Shown: in pieces, positions 1 to 64,000 of the stretch
Numbering within the stretch: position 1 is the first letter of the stretch
Layout: each line of letters begins with the position of its first letter
From: Alphaproteobacteria bacterium
GTDB taxonomy: Bacteria > Pseudomonadota > Alphaproteobacteria > Rs-D84
Reading direction: 5' to 3'
Assembly: GCA_031549365.1 (NCBI GenBank)
Contig: JAVBPX010000003.1
Span: forward strand, 8,703 to 72,702
DNA: 64,000 bases
Translations under genes and position numbers: made by a program
The notes under the pieces: generated by a model
What the model saw: the letters and a program-made list of their open reading frames with translations, nothing else
What the model was told of the DNA's origin: nothing
Database searches by the model: none

Positions 1-707
1 GCCCAATCAATATCATCGCGTGTTAAATTTAACTTATTCATAACGGCCAATGCTGCTTCGGGCATGCGTTGAACTGCCTGACGATATACGTCGGATCCCT
101 CCATATAAATGGTGCGATTATCTGTGGCGTGTAACATTTTTAAATATTCGCCATTTGCAAAAATTTCCGTTCCCAAAATTCCCATTCCTGGTTCATCGAT
201 TGCCTCGAAAATCATGCACCCTGCCCCATCGCCAAATAAAACGGCCGTGTTGCGATCGGTCCAATCAACCATTTGCGACATTTTTTCAGCCCCAATTACC
301 ATTATGCGCTTGAACATTCCAGCCGCAAAAAACGCGCGCGCTTGGTGTAACGCATAAATAAACCCAGTACAAGCACCACGGACATCCATCGCAGGCGCAC
401 CATGAAACATTCCAATTTTATTTTGAACAATACACGCAACCGACGGAAATTCCAAATCTGGCGTTGTTGTTGCAACCAACAATAAATCAATATCCGCCGC
501 TGTTAATCCAGCATTTTTCAATGCACGTTCCGCCGCACGCGCGGCCATGTCGGATGTTTTTTCCAATGGACTGGCTATGTGGCGTTCTTTGATACCTGTA
601 CGCGACGCAATCCATTCGTCGGTTGTATCCAATGTTTTTTCCAAATCTTTGTTCGTCAAAATTTTTTCAGGCAAATAAGAACCCGAAGCAACTAGTTTAC
701 AAAACAT
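1..707 (-). CDS. fabH: 3-oxoacyl-ACP synthase III (FabH); partial, 3' end lies outside the window
   Basis: Manual minus-strand translation from the ATG at 707 gives MFCKLVASGSYLPEKILTNKDLEKTLDTTDEWIASRTGIKERHIASPLEK..., with no stop down to position 1. This is a typical FabH N-terminus. The position after plsX and rpmF fits the conserved operon. Confidence 0.85.
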   Translation of the reverse strand, partial: MFCKLVASGSYLPEKILTNKDLEKTLDTTDEWIASRTGIKERHIASPLEKTSDMAARAAERALKNAGLTAADIDLLLVATTTPDLEFPSVACIVQNKIGMFHGAPAMDVRGACTGFIYALHQARAFFAAGMFKRIMVIGAEKMSQMVDWTDRNTAVLFGDGAGCMIFEAIDEPGMGILGTEIFANGEYLKMLHATDNRTIYMEGSDVYRQAVQRMPEAALAVMNKLNLTRDDIDW

Positions 708-709
708 AA

Positions 710-1774
710 TTATGCCTCCACCACTTGTTGTTTTACATCTTTAACCGCAGCCACAGCACGTTGAATATGGCCGTTAAAGTCATTGGTTGACAATTCCAAG
801 GCATATTTGACAGCATTGGCAAAAGTCAATACGTCTGAATTTCCATGGGTTTTTACAACAAATCCGTTTAATCCAATGAACACAGCGCCGGCGTACGAAC
901 GCGGATCCAATTTGGCCTTTAATCTTTTGAATACGTGGAACAAGAAAAACGACATCAAAATCGCAATTAACGATTTTTTAAATGTATCTTTCATAACACG
1001 CGTGATTAATTTTGCGGTACCTTCGACCGTCTTTAAAACAATATTTCCCGTGAAACCATCGGTAACAACAACCTCGACCACGCCGTGGCTGATGTCATTA
1101 CCCTCGACAAAGCCGATATATTCAAATGGTAATTTTTCAGAATTATTTTTAAAAGCAGTATTCACATTGCGCAATGAATCCAGACCTTTTTGATCCTCTT
1201 CGCCAATGTTTAATAAACCCAATTTTGGATGATTTACCCCGCCCATAGTTTTGGCATATACAGATCCCATTACTGCGAAATCTATTAAATTTTCCTCATC
1301 GCACACTGCATTTGCACCCAAATCCAACAATACTACTTTTTTATCACCGCCGCCGGCTGGCAACATTGTAACGATTGCCGGGCGCGAAATACCATCAATC
1401 GTTTTTAATGACAATTTGGACAAAGCCATTAAAATTCCCGTATTTCCTGCGGAAATGATTGCTATGGAATTACCCTCTCGCACGTCTTTGATTGCCATGT
1501 ACATACTGGTATTTTGGGATGTTCGAATTATTTCACGTAATTTATCAGTCCCATTAATTTTATCAGGGGCATGAATAATCGTTGAATATTTTGCAACGCG
1601 CGGATACTTTTTAAATAACGCGCGCATTTTAGCCTCGGGCCCGAATACACGAAAATGAATATCGACAGAATCGGCATTAGTAAACAAAAAATGATTCAAT
1701 CCTGCAATAACGTCAACAGGGGCGCGATCGCCCCCCATTGCATCAATTGCAAAAACGTATTGTTTGTGCTTCAT
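710..1774 (-). CDS. plsX: phosphate acyltransferase PlsX
   Basis: 354-aa ORF starting MKHKQYVFAIDAMGGDRAP, which is the PlsX signature. It sits between rpmF and fabH. Confidence 0.9.
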   Translation of the reverse strand: MKHKQYVFAIDAMGGDRAPVDVIAGLNHFLFTNADSVDIHFRVFGPEAKMRALFKKYPRVAKYSTIIHAPDKINGTDKLREIIRTSQNTSMYMAIKDVREGNSIAIISAGNTGILMALSKLSLKTIDGISRPAIVTMLPAGGGDKKVVLLDLGANAVCDEENLIDFAVMGSVYAKTMGGVNHPKLGLLNIGEEDQKGLDSLRNVNTAFKNNSEKLPFEYIGFVEGNDISHGVVEVVVTDGFTGNIVLKTVEGTAKLITRVMKDTFKKSLIAILMSFFLFHVFKRLKAKLDPRSYAGAVFIGLNGFVVKTHGNSDVLTFANAVKYALELSTNDFNGHIQRAVAAVKDVKQQVVEA

Positions 1775-1798
1775 GAATTCCCGTTGATAATATTGTTA

Positions 1799-1972
1799 TT
1801 ATTTTGAAATAACGTTTTTATCGTTGTAAGTTCCACAAGATGGGCATACATGATGTGGGCGCTTTCTTTCGCCACATTTTTTGCATGTACCAGATGTTTC
1901 AATTGCAATCGCATCATGTGCACGGCGCATATCACGACGAGATTTAGAAGTTTTCTTTTTTGGAGTTGCCAT
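1799..1972 (-). CDS. rpmF: 50S ribosomal protein L32
   Basis: Manual translation gives [57 protein letters not shown] (57 aa). This is an L32 zinc-ribbon protein. It is absent from the ORF track because it is under 60 aa. Confidence 0.85.
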
Positions 1973-2087
1973 TTTGGTTTCCTTTGGTTAGCCCCCCTAT
2001 TTTAACCATATTGTTTATAATTTCAAGTGAATTTTTGAAAAACGGTTGCAAAATGCCGTATTCAGGTTATAATACAGGGACAATTAT

Positions 2088-3839
2088 ATGAGGTTTGATA
2101 TGGTTTTAAAAAAATTATCAGCAACTTTTGATTCTGTTGCAAAAAATATAGGGTTAACATCTGCACTGGATTTTGTTCCTTCGAATCGTCCAGATTTGGC
2201 GGATTTTCAATCAAATGATGCCATGAAACTGGCAAAAACCATTGGAACAACCCCACGCGAATTGGCCGAAAAAATCGTTGGTGAATTAAAAAAACATGAT
2301 GAAATTGCGGATGCCTCCGTTGCCGGCCCCGGTTTTATCAACATTAAAATTTCAGACAAATTTTTAATTAATGCCGCGAATGAATCAATTTCGGATAAAT
2401 TTCAAATATCCGCGCCCGAAAAACCATTTGTAATTGATTTGGATTACGGCAGTTATAATATTGCCAAGGCATTACACATCGGGCATTTACGCACAACCGT
2501 TGTTGGCGATACATTAAACAGAATTTCCAAATTTTTGGGACACAAAACAATTTCATACAATCATATTGGTGATTGGGGGCGCCCAATGGGAATGGTAATT
2601 TGCTGGATACGCAAATTACATCCAGAATGGCCTTTTTTCCAAACGAATTTTGATCCGAATATGGATTTATCCGAATATAAAATTGATGCGCGCGATCTGG
2701 AATACTATTACCCACTGGCCAGCGACTATGCCAAACAAGACCCCGAATTCATGGATTTGGTAAAAAAAACTACAACTGAATTCCAAGCTGGGCATCCTGG
2801 GTATCAGGCTTTGTATAAATTATTCCTGCCTATTTCGATTGCCGACATCGAAGATTTGTTAAACGATTTAAACGTATTGCCATATGATTATTGGCATGGC
2901 GAAAAAAATGCGTCCAAAAATGTGCCCGCTGTTGAAAAATTATTGCGTGATAAAAATTTATTGATATTGGATGATGGTGCCATGATTGTGCGTGTTGCGA
3001 CTGAAAATGACAATGCCCCCATGCCGCCATTAATATTCGAATCGTCCCATGGTGCCGATACATACGGGGCCACCGATTTGGGCGCAATTTATTACCGCGT
3101 AAATAACGACCATTGCGATTTTAATTGGTATTTTACCGATTTACGTCAAAAGCTCCATTTTACCCAGGTTTTTCGCGTGGCGGAAATGATTGGATTAACC
3201 GAACACACAAAAATGGAGCATTTGGGTTTTGGAACAATTACTGGCGCTGATGGCAAACCATTTAAAACACGCGATGGCGGTGTTCCTACGTTGCGGGGCA
3301 TTATTGATATGCTGATTGAATCTGTGCAAAAACGCGTTGCGGACGCAGGTAAAGAATTATCACATGACCAAATTAAATCAATCGCGATTTCTGCATTAAA
3401 ATTTAATGATTTGATGCATGATAATAAATCCGATTATGTATTTGATCCGGACATGGTTACAAATTTCGAGGGGAAAACTGGCCCATATATTTTATATACC
3501 GCCGTTCGTATGAATTCAATTTTGAAACGTGCTGGCGAAATTAAATCTGTTGAATATTCAAATGCATTGGATCCAATGGAACGTTCGTTATTATTGGCTA
3601 TGTTGGATTTTGAACGTACATTGAACCGATCATTTGATTCGCGCACGCCGGACGTATTGGCAAATTATACGTATGATTTGGCACAAATTATAAATACTTA
3701 TTACCACCATTTCCCTATTATGCGTGATGATTTGGATGACAAAACACGCGTGTTCCGATTGAAAATGATTTCATCTGCATACACTGTTTTATCATCCGCA
3801 ATTAATTTAATGGGTATGAACGTGCCGGAAAATATGTAG
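2088..3839 (+). CDS. argS: arginyl-tRNA synthetase
   Basis: 583-aa ORF with a class I HIGH motif (KALHIGHLR) and ArgRS-like anticodon-binding C-terminus. Confidence 0.88.
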   Translation: MRFDMVLKKLSATFDSVAKNIGLTSALDFVPSNRPDLADFQSNDAMKLAKTIGTTPRELAEKIVGELKKHDEIADASVAGPGFINIKISDKFLINAANESISDKFQISAPEKPFVIDLDYGSYNIAKALHIGHLRTTVVGDTLNRISKFLGHKTISYNHIGDWGRPMGMVICWIRKLHPEWPFFQTNFDPNMDLSEYKIDARDLEYYYPLASDYAKQDPEFMDLVKKTTTEFQAGHPGYQALYKLFLPISIADIEDLLNDLNVLPYDYWHGEKNASKNVPAVEKLLRDKNLLILDDGAMIVRVATENDNAPMPPLIFESSHGADTYGATDLGAIYYRVNNDHCDFNWYFTDLRQKLHFTQVFRVAEMIGLTEHTKMEHLGFGTITGADGKPFKTRDGGVPTLRGIIDMLIESVQKRVADAGKELSHDQIKSIAISALKFNDLMHDNKSDYVFDPDMVTNFEGKTGPYILYTAVRMNSILKRAGEIKSVEYSNALDPMERSLLLAMLDFERTLNRSFDSRTPDVLANYTYDLAQIINTYYHHFPIMRDDLDDKTRVFRLKMISSAYTVLSSAINLMGMNVPENM

Positions 3840-3846
3840 CTTTAAA

Positions 3847-3872
3847 AAACCGTGTATTTCACGGTTTTTTTA
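3847..3872 (+). terminator. rho-independent terminator after argS
   Basis: Hairpin aaccgtg-tattt-cacggtt followed by a T-run. Confidence 0.6.
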
Positions 3873-4062
3873 TTAAAAGCGCCATCTCTCTGGACAAAGA
3901 ATCCCCCTGTGTTATCAAAAAATTTTATAACCTGGGGATAATACATATCAACAATCAAAAATTTCATTTAAAAAAAAATATATTTTAATGCACTTTTGCC
4001 TTGCGCGACCCAGTGATATTTTAGTATTGTGTTCCTGTGAAGTGTGGGAGCATTATGGAAAG

Positions 4063-7000
4063 ATGTTAAAAAAGTTAAATTCTTTTCTAGGTTTTTTTGC
4101 CTATTTTTCTGTGTTTTTATACACTGCGGGCCCTGCACAGGCAACTGATTGGCACGTGCCGACCGATTCTTTGCAAACCGCTATTGAAAACGCGACGGAC
4201 GATGACAATATAATAATTGACGCCGAAGTAACCAGCAATTTGGCGTTAACCCCAACACCTTTTGTAATCGATAAAAAGCTACATTATTCCAGTAATCCAC
4301 CGGGCCCATATGCAATAAATATGTATGTTAGTGCTGTTGCAGACTCTAACCGTCATTTTAATTTTTCATCTGGGGCTTCGGGAACTACTTTTACCAACCT
4401 TGCGCTGAATAATATTATGAATGTTGGGTTATCAGCTGCAATATCTATGGGCGGGGCAATTTATACCGATGGCGCTGATTTGACTTTGAACGGGGTAACA
4501 TTTGGCGGGACCCGTGGCAATCGCGTAGCAGATGCTGGGGGCGCAATTTATAGCATAAACGGCAACCTTGTAATAAACGATGGTTCCCGCTTTTCAACCA
4601 GCTCGGCCCTGTCGGCAACCAGCACGGGGGGTGCAATTTATATTGAATCCGCAACCTTGGAAATAAATGACTCTGTTAATTTCACAACTAACAAGGCGGC
4701 ATTGGGTGGCGCAATTTATGCAAAAGACACCGCCATAACATTAACTGGAAATACCAATTTTACATCAAATGCTGCGACTGGCGGGTTAAATTTGGGTGGG
4801 GCAATTTATTCTGATGGCGGTGACATAACAATTGATGCGGCAACGTTTAATTTAAATACTGCGACAAATGGCGCCGGGATATATATAACAGGTGCAGACA
4901 TTGATATCACCGGGGCTGCGTCATTTACATCAAACACCGCGACCGAATCTGGGGGCGCAATTTATTCTGATGGCGACTATATAACAATTGGCGATGGTGT
5001 CTATTTTATTTCTAACAAGGCGAAAATCGGTGGCGCAATTTACGCAAAAGATGTGTTAATAACATTAAATGGGGCCAATATTTTCACTTCAAATGCTGCA
5101 ACCGGCGGATTAAATCTGGGTGGCGCAATTTATTCTGATGGCGGAGACATAACAATTGATACAGCAACGTTTAATTTAAATACTGCGACAAATGGCGCCG
5201 GGATATATATAACAGGCGCAGACATTGATATCACCGGGGCTGCGTCATTTACATCAAACACCGCAACAAATTTGGGTGGTGCAATTTATTCTGATGATGG
5301 CGATATAACAATTTCCTATGGCACCAGTTTTACTTCTAACAAGGCAGCAAATGGTGGCGCAATATATATTAATAGCGGAAATCTTGATATTGACACTGCA
5401 ACATTTGCATCAAATACTGGAACAACTGCTGGCGGCGCAATTTTCGCCCAAGGCGATGGAATAACAATGAATATTGCTGGTATTGATGGAAACGACATGG
5501 CAATATTCCAGGGCAATATCAGTTCCGGAAATTTGGATTCCGTACGTAAAATTGGCGCAGGCGCAATATTTTTCGACGGAATAACAGCGGTTACGGACGC
5601 TTCGTTTGATTCAGGGTTCGACCCCAGCGCGTGCGCATTGTGCATTTCATATACCAAATTCGATTCGAACAAGGCAAATGCCAGCGTTGGCGGCGCAATG
5701 TATATTAATAATACCACCGCAACAATTTTGAACAGTGAATTTTCTAGCAATACGACTGGTGTCAATGGTGGCACAATGGGTGCTGCGATTTATAATGGAC
5801 CCGGGGCGAAAACATACATCGAAAATACTTCCTTTATCGGCAATTCAACTATTGCTTCTGCGGCATATGGTGGGGCTATTTATAATTCTGGATTTATGAA
5901 ACTGGTTAATGTTACCGTTTCTGGCAACAGCGCAAAAACATGGGGCGGCGCCGTTTTAAGCGGGGGAAACTTTAATAACGGGGAAGCAGAATTTTCCCCC
6001 GAGATAACAGTTATTGATAGCTATTTTTATCAAAACCTCTCTATCGGGGGCGGTGGCGCGTTTGGCTCTGCCGATAATTCAGCAAGGGCAGATGTTATAA
6101 ATACTAAATTTATTGAAAATTCTGCTCAACACGGTGGTGCGATTTATAATGAAACTGTTGTTAATATAAAAGATTCTGAATTCACCAACAATATTGGAAC
6201 AAATGGCGGAACCGGTGGCGGCGCTATATGGAGTGGTGCAAACTGGGCCATTGGTGAAAAACTTGATTTAACCGTCGATAATTCGACATTCACTGGGAAC
6301 AGAACCAGTTCCGCGGGCGGCGCAATATATTTAAACATATCATCTACTACTACAACTGATCCACGCTTTCCCGACTGGAAATACCCGGACACGAATACAA
6401 CCAGGATTACAAATTCTTCGTTCAACAATAATCTGACGACTGGCACTGGAAATGGCGGGGCAATTTATGCCAACGTTTCCCTGGGGGGATCTTTGATCCA
6501 AGACAGAAAATTAATACTGGATATTGATACTGTTACTTTTGATGGAAATTCTTCCGGGGGTAATGGGGGGGCGATTTTTATCAGCACTGAATATGCCGAC
6601 ACCGCAAACAACAAGGTTGGTACTGCGACATTAACAATTAACGACACAGACTTTACAAACAATGTGGCCGCGACAAATGGTGGCGCTATATACGGATCTA
6701 TGACCAGAGCGGGATCGGAATTGAACATAACTCTGTCTGATGTTGACTTTGATTCCAATACGGCCGGCACAAGTGGGGGCGCGCTGTATTTGTCCGGACA
6801 ATCGGCAACAACCAGACAAAATACAACAATATCAAATTCAACTTTTGACAATAACAAAGTTAGACGAATTGCCGTAATTGGCGCATCATACACGTTGAGT
6901 GGCGGGGCGATAAATAATGCTCAGAATTCAGACCTGATCTTTATCGGCAACCACGAATTTAACGCAAACAATATTGATGGATCTTTGACCAACACAGGGA

Positions 7001-10000
7001 CCGGAACAGCCAATTTTAGTTTGACCATGAATGCATACGGCAGCGCGATTTACAACGCAACAAACAGCACCATAGATTTTGGAACATTTGTGTTTGAATT
7101 TAATGAAAACTTTGCAGAATCTGTTGTTAATGCAACAAATTCGGGAACTTTTGTTTCAACCTCCACCGCAAATGCACATGGCGGGGCGTTTTATAATTCT
7201 GTAAACACGACAATTGAATTTAACCCAGGTTCAGTATTTGATGAAAATTCTGTATACGCCGAGGCGAATTCGACAAACACCGGAACTGGCGCTGCAAACG
7301 CCACAGCCAATGCATATGGTGGCGCAATTTATAATTCCGCCGCAGGGATTATAAATATTCAAAACTCGTCCATATTCGTGAATAATGCCGCGGCGGCTGT
7401 TGCAACGTCAACTGGATCCGGGACAAAAACAACAAATGCAAATGCTTATGGCGGCGCGATTTATAATACAGGAACAAATTCAGAAATTAATATTATGGGT
7501 CTCGAAAAAACTGGAATCGACGAAACCCGTGTTGTATTCCGCGGGAACAGCGTAATCGGTGGTGCTGCTAATACATTTGGTGGTGCGATTTATAATGCTG
7601 CCAAATTAAATATTACATACGCATTGTTTGAAAACAATCTGTCATCGGGACTTGGCGGCGCGATTTATTCCGCAAATCTGCCAATTACATTTGATGAAAT
7701 TGAATTTTCCGGAAATTCTTCTGATGTTGCCGGAGGCGCACTGTATATTAATGTTGCAGCCGGGACATTTAATCTGAATAATGTAACATTTACGTCTAAT
7801 TCGTCGCTTGATGGTGGAGCATTTTATTCCAAAATGGCAACAAATGTTTCCGATACTGTTTCGTTTACAGACAATACTGCGACCGGATTCGGCGGAGCAT
7901 GGTATATCAACAGCGGAACTGTAAATTTAAATGCTGCTACATTTACTGGAAACTCTGCCGCAACAGGTGGTGGCGCAATCTATAACAATGGAACATTAAA
8001 TGTTAATGGCGGCACAACATTCGCAAACAATTCTTCGACAACGGCCGGCGGCGCGATTTATACAATGCAAAATCTGACATTGAATTCAACAGCCGGCAAT
8101 ATAAATTTCACAAACAATACTGTTGCTGGTGTTGGGAACGATATTTATATCAATGGGATTACAGCACGTACAATTACAATTAATGGAACAACAAACAATG
8201 TCATTATGAACGGCGGCTTTGCAACCAATGGCACACCAAACAGCGGTAATCACACTATTACAAAAACTAATGCTGGCAACTTGCTGGTTACCGGCGATAA
8301 TTTTGGATTTACCGGGACGTCGACAATATCCGGAGGCCAAGCAATCATAGATGGCAAATGGATAAACGGATTAACAACGGTTAACAACGCCCTGCTCCGC
8401 GTGACCAGCGAAACTGTTCATGAACGCGTAACCGTCGCCAATTCTGCTGGAATTTTTGAACATTTATCAAATTCTTTGACCAGGTCAGACATTGCAAATA
8501 CCAATTTTAAATTTTCTGTTGGATCTGGCGCAACGATGAAATTTATGGCAGATTCTTCACTGGTTGGACAATTGGCAAAATATAATTTGGCAAATAATTT
8601 GGCGTTTACACTTGTCGGAACAAACAATGTATTGTTCAAAGATTCTGATGTTACATTTGGGATTAATTCATATCTGAAAAATTCCAATGGATGGATAAAT
8701 TACACATTCCAGGATTCTGTTATCAACCTGGGCAATGCGGCCATCGAAACAACCAGTTTTCAGCAAATAACATTGGATAACGCAAAATTGTCATTTGATG
8801 TCGGCTTTAAAACTGATGGAACTATTGATTCGGATAAAATTGCAATCACAACATTGGGCGGAGAGAATACAATAAAACTGGGTAATGTTTATTCCGTGAA
8901 CGGACAAAATGACAACGGTTTGACACAGGTTTATACTTCCCAGGTTTTAATGCCAACTGGATTAAATTTCGATTCGTCATTAACCACAACAGTTAAATCT
9001 GATATATACGAATATCTGGCGACCGTCAGTGGGAAAAATGTAACCCTGACTGTTATTGGGGCCGCGGATGAAAATTCTTTGTATGCTGCAAATGCGCAAA
9101 CGGGAACACGCTCGTTTAATATGACATATTTTACGGCGACACCATATACATACAACATCGGTCAAAACCTGGGGGCTACGTCAAATGGGACATTTAATGT
9201 TGTTGGAAATTCAGCTGCAACCAGTATAATTTCTGGAATATTGGTCGATTCTGATGGCACACCAATTGGGGGCAAAGGATCATTCTTTGACGTTTCCGGC
9301 ACAACAAATTTAACACTGGAAGCTATCAGCATTGTTGATGCATACAAACTGGGCGATGGCTCTGTATTGTCTGTTAACGGAGGCGGATCTACAATTAATT
9401 TAAACAGCCTAACTTTGGCAAATAACGAAGCAACCGCGAATGGTGGTGCGATTTATAATTCTGGCGTTATAACAGTTACTGGCAACAGTAGTTTTGAAAA
9501 CAATATTGCGGGATTAAATGGTGGTGCGATTTATAATTCTGGGACTTTATTTTTGAATTCAAACACAGGGAACATCGTATTCTCAGGCAACACCGCAACT
9601 GGGGATGGGAATGACATATACAACAATAGCGGCACAATAAATATTAACGGAACTGGGAATGATGTAATTTTCAATGGGGGAATCGCTGGAAACGGAACCA
9701 TCAATAAATCCGGAGCCGGACGATTGGTTATAAACGCCGATGTTTCTGATTTTAATGGGATATTTGCTCAGAGTGCCGGGACAACAATATTTTCAGACGT
9801 CATGTTTGATGGCAATATTAACGTTTCTGGGGGAACCGTTGAAATTGCAAATGGTGGTGAATTTTCAAATAACTCTGTGCTTGGATTATCCAGCGGCGGC
9901 ACACTAAATATTACAACGGGATCAAACATTATACTGACTGGTGGAAATTTAACTGGACTTTCTGGAACATACGGAACGGTTAATAAATCTGGGGCAATGG

Positions 10001-13000
10001 ATTTGATTTTGGATGGAAATAATTCCGTATTCCGCGGCATATATAACCAAACGGCGGGCAGAACCCTTGTTGATTCCACAAGTTTGATGTTTAATGGCAC
10101 AAATAATATTTCAAACAGTATTTTGGAAATTTCGGCATTGACTGTATATGAAAAAGCAAACATTGGCAACAATGGTCAACTGATACATACCGCGGAAATT
10201 GCTATAACTTCGGCAATTAATGATGGAAATACAAATTTACAGTTTATTGGAACTGGCGGCAGCATGCTGTTCGATGCATCCACGTCTTTGGCAAACGGAA
10301 CCAATTATAATTTGGCCAATAAAATTGATAACGGCAATTCAAATACTGTTACTTTTAGTAAATCAAATGTTTTATTGGGGGCAACAGATTACACAGGTGG
10401 AACCACATACGCATTTAGCAATTCCACGATTGATTTAAATTCTGGGGCACTGAACAATGTTGTATTTTCCAAGACCAAATTAACCAATGCAAAGCTGTCA
10501 TTTGATACGCGTTTTGCAATGTCCGGAAGCGATCCTGTATTAACATCAGATACATTTAATGCGGGCACATTATCAGGGGACAGCACGATAAACATCGGAA
10601 TAATAAGAATTTTGAACGATGATGCGGACACAGGACTGTCCGGGATGTATACGTCCCAAGTATTGTCTGATTCATCGTCTCTGACCTTTGGCGGATCTTT
10701 GGACACGATGTATTTGTCTACGAATGTTTATGAATACGAGGTTACAACCAACGGGAAAAACGTCCAACTGTCTGTTGTAAATGCTGCGGATATAAATTCT
10801 TTGTACAGAATGAACGACACAGCAAACAAACGCGGATTTAATATATCATATTTTTCTGGCTCTGCTGTTTATTACAACATCGGACAAAGTTTGGGCATAA
10901 CCAAAGACGGGGAATTTATAGTCCAAGGTTTTGACAATGATCCAGAACATGGTATAATTTCCGGTGAAATAGTTGATCAAAACGGCGATTCAACTGACTC
11001 TTATGGCTCATTCTTTAAACTGGCCGGGGCTACGATTTTTACATTGAAAAACCTGACTATCGAAGACGCGTATTCTGTTGGTTCTGGATCTGTGCTGTCT
11101 GTGACTGGGGCAGCGTCATCCGCATTGGTTGAAAATATGATATTGCAAAATAATGAATCCGTCGGAAACGGTGGTGCTGTTTATGCGACTGCTGGGGAAT
11201 TGCATATCGGGCAAGCAATTTTTGATTCGAATAAATCCGGTGCAAATGGTGGGGCGATTTATAATTCGGGTAATACATCTTCTGTTGGGACAACAAAATT
11301 CGAAACTAATGTCGCTGTTTCAACCGGTGGGGCGATTTATAATTCGGGCACCATCAGCTTTGCCGACTTGGTTGAATTCATTTCGAACAGATCGGTTGAT
11401 GGTGCGGCTGTTTATAATACTGGGACCACTGGATTTAACGGCGTTACAAATATACAGTCAAATATCGCCACAGGCAACGGTGCTTTATATAATTCTGGGA
11501 ACACTACATTCTATAACGAAGTTAACATGATCGCAAACTCGTCTTTAAACGGCGGTGCAGTTTATACAAATGGCGGCTTGTTAAGCCTGAGAGCTTTGGC
11601 AAACTTTGAAAACAATAATGCAACAACAAGCGGTGGCGCATGGTATATAAATTCTGGAACAATAACAGTTCTGGACGAATTGATACTTGACTCTAATTCT
11701 GCGAACGCTGGAAATGGCGGCGCAGTATATGTATCCAATGGCGGCACATTAAACATAAACGGTGATGCAACAATATCGGATAACGATGCTCTGTCTGGGT
11801 TCGGTGGCGGAATATATCTGGCTGGAAATATGAATCTGGGCGGAACATCAGCAACAGATATTGTGTTCAGTGGAAATTCTGATAGCTCTGGGTTAAACGA
11901 CGTTCACATTGCGAATACTGGCGTATTGTCTGCAATTGGCTCTGGCACATACAGCTTTGATGGGGGCATTTCTGGCGATACAGGATCCGCAATATCCGTC
12001 AGTGGTGCCGGGGCCCGATTCAGCGCAGAAATGACCGACTTTATCGGAAATTACACTCAAAGTGGGACTCTGTCGTTATCGCAAATATATGGTATATTAA
12101 ATGCAAATTATACTATAACCAATGGGGTCGCTCAATTCATCGATTCTGGATTATCCGCGGGCAAAACGATCACTGTTAATGGGAACGGTATTGCACAATA
12201 TTTGGGTTTAAATTCTGATAATCTGGGAACTGTTACAGGGTCTGGGACATTGGTTGTTGCCAACACATTGACCAATACTGGCACGATTGATGTTGGAACA
12301 TTGCGCATTAATTTTGACACCATAAACGACGGTACTATTGATTCTGATTCAACAATTATAAATGCGGATGTTACCAATAATTCCGCAATATCTGGAACCG
12401 GGACAACAACAATTATGGATGGTGCCAATTTATTAAATCTGGGCACAATTCAACAAAATCGATTAATTATAAATTCTGGTGCAATAACTGAAACAATTGC
12501 TGATGATTTGACGATTGCTAATGGAATTACAAACAATGGAACACTGATATTTAATGGCGGGACCAATGCAAACGTTATATCTGGGAGCGGCCTTTTACAA
12601 ATTATTGATGATGTAAATAACACTGCTTTGATTTCCATTGGAGATGTAGAAATCATATCCGGCAAAGAATTTAATTCCAACGCATCAAAAATTTCCGCAT
12701 CAAATGCCATACAGAACCAAGGTTTGTTGAATCTGTACGGCAATGGCACATGGACTTCTGCCGTAACGGGGACAGACGGAACCACAACATTTGGCAATGG
12801 CACTCTTAATAATACCGCCACAATCCAACAAAAGGGCTTGGTTGTAAATGGGGATGGTATATTTATTACTGATGGTGGATTAATACAAACCGGCGACGAT
12901 GGAATAATAGTAAACGGCACACTTAATGTTACCAGGGGGAATTTGACCGCTCAAACAATATCCTTGGTATCGTCTGGACCATCTGATGTTCCGACATTTG

Positions 13001-19818: not shown

Positions 19819-22224
19819 TTAACCCTTTATCACAAAATTGACCATTTTATTCGGAACAACAATTGTGTTTGTAATGTCGCCCGTCAAATATTTTTCGACC
19901 ATTTCACGGGCATTGGAAATTAGTTCTTGGCGGCCGATTTTTGTATCAACCGAAATTTCAGCACGACGTTTCCCATTTACCGATACAACAATTGTCATGG
20001 TGTTCGATACCAATGCGGCTGGATCAAATGTTGGCCAAGGCGTAAATACCAACATATCGGAATGGCCCAATTTTTCCCACAATTCTTCACACATGTGTGG
20101 CGCAAATGGGTTTAAACATTTTAACAATGTTTCATAACATTCTGTCGGCACAGCATCATATTTATACAGAAAATTTGAGTATTCCATCATTGCCGCAATC
20201 GCAGTATTAAATTTCATGGAATCAATTCGATCTGTCATGTCGGACACCAATTGGTTCATCATACGATTTTGTTCGTTGTCCATTTTTGCATCGATTGTAA
20301 CACGGTCGAATAATCCTTCTACCCTCTTTAAAAACCTTGAAACGCCGGACAATGTTTCTTCGGACCAAATCATGTTTAATTCCCATGGACCCAAAAATAA
20401 TATGGTTGTGCGTGCGGCGTCAGCACCTGTTCGATCGGTTACAGTTGATGAACTGACCGCATTCCCCTTGGACTTTGACATTTTTTGACCGTCTTCGCCC
20501 ATCATTAAACCGCTGGATGTGCGTTTGGAAAATGGTTCAGACGTTGGAACCAACCCCAGGTCGAACAAAGCCTTGTGCCAAAAACGAGCATACAATAAAT
20601 GACGGGTGTTGTGTTCATTTCCACCATTATAAATATCCACCGGCAACCAACGTTTTAATAATTTTTGATCCGCGAATTCATTATCATTATGTGGATCTAC
20701 ATAGCGTAAAAAATACCATGATGACCCGGCCCATCCCGGCATAGTATCAGTTTCACGACGACCATCCCCACCGCATTTTGGACATTTTGTTTTTACCCAA
20801 TCGGTCGCACGGGCCAAGGGGGATTCGCCATCATCTGTTGGACGAAAATCATCCATGTGCGGCTGCATAACTGGCAATTCATTGTCCGGAACCGGCTGCC
20901 ATCCGCAATGTTCGCAATAAATTAATGGAATTGGTTCACCCCAATACATTTGTCGAGAAAATCCCCAATCCTTTAATCTGTATTTTGTAGTCTTGCGTGC
21001 AAAACCATGTTTTTCACCGTACTCAATGGCAAAATTAATGGCTTCATTTTTGCCCATTCCATCCAAAAATTTGGAATTGATGTGTGGCCCCTCGTCCGTA
21101 AATGCAGCCGCAGAAATATCTCCACCATCCAAGACTGGAATTATTTCAATATCGAATTTTTTTGCAAATTCGTAATCACGTTCATCATGTGCAGGCACGG
21201 CCATAATTGCGCCATATCCGTAATTTGCCAAAACATAGTCCGAAATATATAACGGAATTTCAGTATTGTTATATGGATTTTCAACCATAATACCATCCAA
21301 TTTAACGCCTGATTTTTCACGCGTCATATTTGTACGTTCGATTTCGGATTTTGCTGCGGCCATTTTTTGATATTCAATTACAGCATCAGGATTTTTAATT
21401 TTGCCGTTCTCCAACCATTTTTTCACCAATTCGTGTTCGGGCGCAATTACACAAAATGTAACACCAAAAATTGTATCAACACGTGTTGTAAACACTGTCA
21501 TAATGTCATCGCCAACACGAAAATCAACATCCGCACCGATTGATTTTCCGATCCAATTAATTTGCTCGGTCTTGACGCGTTCCGGATAATCAACGGTTGA
21601 CAGATCATCAATCAAACGATCCGCATATTTTGTTATACGAATGTTCCATTGTTCTTTCATCTTTTTTTCTACTGGGCCGCCACAACGTTCACAACGCCCA
21701 TCTTCCAATTCTTCGTTTGTTAAATTTGTTTTGCAATTCGGGCACCAATTCATTGGCAACGCGTCACGATAAACCAATCCTGCTTTGAAAAATTGAATAA
21801 ATTGCCATTGAGTCCATTTGATATATTCAGGATCCGATGTTGCGATTTTTGCATCTGGGTCAAACGATAATCCCATGCATTTAATTTGTTTTTCAAAAAT
21901 TTGTATTAATTCACGGACAGAATCACTGGGGTGTTTGCCCGCCTTGACCGCGTAATGTTCCGCAGCAATTCCCATGGAATCATAACCAAATGGATACAAT
22001 ACATCGTACCCAGACATACGTTTATAACGCGCGATAACATCCATACCAGTATATGGCAACATGTGCCCAACATGCAGGCCCGAGCCCGACGGAAACGGGA
22101 ATTCCACCAAATCATAATATTTTGGTTTTTTGCCATCGTTTGTCGGAGTAAAAGATTTGGCATCATTCCATTTTTTTTGCCATTTTTCTTCGCGGGATAA
22201 TATCTTTTTTATTATATCGTTCAT
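19819..22224 (-). CDS. leuS: leucyl-tRNA synthetase
   Basis: 801 aa with a class I HMGH motif (LHVGHMLPYTGMD), a KMSKS motif (KMSKSKGN) and a CP1 editing domain. Confidence 0.9.
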   Translation of the reverse strand: MNDIIKKILSREEKWQKKWNDAKSFTPTNDGKKPKYYDLVEFPFPSGSGLHVGHMLPYTGMDVIARYKRMSGYDVLYPFGYDSMGIAAEHYAVKAGKHPSDSVRELIQIFEKQIKCMGLSFDPDAKIATSDPEYIKWTQWQFIQFFKAGLVYRDALPMNWCPNCKTNLTNEELEDGRCERCGGPVEKKMKEQWNIRITKYADRLIDDLSTVDYPERVKTEQINWIGKSIGADVDFRVGDDIMTVFTTRVDTIFGVTFCVIAPEHELVKKWLENGKIKNPDAVIEYQKMAAAKSEIERTNMTREKSGVKLDGIMVENPYNNTEIPLYISDYVLANYGYGAIMAVPAHDERDYEFAKKFDIEIIPVLDGGDISAAAFTDEGPHINSKFLDGMGKNEAINFAIEYGEKHGFARKTTKYRLKDWGFSRQMYWGEPIPLIYCEHCGWQPVPDNELPVMQPHMDDFRPTDDGESPLARATDWVKTKCPKCGGDGRRETDTMPGWAGSSWYFLRYVDPHNDNEFADQKLLKRWLPVDIYNGGNEHNTRHLLYARFWHKALFDLGLVPTSEPFSKRTSSGLMMGEDGQKMSKSKGNAVSSSTVTDRTGADAARTTILFLGPWELNMIWSEETLSGVSRFLKRVEGLFDRVTIDAKMDNEQNRMMNQLVSDMTDRIDSMKFNTAIAAMMEYSNFLYKYDAVPTECYETLLKCLNPFAPHMCEELWEKLGHSDMLVFTPWPTFDPAALVSNTMTIVVSVNGKRRAEISVDTKIGRQELISNAREMVEKYLTGDITNTIVVPNKMVNFVIKG

Positions 22225-22381
22225 TATGATTTCCTGTATTTTGATAAATGCACCTCATATGATACCCTATTTCGTTTGGGTTTCAAGGTTTTTTTTCATA
22301 TTCAAACCGTTATTTAACGCGCGATTTTTTGTTAAAAATTGTCTTGCGTTTTTGGGATTATAAACCTATGATTGTGGCATT

Positions 22382-23914
22382 ATGACTGTATCATTAAAAA
22401 CATTGGTATTTAACGGATTGAACGCGACACAGGTCGAGGTCCAAGTCCAAATTTTCGCAGGCATGCCCAAATTTAATATTGTTGGCTTGGCCGATCGCGC
22501 CGTGAATGAATCGAGAGAGAGAATTGAAAACGTTTTGGCCGCATTAAATTTATCATTACCGCCGAAACGATTGACCATTAATTTGTCCCCTGCGAATTTG
22601 GAAAAATCTGGATCACATTTTGATTTGCCAATACTGTGCGGAATATTGGTGGCTTTGAACGTATTGCCGCATGACTTATTGGAAAAATACATTATAATTG
22701 GCGAAATTGGTTTGGATGGGACATTACAAAAAACCAACGGTGTTTTGCCTGCATCTGTATATGCGGCCGATCATGATTTGGGAATAATCTGCCCCGAGGC
22801 CCAGGGTGGCGAAGCCCGTTGGGCCGGACATACAAATATATTGGCGCCACGTCATATTTTATCGTTAATAAATCATTTTCGTGGCAATCAAATTTTACCT
22901 GTTCCAAATGCTTCAAAACCAGATTCCGTATCAAAATCAAACGGTATGGATTTATCCGAAATTCGCGGCCAAGAATCCGCCAAACGCGCATTGGAAATTG
23001 CAGCTGCCGGCGGTCACGCAATGTTAATGGTTGGGCCACCCGGATCCGGAAAAACAATGCTGGCATCGCGATTGCCTGGGATTTTACCACCAATGTCAAC
23101 GCGTGAAATGCTGGATTCATCGGTTATATATTCAATATCTGGGATGCTAACATCGGGCGGATTGATTTCCACACGACCGTTTCGTGCGGTTCATCATACT
23201 GCATCACCCATTGCACTGGCTGGCGGCGGATCGGATGCAAAACCTGGGGAAATTTCATTGGCACATAATGGGGTTTTATTTTTGGATGAATTACCTGAAT
23301 TTCAACGAACCACCCTGGAAATTTTACGCCAACCAATTGAACAGGGAACAATTACAATTTCGCGGGCGAAAAAGAATGCAACATACCCGGCCCGCTTTCA
23401 ATTAATTGCTGCTATGAATCCGTGCCCTTGCGGGCATTTGGGAAATGCGCAATTGGCTTGTTCCAGGGCCCCTCGTTGTGCCGAAGCATATCAAAATAAA
23501 ATTTCGGGTCCATTATTGGACCGAATTGATTTACATGTTGATGTCGATCCTGTTAATCCATGGGATATGTCAACCGATACAACACGCGGGGAAACATCCG
23601 ACATTGTACGAACACGCGTTATTCTGGCACGCGATCGCCAATTGGCACGTTCCGAAAAATTATTTGGGATGCCAATAATTAACGCGCATTTGGATGGCGA
23701 CAAATTGGAAAAATCCGTTGTATTGGATCAAAAAACATCTGAATTTTTAAATGCTGCGGCTGAAAAAATGGGATTGTCGGCTCGTGGATATAACCGAATT
23801 TTACGAATTGCGCGGACAATTGCGGATTTACATGGGGTTGACAATGTTTCATATGATGATGTTGTTGAATCGTTATCATATCGTCCGTTACGTCGTGGAA
23901 AATATGGCGCTTGA
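22382..23914 (+). CDS. comM: YifB/ComM family Mg-chelatase-like AAA+ ATPase
   Basis: 510 aa with a Walker A (GPPGSGKT) and a ComM-like N-terminal Lon-like domain. Confidence 0.85.
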   Translation: MTVSLKTLVFNGLNATQVEVQVQIFAGMPKFNIVGLADRAVNESRERIENVLAALNLSLPPKRLTINLSPANLEKSGSHFDLPILCGILVALNVLPHDLLEKYIIIGEIGLDGTLQKTNGVLPASVYAADHDLGIICPEAQGGEARWAGHTNILAPRHILSLINHFRGNQILPVPNASKPDSVSKSNGMDLSEIRGQESAKRALEIAAAGGHAMLMVGPPGSGKTMLASRLPGILPPMSTREMLDSSVIYSISGMLTSGGLISTRPFRAVHHTASPIALAGGGSDAKPGEISLAHNGVLFLDELPEFQRTTLEILRQPIEQGTITISRAKKNATYPARFQLIAAMNPCPCGHLGNAQLACSRAPRCAEAYQNKISGPLLDRIDLHVDVDPVNPWDMSTDTTRGETSDIVRTRVILARDRQLARSEKLFGMPIINAHLDGDKLEKSVVLDQKTSEFLNAAAEKMGLSARGYNRILRIARTIADLHGVDNVSYDDVVESLSYRPLRRGKYGA

Positions 23915-23946
23915 CATAATTTAATTTGTGTTTATTATTTCCATCT

Positions 23947-24135
23947 ATGAAAGATACAAACAAACCAAAACGCCGTTTTTTTGATCCAATTGAAAATGAA
24001 TTTTTATCTGGATGCATTATTCCAATTGTTTTTTGGACGGCTGTTTTAATTGGCGTTTATCATATTGGATACTATCGCGGCAAAGCCGCACAACGCCACC
24101 AAATCGAAAAATTACAATCCGAAAAATCCAAATAA
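23947..24135 (+). CDS. possible small membrane protein (62 aa)
   Basis: MKDTNKPKRRFFDPIENEFLSGCIIPIVFWTAVLIGVYHIGYYRG.. has one transmembrane helix. It sits in a convergent intergenic space. Confidence 0.3.
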   Translation: MKDTNKPKRRFFDPIENEFLSGCIIPIVFWTAVLIGVYHIGYYRGKAAQRHQIEKLQSEKSK

Positions 24136-26803
<2,668 letters not shown>

Positions 26804-26811
26804 TTATTCAA

Positions 26812-26846
26812 CATAAAAAACACCCGGATAACCGGGTGTTTTTTGA
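26812..26846 (-). terminator. rho-independent terminator downstream of fabI
   Basis: aaaaaacacccgg-ataa-ccgggtgttttttg. This is a palindrome with an A-run and a T-run, so it can work in both orientations. Confidence 0.65.
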
Positions 26847-26857
26847 TTGTTTTCGAA

Positions 26858-27673
26858 TTATTCATCCATTGCTTTTAATACAACGTCTTTTAATTCATTT
26901 GGCATCATACCTGTAATGCTGTAACCACAATCAACGTGGTGAATTTCACCAGTAACCGCAGATGAAAGCCCCGAGAACAAATACAGCGCAGCACCCGATA
27001 CATCATCCAATGTCATGTTGCGTTTTAATGGTGTTAAATCTGCGTTTAATTTCAACATTGCGCGGAAACCGCCAACGCCAGACGAAGCCAATGTCATAAT
27101 TGGGCCCGCAGAAATTGCATTAACACGGATATTTTTTGAACCCAAATCGCACGCCAAATAACGAACCGACGAATCCAATGCAGATTTTGCAACACCCATA
27201 ACGTTGTAATTTGGGACGGCTTTTTCACCACCGAAATATGTCAATGTTACGATTGAACCGCCATCGGTCAACAATTTTGAGGAACGTTTCGAAATATCAA
27301 CTAATGAAAAAACCGAAATATCCATTGTGTTTTTGAAATTTTCACGACTTGTGTCAGCATACATTCCGTTTAATTCGCTTTTATCAGAAAAAGCAATAGC
27401 GTGCAAAACGAAATCCAATTTGCCCCATTTTTTTTCAATTGCGTCAAACAAAGCATCCATTTGTTCATCGTTTTGAACGTTTGTTTCCATAACGAAATCC
27501 GCATTAATTGATTCTGCCAATGGGCGAACGCGTTTTTCCAACGCAGGCATCGCATAAGGCATTGCAATTTCGGCGCCATGTTCGTGGCATAATTTCGCAA
27601 TCCCCCAAGCCATGGACATATCGTTGGCAACACCCATAATTAAACCGCGTTTGCCCGCAAGTAATTTTGTCAT
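26858..27673 (-). CDS. fabI: enoyl-ACP reductase (NADH), FabI
   Basis: MTKLLAGKRGLIMGVANDMSMAWGIA... SDR fold. The start is placed at the conserved MTKLL rather than the ORF-track start. Confidence 0.85.
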   Translation of the reverse strand: MTKLLAGKRGLIMGVANDMSMAWGIAKLCHEHGAEIAMPYAMPALEKRVRPLAESINADFVMETNVQNDEQMDALFDAIEKKWGKLDFVLHAIAFSDKSELNGMYADTSRENFKNTMDISVFSLVDISKRSSKLLTDGGSIVTLTYFGGEKAVPNYNVMGVAKSALDSSVRYLACDLGSKNIRVNAISAGPIMTLASSGVGGFRAMLKLNADLTPLKRNMTLDDVSGAALYLFSGLSSAVTGEIHHVDCGYSITGMMPNELKDVVLKAMDE

Positions 27674-27806
27674 AATGTTTTCCTTTTTGTTAAACAGAGC
27701 CCCAGAATACCACCCAAACAATCAAAAGTCAATTTTTGATATATTTTGTTGACAAAGCCGATATTAACGTCTATATTGTGAATAAAATCAAATACGAGGT
27801 GATAAC

Positions 27807-28190
27807 ATGGTTAACAAAGACACTATTATTATGGCGAACGAGCTGAGAATCATCGCAAGCCACTGGAAAGTAATAACAGACATGTTTAAATTAATCGAAA
27901 AAACAATCACCCAATTTAAACGCGATGCAAAGAGTATTGTTAGATCCAAACAAAGCGAATTGTTTACTCGGCACGCATCAGAAATTCGCGGATACGCCAA
28001 TGTAATAACAAGCCATTATCGCGAAATTAAAAAAAGCAAACAAATTATTACCAACTTGAAATTCGCAGAAAAAGAAAGATTGGAATACGAATTAGCCGCA
28101 GAAATTAGCAATACGCACGCATTTGAATCCAATTTCAAAAGCACCAAGGCACAATTAAAAGAATTGGGATTCCAGGGATTACATCGTTAA
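27807..28190 (+). CDS. hypothetical alpha-helical protein (ORFan cluster 1)
   Basis: 127 aa with no recognisable domain. C-terminus is ..LKELGFQGLHR. Confidence 0.5.
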   Translation: MVNKDTIIMANELRIIASHWKVITDMFKLIEKTITQFKRDAKSIVRSKQSELFTRHASEIRGYANVITSHYREIKKSKQIITNLKFAEKERLEYELAAEISNTHAFESNFKSTKAQLKELGFQGLHR

Positions 28191-28204
28191 AACTGGGGGT
28201 TAAA

Positions 28205-28612
28205 ATGGGAAAACAAGAATTTGAAAATAAAATTCGAAACGATTTAATGATTTTCAAAACAAAAATGGATTTTTGTTTAATCCAGGTTGTTTCTATGTCT
28301 GAATTCTTGGATAATTTTGAAATGAAAGTTGGCGAACAAATTGGACAAAATAGTTTAAATCACATTTCTGCATCTGTTGTAAAAGAGCAAATTTTCTATC
28401 TGTTTCGCATTTTAAAACCGTTACGCATTGCCGCAGGACAAGTTGAAAACCGATTAAAAAAATTAAACGCTTTTGACTATCGCCAAAACCATGAATTAAT
28501 TGAATTGATGAATATTGCTATGTCTGCCAGGGAAAAATACGATCGAATAATTCGCGACAATGCCGATCGATTTCAACGATTGGGATTGATAAAAAGCACA
28601 ATGACCAAATAA
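28205..28612 (+). CDS. hypothetical protein (ORFan cluster 1)
   Basis: 135 aa. C-terminus is ..NIAMSAREKYDRIIRDNADRFQRLGLIKSTMTK. Confidence 0.5.
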   Translation: MGKQEFENKIRNDLMIFKTKMDFCLIQVVSMSEFLDNFEMKVGEQIGQNSLNHISASVVKEQIFYLFRILKPLRIAAGQVENRLKKLNAFDYRQNHELIELMNIAMSAREKYDRIIRDNADRFQRLGLIKSTMTK

Positions 28613-28680
28613 ACATGCTTGACACAAATTATTAATTTGTGGCAAACCATAAACAGGATTAAAAACCAAAAGGATGAAAT

Positions 28681-29367
28681 ATGTTGTATGCTGTACAAAA
28701 ACCTCAGACACCTGTTATTGCTTATCGAGGACCTGCAGATGATGCATTAAATAATAAACCTGGGGAAAAAAGATCCGAAGTAAAATTAAAACCGCACGAA
28801 AGGTTACAGCAAGCAATTGTTGATAAAAAAATTACGCTAAGCGAAAACGCAAGCGAAGATCAAACAATGTTTAACATTGGGAATTTACGTAAATATATTA
28901 AAAAACAAAAGCAAATTGATGAAATTCCAGAAACTCAGAGATATTTGACCCAGCAAAAGGTTAATTGGACCGTTTACAAATGGTGTCTGGATGAAGTTTC
29001 CAAAACGTTAAATGAATATCACAAAGAAAAAAACAAAGACCCGCACGGCGCGTTTGGTTCGGCGTCCGTTGAATTAACTGCGTTAATGATGTATGCGTTC
29101 GAAGCACACGAACAATTGATTTCAACAAAAAACGTATTGCTGTCTAAAAGGATTAATTTGGATAACGGAAAAAACAATACAAAAAATCCCGAGTTTGATA
29201 AATCAGTTAAAAAAATTATAAAAAAAGATCGCGAATGCGAAAAAATTGAACGCAGCCTTGCCCGACGCTTGTTAAAGGCAAAATTTATTGATATTTCTGT
29301 TGCCGAAGAACAACGAAATAAATTGTGCCGATATATGTATAAAATGGGCTTCTTTAACGAGAGATAA
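28681..29367 (+). CDS. hypothetical Lys-rich protein (ORFan cluster 1)
   Basis: 228 aa and charged. C-terminus is ..RYMYKMGFFNER. Preceded by an RBS AAGGATGA. Confidence 0.5.
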   Translation: MLYAVQKPQTPVIAYRGPADDALNNKPGEKRSEVKLKPHERLQQAIVDKKITLSENASEDQTMFNIGNLRKYIKKQKQIDEIPETQRYLTQQKVNWTVYKWCLDEVSKTLNEYHKEKNKDPHGAFGSASVELTALMMYAFEAHEQLISTKNVLLSKRINLDNGKNNTKNPEFDKSVKKIIKKDRECEKIERSLARRLLKAKFIDISVAEEQRNKLCRYMYKMGFFNER

Positions 29368-29400
29368 AAAACATCCCGGATTATTCCGGGATGTTTTATT
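29365..29400. terminator. bidirectional rho-independent terminator
   Basis: aaaaaacatcccgga-ttatt-ccgggatgtttt, between convergent genes. Confidence 0.65.
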
Positions 29401-29416
29401 GGTGAACACTACACCT

Positions 29417-29737
29417 CTAACCCTTTTTCACATCACGCAATTTTTTATAATATTCGGGTTTTACTGATATTGATGTTGTATAACGATTGATTATGTTGCC
29501 ATCGTCGCCAACCTCGGCCACGGATATTTGTTTGGCCGTTTTCAAATGATTTCGAACACTTGTTGGCATTTCCGTCAAAACCAATCCTTCGACCATGTTT
29601 CTCCGTAACAACGCTGCCCGGCGCCCATCATAAATTAACACGGGTCGTTCAACGGGCGTCATGCGTTCACGCAATACCAAAACCCAGTCGGCATTGCGAC
29701 GCACAATCATGTCAAAATATGGTTCAATTGTAATCAT
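29417..29737 (-). CDS. hypothetical Arg-rich small protein
   Basis: 106 aa, MITIEPYFDMIVRRNADWVLVLRERMTPVERPVLIYDGRR... Its composition differs from its neighbours, with higher GC and more Arg. Confidence 0.5.
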   Translation of the reverse strand: MITIEPYFDMIVRRNADWVLVLRERMTPVERPVLIYDGRRAALLRRNMVEGLVLTEMPTSVRNHLKTAKQISVAEVGDDGNIINRYTTSISVKPEYYKKLRDVKKG

Positions 29738-29808
29738 GTTGATATAATATCATAAAAAAGTCCAAATTTAAATATTTTTGGTATGGAACAAACGTATTCA
29801 TTTATGAT

Positions 29809-30186
29809 ATGATTAAATATATGACAAACGACATTAACGACATTATGAAAACAATCCAATCAAAATTGGAAGATCCAAACCGTGGCGATGTTTTGCGTAA
29901 CGCAACCGCACCTGAAAAAACACCAATCCAATCGATTGTCAAAAACTCAACTGTCGCGCAACAGGCAACTGGGCCTCAGCCACTACGATTGTCACCACAA
30001 AATATTACTTCGGAAATTTATATAATTGCCCCATCTCAAATAAAATTGTTGTCGGCCGCATTATCAAAAACATTGGCAGGATCACTGAATTTACGCGCAT
30101 TAACACCAAAGATTCAACAGGTTTTGGACACCGCATTGATTGATACAATGAAATCTATGAAACGTACAGGATTTAAAAAAAGTTAA
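29809..30186 (+). CDS. hypothetical protein
   Basis: 125 aa, Ser/Thr/Gln-rich and low complexity. Confidence 0.4.
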   Translation: MIKYMTNDINDIMKTIQSKLEDPNRGDVLRNATAPEKTPIQSIVKNSTVAQQATGPQPLRLSPQNITSEIYIIAPSQIKLLSAALSKTLAGSLNLRALTPKIQQVLDTALIDTMKSMKRTGFKKS

Positions 30187-30786
30187 TTATTTTCCAACAA
30201 CGTGTCGAATATATCCCGGCACAATGTCATCAGAAACAATATCCGAAGATATTATTTTTGCGCCATTTGGCAATATAAACCTGTTTACATCTAATTCCGT
30301 CGATATCGTATCAAGATTGGGATTAGAGCCCAAGTCAAATTTTAGATTATTAACAGAATTTTTATCCAAACCGTTTGAATACATATGAATTTGAAATATT
30401 TCGCTACCACTATTTTTCATAATTGTATTAAAATCCAGCGGATCAATTTCTCCATTACACATCGCATATAGAAATGCGTTTGAAACACAAATTTTTGAAG
30501 GATCCAAATATTTCAGAATTTGCCATGCTGGGATTTTTGGATTGCGTAACTGAAACATTGCGAATCCTTTGGGAAAACGAAAGATTACATCCGGGTAATA
30601 ATTGCGAAGCAACATTAATTTTCCAAAATTGAATTGCAATTCGCCCCAAGGCAAAAATTCAGACATATTAAAATCAAAAACTTTATCACCGCGATCAATG
30701 CTGGGCAAATAGCCAAAATCCAATAATTTTGTAATATTAATTGGCGCTTTCTGAGAAATTTGTTTTGTATGATGAAAGTATTTCAA
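30187..30786 (-). CDS. hypothetical protein
   Basis: 199 aa with no recognisable motif. Confidence 0.45.
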   Translation of the reverse strand: MKYFHHTKQISQKAPINITKLLDFGYLPSIDRGDKVFDFNMSEFLPWGELQFNFGKLMLLRNYYPDVIFRFPKGFAMFQLRNPKIPAWQILKYLDPSKICVSNAFLYAMCNGEIDPLDFNTIMKNSGSEIFQIHMYSNGLDKNSVNNLKFDLGSNPNLDTISTELDVNRFILPNGAKIISSDIVSDDIVPGYIRHVVGK

Positions 30787-30847
30787 GTTATTTATCCAGG
30801 TTATGTGCGGGCCGGATAATGTACCAAAATAATTTAAATGTCAAGAA

Positions 30848-31146
30848 AATAAGAGAGGGATCAATAAGCCGGATTCTGTCATGGACGATGATTCATCTGC
30901 GCAATAATGTTACCATTATACGTCAAGCTGCCTACCCGGTGGCATTGGGGAACACAATATTACCACCCTATTTGGCATTGCTGCGGACAGAGTTTACCGC
31001 GTTTCACTCCGCACTTAAACGGCTCGTCTCTGTGGCACTGGTCCTGGGGTTGCCCCCGGTGGGCGTTACCCACTGTCCTGTTCCCAGCAGTCCGGACTTT
31101 CCTCGGACATGTTTCCATGTCCGCCATCGTCTTGACCCCTCGGGCA
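30848..31146 (-). ncRNA. rnpB: RNase P RNA, bacterial type A, reduced (about 300 nt)
   Basis: The minus strand contains GAGGAAAGUCCGGAC (P4 5' strand), GGUAACGCC, AGUGCCACAGAGA, GGUAAACUCUGUCCGCAGCAAUGCCAAAUAGGGUGG, CCGGGUAGGCAGCUUGA and ACAGAAUCCGGCUUAUU (P4 3' strand). P1 pairs gaggggucaa with uugaucccuc. It is a GC-rich island in an AT-rich genome. Confidence 0.85.
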
Positions 31147-31270
31147 CCAATATACGTTTTTTTCAGAGAATTGCAAGATATTTATAAAAAGTTCAACCAT
31201 TCAGTATTGACATTGATGGCCACTTCGGCTATATATAGAGGGTTATCACAATTTACGGAAAGGAAGTATA

Positions 31271-33904
31271 ATGTTGTGGATTAAAATGTTGGGCAAAATC
31301 ATTGGATCGGCCAATGATCGTGAAATTAAAACTTATTCAAAAACTGTTTCATTAATTAACGATTTGGAACCAAAATATCATGCTATGCAGGATGATGAAT
31401 TACGTCATCAAACTGAAATATTTCGCGAACGTTTGAAAAATGGTGAAACCGAAATGGATATTTTACCGGATGCTTTTGCCGCTGTGCGCGAGGCGTCAAT
31501 CAGATCATTGGGAATGCGTCATTTTGATGTACAATTAATCGGTGGTATGGTTTTGGTTGATGGCAAAATTGCTGAAATGAAAACCGGCGAAGGAAAAACA
31601 TTAGTTGCAACATTGGCGATGTATTTAAAGGCTTTGTCTGGCCAAGGCACACACCTGGTTACCGTAAATGATTATTTGGCGGCACGCGATGCCGAATGGA
31701 TGGGTAAATTATACAAATTTATGGGATTGAGTGTCGGGATTATTCAACATGACATGAACGATGATGAACGCCGCAATGCGTATGCGTGCGATATTACGTA
31801 TGTTACAAATTCAGAATTGGGATTTGATTATTTGCGTGATAATATGAAATTTTCAGTTGAACAACAAGTTTTGCGTCCTATGCACTTTGCAATCGTTGAC
31901 GAAGTCGATTCTATTTTAATTGACGAAGCGCGCACACCATTAATTATTTCAGGCCCGGCCGAGGATTCATCAGGACTATATATGTCAATTGATAATGTTG
32001 TTAAACAATTAAAGCCTGAACATTACAAAAAGGACGAAAAAGACCGCCATGTTACATTAACCGAAGAAGGCGTCGATTTCATTCAACAGATTTTAATCAA
32101 CGAAAAATTAATCGAAGGAAACAATCTGTATGATTCTATCAATTCGTCCGTTGTTAATCATATTCAGCAATCATTATTGGCGCATTTAATGTATCAAAAA
32201 GATGTTAATTATGTTGTGCGTTCGGGCCAAGTTATGATTGTTGATGAATTCACAGGTCGCGTACTAGAAGGTCGCCGCTTTTCCCGCGGATTGCACCAAG
32301 CGCTGGAAGCCAAAGAACACGTTGAAATTCAGCCAGAAAATCAAACGATGTCATCCATTTCATACCAAAATTTATTCCGAATTTATCCAAAATTATCAGG
32401 AATGACTGGTACCGCCATGACCGAGGCGACAGAATTCGAAGAAATTTATAAATTACAAACTGTATCAATCCCAACAAATCGCCCGGTTTCGCGAATCGAT
32501 CATCATGACGAAATTTATCGCACTCGCGATGAAAAATATGATGCAATTTTAAATGTGATTTCCGATTGTCAAAAACGCGGTCAGCCTGTTTTGGTTGGAA
32601 CAATCACGATTGAAAAATCCGAAGAATTGGCACAATTGATTGAAAAAAAATTAAAATTAAAGCCCGCTGTTTTGAACGCAAAACAGCACGAACGCGAGGG
32701 TCGAATCATCGCCCAAGCCGGTCAACCCGGCGCTTTGACAATTGCGACCAACATGGCTGGCCGCGGAACCGATATTAAATTGGGTGGAAGCGCCGAAGAT
32801 TTAATCGCAGATTTGGACGCGTCAGACAAAGATTTCGAAAAGAAAAAAGCCGCAATTTATGATCGCGTCGAAGCCGATAAAATTCGCGTTTTGGATGCCG
32901 GCGGACTATATGTAATTGGAACCGAACGTCATGAATCGCGCAGAATTGATAATCAGTTACGCGGTCGTTCAGGACGCCAAGGGGATCCAGGAAATTCCAA
33001 ATTTTTCCTGTCATTACAGGATGATTTAATGCGAATTTTTGGCGCTTCTCGATTGGATTCAATGTTGGTTACATTGGGATTAAAACCGGGAGAGGCCATT
33101 ATTCATCCCTGGATTTCCAAGGCTTTGGCCAAAGCACAAAAACGTGTCGAAGAAAGACATTTCGAAGCCCGCAAAGAATTATTAAAATATGACAATGTTA
33201 TGAATGAACAACGCTTGGTTGTTTACAAACAACGTCATGAATTAATGACGAATACAGATTTACATGATTTCATAATTGACATTACAACAGATGTTGTTGA
33301 ACAAATTGCAGAAACAAATATTCCTGAAAAATCAACAACCGAAGATTGGAATATCGATCGTATGCGCGAACAAATGTTGATGACTTTTGGTTTGAATATC
33401 ACAGACATGGACAAATGGCGTAACGACCCCGAAATCACAGATGTCAAAGCATTCCAAGCATTGCATGGATTGGCTCGCGATCGATATGATGCCCAACGCA
33501 AACGTTATGGAAATGAATTAATGCACCAAGCAGAACGTCAGGTTACATTACATGCATTGGATACATGCTGGAAAAAACATTTGCAGAATATGGATCATTT
33601 ACAGGCTGGGATTGGGCTCCGCGGGTACGGGCAAAAAAATCCATTGAATGAATACAAAAAAGAAGCTTTTGAATTATTTGCTGAAATGATGTACCATTTC
33701 AAAGTAATGGCGTTGACTTATATTTGTCGTTTGGAATTGTCCCGCGATGATTTGGATGCAATGAAACGCGACCAAGAACAACATGACGAAAATTTGAACG
33801 AAGCCGATGTGGCCGAAAACCAGGGCACAAAAGTTTCCAGAAACGACCAATGTCCATGTGGATCTGGGAAAAAGTATAAACATTGCTGTGGCAAATTGGT
33901 ATAA
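31271..33904 (+). CDS. secA: preprotein translocase ATPase SecA
   Basis: 877 aa starting MLWIKMLGKIIGSANDR, with a C-terminal zinc-binding CPCGSGKKYKHCCG. Confidence 0.92.
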   Translation: MLWIKMLGKIIGSANDREIKTYSKTVSLINDLEPKYHAMQDDELRHQTEIFRERLKNGETEMDILPDAFAAVREASIRSLGMRHFDVQLIGGMVLVDGKIAEMKTGEGKTLVATLAMYLKALSGQGTHLVTVNDYLAARDAEWMGKLYKFMGLSVGIIQHDMNDDERRNAYACDITYVTNSELGFDYLRDNMKFSVEQQVLRPMHFAIVDEVDSILIDEARTPLIISGPAEDSSGLYMSIDNVVKQLKPEHYKKDEKDRHVTLTEEGVDFIQQILINEKLIEGNNLYDSINSSVVNHIQQSLLAHLMYQKDVNYVVRSGQVMIVDEFTGRVLEGRRFSRGLHQALEAKEHVEIQPENQTMSSISYQNLFRIYPKLSGMTGTAMTEATEFEEIYKLQTVSIPTNRPVSRIDHHDEIYRTRDEKYDAILNVISDCQKRGQPVLVGTITIEKSEELAQLIEKKLKLKPAVLNAKQHEREGRIIAQAGQPGALTIATNMAGRGTDIKLGGSAEDLIADLDASDKDFEKKKAAIYDRVEADKIRVLDAGGLYVIGTERHESRRIDNQLRGRSGRQGDPGNSKFFLSLQDDLMRIFGASRLDSMLVTLGLKPGEAIIHPWISKALAKAQKRVEERHFEARKELLKYDNVMNEQRLVVYKQRHELMTNTDLHDFIIDITTDVVEQIAETNIPEKSTTEDWNIDRMREQMLMTFGLNITDMDKWRNDPEITDVKAFQALHGLARDRYDAQRKRYGNELMHQAERQVTLHALDTCWKKHLQNMDHLQAGIGLRGYGQKNPLNEYKKEAFELFAEMMYHFKVMALTYICRLELSRDDLDAMKRDQEQHDENLNEADVAENQGTKVSRNDQCPCGSGKKYKHCCGKLV

Positions 33905-33918
33905 AGGGGGAAATTTAA

Positions 33919-36900
33919 ATGGATGCGCGTTTTGTACATTTGCGATTACATTCCGCGTATTCGTTATCCGAAGGTGCTATTTTTGTAAAAAAAATTCCGG
34001 ATTTATGCCAAAAAATGGGCATGCCCGCGATTGCAATTACAGATACAAATGCTTTGTTTGGCGCCCCCCTATTTTCAGTTGAATGTAAAAAAAATAAAAT
34101 TCAGCCAATTATTGGTATTACTATTTCTTTTAATCAACACGATGTGTCAGTTACAAATAATTTGCGGCAAAATCAATTGTCCAAAATTGTTTTGCTAACC
34201 ATGAACGAAGATGGATTTCAAAATTTATCCAAATTAATCACTGACGCGTATTTGAGAATCGACAATTTGCATTTGGGCCCATATATTACATTTGATGAAT
34301 TGGCGACGAATAATTCTGGGTTAATTTGTTTATCCGGCGGCGTTAACGGACCAATTGGAATGGCTTTATTAAATAACCAACCCGATTTGGCACGCGATTT
34401 TTCAAAACGTTTTGCTGATATGTTTTCAGACCGTTTTTATATGGAAATTCAACGACATGCAACCGATGATGAAATTAAAACCGAATCAGATTTTTTGGAT
34501 TTGGCGTATGATTTAAATATTCCTGTGGTTGCTACGAACGATGTATATTTCCCAAATGTGGACGCTTTCGAAGCGCATGACGCGCTGTTATGCATTGCGG
34601 CCGGGACCAAGGTAATTGACCCGGATCGTCGTCGCGAAACACCCGAACATTATTTTAAATCCGTGGATGAAATGTGTGAATTGTTTTCGGATTTACCCGA
34701 AGCAATTAATAACACCGTAAACATCGCCAAACGTTGTACATACGTTGTTCCAAATCGCCCACCATTATTACCAAAATTTGCAGAATCGTTCGATCGCGAA
34801 ATTGAAATTTTACGTGAAAAAACAATGACTGGATTGATCGGCCGATTGAACGCTGAAAAAATTCCACAAGATGAACGCCAACAATATTTTGATCAGGCTG
34901 AATTTGAATTATCAGTTATTATTCGAATGAAGTTTCCAGGGTATTTTTTAATTGTTGCCGACTTTATACAATGGTCCAAAGACAATGATATTTTGGTCGG
35001 TCCTGGTCGTGGTTCGGGCGCTGGTTCAGTTGTCGCGTGGTCATTAAATATTACAAATGTTAACCCTTTGCGATATGGATTGTTGTTCGAAAGATTTTTA
35101 AATCCAGATCGTATTTCCATGCCCGACTTTGATATTGATTTCGATCCAGATGGCCGCGATCGCGTGGTTGATTATGTACAAAAAAAATACGGCACGGATC
35201 GGGTTTCGCAAATTATAACTTTTGGTTCATTATTGTCGCGCGGAACGATACGTGATGTTGGTCGCGTGTTTGGAATGCCTTATGGTAAAATGGACAGGCT
35301 GGCCAAATTAATTCCGTCTGGCCCTGGCGCGCCCGGATTACGCGACGCAATTGATCAATCAATTGATATCCAAGAGATGTTGGACGCGGATTCCGATTTG
35401 AAAAAAGTTGCCGAAATTTCCACACAATTGGAGGGGTTATTCCGCCATGCCGGCGTTCACGCGGCGGGTGTTATTATTGGCGATCGGCCATTGGTTGAAT
35501 TGGCCCCACTGTACAAGGATCCATCAAACGAATTACCTGCAACCCAATACGATTTAAAATTCGTCGAAGACGTTGGTTTAATCAAGTTCGACTTTTTGGG
35601 ATTGAAAACTTTGTCCGTTATAAAAAAGGCTTGTTCTCTGATTGCGGAATCACGCGGAATAAAAATTGATATTGATAAAATTCCATTGGACGATTCAGAA
35701 ACATTTAAATTATTAAAATTTGGCAAAACTGTTGGTGTGTTCCAATTGGAAAGTTCCGGCATGCGTCAGGTTTTGGCACAAATGCAGCCAACATTATTCG
35801 AAGAAATCGTTGCCGTTGTTGCGTTGTATCGCCCGGGGCCTATGGCCAGCATTCCGGATTATATTGAGCGCAAACACGGTCGGTCCAAAGTTGAATATGT
35901 TCATCCGTTGGCCGAACCGGCCCTGAAAGAAACATATGGCGTTATTGTGTATCAAGAACAAGTCATGGAAATATCCAAACGCTTGGCTGGATTTACCCCT
36001 GGTATGGCGGATACATTGCGCAAAGCAATGGGTAAAAAAATCAAGGCCGTTATGGACGATTTACGTGTCAAATTTGTCGAAGGTTGTCAAACAAATTCAG
36101 GCATGACCGAAACTGATTCGAACCATTTATATGATGTGTTTGTAAAATTTGCCGAATATGCTTTTAATAAATCCCATTCTGTATGCTATGCCGTTATTTC
36201 AATGCAGACAGCGTATTTAAAGGCAAATTTTCCAGCCGAATTTTTTGCAGCTTCGATGAGTTACGATTTGGCAGATTCCGACAAACTGGCATTATTTATT
36301 GATGATGCAACATCAAATTTTCGTTTGGAAATCGTTGCCCCAGATATTAATAAATCCGGTGCCAGATTTCGTGTTCGCGATAATAAAATTTTGTATGCGT
36401 TGGCCGCAATCAAGGGTATCGGAGTATCTGCTGTAATCCCAATTGTTCGTGAACGCGACGAAAACGGATCATTTAAAAACATAACCGATTTTGCGACACG
36501 TTGTTCCGGGATGTTAAACAAACGCGTATTGGAAGCATTAATCAAAGCCGGCGCAATGGATTCATTATGCCGCGACCGCGCATTACTGTACCAAAATATG
36601 GATGCTATTATTGGATTTGCAGATAAAAATAAATCCAAATGCGGAAAACAAATTTCATTATTTGAAATGACAGATGCAGATGATGTTGGCGACGACAGAT
36701 TAATGTTAAATTTACCACGCACAACACCGTGGACTTTTGGCGAACGCTTGAAACATGAACACAGCGTTTTGGGATTTTATATTTCCGCGCATCCGCTGGA
36801 TCAGTATCGTGAATTAATGGATCGCGATGGATTGGCATGTTCAACCATGTTAAAACAAAAGGCTGACGGGTCAATAGTTCGAATCGCAATGTGCGTTGAT

Positions 36901-37344
36901 AATGTGAACAAACGCACCACGCGCGCAGGCAAACCAATGGTTATAGTTACAGGATCCGATCATGTTGGATCGATTGATGCGGTTGCGTTTGGATTTTCAG
37001 TTGATACTGTTTATAAAACCGCAACATCTGAATCTGCAATTGTTTTAACGGCCAAAGTTTCACAACGCGACGATTCAACATCATTAATGGTCAATGCGAT
37101 CCAACCATTATCCGAATGGGTTGCGTCTTCTGCACATAAAATTGTTTTGGATGTTCATAATCAAAATGCTTTGGCTGATTTAAAAATGGTATTGGATAAT
37201 TTGCCATCTGGCCTCACAAAAATTCACATGAATTTATATTCAAATGGCAAAGTTACATCGATTATATTGCCGCGCTCGGTCCAATTGGATGGCGCATCGA
37301 TTTTAAAATTAAACGAATTGGTTACCCGGGTTTCTATAACTTGA
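33919..37344 (+). CDS. dnaE: DNA polymerase III alpha subunit
   Basis: 1141 aa with a PHP domain (VHLRLHSAYSLSEGA), a polymerase core and an OB fold. Confidence 0.92.
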   Translation: MDARFVHLRLHSAYSLSEGAIFVKKIPDLCQKMGMPAIAITDTNALFGAPLFSVECKKNKIQPIIGITISFNQHDVSVTNNLRQNQLSKIVLLTMNEDGFQNLSKLITDAYLRIDNLHLGPYITFDELATNNSGLICLSGGVNGPIGMALLNNQPDLARDFSKRFADMFSDRFYMEIQRHATDDEIKTESDFLDLAYDLNIPVVATNDVYFPNVDAFEAHDALLCIAAGTKVIDPDRRRETPEHYFKSVDEMCELFSDLPEAINNTVNIAKRCTYVVPNRPPLLPKFAESFDREIEILREKTMTGLIGRLNAEKIPQDERQQYFDQAEFELSVIIRMKFPGYFLIVADFIQWSKDNDILVGPGRGSGAGSVVAWSLNITNVNPLRYGLLFERFLNPDRISMPDFDIDFDPDGRDRVVDYVQKKYGTDRVSQIITFGSLLSRGTIRDVGRVFGMPYGKMDRLAKLIPSGPGAPGLRDAIDQSIDIQEMLDADSDLKKVAEISTQLEGLFRHAGVHAAGVIIGDRPLVELAPLYKDPSNELPATQYDLKFVEDVGLIKFDFLGLKTLSVIKKACSLIAESRGIKIDIDKIPLDDSETFKLLKFGKTVGVFQLESSGMRQVLAQMQPTLFEEIVAVVALYRPGPMASIPDYIERKHGRSKVEYVHPLAEPALKETYGVIVYQEQVMEISKRLAGFTPGMADTLRKAMGKKIKAVMDDLRVKFVEGCQTNSGMTETDSNHLYDVFVKFAEYAFNKSHSVCYAVISMQTAYLKANFPAEFFAASMSYDLADSDKLALFIDDATSNFRLEIVAPDINKSGARFRVRDNKILYALAAIKGIGVSAVIPIVRERDENGSFKNITDFATRCSGMLNKRVLEALIKAGAMDSLCRDRALLYQNMDAIIGFADKNKSKCGKQISLFEMTDADDVGDDRLMLNLPRTTPWTFGERLKHEHSVLGFYISAHPLDQYRELMDRDGLACSTMLKQKADGSIVRIAMCVDNVNKRTTRAGKPMVIVTGSDHVGSIDAVAFGFSVDTVYKTATSESAIVLTAKVSQRDDSTSLMVNAIQPLSEWVASSAHKIVLDVHNQNALADLKMVLDNLPSGLTKIHMNLYSNGKVTSIILPRSVQLDGASILKLNELVTRVSIT

Positions 37345-37361
37345 ACCGCCCGCGCCGAATT

Positions 37362-37394
37362 TAAAAAATCCCGGAATATCCCGGGATTTTTATT
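37362..37394. terminator. bidirectional terminator between dnaE and rpoZ
   Basis: aaaaaatcccgg-aatat-ccgggattttt. Confidence 0.65.
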
Positions 37395-37410
37395 AAATAT
37401 TTGAAATATT

Positions 37411-37791
37411 TTATTCTGCTTCGGGCGCTGGCGCAACTTCGGCTTCGTCGTTAACAATTTCAGCCTCGATAATTTCTGGGGCAACATTGTCCGCCAATTC
37501 AGCATCAATTTCTTTTAATAATGGATCTTCTACTTCGGTTTCTTCGATTGCATTGAAATCGATTTTTCCCAATGATTTATAGCTTTGAATTAATTCGTCG
37601 CGCAATGCATTTGCATCCAATTTCCCAGATGCAATTTCACGCAATGCTATAACGATTCTTTTATCGTCACGGGTTGGAACAACCGGTTCGGTCCCAGCAG
37701 TTAAATCGCGGACACGTTGTCCCGCCAATAAATTTAATTCGTATTTGTCATCAACATATTTCATACAATCGGATATAGTTGTGCGTGCCAT
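37411..37791 (-). CDS. rpoZ: RNA polymerase omega subunit with an acidic C-terminal tail
   Basis: MARTTISDCMKYVDDKYELNLLAGQRVRDL... is omega-like. The start is taken at the internal MARTT rather than the longer ORF-track start. Confidence 0.75.
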   Translation of the reverse strand: MARTTISDCMKYVDDKYELNLLAGQRVRDLTAGTEPVVPTRDDKRIVIALREIASGKLDANALRDELIQSYKSLGKIDFNAIEETEVEDPLLKEIDAELADNVAPEIIEAEIVNDEAEVAPAPEAE

Positions 37792-37856
37792 GGTTTTATT
37801 CCTTTCAGTCTTGCAAAATGATTTTGTCGTGTTATGATGCGGTAAAGGATTTGAAA

Positions 37857-39113
37857 ATGCAAGAAAAAAATGTAAAAATGGCGGTTTTTGGCTGTCGATT
37901 GAACAGTTTCGAAGCTGAAAAAATACGAACAATTGTATCAAATGCGAATTTTGATGATGTGATTGTATTTAATACTTGCGCCGTCACGGCCGAGGCTGAA
38001 CGCCAGGCTCGCCAATCCGTGCGCCGAGCATATCGCGAAAATCCGAACCGAAAAATCATTGTTGTTGGGTGCGCAGCATCGGCCAATGCCGAATTATTTG
38101 CAAATTTACCCGGTGTAATCAAGGTCATAGGGAATCGTGATAAATTTGATATAAATGCATATACCTGTTCCAATGTTATCGTTAATAATCCGATGGCTTT
38201 TGATGAATCTGCGCCAATGCATTTGGATACAATGGTTGAACATTTTGAAAAATTAACCCGCGGTTTCGTCCAAATTCAACAAGGATGCGATCATGCATGC
38301 ACGTTTTGTCTGGTGCGAAAGTTACGTGGGGCAAATAAATCATTCCCATATGAACATATTAGGGCCCAGGCTGAAATTCTGGTCAATCACGGATATCATG
38401 AAATTGTTTTAACTGGTGTGGATATTGCAGGATACCGCGATAATGATGGAGGATTGATATCGTTGGTTAAAAAATTACTAAACGATATTAATGGAATTAA
38501 ACGCATTCGTTTATCATCATTGGATCCCGCATTGGATTGGCGCGAATTGGTTGATTTAATGAATAATGATGATCGTGTTATGCCACACATTCATTTGTCA
38601 ATGCAATCTGGGGCTGATCCAATTTTACGGATGATGGGACGCCGCCATTTGGTCGAACACGTTCGAAAATTGGTAAACTATGCAAATTCGGGTGCACGCG
38701 AAATAACATTTGGATGGGATATGATTACTGGATTTCCGGGTGAATCGAACGAATTATTTTTGGATACACAAAATTTGGTTCGCGAATTAAAACCAACGCA
38801 TTTACATTTGTTTCCATATTCCCCCCGCCCTGGGACCCCGGCCGCGTCCATGACGAACGCCATTCCGAAACACGTGGCGCGGGAACGCGTTGCCGCATTG
38901 AACGAAATTGGACAACGCAATTTATTAAACCATATGATGAAACAAGTTGGAAAAACAGTTGAAATTTTGGTAGAAGACAATGGCGTTGGATACACCCCAA
39001 ATTATGTCCCTGTGAAATTAAACAATCGCCCAACCCCATTTTCAATATTAAATGCTGAATTGACGGATATTGATCATGAAAATATACGGTTCATTGGAAA
39101 TGCCAAAGATTGA
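37857..39113 (+). CDS. MiaB-family radical-SAM methylthiotransferase (MtaB/RimO-like)
   Basis: MAVFGCRLNSFEAE is an MTTase N-terminal domain. CDHACTFC is a radical-SAM CxxxCxxC. There is a C-terminal TRAM-like region. Start is the ATG at 37857. Confidence 0.8.
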   Translation: MQEKNVKMAVFGCRLNSFEAEKIRTIVSNANFDDVIVFNTCAVTAEAERQARQSVRRAYRENPNRKIIVVGCAASANAELFANLPGVIKVIGNRDKFDINAYTCSNVIVNNPMAFDESAPMHLDTMVEHFEKLTRGFVQIQQGCDHACTFCLVRKLRGANKSFPYEHIRAQAEILVNHGYHEIVLTGVDIAGYRDNDGGLISLVKKLLNDINGIKRIRLSSLDPALDWRELVDLMNNDDRVMPHIHLSMQSGADPILRMMGRRHLVEHVRKLVNYANSGAREITFGWDMITGFPGESNELFLDTQNLVRELKPTHLHLFPYSPRPGTPAASMTNAIPKHVARERVAALNEIGQRNLLNHMMKQVGKTVEILVEDNGVGYTPNYVPVKLNNRPTPFSILNAELTDIDHENIRFIGNAKD

Positions 39114-39873
39114 TAAAAATTTATCATCAAAAATATCCCCCTCGCCCCTTGCGGGAGAGGGTCGGGGTGAGGGGTCGCACAGAAAATACGATATCAAAAC
39201 GAAGACTTTTGCAAGAAATTTAAGAAAAAATCAAACAGATGTAGAAATAAAATTATGGTCAGTATTGCGAAATAATAATTTTAAAGATTTTAAATTTCGC
39301 CGACAATTTCAAATTGACAATAAATACATAGCCGATTTTGTTTGTTTGGAAAAAAGGTTAATCATTGAACTTGATGGCGGGCAACATTCAGAAAGCAATC
39401 ATGATAAAATACGAACAAAATATATAAACAAACAAAATTTTAAAATTTTACGATTTTGGAATAATGAAATTAATAAAAATATGGATGGATGCCTGGCCGC
39501 GATTATGAATGAATTGTTAAAAAACCCTCACCCTGACCCTCTCCCGCAAGGGACGAGGGAACATATTGAATCTAGAAAACAATTTAAACGCAACATCGAA
39601 AATTTTATTTGCAAACATTGCGGCACATCGGTCGTTGGCAACGGATACACAAATCATTGTCCAAAATGTTTATACAGTTTGGATGTCGATATTAACCCGG
39701 GCGATCGAGCATCAAATTGCGGTGGGTTGATGAAGCCGATTGGGATTACAGTACGTGGGGATGATTACATAATTCATCATAAATGTGTAAAGTGTGGCAA
39801 AGAACGGCCAAATAAATCATCTCCAAACGATGATATGAATGCAATAATAAAAATATCAAAACAAGAAATTTAA
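39076..39873 (+). CDS. fusion ORF: DUF559 (Vsr-like endonuclease fold) module joined in frame to an RNHCP zinc-ribbon domain
   Basis: The DUF559-like core is ..RNLRKNQTDVEIKLWSVLRNNNFKDFKFRRQFQIDNKYIADFVCLEKRLIIELDGGQHS..ILRFWNNEI. The RNHCP part is FICKHCGTSVVGNGYTNHCPKCLYSLDVDINPGDRASNCGGLMKPIG. The two are joined through translated hairpin repeats. Confidence 0.6.
   Translation: MKIYGSLEMPKIDKNLSSKISPSPLAGEGRGEGSHRKYDIKTKTFARNLRKNQTDVEIKLWSVLRNNNFKDFKFRRQFQIDNKYIADFVCLEKRLIIELDGGQHSESNHDKIRTKYINKQNFKILRFWNNEINKNMDGCLAAIMNELLKNPHPDPLPQGTREHIESRKQFKRNIENFICKHCGTSVVGNGYTNHCPKCLYSLDVDINPGDRASNCGGLMKPIGITVRGDDYIIHHKCVKCGKERPNKSSPNDDMNAIIKISKQEI
39137..39174. repeat. 38-bp GC-rich hairpin element (left inverted repeat flanking the DUF559 module)
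   Basis: cccctcgcccc-ttgcgggagagggtc-ggggtgagggg. It is a perfect inverted partner of 39525-39562. Confidence 0.8.
39525..39562. repeat. 38-bp GC-rich hairpin element (right inverted repeat)
   Basis: Its reverse complement is gttccctcgtCCCTTGCGGGAGAGGGTCaGGGTGAGGG. This matches the left copy over about 28 nt with one mismatch. Confidence 0.8.
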
Positions 39874-39895
39874 AAAACCAGCGCGAATACTGGGC

Positions 39896-39923
39896 AATAA
39901 AAAATCCCCCGATTTGGGGGATA
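39896..39923 (-). terminator. rho-independent terminator for rpsU
   Basis: aaaaaaatccccc-gattt-gggggat. The T-run is on the minus strand. Confidence 0.6.
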
Positions 39924-39927
39924 AATA

Positions 39928-40134
39928 TTAGAATCCGAAAACCATTTTTTGTTTTGATTGACGTTTCTTTTCACGACGGACAGCTTCCGCGCCCAAGCGT
40001 TTTTTTGCTTCGGTTGGGGTTTCGTGGCGTTGACGTTCCTTCATTTCGCGATACAGTCCTTCCTTTTGCGCTTTACGTTTTGCAACACGCAATGCTTGTT
40101 CAACGTTGTTATCACGAACAGACACTTTTACCAT
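39928..40134 (-). CDS. rpsU: 30S ribosomal protein S21
   Basis: MVKVSVRDNNVEQALRVAKRKAQKEGLYREMKERQRHETPTEAKKR... Confidence 0.9.
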   Translation of the reverse strand: MVKVSVRDNNVEQALRVAKRKAQKEGLYREMKERQRHETPTEAKKRLGAEAVRREKKRQSKQKMVFGF

Positions 40135-40300
40135 TTAAATACACCCCCTTTTTGAAACGTTTGATGGTTAAACAGGCCCGTATTATGAACATATTCCATT
40201 GAAATAGCAAGAAATAATTTAAAAAATAAAATCGGATTGCCGGCCATGCTGATTTTTGCTATAATGCATCGGCATTTTAAATCACACAAAGGAGTATTAA

Positions 40301-41314
40301 ATGGCAAAAAAAATTCGCGTTGCAATTAACGGATTTGGTCGTATTGGACGCTTGGTATTACGCGCAGCATTGGAATCCGGACGATCGGACATTGAATTCG
40401 TTGCAATTAACGATTTGGCACCAGTGAATGTATCGGCCCATTTGTTGGAATATGATTCGGTTCATCGTCATTTGGATAAAAAGATTAAATTCGGCAAAGA
40501 CTTCATTGAAATTGATGGAAAAAAAATCCCGGTGTTTGCGGAACGCGATCCGAAAATGTTGCCTTGGAAAAAATTAAATGTTGATATCGTTATGGAATGT
40601 ACCGGCATATTTACCGCCGCAGACAAAGCGCGAGTTCATTTGGATGCCGGCGCAAAACGAGTATTGGTATCGGCCCCATCCGATGGCGCAGACGCCACTA
40701 TCGTATACGGCGTTAATGAAAAAACTTTGAAAAAATCACATAAAATTATTTCAAATGCTTCGTGTACAACAAATTGTTTGGCCCCGATTGCATCCGTGTT
40801 GGATGAAAAATTCGGAATTGTTTCCGGATATATGACAACATGCCATGCTTATACCGGCGACCAACGTTTGGTTGATACTGAACATCGCGATTTACGCCGC
40901 GCACGCGCAGCCGCCATGTCAATGATTCCATCGTCAACGGGCGCTGCCAAGGCGATCGGTTTGGTATTACCAAAATTGGCCGGCAAATTGGACGGAACAT
41001 CAATCCGCGTTCCAACACCGGACGTATCTGTTGTTGAACTGGTCGTTTCGTTAAAAAAGAAAACAACCGAATCCGAAGTAAATATCGCAATGGATGCGGC
41101 CGCAAAAAAACAATTGAAAAACATTTTGGGATACAATCAACACCAATTGGTATCGATTGATTTCACACACGATCCACGCAGTTCAATTTTTGATGCAACC
41201 CAAACCAAAGTAATTGGCGGTAATTTGTTGCATGTAACCGCCTGGTACGATAACGAATGGGGATTTTCAAACCGCATGTGCGACACCGCTGTTGCGATTG
41301 GCAAATTGATTTAA
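40301..41314 (+). CDS. gap: glyceraldehyde-3-phosphate dehydrogenase
   Basis: INGFGRIGR, ASCTTNCLAP with the catalytic Cys, and WYDNEWGFS. Confidence 0.92.
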   Translation: MAKKIRVAINGFGRIGRLVLRAALESGRSDIEFVAINDLAPVNVSAHLLEYDSVHRHLDKKIKFGKDFIEIDGKKIPVFAERDPKMLPWKKLNVDIVMECTGIFTAADKARVHLDAGAKRVLVSAPSDGADATIVYGVNEKTLKKSHKIISNASCTTNCLAPIASVLDEKFGIVSGYMTTCHAYTGDQRLVDTEHRDLRRARAAAMSMIPSSTGAAKAIGLVLPKLAGKLDGTSIRVPTPDVSVVELVVSLKKKTTESEVNIAMDAAAKKQLKNILGYNQHQLVSIDFTHDPRSSIFDATQTKVIGGNLLHVTAWYDNEWGFSNRMCDTAVAIGKLI

Positions 41315-41326
41315 TTCGATTTAAAC

Positions 41327-41356
41327 CCTGCCCCGTATAACGCGGGGCTTTTTTAT
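41327..41356 (+). terminator. terminator after gap
   Basis: gccccg-tataac-gcggggc followed by tttttt. Confidence 0.6.
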
Positions 41357-41387
41357 GTAGTATATTCTTATTGACAATACTTTTCGT

Positions 41388-41846
41388 TTGTTACAAAATG
41401 AAAGTCATAAACCAAAGGATTATATTATGTGGACAAATAAAACATGGTTAAACAAAAAATGGGTTAATTTGCAAGCGATTACGAAAATCAAGAATAAAGC
41501 AGATAAATCATCTGTGGCAACAGAAGCAGAGTTTTCAGATTTTGAAAACGCTGAAATAGTAAAGTTTTTGGATTTGGGATATGGCCTGCGCTATGTTGGC
41601 GGAGCGATAAAGTTATACCACAGCCTGAAAGAGATTATGCCAATACTATCGAAACACAGATCAAACAATTCGGTGGACTTGGTTTGGAGCGAATCTTTGG
41701 AATATGAAATTGGGATAACAAGAGAATTACATCTTTTGGATAAGATTAAAGATTTAAAAAAAGAGCTTGCAGAAGTCGAATTAAAAAACATAGAAAAAGC
41801 GCGTAAATTAGTGGAAGATATGCGCGAAATATCAAACGGAAGATAA
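41388..41846 (+). CDS. hypothetical protein (ORFan cluster 2). The likely start is MWTNK at 41428.
   Basis: No domain recognised. It has a coiled-coil-like C-terminus and an upstream TTGACA. Confidence 0.45.
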   Translation: MLQNESHKPKDYIMWTNKTWLNKKWVNLQAITKIKNKADKSSVATEAEFSDFENAEIVKFLDLGYGLRYVGGAIKLYHSLKEIMPILSKHRSNNSVDLVWSESLEYEIGITRELHLLDKIKDLKKELAEVELKNIEKARKLVEDMREISNGR

Positions 41847-41847
41847 A

Positions 41848-42138
41848 ATGTCCCCATATCCCAGTCCCAGAAAAATTAAAAAATTATGCAATCACCTCAT
41901 CGATTTAGCCCACAGTTCTGGTTTAACTTTTTCAGAACGCCGACGTTGTTTGTCCTTGGCCGAAATGCTGTTAATAATGTCCAACAACCCCAATACCCCA
42001 ATCGATGCGGTTAAATTTACATACGATGTGGCAATGTCCCACGCAAACACAGTTGAATATAATAAAAGAGATCGTTACCTGAAAAATTTAAAGCATTTGG
42101 GACAACGCGCCATCGAAAAATTTAATCTGGGCCGATAA
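41848..42138 (+). CDS. hypothetical protein (ORFan cluster 2)
   Basis: 96 aa. C-terminus is ..DVAMSHANTVEYNKRDRYLKNLKHLGQRAIEKFNLGR, which resembles the C-terminus of the 28205 ORF. Confidence 0.45.
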   Translation: MSPYPSPRKIKKLCNHLIDLAHSSGLTFSERRRCLSLAEMLLIMSNNPNTPIDAVKFTYDVAMSHANTVEYNKRDRYLKNLKHLGQRAIEKFNLGR

Positions 42139-42177
42139 GTTCGGCCATTTTTTTATAAATAAACCCGATATTAATTC

Positions 42178-42205
42178 TTGACAAAATGATTTATTGTGCT
42201 AGATT
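42178..42205 (+). promoter_or_regulatory. sigma70-like promoter: TTGACA, a 16-nt spacer, then TAGATT. RBS AAGGAGAG follows.
   Basis: A consensus -35 box with good spacing, upstream of the ATG at 42240. Confidence 0.5.
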
Positions 42206-42239
42206 ATGACTATAACGACCATAATCAAAGGAGAGCGAT

Positions 42240-42584
42240 ATGGACCGGAATCAATACAAATCAAAATTTTTCTCGGAATCCACACCATTGAACATACCAT
42301 GCGCTGCCGATTTGCTGGAAATGTTCCAAGAAACGCGCGACGTTACCGGATTAAAGAAAAGAGAACGCTCATTACGCGCCCATTTTTATCGTAAATGTTT
42401 ACGCGCCATTAACGAGTGTATAATGATTTCCGATTCTGATTTATGTGAAATGGCAAAGTTCGCACATAAATTGGAAAACATGAAAGAAAAACAAGAACAA
42501 TCAATGTTGCACTTGGATTATTTAAACAGCCCTGCAATTTATGGATCACATTTACGTTATATTGAACGCAACAACGGAAAATAA
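42240..42584 (+). CDS. hypothetical protein (ORFan cluster 2)
   Basis: 114 aa with a strong RBS. Confidence 0.5.
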   Translation: MDRNQYKSKFFSESTPLNIPCAADLLEMFQETRDVTGLKKRERSLRAHFYRKCLRAINECIMISDSDLCEMAKFAHKLENMKEKQEQSMLHLDYLNSPAIYGSHLRYIERNNGK

Positions 42585-42595
42585 GAGGAAAAATT

Positions 42596-43078
42596 ATGAC
42601 AAAAAGAATTAATATCCCTGAAAACTATCGCCCTTCGATAAATGATTTTATTTCATTGAACGACTTGTTATTAAAGCTGAAAAATGTAAAGAGATTATCC
42701 CAACACCGCGCACTAGTTAACACATGGCAAAAACAATGCGAAGCCATTGCTGATTTTTTGGTAGCCCAAGTGAAAAACGATATGATAATAACTCGGAAAC
42801 TCCCAAATCAGGAAAAACATAACATGGCCCGCAATGGGTTTATAACCGATCAAAACCATGTTGATTTCTTTCATAAAATTGCGGATTTTGCATTAAATGC
42901 CCGTCCTATGGTTTCAAATAATGTTTTGAATTCCATTGAATGCTCCAAAGACGATTTCCAGGAACATTATGCAGAAATGGCCCCCATTGTGCATGTTGTT
43001 GAAGATAAAAAGTTTTACAGCCCATTGTCAGAAATCAGGGCCAGCGCAAATTCCAAATATCACCTGGCCAGCAAATAA
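42596..43078 (+). CDS. hypothetical protein (ORFan cluster 2)
   Basis: 160 aa with RBS AGAGGAAAAATT before the ATG. Confidence 0.5.
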   Translation: MTKRINIPENYRPSINDFISLNDLLLKLKNVKRLSQHRALVNTWQKQCEAIADFLVAQVKNDMIITRKLPNQEKHNMARNGFITDQNHVDFFHKIADFALNARPMVSNNVLNSIECSKDDFQEHYAEMAPIVHVVEDKKFYSPLSEIRASANSKYHLASK

Positions 43079-43099
43079 TATTTTGCGTTAATTTAAACA

Positions 43100-43131
43100 A
43101 AAATCCCCGGGGCACCCTTGGGGATTTTTTC
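43100..43131 (+). terminator. terminator after ORFan cluster 2
   Basis: aaatcccc-ggggcaccctt-ggggatttttt. Confidence 0.6.
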
Positions 43132-43217
43132 ATATTAAAAAACTATAAAAAATAAAAAAATCAAGTAATTTTTTTAATAAATGGTGCCGTATATCCGCCA
43201 TTTTTTGATTTTTATGA

Positions 43218-44345
<1,128 letters not shown>

Positions 44346-44436
44346 TACAAAAATGTCAAATTTTTAAAAATTTCCCTTGAAATTACAATAATTATCATGT
44401 ATATTGGGCCGCATACGAATAAAACAGAGGTATATT

Positions 44437-44646
44437 ATGAAAAAAGGAATTCACCCAGAATATCACACAATCAAAGTAACTTTGGTTGATGGAAAAACAG
44501 TTGAAATGTTTTCTTCTGTTAAAAAAGACATGGTTTTGGACACAGATCCAACAAACCACCCTGCTTGGACCGGCAACCGCGTTGTTGCAGATCGTGGACA
44601 ACGTTCAGACAGCTTTAAAAAGAAATTTTCTGGCTTTAAATTTTAA
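44437..44646 (+). CDS. rpmE: 50S ribosomal protein L31
   Basis: MKKGIHPEYHTIKVTLVDGKTVEMFSSV... Start is the ATG at 44437, internal to the TTG-initiated ORF-track entry. Confidence 0.88.
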   Translation: MKKGIHPEYHTIKVTLVDGKTVEMFSSVKKDMVLDTDPTNHPAWTGNRVVADRGQRSDSFKKKFSGFKF

Positions 44647-44712
44647 TTTAATGGGGTTTTGTTAAAAAGCCCCATATCTTTTTGTAAATATGTAAACAAC
44701 GGGAGTTATAAA

Positions 44713-45453
44713 ATGACATTAACAAATGAAATTCGTATCAAAGGTTCGCAAACATTAAACCAAATGTTCGAAGCATTAACGAAAACAGCCCGCGGTTTAC
44801 AACGCGATTTCGGAGAAATCGAAAATCTACAACGTTCTTTAAAGGGGTCAACTGGATTTGTTGAAAAAGCAATTCAGAGGATCGAAGCAATGATTTTATC
44901 CGATTTACAATTGGTTCGCCCTCACGCCGGCGTCATTACAACAAATGTTTCCAAAATGGGAACCCAGGACGAAGAATTCATATTATCATTATCCGGTGCC
45001 GACAATTTTGTTCGTGGAATTTCACATTTTGCTATTTCATTGGCATTACGCGTACGCGGCAATGTTGAAATCGCATTAATTTACAGTCCAATTGATGATC
45101 GGTTATATTATGCCGAGGCTGGCGAAGGCGCATACATATTTTCACCATTTCATCGTCAACGCATGCGCGTATCGGAACGTATGGATCCGGCCGATATTTT
45201 CGTTGGAACGGATATGTTATCGCATGAACAATTGAAAAAAATTCCATTTAATCATATTCGTTTAACTGGATGCCCTGCACTGGATATGGCATGGGTTGCT
45301 GCCGGCAAATTTGATGCTTTGATTATGGAGCAAAAAAATTACGCTGAAATCGCAGCCGGGGATTTAATCATCCGCGAATCAAATGGATTGATTATTTCCG
45401 ACGATAACGGTATTATTTGTATAAACACAGCATTAAAAGATACAAAATTTTAA
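44713..45453 (+). CDS. inositol monophosphatase/SuhB-family homologue with degenerate catalytic motifs
   Basis: IMPase-fold signatures are present (..HFAISLA.., ..AAGDLIIRESNG..). But DPIDGT is replaced by SLSGAD, GEESG by NVS, and WD-AAG by YAEIAAG. Confidence 0.6.
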   Translation: MTLTNEIRIKGSQTLNQMFEALTKTARGLQRDFGEIENLQRSLKGSTGFVEKAIQRIEAMILSDLQLVRPHAGVITTNVSKMGTQDEEFILSLSGADNFVRGISHFAISLALRVRGNVEIALIYSPIDDRLYYAEAGEGAYIFSPFHRQRMRVSERMDPADIFVGTDMLSHEQLKKIPFNHIRLTGCPALDMAWVAAGKFDALIMEQKNYAEIAAGDLIIRESNGLIISDDNGIICINTALKDTKF

Positions 45454-45463
45454 GAGGTTTGAA

Positions 45464-45895
45464 ATGAATTATCATATCGACAGACACTATTCAGATGACA
45501 TTCGTGGTCAAAGCCAAAATAAAAAACCATTTGCGGACGCCGCGTCTTTGAATAAATCAATTGAACTATTGGAAGCCATAATCAAAAAATGCAATTCCAA
45601 AAATGGGAATCCTTTCATTGCCGCCAGGGCAATGAAACTGGTTTTTCGGGCAAAAAAGTTGATGGCAGAATCGGAAAATCCCGCATATACAGTTAAAACC
45701 ATTGCAAAAAATGGGCCCGCAAAAGATATCGAACAATTACCACGTGTATTAAAAGCAGACTTGACCCATATCCAAGGCGAGATGGACACATTTATTAAAA
45801 TGGCCAGAGGAAACGAAACCTTGAGCCCTGTTGTAGCAAAGATTATTGGTCTGTGTCTTGAACATATTGCGAAAGACAAAATCCACGGGATATGA
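45464..45895 (+). CDS. hypothetical protein
   Basis: 143 aa with no recognisable domain. Confidence 0.45.
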   Translation: MNYHIDRHYSDDIRGQSQNKKPFADAASLNKSIELLEAIIKKCNSKNGNPFIAARAMKLVFRAKKLMAESENPAYTVKTIAKNGPAKDIEQLPRVLKADLTHIQGEMDTFIKMARGNETLSPVVAKIIGLCLEHIAKDKIHGI

Positions 45896-45915
45896 AAAAA
45901 TCCCCAATCTCGGGA

Positions 45916-46638
45916 TTATATCAAATCATCCAAATTTCCGGCATCACGCAAAATATGTTCGGACGTGGCCGTATATGAATGGTCATCATTATGAACAATT
46001 ATGCCCGCATAAAATTTTGATGGGGATTTTACGCCCAATCGCGCCCGCAATAATATTCGTTCCGCAACACCGGTTTTAACAGACGAAATTAATGGGACGA
46101 CAGTAATATCAAATGCGTTCGAATCATGACACGCGGCAATAATTTGGGACGCCCCGCCCGCATCCACAATTGTGTAAAAATATCCGCGCGGCTTTACACG
46201 TTTAATGCAATTTTTGGTCCAGGCATACAAATCAATTGCGGTATGTGCGCCGGACTTTAATTTATTTGGGGATGATGCGCCCGCAAAAAATGGTGGGTTC
46301 GTTACAACAATATCGAATGTATCACGAATCTTGGGCTTTAAAATGTCCGCGTTTATCAATGTCAATTCGCGTTCATTTAAATCCGCGTTTTGTTGGCAAA
46401 TTGTCAACATATCGACATTATTATCAACGCCTGTAATTTTGGCAGATGGGCAACGTTCCAACATGGACAAAGCCACCCCGCCCGTTCCGACACCAACATC
46501 CAGGACGGCTTTCCCATTCCCATTAACCCAAGACGCCAACCAAACCGCATCTGTGGACACGGCGTATCCTGGGTTGGTTTTTAAAAATTTAACCCGCCCG
46601 CCCAAGACTGTTGAAAAATTTGTTTGTTTACTGGACAT
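45916..46638 (-). CDS. class I SAM-dependent N6-adenine (NPPF-motif) methyltransferase, TrmN6/YfiC-like
   Basis: VLDVGVGTGGVALSM is SAM motif I. VVTNPPFF is motif IV. Confidence 0.7.
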   Translation of the reverse strand: MSSKQTNFSTVLGGRVKFLKTNPGYAVSTDAVWLASWVNGNGKAVLDVGVGTGGVALSMLERCPSAKITGVDNNVDMLTICQQNADLNERELTLINADILKPKIRDTFDIVVTNPPFFAGASSPNKLKSGAHTAIDLYAWTKNCIKRVKPRGYFYTIVDAGGASQIIAACHDSNAFDITVVPLISSVKTGVAERILLRARLGVKSPSKFYAGIIVHNDDHSYTATSEHILRDAGNLDDLI

Positions 46639-46696
46639 TTTGCCCCCATTATGTTTATAATAGCATAGCAATTTTTATTAACAAAAGGCAAGTTTC

Positions 46697-47095
46697 ATGT
46701 TTTCATTCATATGCCCAGCAAATGACGCCGGATCCAGCATTGCAAACACAGCGTGCAGCGCGTTTCAAAATTCCGCATTGACTCCGCCAATGTTTTTTAC
46801 TGTATTTTTAATGATGTTATTGGTTTATGCCGGTGTTTATTTTTTGGCAGACGTTATATTGGAAAAATGGTTATCCGATAAAAAACGCCGCCCATATATA
46901 ATTAATATGTTTGTTTTAGGCGTAATATTCATTTGGGCTCTGTTGTTTCAGGGGGACGATTCCGCCATGCGTGCTGGATTTTCTGTTGCGTATATTTTAA
47001 TTGCATCTGTTTTATTTGTGTCTGGATTTGTTTTGTCTTATTTATATACAGGGCAAAAAATGTCCGATAATGGCACGAAAAAGAAAAAGGATTAA
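46697..47095 (+). CDS. hypothetical inner-membrane protein
   Basis: 132 aa with 3 predicted transmembrane helices. Confidence 0.45.
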   Translation: MFSFICPANDAGSSIANTACSAFQNSALTPPMFFTVFLMMLLVYAGVYFLADVILEKWLSDKKRRPYIINMFVLGVIFIWALLFQGDDSAMRAGFSVAYILIASVLFVSGFVLSYLYTGQKMSDNGTKKKKD

Positions 47096-47097
47096 TC

Positions 47098-47859
47098 ATG
47101 TTGGGCGTAATATTTTTATTAATGTCTGTTGTATGTGGATATATTTTTTGGCAAAAAAAATTGCCACGGAATCGTTGGTTTAAACCGGCTGCCATTTTGT
47201 TTTTTATTTTGGGCGTTGGATTTTCGGGTCATCCGTCATGGATTGGATTTTTATTACCAATTGCCGCCGTTGGATGCGGATTGATTGCCGGGCATGCGTG
47301 GGCAAAATACAAAACTGTGCCGACCGCGATGCTATCAAATTATTTGGTAATTACAATTTCAGCAATTATTTGGTTGGCAACCGCCGCGATCGTTATGCAA
47401 CCAGAATATTTCCAATTCGGTCGCATGGGTTATTTAACAGTATTTCATTTGGTGTTTTTAATTGCGATTGCAATGATTGCGCCATTTGTTATTTCAATGG
47501 GGATTTTTACAAAAATTAAACGCGAAAAAACGTTTTTAAATGCGGCAACACATAAACACGCCATTATGTTATTGCGCTTGTTAATGTTGTTGGGATTGCT
47601 GTTGTTCGCAATGACTGAATCCGTTTTAATGTTTTTGATGATATCCGTTATATCGGCCGCAATTGCAGGCGTTTCCGGTGGCCATTTATTGTCGACCCAA
47701 ACAAAACATATCCCAGATATGCTGTTTTCAATGTGGTTAATTTTATTGGGATTATTTGGAATTATTACAATTTTGCCTGTATTAACAATCGTTGCTATAT
47801 TATTATGGGTTGCGAATACGCCAAAAAATTTATGGAAAAATATTCGAGAATTAATTTAA
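47098..47859 (+). CDS. hypothetical polytopic membrane protein
   Basis: 253 aa with 6-7 hydrophobic helices. Confidence 0.45.
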   Translation: MLGVIFLLMSVVCGYIFWQKKLPRNRWFKPAAILFFILGVGFSGHPSWIGFLLPIAAVGCGLIAGHAWAKYKTVPTAMLSNYLVITISAIIWLATAAIVMQPEYFQFGRMGYLTVFHLVFLIAIAMIAPFVISMGIFTKIKREKTFLNAATHKHAIMLLRLLMLLGLLLFAMTESVLMFLMISVISAAIAGVSGGHLLSTQTKHIPDMLFSMWLILLGLFGIITILPVLTIVAILLWVANTPKNLWKNIRELI

Positions 47860-48753
47860 TTAATCCGTTAATCCGACCAAACCATTTACATAATCACGCG
47901 CATTAAAAGGACGTAAATCGTCCAGTTTTTCACCGAACCCAACAGCATATACCGGCAATGGATTTTTGGTTTTTGATGCGTATGAAATCAAAGCCCCGCC
48001 GCGTGAAGACCCATCCAATTTTGTAATTATAATTCCTGTTAATGGGGAAATTTTTGCAAAATGTTCAATTTGCAATAATGCGTTTTGCCCCGTTGTTCCA
48101 TCCAAAACCAATACTGATTCGTGTGGCGCATCTGGGATAACCTTTTGAATTACGCGTGTGATTTTGCCCAATTCATCCATTAAATCGGAACGTGAATGCA
48201 ATCGTCCAGCGGTATCCAATAAAACGATGTCGGCACCCTGTTTTAATCCCAATTCAGTCGTAGAATACGCAACGGCCGCCGGATCACAACCAATTTTTGA
48301 AACCATTTCAACGCCGGCACGTCCAGCCCATACATCCAATTGTTCAACCGCTGCGCTGCGGAATGTATCACATGCACCGATTAAAACTTTTTTGCCGTCC
48401 GCTTTCCATTGATTGGCCAATTTGCCGATCGTTGTGGTTTTCCCAGCACCGTTCACGCCGGATATTAAAATAACCGTTGGCGTGGCATCAAAATGCCATG
48501 TACATTCCAATGGTTGGACCATTGGGAACATAATATCAGATAATGCAGATTTAATTTCTGTATCTGTAACATCGTCGCCCGGTTTAAACTTTGATCGTAA
48601 TTTCACAATAATATCGTTTGCAACGGACGCATCAATATCTGCACCGATTAATAATTCCAATAAATTTTCCAGCGTTTCAGCATCCAATTTTTTTGATTGA
48701 AAAACGGATGCGATTTTATTGCCCAGGCGTGAAAATAATCCCATATTATTCAA
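47860..48753 (-). CDS. ftsY: signal recognition particle receptor FtsY (NG domains only)
   Basis: GVNGAGKTTTIGKLA and DTAGR are SRP GTPase motifs. Confidence 0.88.
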   Translation of the reverse strand: MNNMGLFSRLGNKIASVFQSKKLDAETLENLLELLIGADIDASVANDIIVKLRSKFKPGDDVTDTEIKSALSDIMFPMVQPLECTWHFDATPTVILISGVNGAGKTTTIGKLANQWKADGKKVLIGACDTFRSAAVEQLDVWAGRAGVEMVSKIGCDPAAVAYSTTELGLKQGADIVLLDTAGRLHSRSDLMDELGKITRVIQKVIPDAPHESVLVLDGTTGQNALLQIEHFAKISPLTGIIITKLDGSSRGGALISYASKTKNPLPVYAVGFGEKLDDLRPFNARDYVNGLVGLTD

Positions 48754-49939
48754 CCTCTCTTAATGCTTCGACGCCGGGTAATTTTTTCCCTTCGACAAAT
48801 TCCAAAAACGCCCCGCCGGCGGTCGAAACATACGTCATATCATTCATTGTATTTGTTGCATTAATTGCGGCCACCGTGTCGCCACCACCACAAATGCTTT
48901 CAATTTTTCCCATCTTGGTTTGTTCCGCCAAATGATTTGCTATTGCGAATGAGCCACGTGAAAAATTCGCCCATTCCGCCATTCCAACGGTTCCATTCCA
49001 AATAACCATTTTGGATTTATCAATCGCCGCCAATTGTCGTTCTGTTGAAATTGGACCCGCATCCAAAATAACATCATCCGGTTCAATTTTATTCATATCA
49101 CGGAATATCGGATCGGATTCTGGCGCATACTTTTTTGCAATCGTTTTATCAACAGGCAATATTAATTCACAGCCGTATTGTTTTGCCAATTCCATGATTT
49201 CCAGGGCTGTTTCCTTCATTGTTGGTTCATACAATGAATCCCCAACCGCATATCCCATAGCATAACAAAAGGTAGTCCCCATTGCACCGTCAATTATCAT
49301 TGAATTTACTGATTTTATTAAATTTTTTAATACATCAATTTTTGTTGAAACTTTGGATCCTGCGATAATTGCCAATACTGGTTTTTTCGGATTATCAAAA
49401 ATAGACGACAATGCGTTTACCTCGGCGTGCATTAACAAACCAGCATAAGAAGGCAAAATTTGTGTAACACCATACGTGGACGCATGGGCCCGATGGGCTG
49501 TTGCAAATGCGTCATTTACAAAAATATCGCAATTTAATGCCAATTGTTTTGCAAACTCTGGATCGTTGGCCTCTTCCCCCGCATAAAACCGTAAATTTTC
49601 CAATAAAATAACGTTGCCTGGGTTTAATTTTAAAATCTCGGCATCGACAACCGGCCCAATGCAGTCATTAACAAACGGGACACTAGTTCCCAAACGTTCG
49701 GATAATAAAGGAGCGATTGGTTTCAAAGTCAAACTTTCGTCCCGCCCATTTGGACGACCCAGATGTGATATAACAACAACCTTGGCCCCACGTGAAATCA
49801 AAGATTTAATTGTTGGGATGATTTGATCAATTCGAAATGTATCTGTTACAACACCATCAACCATTTGAACATTTAAATCGGCACGTAATAAAACGACCTT
49901 GCCCTGAATCGGCGCCAAAGACATATCTTTTAATTTCAT
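48746..49939 (-). CDS. pgk: phosphoglycerate kinase
   Basis: 397 aa with VLLRADLNV at the N-terminus and a GGGDT-like motif. Confidence 0.9.
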   Translation of the reverse strand: MKLKDMSLAPIQGKVVLLRADLNVQMVDGVVTDTFRIDQIIPTIKSLISRGAKVVVISHLGRPNGRDESLTLKPIAPLLSERLGTSVPFVNDCIGPVVDAEILKLNPGNVILLENLRFYAGEEANDPEFAKQLALNCDIFVNDAFATAHRAHASTYGVTQILPSYAGLLMHAEVNALSSIFDNPKKPVLAIIAGSKVSTKIDVLKNLIKSVNSMIIDGAMGTTFCYAMGYAVGDSLYEPTMKETALEIMELAKQYGCELILPVDKTIAKKYAPESDPIFRDMNKIEPDDVILDAGPISTERQLAAIDKSKMVIWNGTVGMAEWANFSRGSFAIANHLAEQTKMGKIESICGGGDTVAAINATNTMNDMTYVSTAGGAFLEFVEGKKLPGVEALREVE

Positions 49940-50090
49940 TTTTGTTATCCCCCTGTGGTATTGATATTTTACATAAATATATATGGGTTATCAAGCATCC
50001 TTTTTCAAGAATGCGACTGTGTTAAACCAAAGCTTGTTGCAAGGACAGCTATATTTTGACGGCGAAACATTAAAACTATTTTACTGCCGT

Positions 50091-50753
50091 TCATGATTTA
50101 AATTTATCTGGCGTTGGTTTGATGTCCAAAATATCACGCACAGGCCCAAACGATTTGCGATAATGTTCATTTACGCCATATTTTTTAATTGCCGACAAAT
50201 GATCTGCCGTTGGGTATCCCTTGTTTTTCACCCAATTATATTCCGGATATTGTTCGGATAATTTCGCCATTAAACGATCGCGCGTAACCTTGGCCACAAT
50301 GGACGCAGCAGCAATTGATTTCGAAATTGCATCACCAGATACCACCGCGGATCCAAATAAATCCCGCGGCAAACGATTGCCATCAACCAAACAAAATTCA
50401 GGCGCCTGCGGCAACGCGTTCCGCGCCCGATCCATGGCGGCCATGCTGGCCCATAATATATTTAATTCATCAATTTCGGATGGGGCAGATTCCGACACGG
50501 CAATATATACCCGGCCACAATCCATTTCATTATATAAAAATTCAAATGCGGATTCTCGCGCACGTTCGGTCATTTTTTTAGAATCAGTTATAATTTTGCC
50601 CCACGATTTATCATGCCATAATTCAGACGATATCATTACGGCCGCCGCCACAACCGGCCCACACAAAGGGCCACGCCCGGCTTCGTCAATGCCGGCAACA
50701 AATTTGTAACCAGATTCAATTTCCAGATTAAAGTGCGTTGGATTCTTTTGCAT
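50091..50753 (-). CDS. rnhB: ribonuclease HII
   Basis: VAGIDEAGRGPLCGPVVAAAV. The start is uncertain. The ORF track extends it to 50804, overlapping slt. Confidence 0.8.
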   Translation of the reverse strand: MQKNPTHFNLEIESGYKFVAGIDEAGRGPLCGPVVAAAVMISSELWHDKSWGKIITDSKKMTERARESAFEFLYNEMDCGRVYIAVSESAPSEIDELNILWASMAAMDRARNALPQAPEFCLVDGNRLPRDLFGSAVVSGDAISKSIAAASIVAKVTRDRLMAKLSEQYPEYNWVKNKGYPTADHLSAIKKYGVNEHYRKSFGPVRDILDIKPTPDKFKS

Positions 50754-52473
50754 TGCGTGCCGCCATATTGTCATCGGCCGCATAATATTTTGGCCATTGA
50801 CCATTTGCCAATTCAGTAATCGATGTTAATGGTTGACCCAAACGCGCACGGTAAAGCCACAAATTGGTCAATACACGCTTTGTATAATCTCGGGTTTCAC
50901 GCGCGGGATAGCTTTCGATGAATAATAACGGATCCTCGGTCGAAAAACGCTTTTCCCATTTCAATAATGTTCCGGCACCAGAATTATATGAAATCAACAT
51001 TTTTACCAAATTATTGTCGATATATGATTTATCCAATAAATCCGCGACCAATTTTTGTCCTAAAAACATGTTGTGTTCTGGCTTGGATAAATCCAAAGAA
51101 TTTAATTTAACATTATTCTTGGCGGCCATCAATTTCGCAGTCTTTGGCATTAATTGCATGATCCCTGTTGCGCCCGCCCGGGATTTTGCGTTTGCCTTGA
51201 ATTGGGATTCCTGTTTTGCAATTGCAAATAATAATGCACGATCAACTTCCCATCCGTGCATTGGTTCCCAATCTGGAACTGGATATTGGGCGGCAATGAT
51301 AATGTCGCGGTCGATATCCAAAATACCCTTGTCCCGCATAACGCGTCCCATTTGCAGGGATAAACGTGGTAATTCCGCAGCCTCGGACAATGCGTGAATT
51401 GCATTTAACAATGCATCAGACGCCGATTCGGTTACAATCAAACGCAAATGCTGTTCGGCGTATTCCGGTTTGCCAATTTGCATAAACGCCATGGCACGAA
51501 CACCGGCTGGTTGTTTCATTAATTCTTCGACGTTGCGACGCGTCATACCCGATTCGTAAAATGTGTATTCTGGTGTGCGACCCAACATTGCGGCAGATAA
51601 TGCGCCATAAAATAATTGTGGTTTTTCCGCACCAATTTCAAAATATTTGCTCGCAGCCGAATTTTTACCAGCCAATTCAGATGAACGCCCGGCCCAAAAT
51701 GCGCCTTCGATTTTTCGCGCTTGGTTAACATGGGACAATTTGGTCAATCCGTCAAAATATTCAATGGCTGTATCATATTCCCCTGACTTGAACGACATCA
51801 AACCCATGGTCCAGAGCCCATATTCCGATTTTGCATCAGCACTGATTTTTCCATATTCCGCGGCGTTATCAAAATATCCATCGGCATAATAAACAAAAGC
51901 CAATCGACCGCACAAACGACCGTAATCTTCGGCGCTCAGATTTTTTTTGAAATTTTTATCCGCCAACAAATCCCGCGCATTTTTAGTTTTACCATGACGC
52001 AACGCATTTTGGAATTTTTTAATATTTTGTCCTGTTGCGCCCGAATATGTTTTTTTGGTCCAGCTTTCTGATTCTGCCCATTCCGATTCGCGACCATTAA
52101 TTAATCCAGATGTTGATTTTGGTGCCCGGGTTGCATTTTTTGCATTTGCCCCACCCTTTTTCAATGCCATTTTATAAATGTTTGTGGCACCAGGGGCATA
52201 ACTATATTCATGCATCCAGTCCGCCAATTCACGATAAGTCGATGTATAGCCCCGCGCCATATAACGTTCATATAATACGGCCGACATTAAAATTGGATCT
52301 TCGATTTCACGATCCAATTTTTTTGCCTCGGCAAATTTGCCAGCGTTCTGTAATTTAAAAATTTCAACATATCTATTGGCGTCGTCATCGGACAAAATTA
52401 TCGGCAAATCATTCGCAGCAAACGACGTAATCGGCAATAACGCCAAGAACAACATTACGATTATTTTTTTCAT
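50728..52473 (-). CDS. slt: soluble lytic murein transglycosylase (Slt family)
   Basis: Signal peptide MKKIIVMLFLALLPITSFA. An N-terminal superhelical region. An SLT domain ..ESQFKANAKSRAGATGIMQLMPKTA. Confidence 0.8.
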   Translation of the reverse strand: MKKIIVMLFLALLPITSFAANDLPIILSDDDANRYVEIFKLQNAGKFAEAKKLDREIEDPILMSAVLYERYMARGYTSTYRELADWMHEYSYAPGATNIYKMALKKGGANAKNATRAPKSTSGLINGRESEWAESESWTKKTYSGATGQNIKKFQNALRHGKTKNARDLLADKNFKKNLSAEDYGRLCGRLAFVYYADGYFDNAAEYGKISADAKSEYGLWTMGLMSFKSGEYDTAIEYFDGLTKLSHVNQARKIEGAFWAGRSSELAGKNSAASKYFEIGAEKPQLFYGALSAAMLGRTPEYTFYESGMTRRNVEELMKQPAGVRAMAFMQIGKPEYAEQHLRLIVTESASDALLNAIHALSEAAELPRLSLQMGRVMRDKGILDIDRDIIIAAQYPVPDWEPMHGWEVDRALLFAIAKQESQFKANAKSRAGATGIMQLMPKTAKLMAAKNNVKLNSLDLSKPEHNMFLGQKLVADLLDKSYIDNNLVKMLISYNSGAGTLLKWEKRFSTEDPLLFIESYPARETRDYTKRVLTNLWLYRARLGQPLTSITELANGQWPKYYAADDNMAARNAKESNAL

Positions 52474-52474
52474 T

Positions 52475-52993
52475 TTAAAACAAGCCCCTCTGCCCGCCGA
52501 CCTTGCGTCGTGGCAATTCACATATGTCGGCCCCTTCGTCAGCCTCGGGAATTTGGGCAATAATCTTTTTAAAATCTGCCACTCGTTGGAATTTTTTATA
52601 AACGGATACAAAACGAACAAACGCAATCGGATCCAACATTAATAATGATTCGGATACCATATCGCCAATTGATTCGGATGTGATGAAATCGTCCCCTGCA
52701 TCAGTTTCCAAACGACGTTGAATTGATGTAACAATTTTGTCGATTTGCGATTCAGTAACATCACGTTTACGACAAGCCAATCGGATTGAACGTTCGACCT
52801 TGTCCCGATTGAATGCTTCGACCTGACCGTTGGTTTTACGGACCGATAATTCGCGCAATTGAATTCTTTCGAATGTTGTAAATCTGGCCCCACATGCATT
52901 GCACACGCGGCGGCGACGAATTGTTGCGTCGTCGTCAGATGGTCTGGAATCTTTGACCTGGGAATCACAGGTCGAACAATAAGGGCATCGCAT
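52475..52993 (-). CDS. nrdR: transcriptional repressor NrdR
   Basis: MRCPYCSTCDSQVKDSRP...VRRRRVCNACGARFTTFE is a zinc ribbon plus ATP-cone. Confidence 0.88.
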   Translation of the reverse strand: MRCPYCSTCDSQVKDSRPSDDDATIRRRRVCNACGARFTTFERIQLRELSVRKTNGQVEAFNRDKVERSIRLACRKRDVTESQIDKIVTSIQRRLETDAGDDFITSESIGDMVSESLLMLDPIAFVRFVSVYKKFQRVADFKKIIAQIPEADEGADICELPRRKVGGQRGLF

Positions 52994-53142
52994 AATTTAT
53001 TACCAATATTTCTGTTTTATACATGTATTTAAGCCCAAAACATACCCCTGGGTCAAGATAATAATCAAAATCCTTGATTTCGGCGTTATCGTATGGCACA
53101 ATCAATTTCGTTCAAAATACAGCAAAATACAAAGGATTTATT

Positions 53143-54504
53143 ATGCCAGCCTCATCAATGGAAGATTTAATTTCACTATGCAAACGTCGCGGATTTGTGT
53201 TTCCGGGCTCGGAAATTTATGGCGGGTTAAAGGGATTTTACGATTACGGTCCACTGGGCGTTGAATTACGCATGAATTTGCGCAAATTATGGTGGTCATC
53301 CATGGTATATCAACGCGATGATGTCGAGGGGCTAGAGGCAGCATTAATTAACAACCGTACAATGTGGAAATATTCGGGGCATGAAGACGGTTTTTCAGAT
53401 CCATTGGTCGAATGCAAAAAATGTCATCAACGTATGCGCCAAGATACAATGACGGACCAAACAAAATGCGAATATTGTGGATCACATGATTTGACCGAAC
53501 CGCGTTCATATTTATTAATGATGAAGGTTGGCGTTGGCCCGATTGTTGATGAATCATCGTATGCTTATTTGCGTCCTGAAACCGCGACAACAACATATGT
53601 TAATTTTAAAAATGTTTTGGATTCAACATCGCGCAAAATTCCATTTGGAATTGCACAAATGGGCAAAGCGTTTCGAAATGAAATCACGCCACGAAATTTC
53701 GTATTCCGTATGCGCGAATTCGAACAAATGGAAATGCAATTTTTTGTTAATCCATCGACTGATGATTCTTGGTTTGAAACATGGCAAAAAAATCGCATGA
53801 ATTGGTGGTTGTCTTTGGGCATTCCTGCCGACAAATTGCGTTTTAAACCACACGAAAAATTGGCCCATTATGCCAAGGCCGCAACGGATATCGAATATCA
53901 ATTTGCACATGGTTTTGACGAAGTCGAAGGCATTCACAATCGCCAAGATTTCGATTTAGGATCGCACACCAAAAATCAATCCGAATTTAAAATCAATGCG
54001 AATGTTATGAAAAACACTGATTCAAACACTAAACTGAATTATGTCGATCCACAGAATGGTGAAAACTTTATTCCATATGTAATTGAAACCGCGATGGGAT
54101 TGGACCGCGCAATGATTGCCGTTTTGGATAATGCATATACTGTTGAAAATTTGGAAAATGATAATACGCGTATTGTTTTAAAAATGCATCCGCGTTTGTC
54201 CCCGATCAAGGCCGCAGTTATTCCATTGGCGCGTAATGTTCCAGAATTGATGGATGTAACGCGTGAAATTCATTCAACATTACAAAAAATGGACATTGGT
54301 CGTTTTGTTATCGAAAATTCCGGCAACATTGGAAAAAATTATCGCCGTCATGATGAAATTGGAACACCTGTATGCATCACAGTTGATCACCAATCATTGG
54401 ATGACAAAATGGTAACATTGCGTCATCGTGACAATATGCAACAGGAACGCATCGCAATCGCCGATGTTCCGGCACGCATTCGTTCAATAATAATGGGCGA
54501 ATAA
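53143..54504 (+). CDS. glyS: glycyl-tRNA synthetase, dimeric alpha2 type
   Basis: MPASSMEDLISLCKRRGFVFPGSEIYGGLKGFYDYGPLGVELRMNLRKLWW. This is the N-terminus of the class II alpha2-type GlyRS, as in Thermus or Mycoplasma. Confidence 0.85.
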   Translation: MPASSMEDLISLCKRRGFVFPGSEIYGGLKGFYDYGPLGVELRMNLRKLWWSSMVYQRDDVEGLEAALINNRTMWKYSGHEDGFSDPLVECKKCHQRMRQDTMTDQTKCEYCGSHDLTEPRSYLLMMKVGVGPIVDESSYAYLRPETATTTYVNFKNVLDSTSRKIPFGIAQMGKAFRNEITPRNFVFRMREFEQMEMQFFVNPSTDDSWFETWQKNRMNWWLSLGIPADKLRFKPHEKLAHYAKAATDIEYQFAHGFDEVEGIHNRQDFDLGSHTKNQSEFKINANVMKNTDSNTKLNYVDPQNGENFIPYVIETAMGLDRAMIAVLDNAYTVENLENDNTRIVLKMHPRLSPIKAAVIPLARNVPELMDVTREIHSTLQKMDIGRFVIENSGNIGKNYRRHDEIGTPVCITVDHQSLDDKMVTLRHRDNMQQERIAIADVPARIRSIIMGE

Positions 54505-54520
54505 AACCGTTGGGGGAATC

Positions 54521-55000
54521 ATGAAATACAAATATAAATTGGCGTTATTGGGCGCTGTATTCTGTGGTTTGTTTTTGTGGGGATATTTATCGTTTCAACA
54601 ACATACTATTCGCAAATCAAACCGTCGCGATTATAATTTGATTTTGGTATTTTCAACGGTTGACGGAATATTCCCGGGATCCGACGTTATGATTGCGGGC
54701 GTTCCAGTTGGAACTGTTACGTCAACATCGTTGGATGAAAACCAAGCAATCGTTAACGTATCAATTTCAAAAAAATATAAATTGCCTGCTGATTCATCGG
54801 CATCAATTTATACGGACGGATTATTGGGCCGATCATATGTGAATATTAATCCGGGTTCGGACGATGAAATGTTACAACCCGGCGACATAATCGAAATGAC
54901 CCAGGGAACATTACCAATAACCGATATGGTTGGAATTGTTTTGAACAAATTCATTGACCAAGACAAAGCCAAAGCGGCAAAACCAAATGTCGCTGAATAA
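54521..55000 (+). CDS. MCE/MlaD-domain protein
   Basis: An N-terminal transmembrane helix followed by an MCE domain (..VMIAGVPVGTVTS..). Confidence 0.7.
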   Translation: MKYKYKLALLGAVFCGLFLWGYLSFQQHTIRKSNRRDYNLILVFSTVDGIFPGSDVMIAGVPVGTVTSTSLDENQAIVNVSISKKYKLPADSSASIYTDGLLGRSYVNINPGSDDEMLQPGDIIEMTQGTLPITDMVGIVLNKFIDQDKAKAAKPNVAE

Positions 55001-55868
55001 TAAAAATAATTCGGAATTTATTCGTTTAATAAACAAATTAAAACCGTTTCGCGCGCATGTTTCCGCATGCATTATAAATTTAGAAACCGATGAACATTTT
55101 GAATATAATCCAAATGAATTAATTTATCCGGCCAGCACATATAAAATTTTCATAGGGGCCGAAGTACTGCGTCAGGCAGAAGCCAAAAAATTTTCATTAC
55201 ATGATAAAATTACAATAAAATCACCAAACGATATTGATGACGAATCTCGTTTTTATCCAACGGATATATTCCCTGTATTGCAAGCGGGCGATGTGGTTGA
55301 TATTGAAACATTGTTAAAAATGATGTTACAGCGCAGTGATAACACCGCTTCGAATTGTTTGATTGATTTGGTTGGGCGTGAATCAATATCCAAAAATATC
55401 ATTCATAAAAATGGATGGGATGGCAGCGACGTTACACGAAAATTTTTAAATCGAATACACGAACATAAAAAATATCGTTATGCCGACATTACCCGCACAT
55501 GCGGATTACATTTGGCCAAATTTATGAAAAAATTGGATTCCGAGGAATTAATCAGCCCAAATGTATCAAAAAAATTATTTGAATATATGGCGCATGATCG
55601 CGATTCTTTGGATACACGTTTACCACATCGTGCCGCTGACAATTGGTTAACCGGGACCGTTCGGGAAAAAGGCGGTTGGATCCAAGCATTCAGTCCTAAA
55701 TTTCCACGTATAATTCGTCGAAAATATTATATTCGTTATCAATCCCAGGCGGCAATTGTTGAAACAAAACATGGGAAATTCGCAATCGGCATTGTATCCA
55801 AATACAATACGATTTTTCCAAATCGATATTTTAAATTTTCAAAAATAACAGAATGGCTGGATAAATAA
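54987..55868 (+). CDS. class A beta-lactamase-family serine hydrolase
   Basis: STYK (SxxK), SDN and TG motifs in the right order. Confidence 0.65.
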   Translation: MSLNNKNNSEFIRLINKLKPFRAHVSACIINLETDEHFEYNPNELIYPASTYKIFIGAEVLRQAEAKKFSLHDKITIKSPNDIDDESRFYPTDIFPVLQAGDVVDIETLLKMMLQRSDNTASNCLIDLVGRESISKNIIHKNGWDGSDVTRKFLNRIHEHKKYRYADITRTCGLHLAKFMKKLDSEELISPNVSKKLFEYMAHDRDSLDTRLPHRAADNWLTGTVREKGGWIQAFSPKFPRIIRRKYYIRYQSQAAIVETKHGKFAIGIVSKYNTIFPNRYFKFSKITEWLDK

Positions 55869-55892
55869 AAACTCCCAAATGGGAGTTTTTAT
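55866..55892. terminator. bidirectional terminator
   Basis: aaaactccc-aaat-gggagttttt. Confidence 0.6.
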
Positions 55893-55893
55893 T

Positions 55894-56850
55894 TTAAATC
55901 CTGGGTGATACGCGGATATAACTGCCCATATCTGTGACGGAATATCCAAATGCGCGCAATGCGTTTTCAAATCCACGACGTTGATCAATATTTACGCCCA
56001 TACGTGCGGTTGCGGCGGATATTGTTTGGGTTGTTGGATGAATATTGTTATCAGTTTCGATTTTTTGAATTTGCCCGCGTAATGTCGCCCATGAACGCAA
56101 TCCCGACGGTAAATCAAACAAAAATATGGCTTGATCCACGATAACCATTGTTTGACCCAAATGTTCCGTGATCCAAAAATCATTAATCAAACGAACGATT
56201 GCGGTGGCCACGGCCGCCGAACCGTAACCCAAAATTGTTGTTTCGCGGGATTCGCGCGATTCAACATTCATAACTCGGATTTTTGTATTTTCACCCATTT
56301 TTGTAATTTGTGCTGTATAAACCAAAGTTTCGTCTGCAACATATTTATCGCCAACCGATATCAACATTTTCGATGAATCCATCCCACGAATAATATTCAT
56401 AGTGTTTGATTTCATTGTCGAATTATCCGCGAATTGATCCACAGACAACATTTGAATATATGCTGGCTTTTTCGATTTTATCATTGTATATGGAACATCA
56501 TTTTTACGCATCCAATTAATCATGGATTCTCGGGCCACTGTCATAGTAACGTCCGCAACATAAGATGTTTGTGATTGTTTTTCATTATCAATATTTGTCG
56601 CGCCAACCAATGCTGCGATATCCGAATTTGAAAGCGATGGCAACAATTCATTTAATTTTTTTGAATCCCCAAAACGATAAAATATGGTTGATACAATATC
56701 GCGGCGCGCTTCGTCCATCCCCTTGTTTTTCGCAGTTGTCGCAGAATCATCGCGTTTATCAATATGGCGAGATTCAACAAACATAGGATCGGCCGCAATC
56801 GCAGTCCCAATAAATAACAATGCAAACAAAGATAAAAACAATTTTTTCAT
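55894..56850 (-). CDS. hypothetical periplasmic protein
   Basis: Signal peptide MKKLFLSLFALLFIGTAIA. 318 aa. Confidence 0.5.
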   Translation of the reverse strand: MKKLFLSLFALLFIGTAIAADPMFVESRHIDKRDDSATTAKNKGMDEARRDIVSTIFYRFGDSKKLNELLPSLSNSDIAALVGATNIDNEKQSQTSYVADVTMTVARESMINWMRKNDVPYTMIKSKKPAYIQMLSVDQFADNSTMKSNTMNIIRGMDSSKMLISVGDKYVADETLVYTAQITKMGENTKIRVMNVESRESRETTILGYGSAAVATAIVRLINDFWITEHLGQTMVIVDQAIFLFDLPSGLRSWATLRGQIQKIETDNNIHPTTQTISAATARMGVNIDQRRGFENALRAFGYSVTDMGSYIRVSPRI

Positions 56851-56923
56851 ATTTCCCCCGAATTTATGTATCCACCCTATTCTATAATACGCGCGATCGT
56901 TTTTCCAGGGGAAAATAAATAAC

Positions 56924-56956
56924 ATCAAAAAATCCCGAATATTACATGGGGATTTT
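56924..56956 (-). terminator. terminator downstream of the OMP gene
   Basis: aaaaaatccc-gaatattacatg-gggatttt. Confidence 0.5.
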
Positions 56957-56961
56957 AAATT

Positions 56962-58323
56962 TTAAAACTTGGAAACAATTCCGACGCGTGCGCCAATTTG
57001 TTTATAACGAGCGTCAATTTCCTTGGACGTTTTGCATGAACCATTTGCGCCACATGTTTGTTCGATGTAATCAACGTCGGCCTGGGTAATGCGGCTGTCT
57101 GGATTATTGGCCTGATCCTGATACCATGACAAATCATAATTTGTGGTCGCATCACCGCCGGATAAAATATAATAATCATATACAACGCCCAATACCAAAT
57201 CCAATTTTGGTGTAATGCGTCCAACATAATTCATTGCGGCGCCAATGTGATATGCTTGGCCGATGCTGCCCTCGTCCTTGAAAGATGTCGGGTGTTGTAA
57301 ATCCCCGCGATCTGGCCAATTGGCTGTTGCTGAATAAATTGGCAAACCAAATTCCAGACGCCAATTGATTGCGTTCGCAGCATTTATATGATTATCAATA
57401 TCCATTGCAACGAATGGGCCTGCCCATGTTGCCTTGTACTTGTGCGTTGTGCCGGATAACATGTCATAAAAGCTGTCCAAAGGAGTTCCGCCCGTACCAT
57501 TTGATGGGACGTAACCATCAATAAAACCGTCTCCATTGTTATCAACCGGGGTCCATGGCACTATACCCCATATAGTCTTACCATCTGCTGTCCCTGACGC
57601 CACGTACAATACAGGATTCCCATTGCTGTCTACTTCAATAAACACCGCGCGTGAATCTTCGACCTTTAATTCTTGGGTTATTGAACGGTAACCAATCGAC
57701 GGCGTAAATGTTACGTTGCCCGCAGACCACATATCTTTTAACCCGAATGCAACATGATATCCCATCATGGATCCATCCTGACCACCGACACTGAATGCCT
57801 TTAATGATTTTGGGTATTCACTTATAAGCCCGCCACCAGTCCCAGAATTTACAACATCAAACAAAGTTGTATCAATTCCGCCATTATAAACGTCGTCGTC
57901 AATCGCGCGCCCGGAATCCATCATGATTCCATATACAAATCCGAAATCAATCATCCCTGCGATTTTATTAATCGGTTTCATGATGTATCCACCGTTTAAT
58001 GATAATGTGGTCCAGGTTGTGTTGCTCCATGATAAAATTGATTTTGCTGAATTCATTTCAAATTCAAAATCGGACCAAGCCATCCCAATATTTCCGCCCA
58101 AATAAAACCCGGATGGCGTTTGATATCTATCGGATGGAATTGTTGCAACCGGCGCAGTGCGCGCAGCAACAGTAACAACACGTGGTTGTTCGTAATAATC
58201 TGGCGCCTTGGTCGATGTTGTATTTGTTCGACCGCCGCCGTATTGTTGAAAATAATCAATATCATCGGCAAGCACAGGTGTTGCCAACATTAATATAAAT
58301 AACGATGATAAAATTTTACGCAT
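56962..58323 (-). CDS. outer-membrane beta-barrel protein
   Basis: Signal peptide MRKILSSLFILMLATPVLA. The C-terminal residue is Phe (..GIVSKF). There are alternating amphipathic strands. Confidence 0.65.
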   Translation of the reverse strand: MRKILSSLFILMLATPVLADDIDYFQQYGGGRTNTTSTKAPDYYEQPRVVTVAARTAPVATIPSDRYQTPSGFYLGGNIGMAWSDFEFEMNSAKSILSWSNTTWTTLSLNGGYIMKPINKIAGMIDFGFVYGIMMDSGRAIDDDVYNGGIDTTLFDVVNSGTGGGLISEYPKSLKAFSVGGQDGSMMGYHVAFGLKDMWSAGNVTFTPSIGYRSITQELKVEDSRAVFIEVDSNGNPVLYVASGTADGKTIWGIVPWTPVDNNGDGFIDGYVPSNGTGGTPLDSFYDMLSGTTHKYKATWAGPFVAMDIDNHINAANAINWRLEFGLPIYSATANWPDRGDLQHPTSFKDEGSIGQAYHIGAAMNYVGRITPKLDLVLGVVYDYYILSGGDATTNYDLSWYQDQANNPDSRITQADVDYIEQTCGANGSCKTSKEIDARYKQIGARVGIVSKF

Positions 58324-58436
58324 ATTAAATACTCCGTACATTCGTATATATGGGCATTATAGCGTATTTGAAAATTTCAGGCAATCGGAAAATGATTAAA
58401 TATATTTTTATGCTTTGGCTTATTTATGCACGAATT

Positions 58437-58751
58437 TTATTTTTTAATAATTTCGGTCCTGGACCCACAGATATCCCATGCTTCATCTTCCAGTTTTTTA
58501 ATTTGTTTTAACAGCGTTGAAATTTCTTTTAATTTTTCTGCGTACCGAACGCGGCCGCGTGCCAGGTCTAAACGATATTGGTTTTCGAGATAATCGGCCA
58601 TGGCATTAAAAAATTCCGAACGCGCCCCATGCGTCATTGCGCCAATATCATCGGCCAGATTGGATAATGATCCATTATAATTTTCGCAATAATTTTTATG
58701 AGCACATTTTTTGTCCACGATATGTCCTTTCAGGCTGTTGCACTTGGTCAT
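58437..58751 (-). CDS. hypothetical protein
   Basis: 104 aa with no recognisable domain. Confidence 0.4.
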   Translation of the reverse strand: MTKCNSLKGHIVDKKCAHKNYCENYNGSLSNLADDIGAMTHGARSEFFNAMADYLENQYRLDLARGRVRYAEKLKEISTLLKQIKKLEDEAWDICGSRTEIIKK

Positions 58752-58820
58752 CGCGAACGTAGTGTGGCGATGACAATTAAATAATTCTGAATGTTACTAT
58801 AAATGATTATCCTAGACGGA

Positions 58821-58907
58821 TGGTGCGGGTAACTGGACTTGAACCAGCACGATCGCAATGATCAAAGGATTTTAAGTCCTCAGCGTCTACCATTCCGCCA
58901 TACCCGC
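58821..58907 (-). tRNA. tRNA-Leu (anticodon UAA)
   Basis: GCGGGTATGGCGGAATGGTAGACGC...GAGGA-cuUAAaa-UCCUU, a long variable arm, a T-arm GGTTCAAGTCC and an encoded CCA. Confidence 0.88.
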
Positions 58908-58930
58908 ATATTAACAAAATAAATTCCAAG

Positions 58931-59015
58931 TGGTGCGGTCAAGAAGACTCGAACTTCCATGGATTTCTCCACAGCCACCTCAAGGCTGCGCGTCTACCAA
59001 TTTCGCCATGACCGC
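58931..59015 (-). tRNA. tRNA-Leu (anticodon GAG)
   Basis: GCGGTCATGGCGAAATTGGTAGACGCG CAGCC-uuGAGgu-GGCTG, a long variable arm, GGTTCGAGTCT and CCA. Confidence 0.88.
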
Positions 59016-59088
59016 AGTAAACGCAATAATAATGCCTTTTGTTCCAATTTTCAAGTGTTTTATTCAAAAATCCGGATTTTTTTAATTA

Positions 59089-59125
59089 TTAAAAAACGCC
59101 CCGGTTCGGGGCGTTTTTGTTTTGG
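59089..59125. terminator. bidirectional terminator
   Basis: aaaaaacgcccc-ggtt-cggggcgttttt. Confidence 0.65.
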
Positions 59126-59136
59126 CTTTAAACCTG

Positions 59137-61215
59137 TTATTCAAATCCGATTGGGTCGCCGTATGACGCGACTTCTTGGCCCGCAATGAAACAAGAAATA
59201 TCAGCGATTTCGGAATCATACGCATTGTTCAACATGATTTGGCGGGTAACCAAGAATCCTGTTGTTCCCAACGCAGCGCCACCAACGGCATCGGAAATCA
59301 AACGACCCGTTTTATTCAGCCCCTTGTTTTCTGCCAAATCTGCGCGGTCATCGACAGCGCTTTCCCATGCTTTTTGTTGTTCAGAACACTTGCTTGAATC
59401 GTTCGAATTAGTACTCAAACATGAATCCAACTTGGTTTTCTCTGCTCTGATTTTTGCGTCAGCCTGGGTATAATCATTGGATTTTGATTGCTTGTTACCA
59501 ATATTTGCAATCGCGTTATTGCCCCAAACTTCCATCAATCCGACACCGGCGCCCGCGGACAATAATCCAACACCAGTTGAAACCCATCCACGTTTGTTGC
59601 GGGCCGCTTTATCACCCGTGCGAATATCTTTTTTCAAATCAGATTCGCTGTGCCATCCGCCGCAAATTGTTTGGTCGGACATACGCATTTTTGCGCTGGA
59701 CAAATTTTTCAATTTTGGATTTGTCTTCGAAGACAATTCAACTGTTACCCAACATGTATTATCCAAATCATCGGTTGCAACGTTGGATGCATTCGAACGA
59801 CTGGCCCAAGTATAACTGCCATTATTTGTGATATCGGCAGCTTTACATTTTGAACGCAGGGCCATAGCGTCGGCCTTCATTTTATTTTTTATCAATGCAC
59901 TGGTATCTTCCAACAATTCTTGGAATACTGTGGCGCCATCATTACCGGATGATTTAACAGAATTCCATGCAGCGCGAACATTTGATTTGCCACCCCATGT
60001 TGAACTGGTCGAACCTTCGGCAAAGAATGTATCCTTGCAATCCGCATCATTTTTAACTGTTGCCATACACAATGAAGCCACAACTTCGGCATCCAATTCC
60101 TTGGCTGTTATATCATAACAACGACCATAATCAGCACCACATTCGGTTTTAATACATTTTTCAACGGATGCCTGACAGCTTTCACGCATTTGCGTAATCA
60201 TTCCGTCCGAAAAACTGGCGGATAATTCACCGTTCAATTTTACAACAAATCCAGCGGCATCATTTGTCCATAAATGTGTGAACAAACGTGATGCTTGACC
60301 ACCAGCTGCGACTGTGTATGCGTCCTGGCATGCCAGGGATGAATTTATAACTTCTGTACAGCCATTTTCAATTTGTGTGTTAACATTTGCGGCAGCTTTT
60401 AAATCAACGCGGCCCGACACTTTGGATTGGGTGTAACAAGCGGCCAACGAACCACCAGCACAATTATTTTGAACGCATTCGCGAACTTCGTTATAACACA
60501 GACCTTGCTGTTTAACGATATTTTCAGCAACCAATACGGCCAATTTTCCCTTTAATATTTCATAACGATCATTGTAAACATCGTCGAATACGAAGCTGGC
60601 CTCGTCAGTAATAACTTCGTCGGACGCATTTGCTTGGGCATTAGCCATCATACGACATGCCTTGGCGCGACCAACGGTTTCCAAACAAGATTGTTTTACG
60701 TATGCCTTGACATTCGTTGTCGAATTTCCGGTCGATTCAGTACATTTTCCCAAATTAACAGAACAAGTCGAAATCATACATTCGTCCATTGTTTTGTAAC
60801 ATGCATCAACTGCATTTTCAGCAGTTAAAACGATTGCATCGGCGATTGACTTGTTCACCAATGATTCCAGAGCCTTTTTCCCAGCGGCATCACATGAATT
60901 ATAAACGTCGGCACAATAAACCTTGACCGCGTTAAATTCTTCAGATGTTGTACAATTTTCAAATGTTGATCCGCAAGCACTGTCACGGCGTAGGCATCGC
61001 ATATATTCCGTTGCGCATTTGCCCGTTGTCAATGTTGTTGACGTAGATTGCTGGGTTTGTTGTTGCGTTTGATTTGATCCGCGAACTGTCCCAACGGTCA
61101 ATACGCCACGTGCCCCTGCCATGCTGGCACGCGGTGCCGGCGTTGCAGCATTTGCCGTCGCAACCATTGAAATTGCGCCAATTATTCCATATAAACACAT
61201 CCGAAATCTGGACAT
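59137..61215 (-). CDS. cysteine-rich secreted protein of unknown function
   Basis: 692 aa. Signal peptide MSRFRMCLYGIIGAISMVATANA. About 45 Cys. A strong RBS AAAGGGGGAAAAT precedes the ATG. Confidence 0.65.
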   Translation of the reverse strand: MSRFRMCLYGIIGAISMVATANAATPAPRASMAGARGVLTVGTVRGSNQTQQQTQQSTSTTLTTGKCATEYMRCLRRDSACGSTFENCTTSEEFNAVKVYCADVYNSCDAAGKKALESLVNKSIADAIVLTAENAVDACYKTMDECMISTCSVNLGKCTESTGNSTTNVKAYVKQSCLETVGRAKACRMMANAQANASDEVITDEASFVFDDVYNDRYEILKGKLAVLVAENIVKQQGLCYNEVRECVQNNCAGGSLAACYTQSKVSGRVDLKAAANVNTQIENGCTEVINSSLACQDAYTVAAGGQASRLFTHLWTNDAAGFVVKLNGELSASFSDGMITQMRESCQASVEKCIKTECGADYGRCYDITAKELDAEVVASLCMATVKNDADCKDTFFAEGSTSSTWGGKSNVRAAWNSVKSSGNDGATVFQELLEDTSALIKNKMKADAMALRSKCKAADITNNGSYTWASRSNASNVATDDLDNTCWVTVELSSKTNPKLKNLSSAKMRMSDQTICGGWHSESDLKKDIRTGDKAARNKRGWVSTGVGLLSAGAGVGLMEVWGNNAIANIGNKQSKSNDYTQADAKIRAEKTKLDSCLSTNSNDSSKCSEQQKAWESAVDDRADLAENKGLNKTGRLISDAVGGAALGTTGFLVTRQIMLNNAYDSEIADISCFIAGQEVASYGDPIGFE

Positions 61216-61360
61216 ATTTTCCCCCTTTCATTACGTTTCATATGCTTTATTTTATCATATCGCCCCAATTCGCGCAAGCGGTAATGTCAATAAAATTGCG
61301 CCTTTGCTCTATAAAAAATTTTGTGGTTGATTTTATGATTTTTTCGTTCATCATACGCAC

Positions 61361-62944
61361 ATGATTAAAACAACAAATTTGAATTTTGATCCACAGACCC
61401 TGCCCCAAAATGTTCAGGCGGAACAAGCAGTATTATCAGCAATATTATTAAATAACCGTGCATGGGAAAAAATTTCGGATTTTTTACGCTCTGAGCATTT
61501 TTCACATCCTGCGCACGCAGCCATTTATTCTGTTATTGAACGCCAATTGGCGCGTGGATACCCGGTTGATAACGTTACTATTAAAAATTATTTGGACCAA
61601 CAGGGAATACTGGATGATGTTGGCGGAATTGGATATTTATCGGAATTGATGAACGCAGGGACTTCGGTTATGAACACCGAACAGTATGCACGACTGGTTT
61701 ATGATCACGCATTACGTCGTCAATTAATTCATGTTGGACAAACGATTACTGAAACTGCTTTTGTTGAACATTTGGATTTGCCTGCGACCAAACAAATTGA
61801 AATCGCAGAACAACAATTATATGATTTGGCATCAACTGGTGAAATTGAACGTGGCGCAATTGGATTGGGCGCAGCGTTACGCGAATCGTTGGAAGCAACC
61901 GAAATCGCATACAAACAGGATGGACAAATCGCGGGATTAACGACTGGCTTTGTTGATATCGATAAAAAAATGGGCGGATTGCATTCGTCCGATTTAATTA
62001 TTTTGGCGGGACGTCCGGGTATGGGTAAAACCGCATTGGCGTTAAATTTTGCATTTAATGCGGCGCATGAAATTGCGATGGGCCGAGTTTCCAAAAAGCA
62101 TTCCGGCGTTGTTGCATTTTTCAGTCTGGAAATGAGTGCAGATCAGCTGGCATCACGTATTTTATCCAACGTGGCCGAAGTTCCATACCACAAAATGCGT
62201 AATGGGACGATTACCGATTCCGAATTTATGACCTTGACAGAACGTTCACGCGTATTGGAAAAATTACCATTATATATTGATGATACCCCCGGAATTTCTG
62301 TTCCCATGATTCGGACACGTGCGCGCCGTTTAAAACGTATGCATGGCGGATTGGCGATGATTGTTATTGACTATATCCAATTGTTAACTGCGCCGGGCGG
62401 AAACAAATCCGACAATCGTGTCCAAGAAATTTCCGAAATGACACGTGGATTAAAAATGCTGGCCAAGGAATTAAACGTCCCTGTCGTTGCGTTATCCCAA
62501 TTATCACGTGCGGTTGAATCCCGTGATGATAAACGTCCAATTTTATCCGATTTACGTGAATCTGGATCAATCGAACAGGACGCCGACATTGTAACATTTA
62601 CATATCGTCATGAATACTATTTGCAAAATCGCGATCCGAGCCAAAAATTAAACGCCAAGGGCCCGGACATTCATCTGCGCTGGGAAGAGGAAATGAAGCG
62701 TGCAAAAAATCGCGCTGAATTCATTATTGCAAAACAACGTCACGGCCCAACAGGAACAATTCCAATGGGATTTTTTGGCGAATTTTCAAGATTCACTGAT
62801 ATGTTACCGGGAACGTATGGGCCCGAAACTGTGCAACAAAATTATAATACTCCGACAGCCGGTGCGACACAAACTGTTGCGGAACCAACCATCGATGCGC
62901 CTGGCATTGAAATCCCTGACGATTTACCGGATGATTTCATCTAA
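61361..62944 (+). CDS. dnaB: replicative DNA helicase DnaB with a Pro/Asp-rich C-terminal extension
   Basis: VQAEQAVLSAILLNN at the N-terminus. Walker A is GRPGMGKT. There is a RecA-like C-terminal domain. A roughly 55-aa tail ends DDLPDDFI. Confidence 0.9.
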   Translation: MIKTTNLNFDPQTLPQNVQAEQAVLSAILLNNRAWEKISDFLRSEHFSHPAHAAIYSVIERQLARGYPVDNVTIKNYLDQQGILDDVGGIGYLSELMNAGTSVMNTEQYARLVYDHALRRQLIHVGQTITETAFVEHLDLPATKQIEIAEQQLYDLASTGEIERGAIGLGAALRESLEATEIAYKQDGQIAGLTTGFVDIDKKMGGLHSSDLIILAGRPGMGKTALALNFAFNAAHEIAMGRVSKKHSGVVAFFSLEMSADQLASRILSNVAEVPYHKMRNGTITDSEFMTLTERSRVLEKLPLYIDDTPGISVPMIRTRARRLKRMHGGLAMIVIDYIQLLTAPGGNKSDNRVQEISEMTRGLKMLAKELNVPVVALSQLSRAVESRDDKRPILSDLRESGSIEQDADIVTFTYRHEYYLQNRDPSQKLNAKGPDIHLRWEEEMKRAKNRAEFIIAKQRHGPTGTIPMGFFGEFSRFTDMLPGTYGPETVQQNYNTPTAGATQTVAEPTIDAPGIEIPDDLPDDFI

Positions 62945-62949
62945 AAATT

Positions 62950-63723
62950 ATGAAAAAAATATTTGAAATAATCTTTGCTGTTTGCGCAATTGTTACAACT
63001 GCGTCATGCGCGTCGCATGATAAAAATAATATTCCGTATGGAAAATCAATACCTGACACCGCCGAATTTTTCATTGGGCAACCATATATTGTTGCACCAT
63101 TGGGCGAAGGCAAAGACGGCAAAATTGATAAATCCCCCCTGTTCAGATTTGATGGATTTGATTGCGTAACATATGTTGAAACAGTATTGGCATTACATTT
63201 ATCCAGCGGCCAAAATGAATTTGAAAAAAACATGAATTCAGTTCGGTACGCCGATGGAAAAATTTCATACGAAAACCGAAATCATTTTATTGAATTGAAT
63301 TGGATAAAAAATAATTCCAAATATGTTACCGACATTACAAACACGCTGCCCGGGGCCAAATCCAAAACGATTCGCATTGATAAAAATTCATGGGCAAATG
63401 CGCGCGAAATTTCAGCCAAATTTGAACCAGCTGAAAATGTAACTTTGCCATACATTCCACGTAATAAAATTGATTCGAGCACATTAAAAAAATTGCCAAA
63501 TACTGCAATAATAAATATTTTAAAATGGGACCCAAATGTTAATAAAAAAATCGGCACGGAATTATTTGTATATCACATGGGATTTTTAATTGATAATCGC
63601 GATTTCTATCACGCGTCAACATCGGGCGCTGTTGTTCGGGTTGATTTTATAAAATATATTGAATCAATGGGGAATAATTTTGTCGGAATAAATGTGTTGG
63701 AAATTCGCCCACAACCCCTATAA
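62950..63723 (+). CDS. hypothetical lipoprotein
   Basis: Lipobox VTTASC. FDCVTYVE and YHMGFLI could form a Cys/His hydrolase pair. This is speculative. Confidence 0.5.
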   Translation: MKKIFEIIFAVCAIVTTASCASHDKNNIPYGKSIPDTAEFFIGQPYIVAPLGEGKDGKIDKSPLFRFDGFDCVTYVETVLALHLSSGQNEFEKNMNSVRYADGKISYENRNHFIELNWIKNNSKYVTDITNTLPGAKSKTIRIDKNSWANAREISAKFEPAENVTLPYIPRNKIDSSTLKKLPNTAIINILKWDPNVNKKIGTELFVYHMGFLIDNRDFYHASTSGAVVRVDFIKYIESMGNNFVGINVLEIRPQPL

Positions 63724-63737
63724 TTTTAGGGATTTTT

Positions 63738-64000
63738 TTATTTCACCAATCCGTTTTGTTTTTTCAATTTAATGATTCGATTGTACGATTCCCGAATACG
63801 GGATTTTGAAATTTTACCATCCCGTACCAATTTAATCACCGTTGCATGTGTTTTGGACGCAATGTCTGGATCGTATGTCATGTTATTTCCCATTAACAAA
63901 ATATCAACGCCTGCATTTATTGCTAATTCAATCACTGCATCCTGGCCCCATTCGTTGATAATTGCACCCATTTGCAAATCGTCTGTGATAACAACACCAT
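63738..64000 (-). CDS. nagZ: beta-N-acetylhexosaminidase (GH3, NagZ-like) C-terminal end. Partial: the start lies outside the window.
   Basis: ..AINAGVDILLMGNNMTYD... is a GH3 C-terminal signature. Confidence 0.6.
   Translation of the reverse strand, partial: GVVITDDLQMGAIINEWGQDAVIELAINAGVDILLMGNNMTYDPDIASKTHATVIKLVRDGKISKSRIRESYNRIIKLKKQNGLVK

Follow-up and report, generated by a model that had tools for sequence, protein, structure and literature searches.

The region between fabI and rnpB in the window (the whole 64,000-nucleotide stretch of DNA that was analysed) is very probably a composite, in which a conserved pair of small genes, O4 and O5, sits within an old fabI-secA gene order and four orphan genes have been added on either side of it. 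Taken as a whole, with the backbone, the two additions and the transcription proposed below, this explanation is considered probable, and the locus is a fairly ordinary variable spot in the reduced genome of a gut bacterium. The six ORFs, labelled O1 to O6 in coordinate order, lie where a sequence-only reading of the DNA had placed them (O5 in its longer form, 29809-30186), and are flanked by fabI and rnpB as that reading had it (Table 1). Its grouping of all six as one cluster of lineage-specific ORFans did not hold, as O4 and O5 are conserved genes of an ancestral fabI-O4-O5-rnpB-secA order; the description applies to O1, O2, O3 and O6, which are without homologues and are missing from the closest relatives with the same backbone. 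Orthologues of the uncharacterised O4 and O5 do occur in a matching neighbourhood elsewhere, which by the standard that the sequence-only reading set for itself counts in part against it.

Table 1. Features of the fabI-secA region in the window and of the corresponding region in relatives (aa, amino acids; TM, transmembrane).
Feature	Position	Strand	Remarks
fabI	26858..27673	-	Enoyl-ACP reductase; left anchor of the backbone
Promoter-like site TTGACA-17-TATATT	27749..27777	+	For O1-O2-O3; 30 bp before the O1 ATG
O1	27807..28190	+	Orphan, 127 aa, pI 9.8, no signal peptide or TM segment
O2	28205..28612	+	Orphan, 135 aa, pI 9.4, starts 14 nt past the O1 stop
O3	28681..29367	+	Orphan, 228 aa, Lys-rich, pI 9.5
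Bidirectional intrinsic terminator	29368..29397	.	Common to O3 and O4; 13-bp stem, 6 G-C pairs
O4	29417..29737	-	106 aa; conserved family of ~100-aa proteins; ancestral backbone
Extended -10 element (TGATATTAT)	29744..29752	-	6 nt before the O4 ATG
O5	29821..30186	+	Conserved ~115-aa family beside secA; ORF could also begin at 29809
O6	30187..30786	-	Orphan, 199 aa, TTG start, pI 7.7
Promoter-like site TTGACA-17-CATTAT	30816..30844	-	Between rnpB and O6; 10/12 consensus match alone
rnpB	30850..31142	-	RNase P RNA, class A; Rfam RF00010, 214 bits
secA	31271..33904	+	Right anchor of the backbone; dnaE next at 33919-37344
L094/L095/L096 fabI	476-1300	-	
L094/L095/L096 O4-like gene	1360-1689	-	
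L094/L095/L096 O5-like gene	1773-2111	+	
L094/L095/L096 rnpB	2151-2447	+	
L094/L095/L096 secA	2884-5508	+	Followed by dnaE

Comparison with loci fetched from other genomes (numbered with L) shows the ancestral arrangement, with fabI and O4 pointing one way and, divergent from them, O5, then rnpB, then secA and dnaE pointing the other. The complete order fabI-O4-O5-rnpB-secA-dnaE was found in L094, where dnaE, identified in the window through Pfam, is syntenic, and the divergent pair of an O4-like and an O5-like gene is present in L094-96, L098 and L099 (in L098 the O5-like gene lies 39 bp upstream of secA). O4 and O5 are thus conserved syntenic genes in several independent lineages, and their carriers are reduced-genome, gut-dwelling Alphaproteobacteria related to the order Rs-D84 / Candidatus Enterousia. 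The FabI protein of the window shares 79-83% identity with FabI of Rs-D84/Enterousia-like MAGs and 72-75% with that of L094-96, and alignment with its homologues begins at the ATG (27673) and not at the TTG (27721); SecA is 69-77% identical to its counterparts in L081-L098 (73-77% for L094-96).

The comparison of synteny gives different answers for the two sets of genes: the neighbourhood of O4 and O5 is conserved in relatives, and O1-O3 and O6 are missing there. Specifically, the spacer between O4 and fabI measures 59 bp in the nearest relative, and it is this slot that is occupied in the window by the O1-O2-O3 block, which the comparison shows as a putative lineage-specific addition. O6 is missing from the O5-secA spacer of L094-96, L082, L098 and L081. 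In L082 and L094/L095 rnpB comes after the O5-like gene, directly so in L082, and shares its strand; in the window it lies on the opposite strand, so that it is inverted relative to other lineages; the same alignments show O6 as an apparent lineage-specific addition to this spacer, along with the rnpB inversion. Even the nearest of the backbone-bearing relatives are not close (SecA is about 75% identical), and the timing and direction of the insertions are therefore not resolvable; loss of O1-O3 and O6 in relatives, instead of gain in the window, is possible.

Within the added block, O1, O2 and O3 (27807-29367) look like a single transcription unit, equipped with a promoter-like site and a terminator of its own. 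The promoter-like site is the best sigma-70 match of the region (11/12), which is suggestive only, since an equally good match occurs in approximately 19% of shuffles of the region. A single mRNA would start from this site, each of the three genes would be translated from its own Shine-Dalgarno site (GAGGTG for O1, GGGGG for O2 and AAGGAT for O3), and transcription would end at the hairpin after O3; the ‘good’ ribosome-binding sites ascribed earlier to four forward-strand genes were found for these three, O5 having no Shine-Dalgarno sequence. That the hairpin is a bidirectional terminator, as had been proposed, is supported by a T-run on both strands and by folding energies of -21.5 kcal/mol (z -5.5) on one strand and -19.9 kcal/mol (z -4.7) on the other. 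Transcription of O4 arriving from the opposite side would also be halted there, and fabI would in that case be uncoupled from O4. At the other end of the region, O5 and O6 run towards each other, their stop codons abut, and no terminator separates them.

The orphan status of O1, O2, O3 and O6 is based on searches of several kinds. In a full HMMER search of 1.84 billion representative proteins they matched only themselves (with, for O6, one spurious tandem-repeat protein, P0014), the library being made of 50% clusters inside which relatives 50-90% identical to the orphans could hide. All four, which are also singletons at 90% identity, are by this search ORFans in the strict sense, which O4 and O5 are not. 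No tblastn match to the orphans was obtained in the fetched loci L001-L179 where tested, including 160 FabI-anchored loci; they were not found in scans of metagenome or viral contigs, or in phage or plasmid records, and had no match in Pfam, NCBIfam, PHROGs, PADLOC or, O3 and O6 included, the PDB. Indeed, the earlier statement that none of the six proteins carries a recognisable domain is confirmed for the whole set, with zero matches in Pfam and NCBIfam (E ≤ 1) and none in PHROGs or PADLOC (the latter at E ≤ 0.1). Their description as mostly alpha-helical fares less well: the products of O1, O2 and O3 are probably helical, but that of O6, as judged by a crude propensity measure of secondary structure, is probably mixed or beta-rich.

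With such an absence of homologues in the representative-protein search, some or all of the four orphans may be suspected to be non-functional, that is, decaying remnants or chance ORFs in expanded AT-biased spacers. Their GC content (0.32-0.36, versus approximately 0.40 in neighbouring genes) and their coding scores, which are the lowest of the region (0.8-3.3, versus 4.5-8 for housekeeping genes), point in this direction, as do the TTG start of O6, its weak Shine-Dalgarno sequence and its stop codon abutting that of O5. We nevertheless regard this as unlikely, given that open frames of 127-228 codons are very improbable in AT-rich DNA (the chance of stop-free ORFs this long at local composition is 3e-5 to 7e-9) and that, under a 3-periodic Markov model trained on the housekeeping genes of the window, each of the six ORFs scores positively in its own frame and negatively in the other five (O1 +1.5, with -7 to -18 in its other frames; O2 +3.3; O3 +3.2; O6 just +0.8, the weakest of the six). 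Moreover, the tightly spaced O1-O3 have Shine-Dalgarno sites along with a promoter-like site and a strong terminator, and domain-bearing genes of the window can be equally low, such as the DUF559-RNHCP gene at 39070 (GC 0.34, score -0.5). The four orphans are likely to be expressed as proteins, and we infer that they are young or fast-evolving accessory genes whose products lack export signals. With low confidence, these may be dispensable niche-specific proteins, intracellular or non-Sec-exported, rather than housekeeping ones.

The sequence-only reading had instead seen in these genes the pattern of lineage-specific secreted effectors or a toxin-immunity module. Such a role, for O1-O3 and O6 or for all six genes of a partner-dependent bacterium, draws on the lineage specificity of four of the six genes and on the prediction that members of the Rs-D84 lineage are obligate symbionts or parasites acquiring metabolites from other cells (PMC12306168). 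In the relative L094, and only there, a VirB8 (type IV secretion) gene was seen about 7 kb from fabI, and a 3609-aa PMP-repeat/OmpA surface protein encoded in the window points to cell-cell contact. VirB/D4-type secretion signals carry positive charge at their C terminus, and the last 20 residues of O1-O3 do have a net positive charge, but the whole O1-O3 products are basic and their tails are therefore not distinctive. We judge this explanation to be unlikely on several further grounds. O4 and O5 belong to the conserved backbone, and hence no six-gene set exists; no match to a toxin, immunity, effector or defence family was found in Pfam, NCBIfam or PADLOC; neither a signal peptide nor a transmembrane segment was detected (no hydrophobic N-terminal segment, with a maximum Kyte-Doolittle 19-residue window of at most 1.14); and the ORFs scanned across the 64-kb window include no secretion-system gene. 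The proteins show no paralogy in pairwise and HMM comparisons (blastp, phmmer and hhalign), and the C-terminal motif supposedly shared by O1, O2 and O3, [KR]xLG[FL], fits O1 only and does not exceed chance expectation: among random triples of protein tails, 11-14% share some reduced-alphabet tripeptide. For any specific effector or toxin role of the orphans there is at most a slim prospect; if they do act on partner cells, they would be candidate factors for interaction with a host or partner, in a lineage not yet culturable.

Type II toxin-antitoxin and polymorphic cassettes resemble the O1-O3 block in consisting of small, adjacent, lineage-specific genes at a variable locus, with O1 and O2 14 nt apart, but the block has three genes and not a pair, no large toxin gene upstream, and exclusively basic products, unlike the typical pair of acidic antitoxin and basic toxin. 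A toxin-immunity operon was also considered and rejected, the sole conserved pair (O4 and O5) being divergent and O1-O3 having no relatives at all.

The two conserved genes deserve separate description. In the HMMER search of the same 1.84 billion representatives, O4 has approximately 19 remote homologues (28-44% identity, best E 8.6e-11), and the syntenic O4-like gene between fabI and the O5-like gene of L094-96 encodes a protein 38% identical to it. O4 is moderately Arg-rich, as had been noted (12 Arg in 106 aa). AlphaFold2 models, reported here for O4 and O5 of the six, show O4 as beta-rich (eight strands and two helices, pLDDT 92.5), contrary to the helical description, and O5 with helical parts. 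A Foldseek search with the O4 model gave no fold match in the PDB or BFVD; with a confident model and no PDB match, the O4 family is a reasonable small target for structural and functional study. A match to the NCBIfam immunity family SitI3 (E 0.005) was seen in one of 18 family members, other than the O4 of the window, and is consistent with chance. The element TGnTAT[A/T]AT is found 6-9 nt before the ATG of the O4-like genes of L094/L095 and L098 as well, again without a Shine-Dalgarno site, which suggests that the O4 mRNA may be leaderless and driven by an extended -10 promoter.

For O5, approximately 16 homologues were found in the same library (best 45% identity, E 3.8e-14). The gene most likely starts at 29821, as judged from the alignment of the 121-aa form, which is the public gene call P0006, with the family from M1. 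For annotation purposes, the O5 start should read 29821, O4 and O5 should be treated as members of conserved unnamed small-protein families whose synteny is fixed, and four of the six genes are true orphans. On all contigs examined, secA is a neighbour of the O5-like gene, either head-to-head with it (L081, L082/83 and L087-93) or downstream and co-directional (the window, L094-96 and L098); O4-like and O5-like genes are each also found without the other. The AlphaFold2 model of O5 consists of N-terminal helices, a disordered linker and a C-terminal pair of helices at pLDDT 95-98.

Several known systems are partly similar to the O5 family. As in ribbon-helix-helix regulators (CopG/Arc/MetJ), the conserved C-terminal ~55 residues read like a short extended segment (xVYVIAP) and then two helices, whose connecting turn contains an invariant Asn, and the gene, like many regulator genes, is frequently transcribed divergently from the secA or O4 next to it. 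The likeness is one of pattern only: the strand segment has no basic residues, and the helices of ribbon-helix-helix proteins are shorter than those of the O5 family. This assignment was rejected, as none of 18 members matches a ribbon-helix-helix family in Pfam at E ≤ 5 and no such fold was retrieved from the PDB by Foldseek (best E 3.4). The alphaproteobacterial PopZ (DUF2497) has an N-terminal amphipathic helix, a disordered linker and a C-terminal helical domain, a layout matched in the O5 family by an amphipathic helix (xxDEILxRL), a variable disordered linker and a conserved helical domain; O5 proteins are shorter, however, with a linker that is not notably acidic or Pro-rich, and PopZ was likewise rejected (0 of 18 members match PF10691/DUF2497 at E ≤ 5). 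SecM-type arrest peptides, regulators encoded upstream of sec genes, are brought to mind by O5, a small ORF that in the window, L094-96 and L098 lies directly upstream of secA and reads in the same direction. In most lineages, however, secA and the O5-like gene lie head-to-head, an arrangement that rules out translational coupling; O5 also lacks an N-terminal signal or transmembrane segment, rnpB can sit between it and secA, and we know of no arrest motif, judged against SecM and ApdP, that is recognisable in it. It is quite improbable, though conceivable, that O4 and O5 form a lineage-specific core module tied to secA and/or rnpB, in which O5 would be a regulator or partner of Sec or RNase P and O4 a leaderless gene for a fold not in the PDB, with the orphans as new or very fast-evolving genes of a partner-dependent lifestyle.

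An integrated mobile element or prophage between O4 and fabI, with the O1-O3 block and perhaps O6 as cargo, would fit a discrete 1.7-kb insertion relative to L094-96 that has lower GC, its own promoter-like site and terminator and transcription against the flanking genes, but it is very improbable, there being no integrase, transposase, tRNA, direct or inverted repeats at the borders, no resemblance in DNA or protein to any of 50,697 phage or 72,556 plasmid records, no IMG/VR contig or PHROGs family match, and low GC in other poorly conserved genes of the window too.

The composite of backbone and additions is comparable to ORFan genes in variable slots, in that O1, O2, O3 and O6 have no detectable homologues, lower GC and a weaker codon signal than core genes, and lie between conserved neighbours at positions that hold other genes in relatives. 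It differs in the absence of a mobile-element signature and in belonging to a reduced-genome lineage (Rs-D84 genomes are under 1 Mb; PMC12306168), where additions are less expected. Small variable slots beside essential genes persist even in this streamlined genome, whose owner is presumed to live in the gut as an obligate symbiont or parasite, and lineage-specific genes come and go in the slots next to the fabI/secA backbone. In relatives these slots are filled differently: L082 has an LRR_5 protein, L095 a lipoprotein-like ORF of 81 aa, and L099, after its O4-like gene, an unrelated ORF.

Six small ORFs, numbered O1 to O6 from left to right, lie between fabI and rnpB exactly where the sequence-only reading had placed them, and the best-supported account is that the region is a composite, in which O4 and O5, both core-like and uncharacterised, belong to a conserved backbone and are flanked by two lineage-specific additions. 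One of these would be an O1-O3 operon, and the other O6 together with an inversion of rnpB. The feature is real but ordinary, in a window that is otherwise dense in housekeeping genes, and the earlier observation holds in part. What is new here is modest, namely four orphans (O1, O2, O3 and O6) and two unnamed conserved small-protein families (those of O4 and O5), and the main value lies in the corrected annotation and in the linkage of O4/O5 with secA and rnpB.

Features of the window and of the related locus L095, each in its own coordinates
Locus	Feature	Position	Strand	Remarks
Window	3609-aa ORF	3988-14817	+	Chlamydia polymorphic-membrane-protein (PMP) repeats, E 7e-35; C-terminal OmpA domain
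Window	ORF without Pfam domain	15004-15672	+	
Window	ORF without Pfam domain	18296-19333	-	
Window	fabI	26858-27673	-	Left flank; ligA upstream
Window	Promoter-like site	27749-27777		Precedes O1-O3
Window	O1	27807-28190	+	ORF call
Window	O2	28205-28612	+	ORF call
Window	O3	28681-29367	+	ORF call
Window	Terminator hairpin	29368-29397	both	O3/O4 gap
Window	O4	29417-29737	-	ORF call
Window	O5	29809-30186	+	ORF call; publicly called form 121 aa, start 29821
Window	O6	30187-30786	-	ORF call
Window	rnpB	30850-31142	-	Rfam RF00010, 214 bits
Window	secA	31271-33904	+	Right flank; then dnaE
Window	DUF559-RNHCP fusion gene	39070-39873	+	
Window	ORFs without Pfam domain (three)	41388-43078	+	
Window	CcrM-like N6/N4 DNA methylase	43251-44345		RAMA domain; adjoins the three preceding ORFs
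Window	ORF without Pfam domain	45464-45895	+	
Window	ORF without Pfam domain	46697-47859	+	
L095	fabI	476-1300	-	FabI of L094-L096 72-75% identical to the window's
L095	O4-like	1360-1689	-	38% identical to O4
L095	O5-like	1773-2111	+	
L095	rnpB	2151-2447	+	210 bits
L095	81-aa Asn/Gln-rich ORF	2453-2698	-	Lipoprotein-like signal; between rnpB and secA
L095	secA	2884-5508	+	SecA of L094-L096 73-77% identical to the window's; then dnaE

The closest O5 relative, database protein P0007, lies in three loci with the backbone order of the window (L094, from GCA_964514455.1, L095 and L096). The gene order of L095 is that of the window minus O1-O3 and minus O6, and rnpB, which shares the strand of O5 in L095, is inverted in the window. 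At L098 an O4-like gene is divergent from an O5-like gene located 39 bp upstream of secA, and at L099 the divergent pair is followed, after the O4-like gene, by an unrelated ORF (666-932, +). Termite-gut-type MAGs and metagenome contigs (L081, L082/83, L087-93) have secA and the O5-like gene in head-to-head orientation; in L082 a 626-aa LRR_5 gene (2818-4698, -) stands between the two, and rnpB comes directly after the O5-like gene. Taken together, these arrangements show that O5 constantly adjoins secA, and frequently rnpB too, and that O4-O5 is a conserved divergent pair in the nearer relatives of the window. The spacers on either side of O4/O5 are slots whose lineage-specific genes differ from one lineage to the next.

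FabI-anchored scans of genome and metagenome collections gave 160 loci, all Rs-D84/Enterousia-like and with FabI at most 83% identical. The ligA-fabI order is kept in most of these (60/80 and 41/80), and none of O4, O5, secA, rnpB or the orphans was found within 8-10 kb of fabI in the 160 loci. On the other side, the 5′ flank of fabI varies greatly: the 255 ORFs from 5 kb upstream in L001-L080 (52 Rs-D84-like genomes) form 169 clusters, of which 133 are singletons. Within 8 kb of its fabI, L094 (1-5990) encodes VirB8 of type IV secretion, along with two HTH_3 regulators and a 1173-aa protein without domains, which are absent from the window.

The exhaustive HMMER search of the six concatenated proteins against 1.84 billion representatives, which we regard as decisive, separates the conserved pair from the orphans. 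O4 has about 19 homologues (93-133 aa, 28-44% identity, best E 8.6e-11), and one O4-like gene, with a normal Shine-Dalgarno site and a convergent methyltransferase-like gene beside it, comes from an organism of 72% GC (L180, 40-339), so the family extends beyond gut lineages with reduced genomes. The O4 model has no Foldseek match in PDB (best E 0.17; TM at most 0.32 among the listed hits) or BFVD (best E 0.12). In the window (29738-29753), in L094/L095 (L095 1690-1708) and, as the reverse complement, in L098, the start codon of O4 lacks a Shine-Dalgarno site and has an extended -10 element (TGnTAT[A/T]AT) 6-9 nt before it; this layout, conserved in three lineages, suggests a leaderless O4 mRNA. 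In the O4-O5 intergenic region of L094, L095 and L099, a perfect 10-nt inverted repeat (TTATAACATA / TATGTTATAA) supplies both divergent -10 elements.

O5 has about 16 homologues (73-128 aa, best identity 45%, E 3.8e-14) in the same search. Its model starts with N-terminal helices, continues with a variable linker that is disordered, and ends in a C-terminal segment of high conservation, in which an extended stretch is followed by two helices (pLDDT 95-98). This last pattern resembles that of ribbon-helix-helix proteins and the arrangement as a whole is reminiscent of PopZ, but neither identity found support in Pfam/NCBIfam scans of all family members, in a PDB sequence search or in Foldseek. 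A SecM-like leader peptide was also considered; such a role is unlikely, since in most lineages the O5-like gene is divergent from secA and O5 lacks a signal sequence.

For O1, O2, O3 and O6 the HMMER search returned self matches only, although relatives of 50-90% identity would not show up, being grouped in the same 50% cluster; a match of O6 to a 968-aa tandem-repeat protein was spurious. At 90% identity all six ORF products are singletons. The absence of any recognisable domain in O1-O6 held in Pfam, NCBIfam, PHROGs and PADLOC (zero matches). The orphans did not appear in metagenome and viral contig scans, and PDB sequence searches gave nothing. The ORFs had been interpreted as a lineage-specific set of effectors or toxin-immunity genes, and of this only the term lineage-specific stands, for four of the six (the orphans). 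An effector or toxin-immunity role keeps a low probability and has no positive support: the orphan protein sequences carry no export signal, and neither blastp, phmmer --max nor hhalign (probabilities at most 0.3%) detected paralogy within O1-O6 or with any other ORF of the window. Nor are O1-O6 similar to the three ORFs beside the methylase, which are probably the second cluster of the sequence-only reading. The shared [KR]xLG[FL] C-terminal motif proposed for O1-O3 fits O1 alone. What the three tails have in common is one reduced-alphabet tripeptide (hydrophobic-G-hydrophobic), and when three protein tails, shuffled or real, are drawn at random, they share some such tripeptide in 11-14% of cases; the motif is at chance level. 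Similarly, the description of the set as mostly alpha-helical does not hold for O4, which is beta-rich in its model, and O6 is probably mixed or beta by a crude propensity measure only. O1-O3, which are basic (pI 9.4-9.8), are probably helical because they are low in Pro and Gly.

That the orphans are non-functional ORFs is unlikely, and all six ORFs are probably real coding genes. Specifically, stop-free runs of 127-228 codons have probabilities of 3e-5 to 7e-9 at the local base composition. A 3-periodic second-order Markov model, for which 22 long housekeeping ORFs from the window served as the training set, gives each ORF a positive score in its own reading frame (+0.8 to +4.9 nats per 100 nt) and clearly negative scores in the remaining five; the values are +4.5 to +8 for housekeeping genes and -0.5 to +5 for further genes in the window that are short or poorly conserved. 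The good ribosome-binding sites ascribed to the forward-strand genes are present at the tightly spaced O1 (GAGGTG), O2 (GGGGG) and O3 (AAGGAT), but a Shine-Dalgarno site is missing from O5. Confidence is lowest for O6, because of its TTG start, weak Shine-Dalgarno site and coding score of +0.8. GC content drops to 0.32-0.35 in O1-O3 and O6, with 0.41 in O4 and about 0.40-0.43 in the flanks. Elsewhere in the window, the gene fusing a DUF559 (endonuclease-like) and an RNHCP domain has a GC content of 0.34 and the lowest coding score (-0.5), so such traits alone do not mark non-genes here.

The O1-O3 unit has its own promoter-like site and terminator. The unit is preceded by the region's best sigma-70-like site (TTGACA-17-TATATT), which is only supportive as evidence for a transcription unit, since about 19% of shuffles contain an equally good match. 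The bidirectional terminator noted earlier after O3 is convincing (13-bp stem, -21.5 / -19.9 kcal/mol, z -5.5 / -4.7, T-runs on both strands). It would also end O4 transcription and thereby uncouple fabI from O4. In L095 the O4-like gene and fabI are probably co-transcribed, because they are co-directional and 59 bp apart (vs 1743 bp in the window). An origin of the O1-O3 block in a mobile element is unlikely, as there are no repeats, no integrase and no phage or plasmid similarity (searches by DNA and by tblastn gave nothing for the orphans). Hidden RNA genes were sought with an E-value scan against Rfam, which in this region returned only rnpB, plus sub-threshold hits on the terminator hairpin. 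O5 and O6 are convergent with abutting stop codons (TAA|TTA, 30184-30189) and no terminator-like hairpin between them, so the two transcripts must either overlap or stop within the opposite gene.

The relatives identified through FabI comprise MAGs from order Rs-D84 / Candidatus Enterousia together with unnamed gut Alphaproteobacteria. Genomes of the Rs-D84 order are under ~1 Mb, and its members are predicted to be obligate symbionts or parasites in animal guts (PMC12306168). The 3609-aa protein with PMP repeats and an OmpA domain probably serves as a very large adhesin on the cell surface, attached to the cell wall, and a surface protein of this size is notable for a lineage with such small genomes that is predicted to depend on partner cells.

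What the first reader, a model, noticed from the sequence alone, without database searches (positions are those of the whole stretch)
39076..39873. DUF559 endonuclease-fold module bracketed by 38-bp GC-rich hairpin inverted repeats, inserted in frame at the 5' end of an RNHCP gene
Two 38-nt GC-rich sequences (39137-39174 and 39525-39562) are near-perfect inverted copies of each other. Each is also an internal hairpin (cccctcRcccc...ggggtgagggg). They flank about 350 bp that encodes a DUF559/Vsr-like restriction-endonuclease-fold domain. The whole unit sits 24 nt after the MiaB-family gene stop. It reads in frame through both repeats, translated as PLAGEGRGEG and PHPDPLPQGTRE, into an RNHCP zinc-ribbon domain, and the canonical N-terminus of that domain begins exactly at the right repeat. 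This looks like a compact endonuclease cassette with terminal inverted repeats that inserted at a gene start without breaking the reading frame. That is comparable to Rickettsia palindromic elements or MITEs, but here the element carries a nuclease domain. It is a candidate selfish or mobile module, or possibly a domesticated one.
Basis: partly seen in the sequence, partly recalled or inferred. Interest (0 to 1): 0.8.

Follow-up and report, generated by a model that had tools for sequence, protein, structure and literature searches.

The report
Nuclease gene bracketed by BoxC repeats
A small nuclease gene, bracketed by two inverted copies of a long-known but unexplained bacterial repeat (BoxC, the "triplex motif"), sits in frame in front of a zinc-ribbon gene; the same cassette turns up across many bacteria, often in frame inside essential genes, which may indicate where these repeats come from.

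Summary
Two 35-nt GC-rich arms (39139-39173 and 39525-39559, 33/35 complementary) flank a DUF559 domain (Pfam E 1.6e-36). One ORF (39076-39873) reads through both arms into an RNHCP domain (E 1.3e-26).

The arms are not new. They match the consensus of the BoxC / PIT / "intrastrand triplex motif" (TM) repeat of E. coli and more than 260 other genomes. Its origin and means of spread are reported as unknown.

What I did not find in the searched literature is the link to DUF559:
- Among 81 DUF559 loci, 50 carry a TM upstream and 48 an inverted TM downstream. Background is 10 TMs in 239 kb of far flanks and 0 in 805 kb of control loci.
- Related cassettes lie in unrelated contexts.
- The cassette occurs in frame inside PriA, RecG, RecO, NadE, GluRS, HsdS and methyltransferases.

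At this locus, all 80 RNHCP relatives fetched lack the cassette, and nearly all begin with Met-Lys-Lys-Phe. Here that Met codon is AGA, so RNHCP can be made only as a fusion.

The likely mechanism is a nuclease-dependent selfish cassette, either homing into or mobilising BoxC doublets. This is inferred, not shown. No empty site was available, because the nearest relative is only 53% identical.

The parts
37857..39113 (+). Upstream neighbour: mtaB-type radical-SAM methylthiotransferase. It is not part of the cassette. Its 3' end overlaps the possible starts of the fusion ORF.
   Evidence: Pfam Radical_SAM plus UPF0004. Identical 418-aa protein P0121.
39076..39873 (+). Single ORF of 265 codons from ATG 39076 (alternatives: TTG 39070, ATG 39100). 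It reads leader, left arm, DUF559, right arm and RNHCP in turn.
   Evidence: ORF list. Identical protein P0001 in the protein collection. Continuity from 39146 onward confirmed by an independent assembly.
39139..39173 (+). Left arm: a BoxC/TM repeat in (+) orientation, CCCTCGCCC-CTTGC-GGGAGAGGG-TCG-GGGTGAGGG. It is translated as PSPLAGEGRGEG.
   Evidence: Exact match to the TMECO consensus of PMC4666352. 77% GC in a 40% GC genome.
39199..39516 (+). DUF559 (Vsr-fold PD-(D/E)XK) nuclease domain of YcjD type.
   Evidence: PF04480 E 1.6e-36. 48% identical to E. coli YcjD. A profile of it and its homologues matches PDB 3HRL at E 1e-34. All 21 columns invariant among 12 homologues are kept. GC3 is 0.215.
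39525..39559 (-). Right arm: a BoxC/TM repeat in (-) orientation. It has the same CTTGC loop and the same mismatch type as the left arm, and is translated as PHPDPLPQGTRE.
39560..39573 (+). 14-nt junction, AACATATTGAATCT. It is open in the DUF559 frame, while TGA and TAG lie in the other two frames. There is no ATG, GTG or TTG in frame; ATT is at 39565-39567.
   Evidence: Sequence.
39574..39873 (+). RNHCP zinc-ribbon gene body. Its first codon, AGA 39574-39576, sits where nearly all of the 80 relatives have ATG (MKKFTK.IENF).
   Evidence: PF12647 E 1e-27. Alignment of N-termini.
39904..39922 (-). Terminator-like hairpin between the convergent fusion ORF and rpsU (39928-40134, minus strand). 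It marks the right limit of the transcription unit.
   Evidence: rpsU identified.

Best explanation
**What it is.** The region is one copy of a widespread, discrete cassette: a YcjD-type DUF559 nuclease gene bracketed by two inverted copies of the BoxC/PIT/TM repeat, with the third G-block of each arm facing the gene.

**Shown**
- The arms match the TM consensus.
- The TM(+)-DUF559-TM(-) arrangement recurs in many phyla, far above background.
- The two arms of one cassette resemble each other more than they resemble arms of other cassettes.
- Related cassettes lie in unrelated contexts.
- The DUF559 frame usually stays open through the right arm.
- The cassette is found in frame inside many housekeeping proteins.
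- At this locus the cassette lies between mtaB and an RNHCP gene whose ATG is AGA, giving one ORF.

**Inferred**
- The cassette arrived here by insertion. RNHCP is now translated only as a C-terminal fusion. The Gly/Pro/Glu-rich peptides encoded by the arms probably act as linkers.
- The cassette is a selfish element that persists and spreads through its nuclease acting on the TM arms.
- The most likely mechanism is cleavage at or between TM pairs, followed by copying through host repair. E. coli BoxC doublets have the configuration TM(+), about 18 nt, TM(-), which is that of an empty cassette.
- Whether those doublets are targets (homing) or deletion derivatives (MITE-like) is not resolved.
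For: **Arms match TM.** The match to the TM consensus is.

**Association of TM with DUF559**
- 50 of 81 loci carry TM(+) upstream, 48 of 81 carry TM(-) downstream, and 35 carry both. Background is 10 TMs in 239 kb of far flanks and 0 in 805 kb of RNHCP loci.
- A core-only sample, unbiased with respect to the arms, gave 8 of 10 named plasmid or chromid loci with TM or TM-like hairpins. These include Sinorhizobium, Sphingomonas, Azospirillum, Deinococcus and Synechocystis.
- E. coli ycjD has a TM-like hairpin over its stop codon and TMECO#9 about 170 nt downstream.

**Constraint on the arms**
- 140 TMs show at least 95% conservation at most block positions, with T-A/C-G covariation at the variable stem position.
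- In the window the arms are 71-77% GC, against 27% GC between them.
- Arms of one cassette share loop-1 in 9 of 35 cases, against 0.18 expected, and the variable-position triple in 26 of 35, against 13.8.

**Discrete unit.** L114, L118 and L123 are similar only from one TM outer edge to the other.

**Open frame and in-frame insertions**
- The ORF is open through the right TM in 39 of 47 loci.
- In-frame insertions, confirmed at DNA level for RecO and the MTase and at protein level (domain scans and junction peptides) for the rest, occur in RecO, an MTase (against PDB 2OZV), PriA, RecG, NadE, GluRS and HsdS.

**This locus**
- All 80 RNHCP relatives lack DUF559, and nearly all start MKKF.
- The fusion is unique among the hits.
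- An independent assembly confirms it.

**Literature and precedent**
- An E. coli empty doublet has the same configuration.
- The Vsr/DUF559 clade contains a homing endonuclease.
- Holder et al. report that no mobility gene was ever found near TMs.
Against: - **No empty site.** The nearest relative has only 53% MtaB identity and different synteny: mtaB is followed directly by rpsU, with no RNHCP.
- **No second copy here.** There is no further TM or cassette in the 64-kb window, so multiplication within this genome is not shown.
- **No target-site duplication** is evident.
- **TM-to-TM similarity is ambiguous.** TMs are about 95% conserved everywhere, so it does not show whether the arms travel with the gene or are its target.
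- **A nuclease alone cannot transpose.** A 110-residue PD-(D/E)XK nuclease cannot carry out strand transfer.
- **Orientation is not universal.** The Deinococcus cassettes have the arms reversed.
- **A DUF559 protein has a reported, though not demonstrated, host role.** One, Caulobacter VsrA, is a host Vsr-like factor linked to a cytosine methyltransferase.
- **Possible sampling bias.** The best-80 ranking of the metagenome sample used a query that contained the arm peptides. This may inflate the TM fraction and the right-arm frame bias.
Confidence: 0.6

Rival explanations
1. Pure homing. The DUF559 gene alone is the mobile part: a free-standing homing endonuclease gene that cuts empty BoxC doublets and is copied into their spacer. 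The arms are then the split target site rather than ends of the element, and BoxC spreads by some other means.
For: - E. coli doublets have the arm configuration, TM(+), 18 nt, TM(-), without a gene.
- Cassettes are often embedded in larger TM clusters, as [TM-][TM+] gene [TM-][TM+].
- The Vsr/DUF559 clade includes the homing endonuclease I-Bth0305I.
- The TM-to-TM similarity boundaries are equally expected under this model.
Against: - Arms of 35 nt are short for recombinational copying.
- E. coli doublets always pair type A with type B, whereas cassette arms tend to be alike.
- It does not explain how TM doublets came to lie inside ORFs such as PriA or RecG in the first place.
- No sequence-level match to I-Bth0305I (PDB 3R3P) at E <= 0.01.
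Confidence: 0.2
2. A host housekeeping gene. DUF559 is a Vsr-like repair or maintenance nuclease. The TMs next to it are independent repeats or regulatory or structural hairpins that accumulate there, and the RNHCP fusion is an accident of start-codon loss.
For: - Caulobacter VsrA contains a DUF559 domain, is DNA-damage-induced and is functionally linked to a cytosine methyltransferase.
- E. coli ycjD is a single-copy gene at a fixed locus.
- There is no second cassette in the window.
- The DUF559 codon composition matches the AT-rich host, which suggests long residence.
Against: - The fixed inverted orientation and tight spacing on both sides occur in dozens of unrelated lineages.
- The arms of one gene are paired copies.
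- The gene plus arms is found inside other genes, in frame.
- No C5-methyltransferase is adjacent. The nearest MTase, at 43251-44345, is of N6/N4 type.
- Vsr PF03852 is not matched.
Confidence: 0.12
3. An invertible switch. The 35-nt inverted repeats mediate programmed inversion of the 351-nt segment, turning translation of DUF559-RNHCP on and off.
For: - The products annotated 'DUF559 domain-containing protein' are enriched (odds ratio 14.3) among predicted programmed-inversion targets in Milman et al. 2023.
- The reverse strand of the segment is full of stops, so inversion would abolish the fusion.
- One Logan contig ends inside the left arm.
Against: - No recombinase or invertase lies in the neighbourhood.
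- Both independent assemblies have the same orientation, and the second Logan contig spans the right arm without a break.
- The enrichment in that study follows simply from TM arms being called as part of the CDS.
Confidence: 0.05
4. A functional two-domain protein or a decaying pseudogene. DUF559-RNHCP would be either an adaptive fusion, with a nuclease guided by a zinc ribbon, or RNHCP would be dead after losing its start codon.
For: - The single ORF is uninterrupted.
- Both domains score well and all conserved residues are kept.
- RNHCP has no start codon of its own.
Against: - The architecture is unique among the hits listed from a 5.8-billion-protein database.
- The linkers are near-consensus TM DNA rather than an evolved linker.
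- With no close relatives, selection cannot be measured.
Confidence: 0.08

Closest known systems
BoxC / PIT element / intrastrand triplex motif (TM, TMECO) of E. coli and more than 260 genomes (Holder et al. 2015, PMC4666352; earlier work by Bergler, Bachellier, and Hoyne & Maher as cited there)
   Same: - The arms match its consensus, CCCTCNCCC N3-6 GGGNGAGGG N3 GGGNGAGGG, including the common G.A mismatch subtype.
- E. coli doublets have the same inward-facing inverted configuration.
   Different: - Those repeats are described as strictly intergenic and dispersed, and never associated with a mobility gene.
- Here exactly two copies flank a nuclease gene and are translated.
REP sequences with their RAYT transposase (REPtron, REPIN)
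   Same: - A nuclease gene is flanked by inverted copies of a short GC-rich hairpin repeat.
- That repeat also occurs as solitary units and inverted doublets elsewhere in genomes.
   Different: - RAYT is an HUH/Y1 single-strand transposase, whereas this is a Vsr-fold PD-(D/E)XK nuclease.
- REPs are extragenic, whereas this cassette is often translated and lies in frame inside genes.
Rickettsia palindromic elements (RPEs)
   Same: They are palindromic elements that insert in frame into protein-coding genes and are tolerated as extra peptide segments.
   Different: RPEs are 100-150 bp and encode no protein of their own. This unit is about 420 bp and encodes a complete nuclease domain.
Homing endonuclease genes of the Vsr-like (EDxHD) family, such as I-Bth0305I (PDB 3R3P)
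   Same: They share the fold superfamily and the logic of a nuclease gene sitting in the middle of what may be its own split target.
   Different: - There is no intron or intein (no Rfam hit).
- There is no detectable sequence match.
- The family is rare in viral contigs: 5 relatives in 2.9 million.
E. coli YcjD and N. gonorrhoeae 3HRL (DUF559 proteins of unknown function)
   Same: - The window domain is 48% identical to YcjD.
- A profile of it and its homologues matches 3HRL at E 1e-34.
- Both of those loci also carry TM or TM-like repeats nearby.
   Different: - It scores below the NCBIfam equivalog cut-off (100 bits against 218).
- Here it is fused to RNHCP and has both arms intact.

Membership tests
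BoxC / PIT / TM repeat | Sequence consensus CCCTCNCCC N3-6 GGGNGAGGG N3 GGGNGAGGG | tested here: met
   The left arm matches exactly. The right arm has one mismatch, CCCTCGTCC.
BoxC / PIT / TM repeat | Many dispersed intergenic copies in the same genome | tested here: not met
   Only the two cassette arms occur in 64 kb. The rest of the genome was not available.
BoxC / PIT / TM repeat | Forms an intrastrand purine-motif triplex in vitro | not testable with these tools
   The block arrangement and the third-block T opposite the A:T pair are compatible with it. ViennaRNA models only hairpins.
DUF559 (PF04480), YcjD-like | Pfam model above its gathering score | tested here: met
   124.9 bits against a cut-off of 20.6.
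DUF559 (PF04480), YcjD-like | NCBIfam NF007294 (YcjD equivalog) above its cut-off | tested here: not met
   100.4 bits against a cut-off of 218. It belongs to the same domain family but is not an equivalog.
DUF559 (PF04480), YcjD-like | Conserved catalytic and core residues retained | tested here: met
   All 21 columns invariant among 12 homologues, including YcjD, are present.
Vsr very-short-patch repair endonuclease | Matches Vsr PF03852 and is linked to a C5-cytosine methyltransferase | tested here: not met
   PF03852 is not among the Pfam hits. The nearest methylase is of N6/N4 type, 3.4 kb away.
RNHCP (PF12647) | Pfam model above its gathering score, with the Cys motifs present | tested here: met
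   92.8 bits against a cut-off of 24; YTNHCPKC is present.
REP / RAYT system | HUH/Y1 transposase (IS200/IS605-like) | tested here: not met
   The only domains found are DUF559 and RNHCP.
REP / RAYT system | Nuclease gene flanked by inverted hairpin repeats that also occur as solo units or doublets | tested here: met
TIR transposon / MITE | Terminal inverted repeats plus a target-site duplication | tested here: inconclusive
   Inverted repeats are present. No duplication is seen in three cassettes with unrelated flanks. In the window, ATAT lies near both ends, which is not convincing.
TIR transposon / MITE | Encodes, or depends on, a transposase capable of strand transfer | tested here: not met
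   No transposase lies in the cassette or nearby.
Homing endonuclease in an intron or intein | Embedded in a self-splicing intron or intein | tested here: not met
   No Rfam family reaches threshold. No intein domains are found.
Rickettsia palindromic element-like in-frame inserts | Inserted in frame within conserved ORFs, with the host protein contiguous on both sides | tested here: met
   This holds for relatives of the cassette. In the MTase P0051, 193 residues lie between residues 144 and 149 of the 2OZV fold. Other hosts are RecO, PriA, RecG, NadE and GluRS. In the window itself the insert is at the extreme 5' end.
Programmed inversion locus | Invertase nearby and both orientations observed | tested here: not met
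   No recombinase is present. Both assemblies show a single orientation.

The most novel reading that the evidence does not exclude
TM(+)-DUF559-TM(-) is the autonomous form of a previously unrecognised class of bacterial selfish element. Its Vsr-fold nuclease recognises the triplex- or hairpin-forming BoxC/TM arms. Solitary TMs and BoxC doublets would be its non-autonomous derivatives or its targets. Because the cassette often carries no stop codon of its own, it can settle in frame inside essential genes such as PriA, RecG, NadE, GluRS and RecO, much as RPEs or inteins do but with no splicing. This would explain the origin of a repeat family that has been an orphan since the early 1990s, and its reported link to genome instability.
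Probability: 0.4. Interest if true: 0.9.

Novelty: new variant of a known kind. Interest (0 to 1): 0.78.

Why it matters
- **An orphan repeat family.** BoxC/PIT/TM repeats are found in hundreds of bacterial genomes, form triplex DNA in vitro and mark unstable loci. The main study of them states that no mobility function was ever found near them and that their origin is unanswered.
- **A testable link.** A specific association with a small, widespread nuclease family makes that question testable. The family has about 21,600 cluster representatives at E <= 1e-10. E. coli has both YcjD and 23 TMs.
- **An annotation puzzle.** The link would explain why DUF559 appears fused to so many unrelated proteins. 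It would also explain why DUF559 is flagged as a programmed-inversion target.
- **A new case of gene invasion.** It would add an example of a protein-coding element that invades genes in frame.
- **Practical consequences.** Peptides like PLAGEGRGEG and PHPNPLPQGER in predicted proteins are translated repeats. Contigs can also break in these arms.

Tried and rejected
- **Rfam on 38500-40500 at E <= 10.** Only chance-level hits, with no intron or known RNA.
- **PADLOC.** No defence-system model matched.
- **Exact look-ups of the fusion protein's contig.** These failed, and the cluster look-up gave no accession or name.
- **The single genome-contig scan.** It was seeded by the RNHCP motif, so it returned only RNHCP loci. 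That served the architecture test, but the source genome is not among the representatives and no locus was syntenic.
- **Search for close relatives through MtaB.** The best hit is 53% identical, so no empty-site test was possible.
- **Viral contigs.** Only 5 relatives were found, so the family is not typically phage-borne.
- **Promoter and terminator scan.** Nothing decisive. There is a weak promoter-like site at 39100-39127 and a terminator-like hairpin after rpsU.
- **Hairpin folding of single arms.** It is only modestly better than shuffles (z from -0.8 to -3.0). The case for the arms therefore rests on conservation, not on folding energy.
- **Rejected: the arms are conserved as protein.**
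  - Left-arm frames are spread evenly (21/15/14).
  - All three frames of the right arm are seen in homologues (PHPxPLP, LTPTLS, PSPxPSP), although one predominates (35/8/5). That bias may partly reflect sampling bias.
- **Rejected: assembly artefact.**
- **Structure prediction was not run.** An alignment for it was prepared. The RNHCP half would have had almost no alignment depth, and the result would not have separated the hypotheses.
- **Literature searches.** Searches for DUF559, ycjD, boxC, intrastrand triplex and the arm sequences found no paper that links the repeats to DUF559. The library lacks most subscription journals.
Full report
**1.

Reading 38800-40100 and listing ORFs shows one open frame from 39070/39076 to 39873. 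The repeat finder reports arms at 39139-39173 and 39525-39559: 35 nt, 94% complementary, 351 nt apart. Allowing three mismatches, the 35-mer occurs only at these two places in the 64-kb window, and none is expected in shuffles.

Pfam places DUF559 at residues 44-149 (E 1.6e-36) and RNHCP at residues 177-259 (E 1.3e-26). The upstream gene is a radical-SAM MiaB/MtaB-type enzyme. No other GC-rich island of this kind, and no second DUF559 copy, exists in the window.

An independent Logan assembly of run SRR23967709 matches window 39146-44314 without a mismatch. A second Logan contig matches 34857-39168 and stops inside the left arm. The DUF559-arm-RNHCP continuity is therefore real. The mtaB side is joined by the NCBI contig and a 23-nt overlap.

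**2. The arms are a known repeat**

A full-text search for the arm sequence led to Holder et al. 2015 (PMC4666352). Their TMECO consensus is CCCTCNCCC N3-6 GGGNGAGGG N3 GGGNGAGGG.

- The left arm fits it exactly, as CCCTCGCCC-CTTGC-GGGAGAGGG-TCG-GGGTGAGGG.
- The right arm fits with one mismatch.

This element was first described as BoxC and later as the PIT element. It forms an intrastrand triplex in vitro, occurs 23 times in E. coli K-12 and in more than 260 genomes, and marks variable loci. The authors state that it is always intergenic, that they never found transposase or integrase remnants near it, and that its mechanism and origin remain unanswered. Their text mentions neither endonucleases nor DUF domains.

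**3. DUF559 genes are specifically bracketed by these repeats**

*Protein evidence.* A homologue search with the 265-residue protein returned hundreds of DUF559 proteins. Their N-sides read like SPSPLAGEGRGEG and their C-sides like PHPNPLPQGERE.

*DNA evidence from 81 loci.* I fetched 80 metagenomic DUF559 loci using patterns taken from the catalytic core and analysed them together with the window.

| Measure | Result |
|---|---|
| TM in (+) orientation within 250 nt upstream | 50 of 81 |
| TM in (-) orientation within 250 nt downstream | 48 of 81 |
| Both | 35 of 81 |
| Opposite orientation upstream / downstream | 11 / 7 |
| TMs in far flanks of the same contigs | 10 in 239 kb |
| TMs in 80 RNHCP loci from other genomes | 0 in 805 kb |

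*Caveat and unbiased repeat.* The best 80 loci were ranked with a query that included the arm peptides. I therefore repeated the test with a core-only query.

- In the plasmid collection, 29 records matched. Of 10 fetched, 8 had TM or TM-like hairpins next to the gene:
  - S. meliloti pSymB, with a 114-nt inverted repeat;
  - Sphingomonas, with doublets on both sides;
  - two Azospirillum;
  - two Deinococcus, with the arms in reversed orientation;
  - Synechocystis;
  - Shinella.
- N. gonorrhoeae, one of the remaining two, has no TM upstream but carries a tandem array of TM-like units downstream.
- In viral contigs only 5 relatives exist, and 2 of them are TM-flanked.
- E. coli ycjD has a TM-like hairpin over its stop codon and TMECO#9 about 170 nt downstream.

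**4. The arms are constrained as DNA and are paired**

- Across 140 TMs from these loci, most block positions are at least 95% conserved. The variable stem position covaries: 97 T-A, 20 C-G, 12 G.A mismatches. The third block has T in 86%.
- In the window the arms are 77% and 71% GC. The sequence between them is 27% GC, the DUF559 GC3 is 0.215, and the genome is 40% GC. The gene looks fully adapted to an AT-rich host while the arms stay at consensus.
- Left-arm reading frames are evenly spread (21/15/14). The conservation there is therefore not at the protein level.
- The two arms of one cassette share the loop sequence in 9 of 35 cases, against 0.18 expected and a maximum of 3 in 2000 permutations. 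They share the variable-position triple in 26 of 35, against 13.8. The window arms share both.

**5. The cassette is a discrete unit**

L114, L118 and L123 are 75-80% identical from the outer edge of the left TM to the outer edge of the right TM, and unrelated beyond. L088, L115 and L135 behave the same way, with about 55 extra nt on the left that include an ATG. No target duplication is visible.

TMs are conserved everywhere. These boundaries therefore cannot tell whether the arms travel with the gene or are its target.

E. coli BoxC doublets have the same configuration as the cassette arms. An example is TM(+), 18 nt, TM(-) between hrpB and mrcB, and 4 of the 5 K-12 doublets in the published table are arranged this way. 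They look like empty cassettes.

**6. The cassette is often read through and often sits inside genes**

The DUF559 frame is open through the whole right TM in 39 of 47 loci. It usually stops a few codons into the flank.

Mid-gene insertions carrying TM(+) and TM(-) were confirmed at DNA level in three host genes:

- RecO;
- a small methyltransferase;
- an ABC ATPase, which looks fragmented.

The methyltransferase P0051 aligns to PDB 2OZV on both sides of a 193-residue insert that lies between residues 144 and 149.

A profile search of 1.84 billion representatives found 21,637 proteins at E <= 1e-10. Of 141 new representatives among the best 150, 41 are at least 300 residues long. Clustering and the profile inflate that fraction.

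Ten of these long proteins carry the module in frame, with junction peptides that are TM translations:

- PriA;
- RecG;
- the GluRS/GlnRS catalytic domain;
- NadE;
- three HsdS proteins;
- a glycosyltransferase;
- two DNA methylases.

This also explains why DUF559 proteins are enriched (odds ratio 14.3) among predicted programmed-inversion targets in Milman et al. 2023.

**7. This locus**

- The genome scan returned 80 RNHCP loci, from Alphaproteobacteria, Rickettsiales, Candidatus Enterousia, CPR and others, at up to 67% identity. None has DUF559 within 6 kb.
- Nearly all begin M-K-K-F-T-K-x-I-E-N-F. In the window the aligned codon is AGA (39574-39576).
- There is no in-frame ATG, GTG or TTG between the right arm and the RNHCP domain, or between the left arm and the DUF559 core.
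- Both domains must therefore be translated from a start at 39076 or 39100, overlapping the end of mtaB. An unusual ATT start at 39565 is the only alternative for RNHCP.
- The fusion architecture is unique among the hits listed.
- The source organism is isolated. The best MtaB relative is 53% identical. There mtaB is followed directly by rpsU, with no RNHCP, DUF559 or TM.
- An exact empty site is therefore unavailable.
- No recombinase or transposase lies nearby.

**8. Mechanism**

*Shown:* the architecture, the conservation, the pairing of the arms, the varied contexts and the in-frame tolerance.

*Inferred:* the nuclease acts on its own arms. The fold clade contains Vsr, a mismatch-specific nickase, and the homing endonuclease I-Bth0305I. 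The closest solved structure is 3HRL, a protein of unknown function. All residues invariant among homologues are kept.

- The most economical model is a selfish cassette maintained by cleavage at TM pairs and copying through host repair.
- Empty BoxC doublets would be either its targets or its deletion derivatives.
- The formal analogue is REP/RAYT, but with a different nuclease.
- The in-frame behaviour resembles that of Rickettsia palindromic elements (my own knowledge, not checked here).
- A host role like that proposed for Caulobacter VsrA remains possible for some members.
- That role does not explain the arms or the intragenic copies.

**9. Verdict**

- The arms are a known repeat and the nuclease domain is a known family.
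- I could not find their association, or the in-frame invasion of housekeeping genes, in the searched literature.
- I rate this a new variant of a known kind (nuclease plus flanking repeats), with high interest. It makes the old question of where BoxC/TM repeats come from directly testable in E. coli.

Noticed in passing
window 39146-39168 (L162 and L186): Two Logan contigs of the same organism (run SRR23967709) end and begin inside the left arm and overlap by only 23 nt. TM arms seem to break short-read assemblies, through repeat k-mers elsewhere in the sample or through a coverage drop-out.
   Followed up: partly
L187 1970-2050; proteins P0004, P0006, P0007, P0011, P0017, P0019, P0020, P0022, P0025, P0026, P0029, P0036: In the closest relatives of the window's DUF559, the left TM carries a conserved 38-nt AT-rich nested hairpin between its two G-blocks (GAATTTCAACAC...GTGTTAGAAATTC). 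It is translated as EFQHELESVRNS, so there is a second small palindromic element inside the TM.
   Followed up: partly
L115, right TM (cassette-extract positions about 740-775): A 34-nt GC-rich hairpin (CCTGCCTTCGCCGAAGCGGCTTCGCGCAGGCAGG) is inserted in the loop of the right TM. It is absent from the related cassettes L088 and L135.
   Followed up: no
L177 and L178 (Deinococcus plasmids): The arms are in the reverse orientation, TM(-) gene TM(+), with the third block pointing outward. L177 has a 53-nt inverted repeat. The orientation rule is therefore not universal.
   Followed up: no
L179 1284-1878 (N. gonorrhoeae): Downstream of the DUF559 gene lies a tandem array with a 281-nt period. Each unit carries a degenerate TM(+) and a TM(-).
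   Followed up: no
L083 448-768 and 966-1286; protein P0003: Two DUF559 modules lie in tandem, separated by TMs. P0003 is a 228-residue protein with two DUF559 domains.
   Followed up: no
window 39928-41314 compared with L163: Synteny differs from the nearest relative. There the order is gap(-) rpoZ(-) mtaB(+) rpsU(+). Here it is rpoZ(-) mtaB(+) [cassette-RNHCP](+) rpsU(-) gap(+), so the cassette lies at a rearrangement boundary.
   Followed up: partly
window 41388-43078: Four consecutive same-strand ORFs (152, 96, 114 and 160 aa) have no Pfam match. They are followed by a CcrM-like N6/N4 DNA methylase with a RAMA domain at 43251-44345.
   Followed up: partly
window 45916-46671 (-): An intact 250-residue MTS-type methyltransferase. 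It has the same Pfam MTS domain as the methyltransferase that carries an in-frame DUF559 cassette in other genomes (P0035, P0051).
   Followed up: no
window 39555-39567: The outer G-block of the right arm (GAGGG) lies 5 nt before an in-frame ATT. In general, TM outer blocks (GGAGAGG) resemble Shine-Dalgarno sequences and could supply ribosome-binding sites to downstream genes.
   Followed up: no

Follow-up and report, generated by a model that had tools for sequence, protein, structure and literature searches.

The gene at positions 59137..61215 (reverse strand) of the window, the whole 64,000-nt stretch of DNA analysed here, encodes what is on balance a Sec-exported modular envelope protein, whose mature chain would lie in an oxidising compartment, be held by about 15 disulfides and serve as a membrane-associated strut or tether. 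From its N-terminus, the precursor would comprise a signal peptide and a short Arg motif; after a flexible S/T/Q linker would come a stalk of four six-Cys modules (M0, MA, MB and MC), rigid and almost wholly helical, and last a C-terminal anchor, as follows:

61221..61228, reverse strand: purine-rich RBS AAAGGGGG, 5 nt upstream of the ATG
59137..61215, reverse strand: CDS, complete ORF of 692 aa plus TAA stop
61147..61215, reverse strand: Sec (SPase I) signal peptide, residues 1-23, called from the sequence and the homologue alignment
61030..61146, reverse strand: Arg motif, then disordered S/T/Q-rich linker (linker pLDDT <50), residues 24-62
60820..61029, reverse strand: module M0, residues 63-132; Cys 67, 74, 81, 88, 101, 108
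60520..60819, reverse strand: module MA, residues 133-232; invariant Cys 139, 146, 151, 158, 177, 187
60196..60519, reverse strand: module MB, residues 233-340; invariant Cys 240, 247, 252, 260, 286, 296
59872..60195, reverse strand: module MC, residues 341-448; invariant Cys 347, 354, 359, 366, 383, 393
59596..59871, reverse strand: MID domain, residues 449-540, predicted helix plus three-stranded beta sheet (pLDDT ~95)
59521..59595, reverse strand: predicted Gly-zipper helix 1 (GWVSTGVGLLSAGAGVGLM), moderately hydrophobic, no Sec stop-transfer segment
59308..59520, reverse strand: variable loop, residues 566-636, predicted helical hairpin with Cys pair 599/610
59236..59307, reverse strand: predicted Gly-zipper helix 2 (LISDAVGGAALGTTGFLVT)
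59140..59235, reverse strand: TAIL, residues 661-692, predicted beta hairpin with invariant C675 (pLDDT 92-97)
59092..59118, reverse strand: intrinsic terminator, stem CGCCCCG / CGGGGCG then TTTTTT, 18 nt past the stop

Gene, export signal and predicted fold

The 692-aa ORF of the preliminary description is borne out: the gene is monocistronic, with its own RBS and its own terminator, whose palindromic hairpin could work in both directions. The start codon was placed at M1 (692 aa, the Logan version) and not at M17, where the NCBI record begins (676 aa), because M1 is invariant among the homologues (alignment A2). The N-terminus, MSRFRMCLYGIIGAISMVATANA followed by A, is laid out in n, h and c regions as in a Sec signal peptide, with cleavage after ANA. 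It can be aligned with the corresponding segments of the relatives, being kept in sequence and position across the homologues, so that the earlier call of a Sec signal peptide holds. No lipobox was found in this signal peptide, which ends in VATANA before the A, and Cys7 lies inside it without lipobox context.

In the AF2 model residues 60-530 are nearly all helical with pLDDT ~90, while the MID strands and the TAIL hairpin reach 92-97 and both Gly helices fall below 50. Searches of Pfam, NCBIfam, PHROGs, PDB sequences and, with Foldseek, PDB and viral structures gave no significant match, in agreement with the initial impression that no known domain is present. In Pfam at E-values up to 10 the sole return was a sub-threshold match of residues 598-618 to CHCH (PF06747; E 0.043, 14.4 bits vs a cut-off of 27.2), and ten relatives were negative too; non-significant Foldseek matches include Coa6, Mic19 and the SmhB pore (E 4.7). 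No stretch of the protein falls within a curated family or a solved fold.

A family with conserved and probably paired cysteines

Word-indexed homologue searches, with the single sequence or a profile, returned the protein itself alone, and an exhaustive HMMER search was needed to recover 272 relatives. All the named ones are annotated as "hypothetical protein" and come from uncultured gut Alphaproteobacteria (Candidatus Enterousia, order Rs-D84, genomes <1 Mb). The genome scan was seeded with a 13-sequence alignment, the 48-sequence alignment being too divergent, and at least 80 species-representative genomes, all of them gut Alphaproteobacteria/Enterousia MAGs, carry the family, which is widespread across the order-level lineage. 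Judged from these sequences, it is an unnamed family known solely from tiny-genome gut Alphaproteobacteria.

Of the 31 cysteines of the protein, where approximately 45 had been counted at first, 30 belong to the mature chain; cysteine amounts to 4.5% of its residues, compared with 0.88% in the other 35 ORFs of the window (P ~5e-13). Nor are they regularly spaced along the whole length, as the preliminary description had it: 24 lie in the four six-Cys modules, within residues 67-393, and just six in the last 300 residues. The three Cys-containing peptides quoted in that description were found at residues 67-88, 139-158 and 240-261, and its suggestion of a spacing repeat proved fruitful, since the pattern C-x6-C-x4-C-x6-C-x17/25-C-x9-C is present three times, in MA, MB and MC. 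These modules are diverged tandem duplicates: profile-profile comparisons with hhalign, which detected the internal repeats after BLASTP self-comparison had missed them, show them to be mutually homologous (E 2e-7 to 2e-5), and their six cysteines stay in register throughout. M0, with the spacing C-x6-C-x6-C-x6-C-x12-C-x6-C, is weakly related to MC (profile-profile, E 6e-5).

Across 48 sequences with an overall identity of about 25%, 26 cysteines are invariant and a further two almost so; every one of the 24 module cysteines is conserved, 23 of them invariantly and C67 in at least 90%. The stalk is the most conserved part of the protein and the loop the most variable. Totals of 38-48 cysteines occur only in longer relatives (~1,050 aa). 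The mature cysteine count is even in 59 of the 62 relatives with the MID+TAIL architecture (P ~1e-14), and the three odd-count exceptions are truncated proteins or have doubtful starts. Even counts and invariant cysteines together point to full intramolecular disulfide pairing; the heavy disulfide bonding first proposed is very likely, and about 15 intramolecular disulfides appear to hold the protein together.

The layout of the modules (C-x6-C ... C-x9-C) and the Cys599/Cys610 pair of the loop fit disulfide-stapled helical hairpins, resembling the CHCH twin-Cx9C proteins (PF06747) and the cysteine-rich Sel1-like-repeat proteins of Helicobacter, in which the cysteines of antiparallel helices lie about two helical turns from each other. 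Unlike CHCH domains, which are mitochondrial and whose model is matched only below threshold, the modules of the window protein are bacterial, would be periplasmic and have six cysteines in ~55-105 residues; the Pfam scan gave no Sel1 match. No candidates for DsbA, DsbB or VKOR were seen among the window ORFs scanned, and the host lineage is reported to be without a respiratory chain (PMC12306168); both points count against the reading that we favour.

Fused, split and permuted forms of the proposed anchor

In most relatives that reach MID, the N-terminus carries the Arg motif (consensus A-R-P-S..A..R-x-P-T, with R29 and R36 at least 90% conserved), which was detected in 80 of 110 N-termini leading into MID versus none of 14 cargo-type N-termini; in the window protein it follows the signal peptide, with both R29 and R36 present. 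The anchor itself runs in the order MID (three Cys), Gly helix 1, variable loop, Gly helix 2 and TAIL (one Cys). Of the three conserved cysteines of MID, 457 and 518 are invariant and 488 is kept in at least 90%; the domain also has an invariant W470 and a CGxW motif, and TAIL has the motif I-x-C-x-I-x-G-x4-x-Y-G-D close to the C-terminus. Loop length is 75 aa in the window protein, 0-290 aa in the relatives and ~17 aa in the short relative P0072, and the number of cysteines between the Gly helices is even in 55 of 55 relatives. The window protein shows the whole arrangement, including the even-Cys loop and the even mature total.

Other relatives carry MID and TAIL on separate chains or in another order. 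Architectures were classed by HMM, which replaced a regex that was too crude, and tail-only proteins were left out of the mixed alignment, in which they were misaligned. The cysteine count is odd in all ten TAIL-only proteins and in 23 of 25 short MID-only proteins, whereas permuted single-chain fusions (cargo-GlyH2-TAIL-MID-GlyH1) have even counts, and in all three loci examined the MID-only and TAIL-bearing genes lie no more than ~4 kb apart, being adjacent in locus L090. Because split partners are odd, fused and permuted chains are even and the split genes are neighbours, we infer that MID and TAIL form a disulfide-locked docking module; in the window protein the TAIL hairpin would fold back onto MID and be locked there through the single TAIL cysteine. 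One TAIL-bearing relative carries an OmpA peptidoglycan-binding domain on the loop/cargo side of Gly-helix 2, and other cargo domains are Cys-rich and EGF-like. A tail-only protein (P0120) considered as part of the window's own genome, from the same sequencing run, was rejected on contig composition (GC 0.46 vs 0.40 for the window; tetranucleotide r 0.84 vs 0.98).

In donor-strand complementation (chaperone-usher), cohesin-dockerin and isopeptide Spy-type systems, a short segment completes and fixes the domain of another chain. The split, permuted and fused architectures suggest that MID and TAIL may share this concept by analogy; they are not homologous to those systems, and would be locked by a disulfide, with each partner bringing one Gly-zipper helix. 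A tentative extension, which we consider possible but do not favour, is that MID/TAIL is a modular envelope-anchoring system of base and cargo proteins. The base protein would give the beta domain and one glycine-zipper helix, and the cargo protein the second glycine-zipper helix and the beta-hairpin tail; the cargo hairpin would complete the base domain and be fixed by an intermolecular disulfide, with the two helices as membrane anchor. The window protein would then be the self-contained fused form and a core strut of the envelope, with a rigid stalk stapled by 12 disulfides.

Proposed membrane association and envelope role, and alternatives

For the window protein itself, the Gly-zipper helix pair would most likely insert into a membrane from the periplasm and so embed the protein there, with the outer membrane as the likeliest site, as for the glycine-zipper lipoproteins SlyB, YfgH and YiaD. 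It could lie at the outer membrane on the periplasmic side, at the inner membrane on its outer face, or on the surface of the cell. The stalk would resist proteases and serve the envelope as a structural strut or tether, a role suggested by the architecture.

Among the closest known kinds of protein are the glycine-zipper 2TM outer-membrane lipoproteins (SlyB, YfgH, OsmB and YiaD; the Rickettsia 17-kDa antigen; PF05433, PF13488), with which the window protein has in common export and a predicted membrane-associated pair of Gly/Ala-rich GxxxG-type helices beside a putative small periplasmic domain. In E. coli YiaD a Gly-zipper and an OmpA domain occur together (bioRxiv 10.64898/2025.12.22.696046), an arrangement paralleled by the TAIL-bearing relative with an OmpA domain. 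Helix 1 of relative P0004 came close to the PF05433 cut-off (23.9 bits vs 24.2, E 3.9e-5; PF13488 E 0.008), and the two Gly segments of the window protein, scanned alone, gave no match to the glycine-zipper models. Unlike these lipoproteins, the window protein has no lipobox or lipid anchor, has a long loop between its helices and bears Cys modules, MID and TAIL that are unrelated to them.

Conserved gene neighbours give no functional hint. The preliminary description had placed the gene in a neighbourhood of envelope genes, and a Pom-family OMP (Protochlamydia-type porin), MlaD, an AmiA-like lipoprotein and an SLT transglycosylase are indeed nearby, but the window neighbours were absent from all 80 relatives' loci examined and the gene is transcribed alone. 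The gene of the closest relative adjoins rpsD and uvrB, and the window lacks a counterpart of the cluster conserved in Enterousia (three ~430-aa paralogues, a Zn-ribbon/TM protein, a small secreted protein and RluD), whose Pfam matches were uninformative. Other Cys-rich secreted families adjoin the genes of relatives, and a giant PMP-repeat adhesin-like protein is encoded elsewhere in the window.

It is possible, if unlikely, that the protein is a surface coat or adhesin whose Gly helices span the outer membrane, so that MID/TAIL, the stalk and the N-terminal motif form a protease-resistant spike in contact with host or partner cell, while the variable loop, or the cargo domain of split relatives, is periplasmic. 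Disulfide-rich stalks are typical of the gut-exposed surface proteins of eukaryotic parasites. The OmpA peptidoglycan-binding domain of the one relative would make the loop/cargo side periplasmic, and the opposite side could then be extracellular; the PMP-repeat protein also fits a surface function, and Rs-D84 is thought to be partner-dependent, with many unexplained membrane proteins (PMC12306168). However, there is no evident way for a folded stalk of ~470 aa with 12 disulfides to pass the outer membrane, no secretion gene is linked to it within the window, the Cys-rich EGF-like cargo fits an exposed cargo side or an all-periplasmic protein, and a most conserved stalk with a most variable loop is the opposite of the usual surface versus periplasmic pattern.

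A lattice of the Chlamydia type, in which intermolecular disulfides with other envelope proteins would give wall-like rigidity, is quite improbable. OmcB and OmcA are likewise Sec-exported, cysteine-rich envelope proteins of host-associated diderms with reduced genomes (PMC6752827, PMC2811131), and the Protochlamydia-type Pom porin nearby, the PMP-repeat protein and the Cys-rich secreted families beside relatives' genes could be read in the same sense. No chlamydial cysteine-rich-protein model was matched, however, and the predicted fold is helical; descriptions of the chlamydial complex have it cross-linked between molecules, whereas the strictly even cysteine counts and the invariant spacing within modules favour intrachain pairs. 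Moreover, genes for rod shape and peptidoglycan are retained in the lineage (PMC12306168), and the window has the AmiA-like and SLT genes. The OmcB precedent of the preliminary description amounts to no more than an analogy.

In outline, a helical body with a Gly-rich hydrophobic helix pair also resembles alpha-pore-forming toxins, and the SmhB pore was among the non-significant Foldseek matches, but a secreted or contact-dependent toxin delivering its Gly-zipper hairpin into a target membrane is very improbable. No structural or sequence match was significant, each of the 80 loci has one copy, with synteny conserved within Enterousia and no immunity-like partner, the extensive disulfide stapling speaks against a large conformational change, and the same anchor bears the peptidoglycan-binding domain in one relative.

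We give only slight credence to a metal-binding protein, in which the Cys clusters would coordinate Zn, Fe-S or another metal instead of forming disulfides. Conserved clusters with short spacings can bind metals, and the habitat is anoxic and reducing, with no Dsb gene seen in the window. Against this, the protein is exported, its modules have six cysteines and it has no CxxCH or CxxC motifs; Cys pairs rather than Cys4 sites are indicated because the mature totals, though even, cover both residues modulo 4, many of them not being multiples of four (30, 34, 38, 42, 46), and the protein has two histidines only. The complementary odd and even counts of split partners also fit pairing.

An inner-membrane two-helix hairpin with a cytoplasmic loop is hardly tenable: two hydrophobic segments of ~19-22 residues and basic residues before helix 1 would suit it, but the helices (+4.6 and +4.0 kcal/mol on the Hessa scale vs -0.4 and -3.4 for real anchors in the window) are too weak for stop-transfer, the loop cysteines are without exception even in number, and in split relatives the arrangement would put MID in the periplasm but TAIL in the cytoplasm, where the two could not pair. 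Finally, the gene does adjoin tandem tRNA-Leu genes, as had been noted, just downstream on the same strand (58931-59015, gag; 58821-58907, taa), but the suggested arrival as genomic-island cargo at this site can practically be dismissed, given a composition inside the spread shown by the other genes of the window (GC 0.441, GC3 0.380, RSCU distance 0.113), no integrase or att-like direct repeat of the tRNA 3' end found in the window, no PHROG match, a terminator of the gene's own and a promoter-like site of the tRNAs' own, and the wide distribution of the family in the lineage.

Rs-D84/Enterousia bacteria are widespread in human and animal guts, have genomes <1 Mb, have never been cultured and possibly depend on partners (PMC12306168). 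The envelope strut or tether that we favour belongs to a family that is among their largest conserved exported proteins, which makes it an entry point to the construction of their envelope, and the family could provide a marker or an antigen by which to detect them; with no part of it covered by a curated family or solved fold, it merits a database entry. The 15 to 24 structural disulfides predicted in anaerobes reported to have no respiratory chain raise the question of how oxidative folding is powered, and if the MID/TAIL anchoring reading were true, these hosts, with such genomes, would need an unconventional oxidising power for their disulfides. The split, permuted and fused MID/TAIL forms suggest a new mode of envelope attachment which, if confirmed, would interest envelope biologists and protein engineers.

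The cysteine-rich gene and its transcription unit

The open reading frame of the cysteine-rich protein is real, and the peptides quoted from it in the preliminary description were found in the 692-aa product. The ribosome binding site and the Sec signal peptide described there were also borne out: a purine-rich AAAGGGGG stops 5 nt short of the ATG, and the first residues, MSRFRMCLYGIIGAISMVATANA|A, are arranged as in a Sec signal peptide. The NCBI record starts at Met17 (676 aa), excluding window positions 61167-61215 (-), so that the signal peptide lacks its n-region and most of its h-region. This is probably a start-codon misannotation; the 692-aa start is preferred because of its ribosome binding site, an independent gene call and the aligned signal peptides of homologues.

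59137..61215 (-): cysteine-rich gene, 692 aa

A canonical intrinsic terminator (CGCCCCG-AACC-GGGGCG, then TTTTTT) lies 18 nt past the stop codon, and the two tRNA-Leu genes downstream have a promoter-like site of their own (TTGAAA-17-TATTAT). The adjacency to tRNA genes had raised the idea of an island inserted there, but the gene has a GC content (0.441), GC3 (0.380) and codon usage inside the range of the other window genes, no att-like repeat was found around the tRNA-Leu genes, no integrase near the gene, and the protein has no match in PHROG. Island cargo is thus an unlikely origin; this is a native, monocistronic gene whose place beside the tRNA genes looks incidental.

Probable cysteine pairing and the proposed C-terminal anchor

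The protein has 31 cysteines, 30 of them in the mature chain, and not the roughly 45 first counted; nor are they regularly spread, being clustered mostly in residues 67-393. At 4.5%, its cysteine content far exceeds the 0.88% of the other window ORFs (P about 5e-13). Its parts are as follows.

Residues 63-448: stalk of four six-cysteine modules (M0, MA, MB and MC), cysteines in 67-393
Residues 449-540: MID, a beta domain after the stalk, with three cysteines (C457, C488, C518), an invariant W470 and a CGxW motif
Next: a Gly/Ala-rich helix (Gly-helix 1), a helical loop with two cysteines (566-636) and a second Gly-rich helix (Gly-helix 2)
Residues 661-692: TAIL, a beta hairpin with one cysteine, the invariant C675, and ...C-x-I-x-G....YGD close to the C-terminus

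In a 48-sequence alignment with a mean identity to the query of ~25%, 26 cysteines are invariant and two more at least 90% conserved. MA, MB and MC are homologous, with their six cysteines in register (hhalign E 2e-7 to 2e-5), and M0 is a weaker relative. The mature cysteine count is even in 59 of 62 relatives of the same architecture (P about 1e-14), the three exceptions having N-terminal truncations or doubtful starts. Conserved cysteine clusters can also bind metals, but totals such as 30, 34, 38, 42 and 46 cannot be divided by four and the window protein has only two histidines, so that disulfide pairs are favoured over Cys4 sites and metal binding is unlikely. The sequence evidence therefore favours structural, paired cysteines.

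An AlphaFold2 model built from a 48-sequence alignment is nearly all helical and has high confidence (pLDDT about 90) in residues 60-530, its beta elements being a small sheet (468-511) and the C-terminal hairpin (673-684). From the cysteine spacing and the predicted helices, we infer that in each module two disulfides (C1, C2 to C5, C6) would staple a helical hairpin, with a small C3-C4 loop in addition.

The C-terminal part occurs in several forms, and cysteine parity follows them.

Parity of mature cysteine counts by architecture, assigned by MID and TAIL HMMs among the 150 best relatives
Architecture; even; odd
MID + TAIL; 59; 3
TAIL only; 0; 10
Short MID only; 2; 23

This distribution implies one unpaired cysteine each in MID and TAIL. 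At all three loci examined, MID-only and TAIL-bearing genes lie within about 4 kb of each other, and all seven of their proteins have odd counts (MID-only 5, 5 and 5; TAIL-bearing 7, 23, 27 and 25); at one locus (L090) the two genes share a strand, and about 230 nt separate the end of the TAIL-bearing gene from the MID-only gene downstream of it. Among the proteins classed as "MID-only", the longer ones with an even cysteine count carry Gly-helix 2 and TAIL immediately before MID, and are permuted single-chain fusions in the order of the L090 gene pair. Because complementary parity, gene adjacency and two fusion types agree, these comparisons point to a TAIL that docks on MID and is disulfide-locked to it, one Gly helix coming from each side. 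In the window protein, docking and lock would form inside a single chain.

If MID and TAIL pair in this way, a simple inner-membrane hairpin is ruled out, since its split forms would put MID in the periplasm and TAIL in the cytoplasm; an inner-membrane protein anchored by a two-helix hairpin is accordingly unlikely. The Gly helices have Hessa-scale values of +4.6 ± 1.1 and +4.0 ± 1.2 kcal/mol, compared with -0.4 and -3.4 for genuine membrane anchors in the window and 8-9.5 for the most hydrophobic stretches of cytoplasmic proteins, and on these scores they should traverse the Sec translocon without being halted. Loop length in relatives runs from 0 to about 290 aa, and the loop's cysteine count is even in 55 of 55 proteins, which argues that the loop too lies in an oxidising compartment. 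A conserved N-terminal Arg motif is present in 80 of 110 N-termini leading into MID and in none of 14 cargo-type N-termini.

Family, hosts and neighbouring genes

A word-indexed homologue search recovered the window protein alone; an exhaustive HMMER scan, covering 1.84 billion representatives, gave 272 relatives at E <=1e-3 and 26 at E <=1e-30. Full-length relatives mostly have 900-1,200 aa and 38-48 cysteines, the window protein being a short form, and all named ones are annotated "hypothetical protein". A genome scan seeded with a conserved motif returned 201 confirmed matches at 80 distinct loci, nearly all in gut or rumen MAGs labelled Candidatus Enterousia, uncultured Rickettsiales or Alphaproteobacteria, and including a circular chromosome of 958,618 bp. 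One typical Enterousia-type gene (L052, CAVGNU010000002.1) is on a contig deposited as Bacteroides fragilis, probably a binning or labelling error.

Enterousia is placed in the order Rs-D84, gut bacteria with genomes <1 Mb, few biosynthetic pathways, neither TCA cycle nor respiratory chain, and suspected dependence on a partner (PMC12306168). No Dsb or VKOR candidate was found among the window ORFs scanned, and a lineage so reported might have to draw the oxidising power for its disulfides from an unusual source. The window's own organism was absent from the genome-scan matches; given that its protein is 36% identical to the closest relative (P0003) and about 30% to Enterousia proteins, it is a more distant member of the Enterousia radiation. 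LptE, MlaD, a CcrM-like methylase, a Pom porin and SLT in the window are consistent with a diderm alphaproteobacterium.

Other window genes include the following.

3988-14817 (+): giant 3,609-aa ORF with Chlamydia-type polymorphic membrane protein (PMP) repeats (PF02415, E 7e-35) and, C-terminally at residues 3508-3602, an OmpA peptidoglycan-binding domain; it resembles an adhesin-like envelope protein of huge size
39070-39873 (+): unusual fusion of a DUF559 endonuclease-like domain and an RNHCP zinc ribbon, 3.4% Cys
43251-44345: CcrM-like N6/N4 methylase with a RAMA domain
56962-58341 (-): 459-aa outer-membrane protein encoded directly downstream of the tRNAs, of Pfam family Pom (Protochlamydia porin; 51.7 bits, cut-off 22.4)
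55894-56928 (-), 58437-58751 (-), 15004-15672 (+), 28681-29367 (+), 47098-47859 (+): no Pfam match, and for the first two no PHROG match; among them are a 344-aa secreted protein and a 104-aa protein between tRNAs and porin

A Pom-family porin is unexpected in an alphaproteobacterium-like genome, and its linkage to the cysteine-rich gene recurs in no relative. In Enterousia (L002-L081), a conserved same-strand cluster about 6 kb upstream (e.g. L012 4157-9883) leads to the family gene: three paralogous ~380-440-aa proteins (no Pfam match), a Zn-ribbon/TM protein, a small secreted four-cysteine protein (even count in 63/63), RluD and the cysteine-rich gene. Divergent from it are genes for DnaX, a pilin-like protein, an OmpA-like lipoprotein and a Skp-like protein; none of these genes is in the window. 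Downstream (neighbour clusters c10, c12 and c20) are other secreted cysteine-rich families of about 445 aa (about 9 Cys), about 610 aa (about 22 Cys) and 807 aa (with an M0-type module). Enterousia-type bacteria seem to export many disulfide-rich proteins.

Location, role and novelty

In one TAIL-bearing relative an OmpA peptidoglycan-binding domain is on the loop/cargo side, which places that side in the periplasm. This 342-aa protein (L086 8805-9995, minus strand) joins the domain to Gly-helix 2 and TAIL, with 7 mature cysteines; TcpQ and secretin genes are found a few kb off at the same loci. In an Enterousia relative, Gly-helix 1 reaches 23.9 bits with the Pfam glycine-zipper 2TM model (cut-off 24.2), and neither helix of the window protein gives a match to that model. 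The E. coli outer-membrane lipoproteins SlyB, YfgH, OsmB and YiaD have glycine-zipper helices as their anchors, and YiaD additionally carries an OmpA domain (bioRxiv 10.64898/2025.12.22.696046), a combination resembling the OmpA-bearing relative.

We propose, as the simplest reading, that the entire mature protein would be kept in the periplasm, with the Gly-zipper pair attaching it to a membrane and the stalk, stapled by its disulfides, acting as a rigid strut or tether. We regard this overall picture as moderately likely; the outer membrane is the most likely compartment, a point held with less confidence. The main rival, in which the stalk stands on the cell surface, seems rather improbable.

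The claim that no known domain is apparent held: Pfam gave only a sub-threshold CHCH hit (14.4 vs 27.2 bits, residues 598-618), NCBIfam no match and PDB sequences no significant match, and ten relatives of varied architecture matched neither Pfam nor NCBIfam. Foldseek of the model against PDB and viral models gave no match with E <0.08 (query-normalised TM-scores <=0.2), and the C-terminal module modelled separately (pLDDT about 95 in beta domain and tail) had no structural match. Membership in the CHCH, glycine-zipper 2TM, Sel1 and OmcB families was rejected, no defining model being matched at its threshold, and the OmcB-type precedent first offered holds only as an analogy. A cross-linked lattice and a toxin are both unlikely readings.

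The protein reuses known principles, namely export by Sec, helical hairpins stapled by disulfides and membrane association through a glycine zipper, but their combination is new. Its family is uncurated and has no detectable relative by fold, and the docking module that the protein adds is apparently new as well. We raise tentatively the possibility that MID/TAIL represents a truly new system for envelope anchoring.
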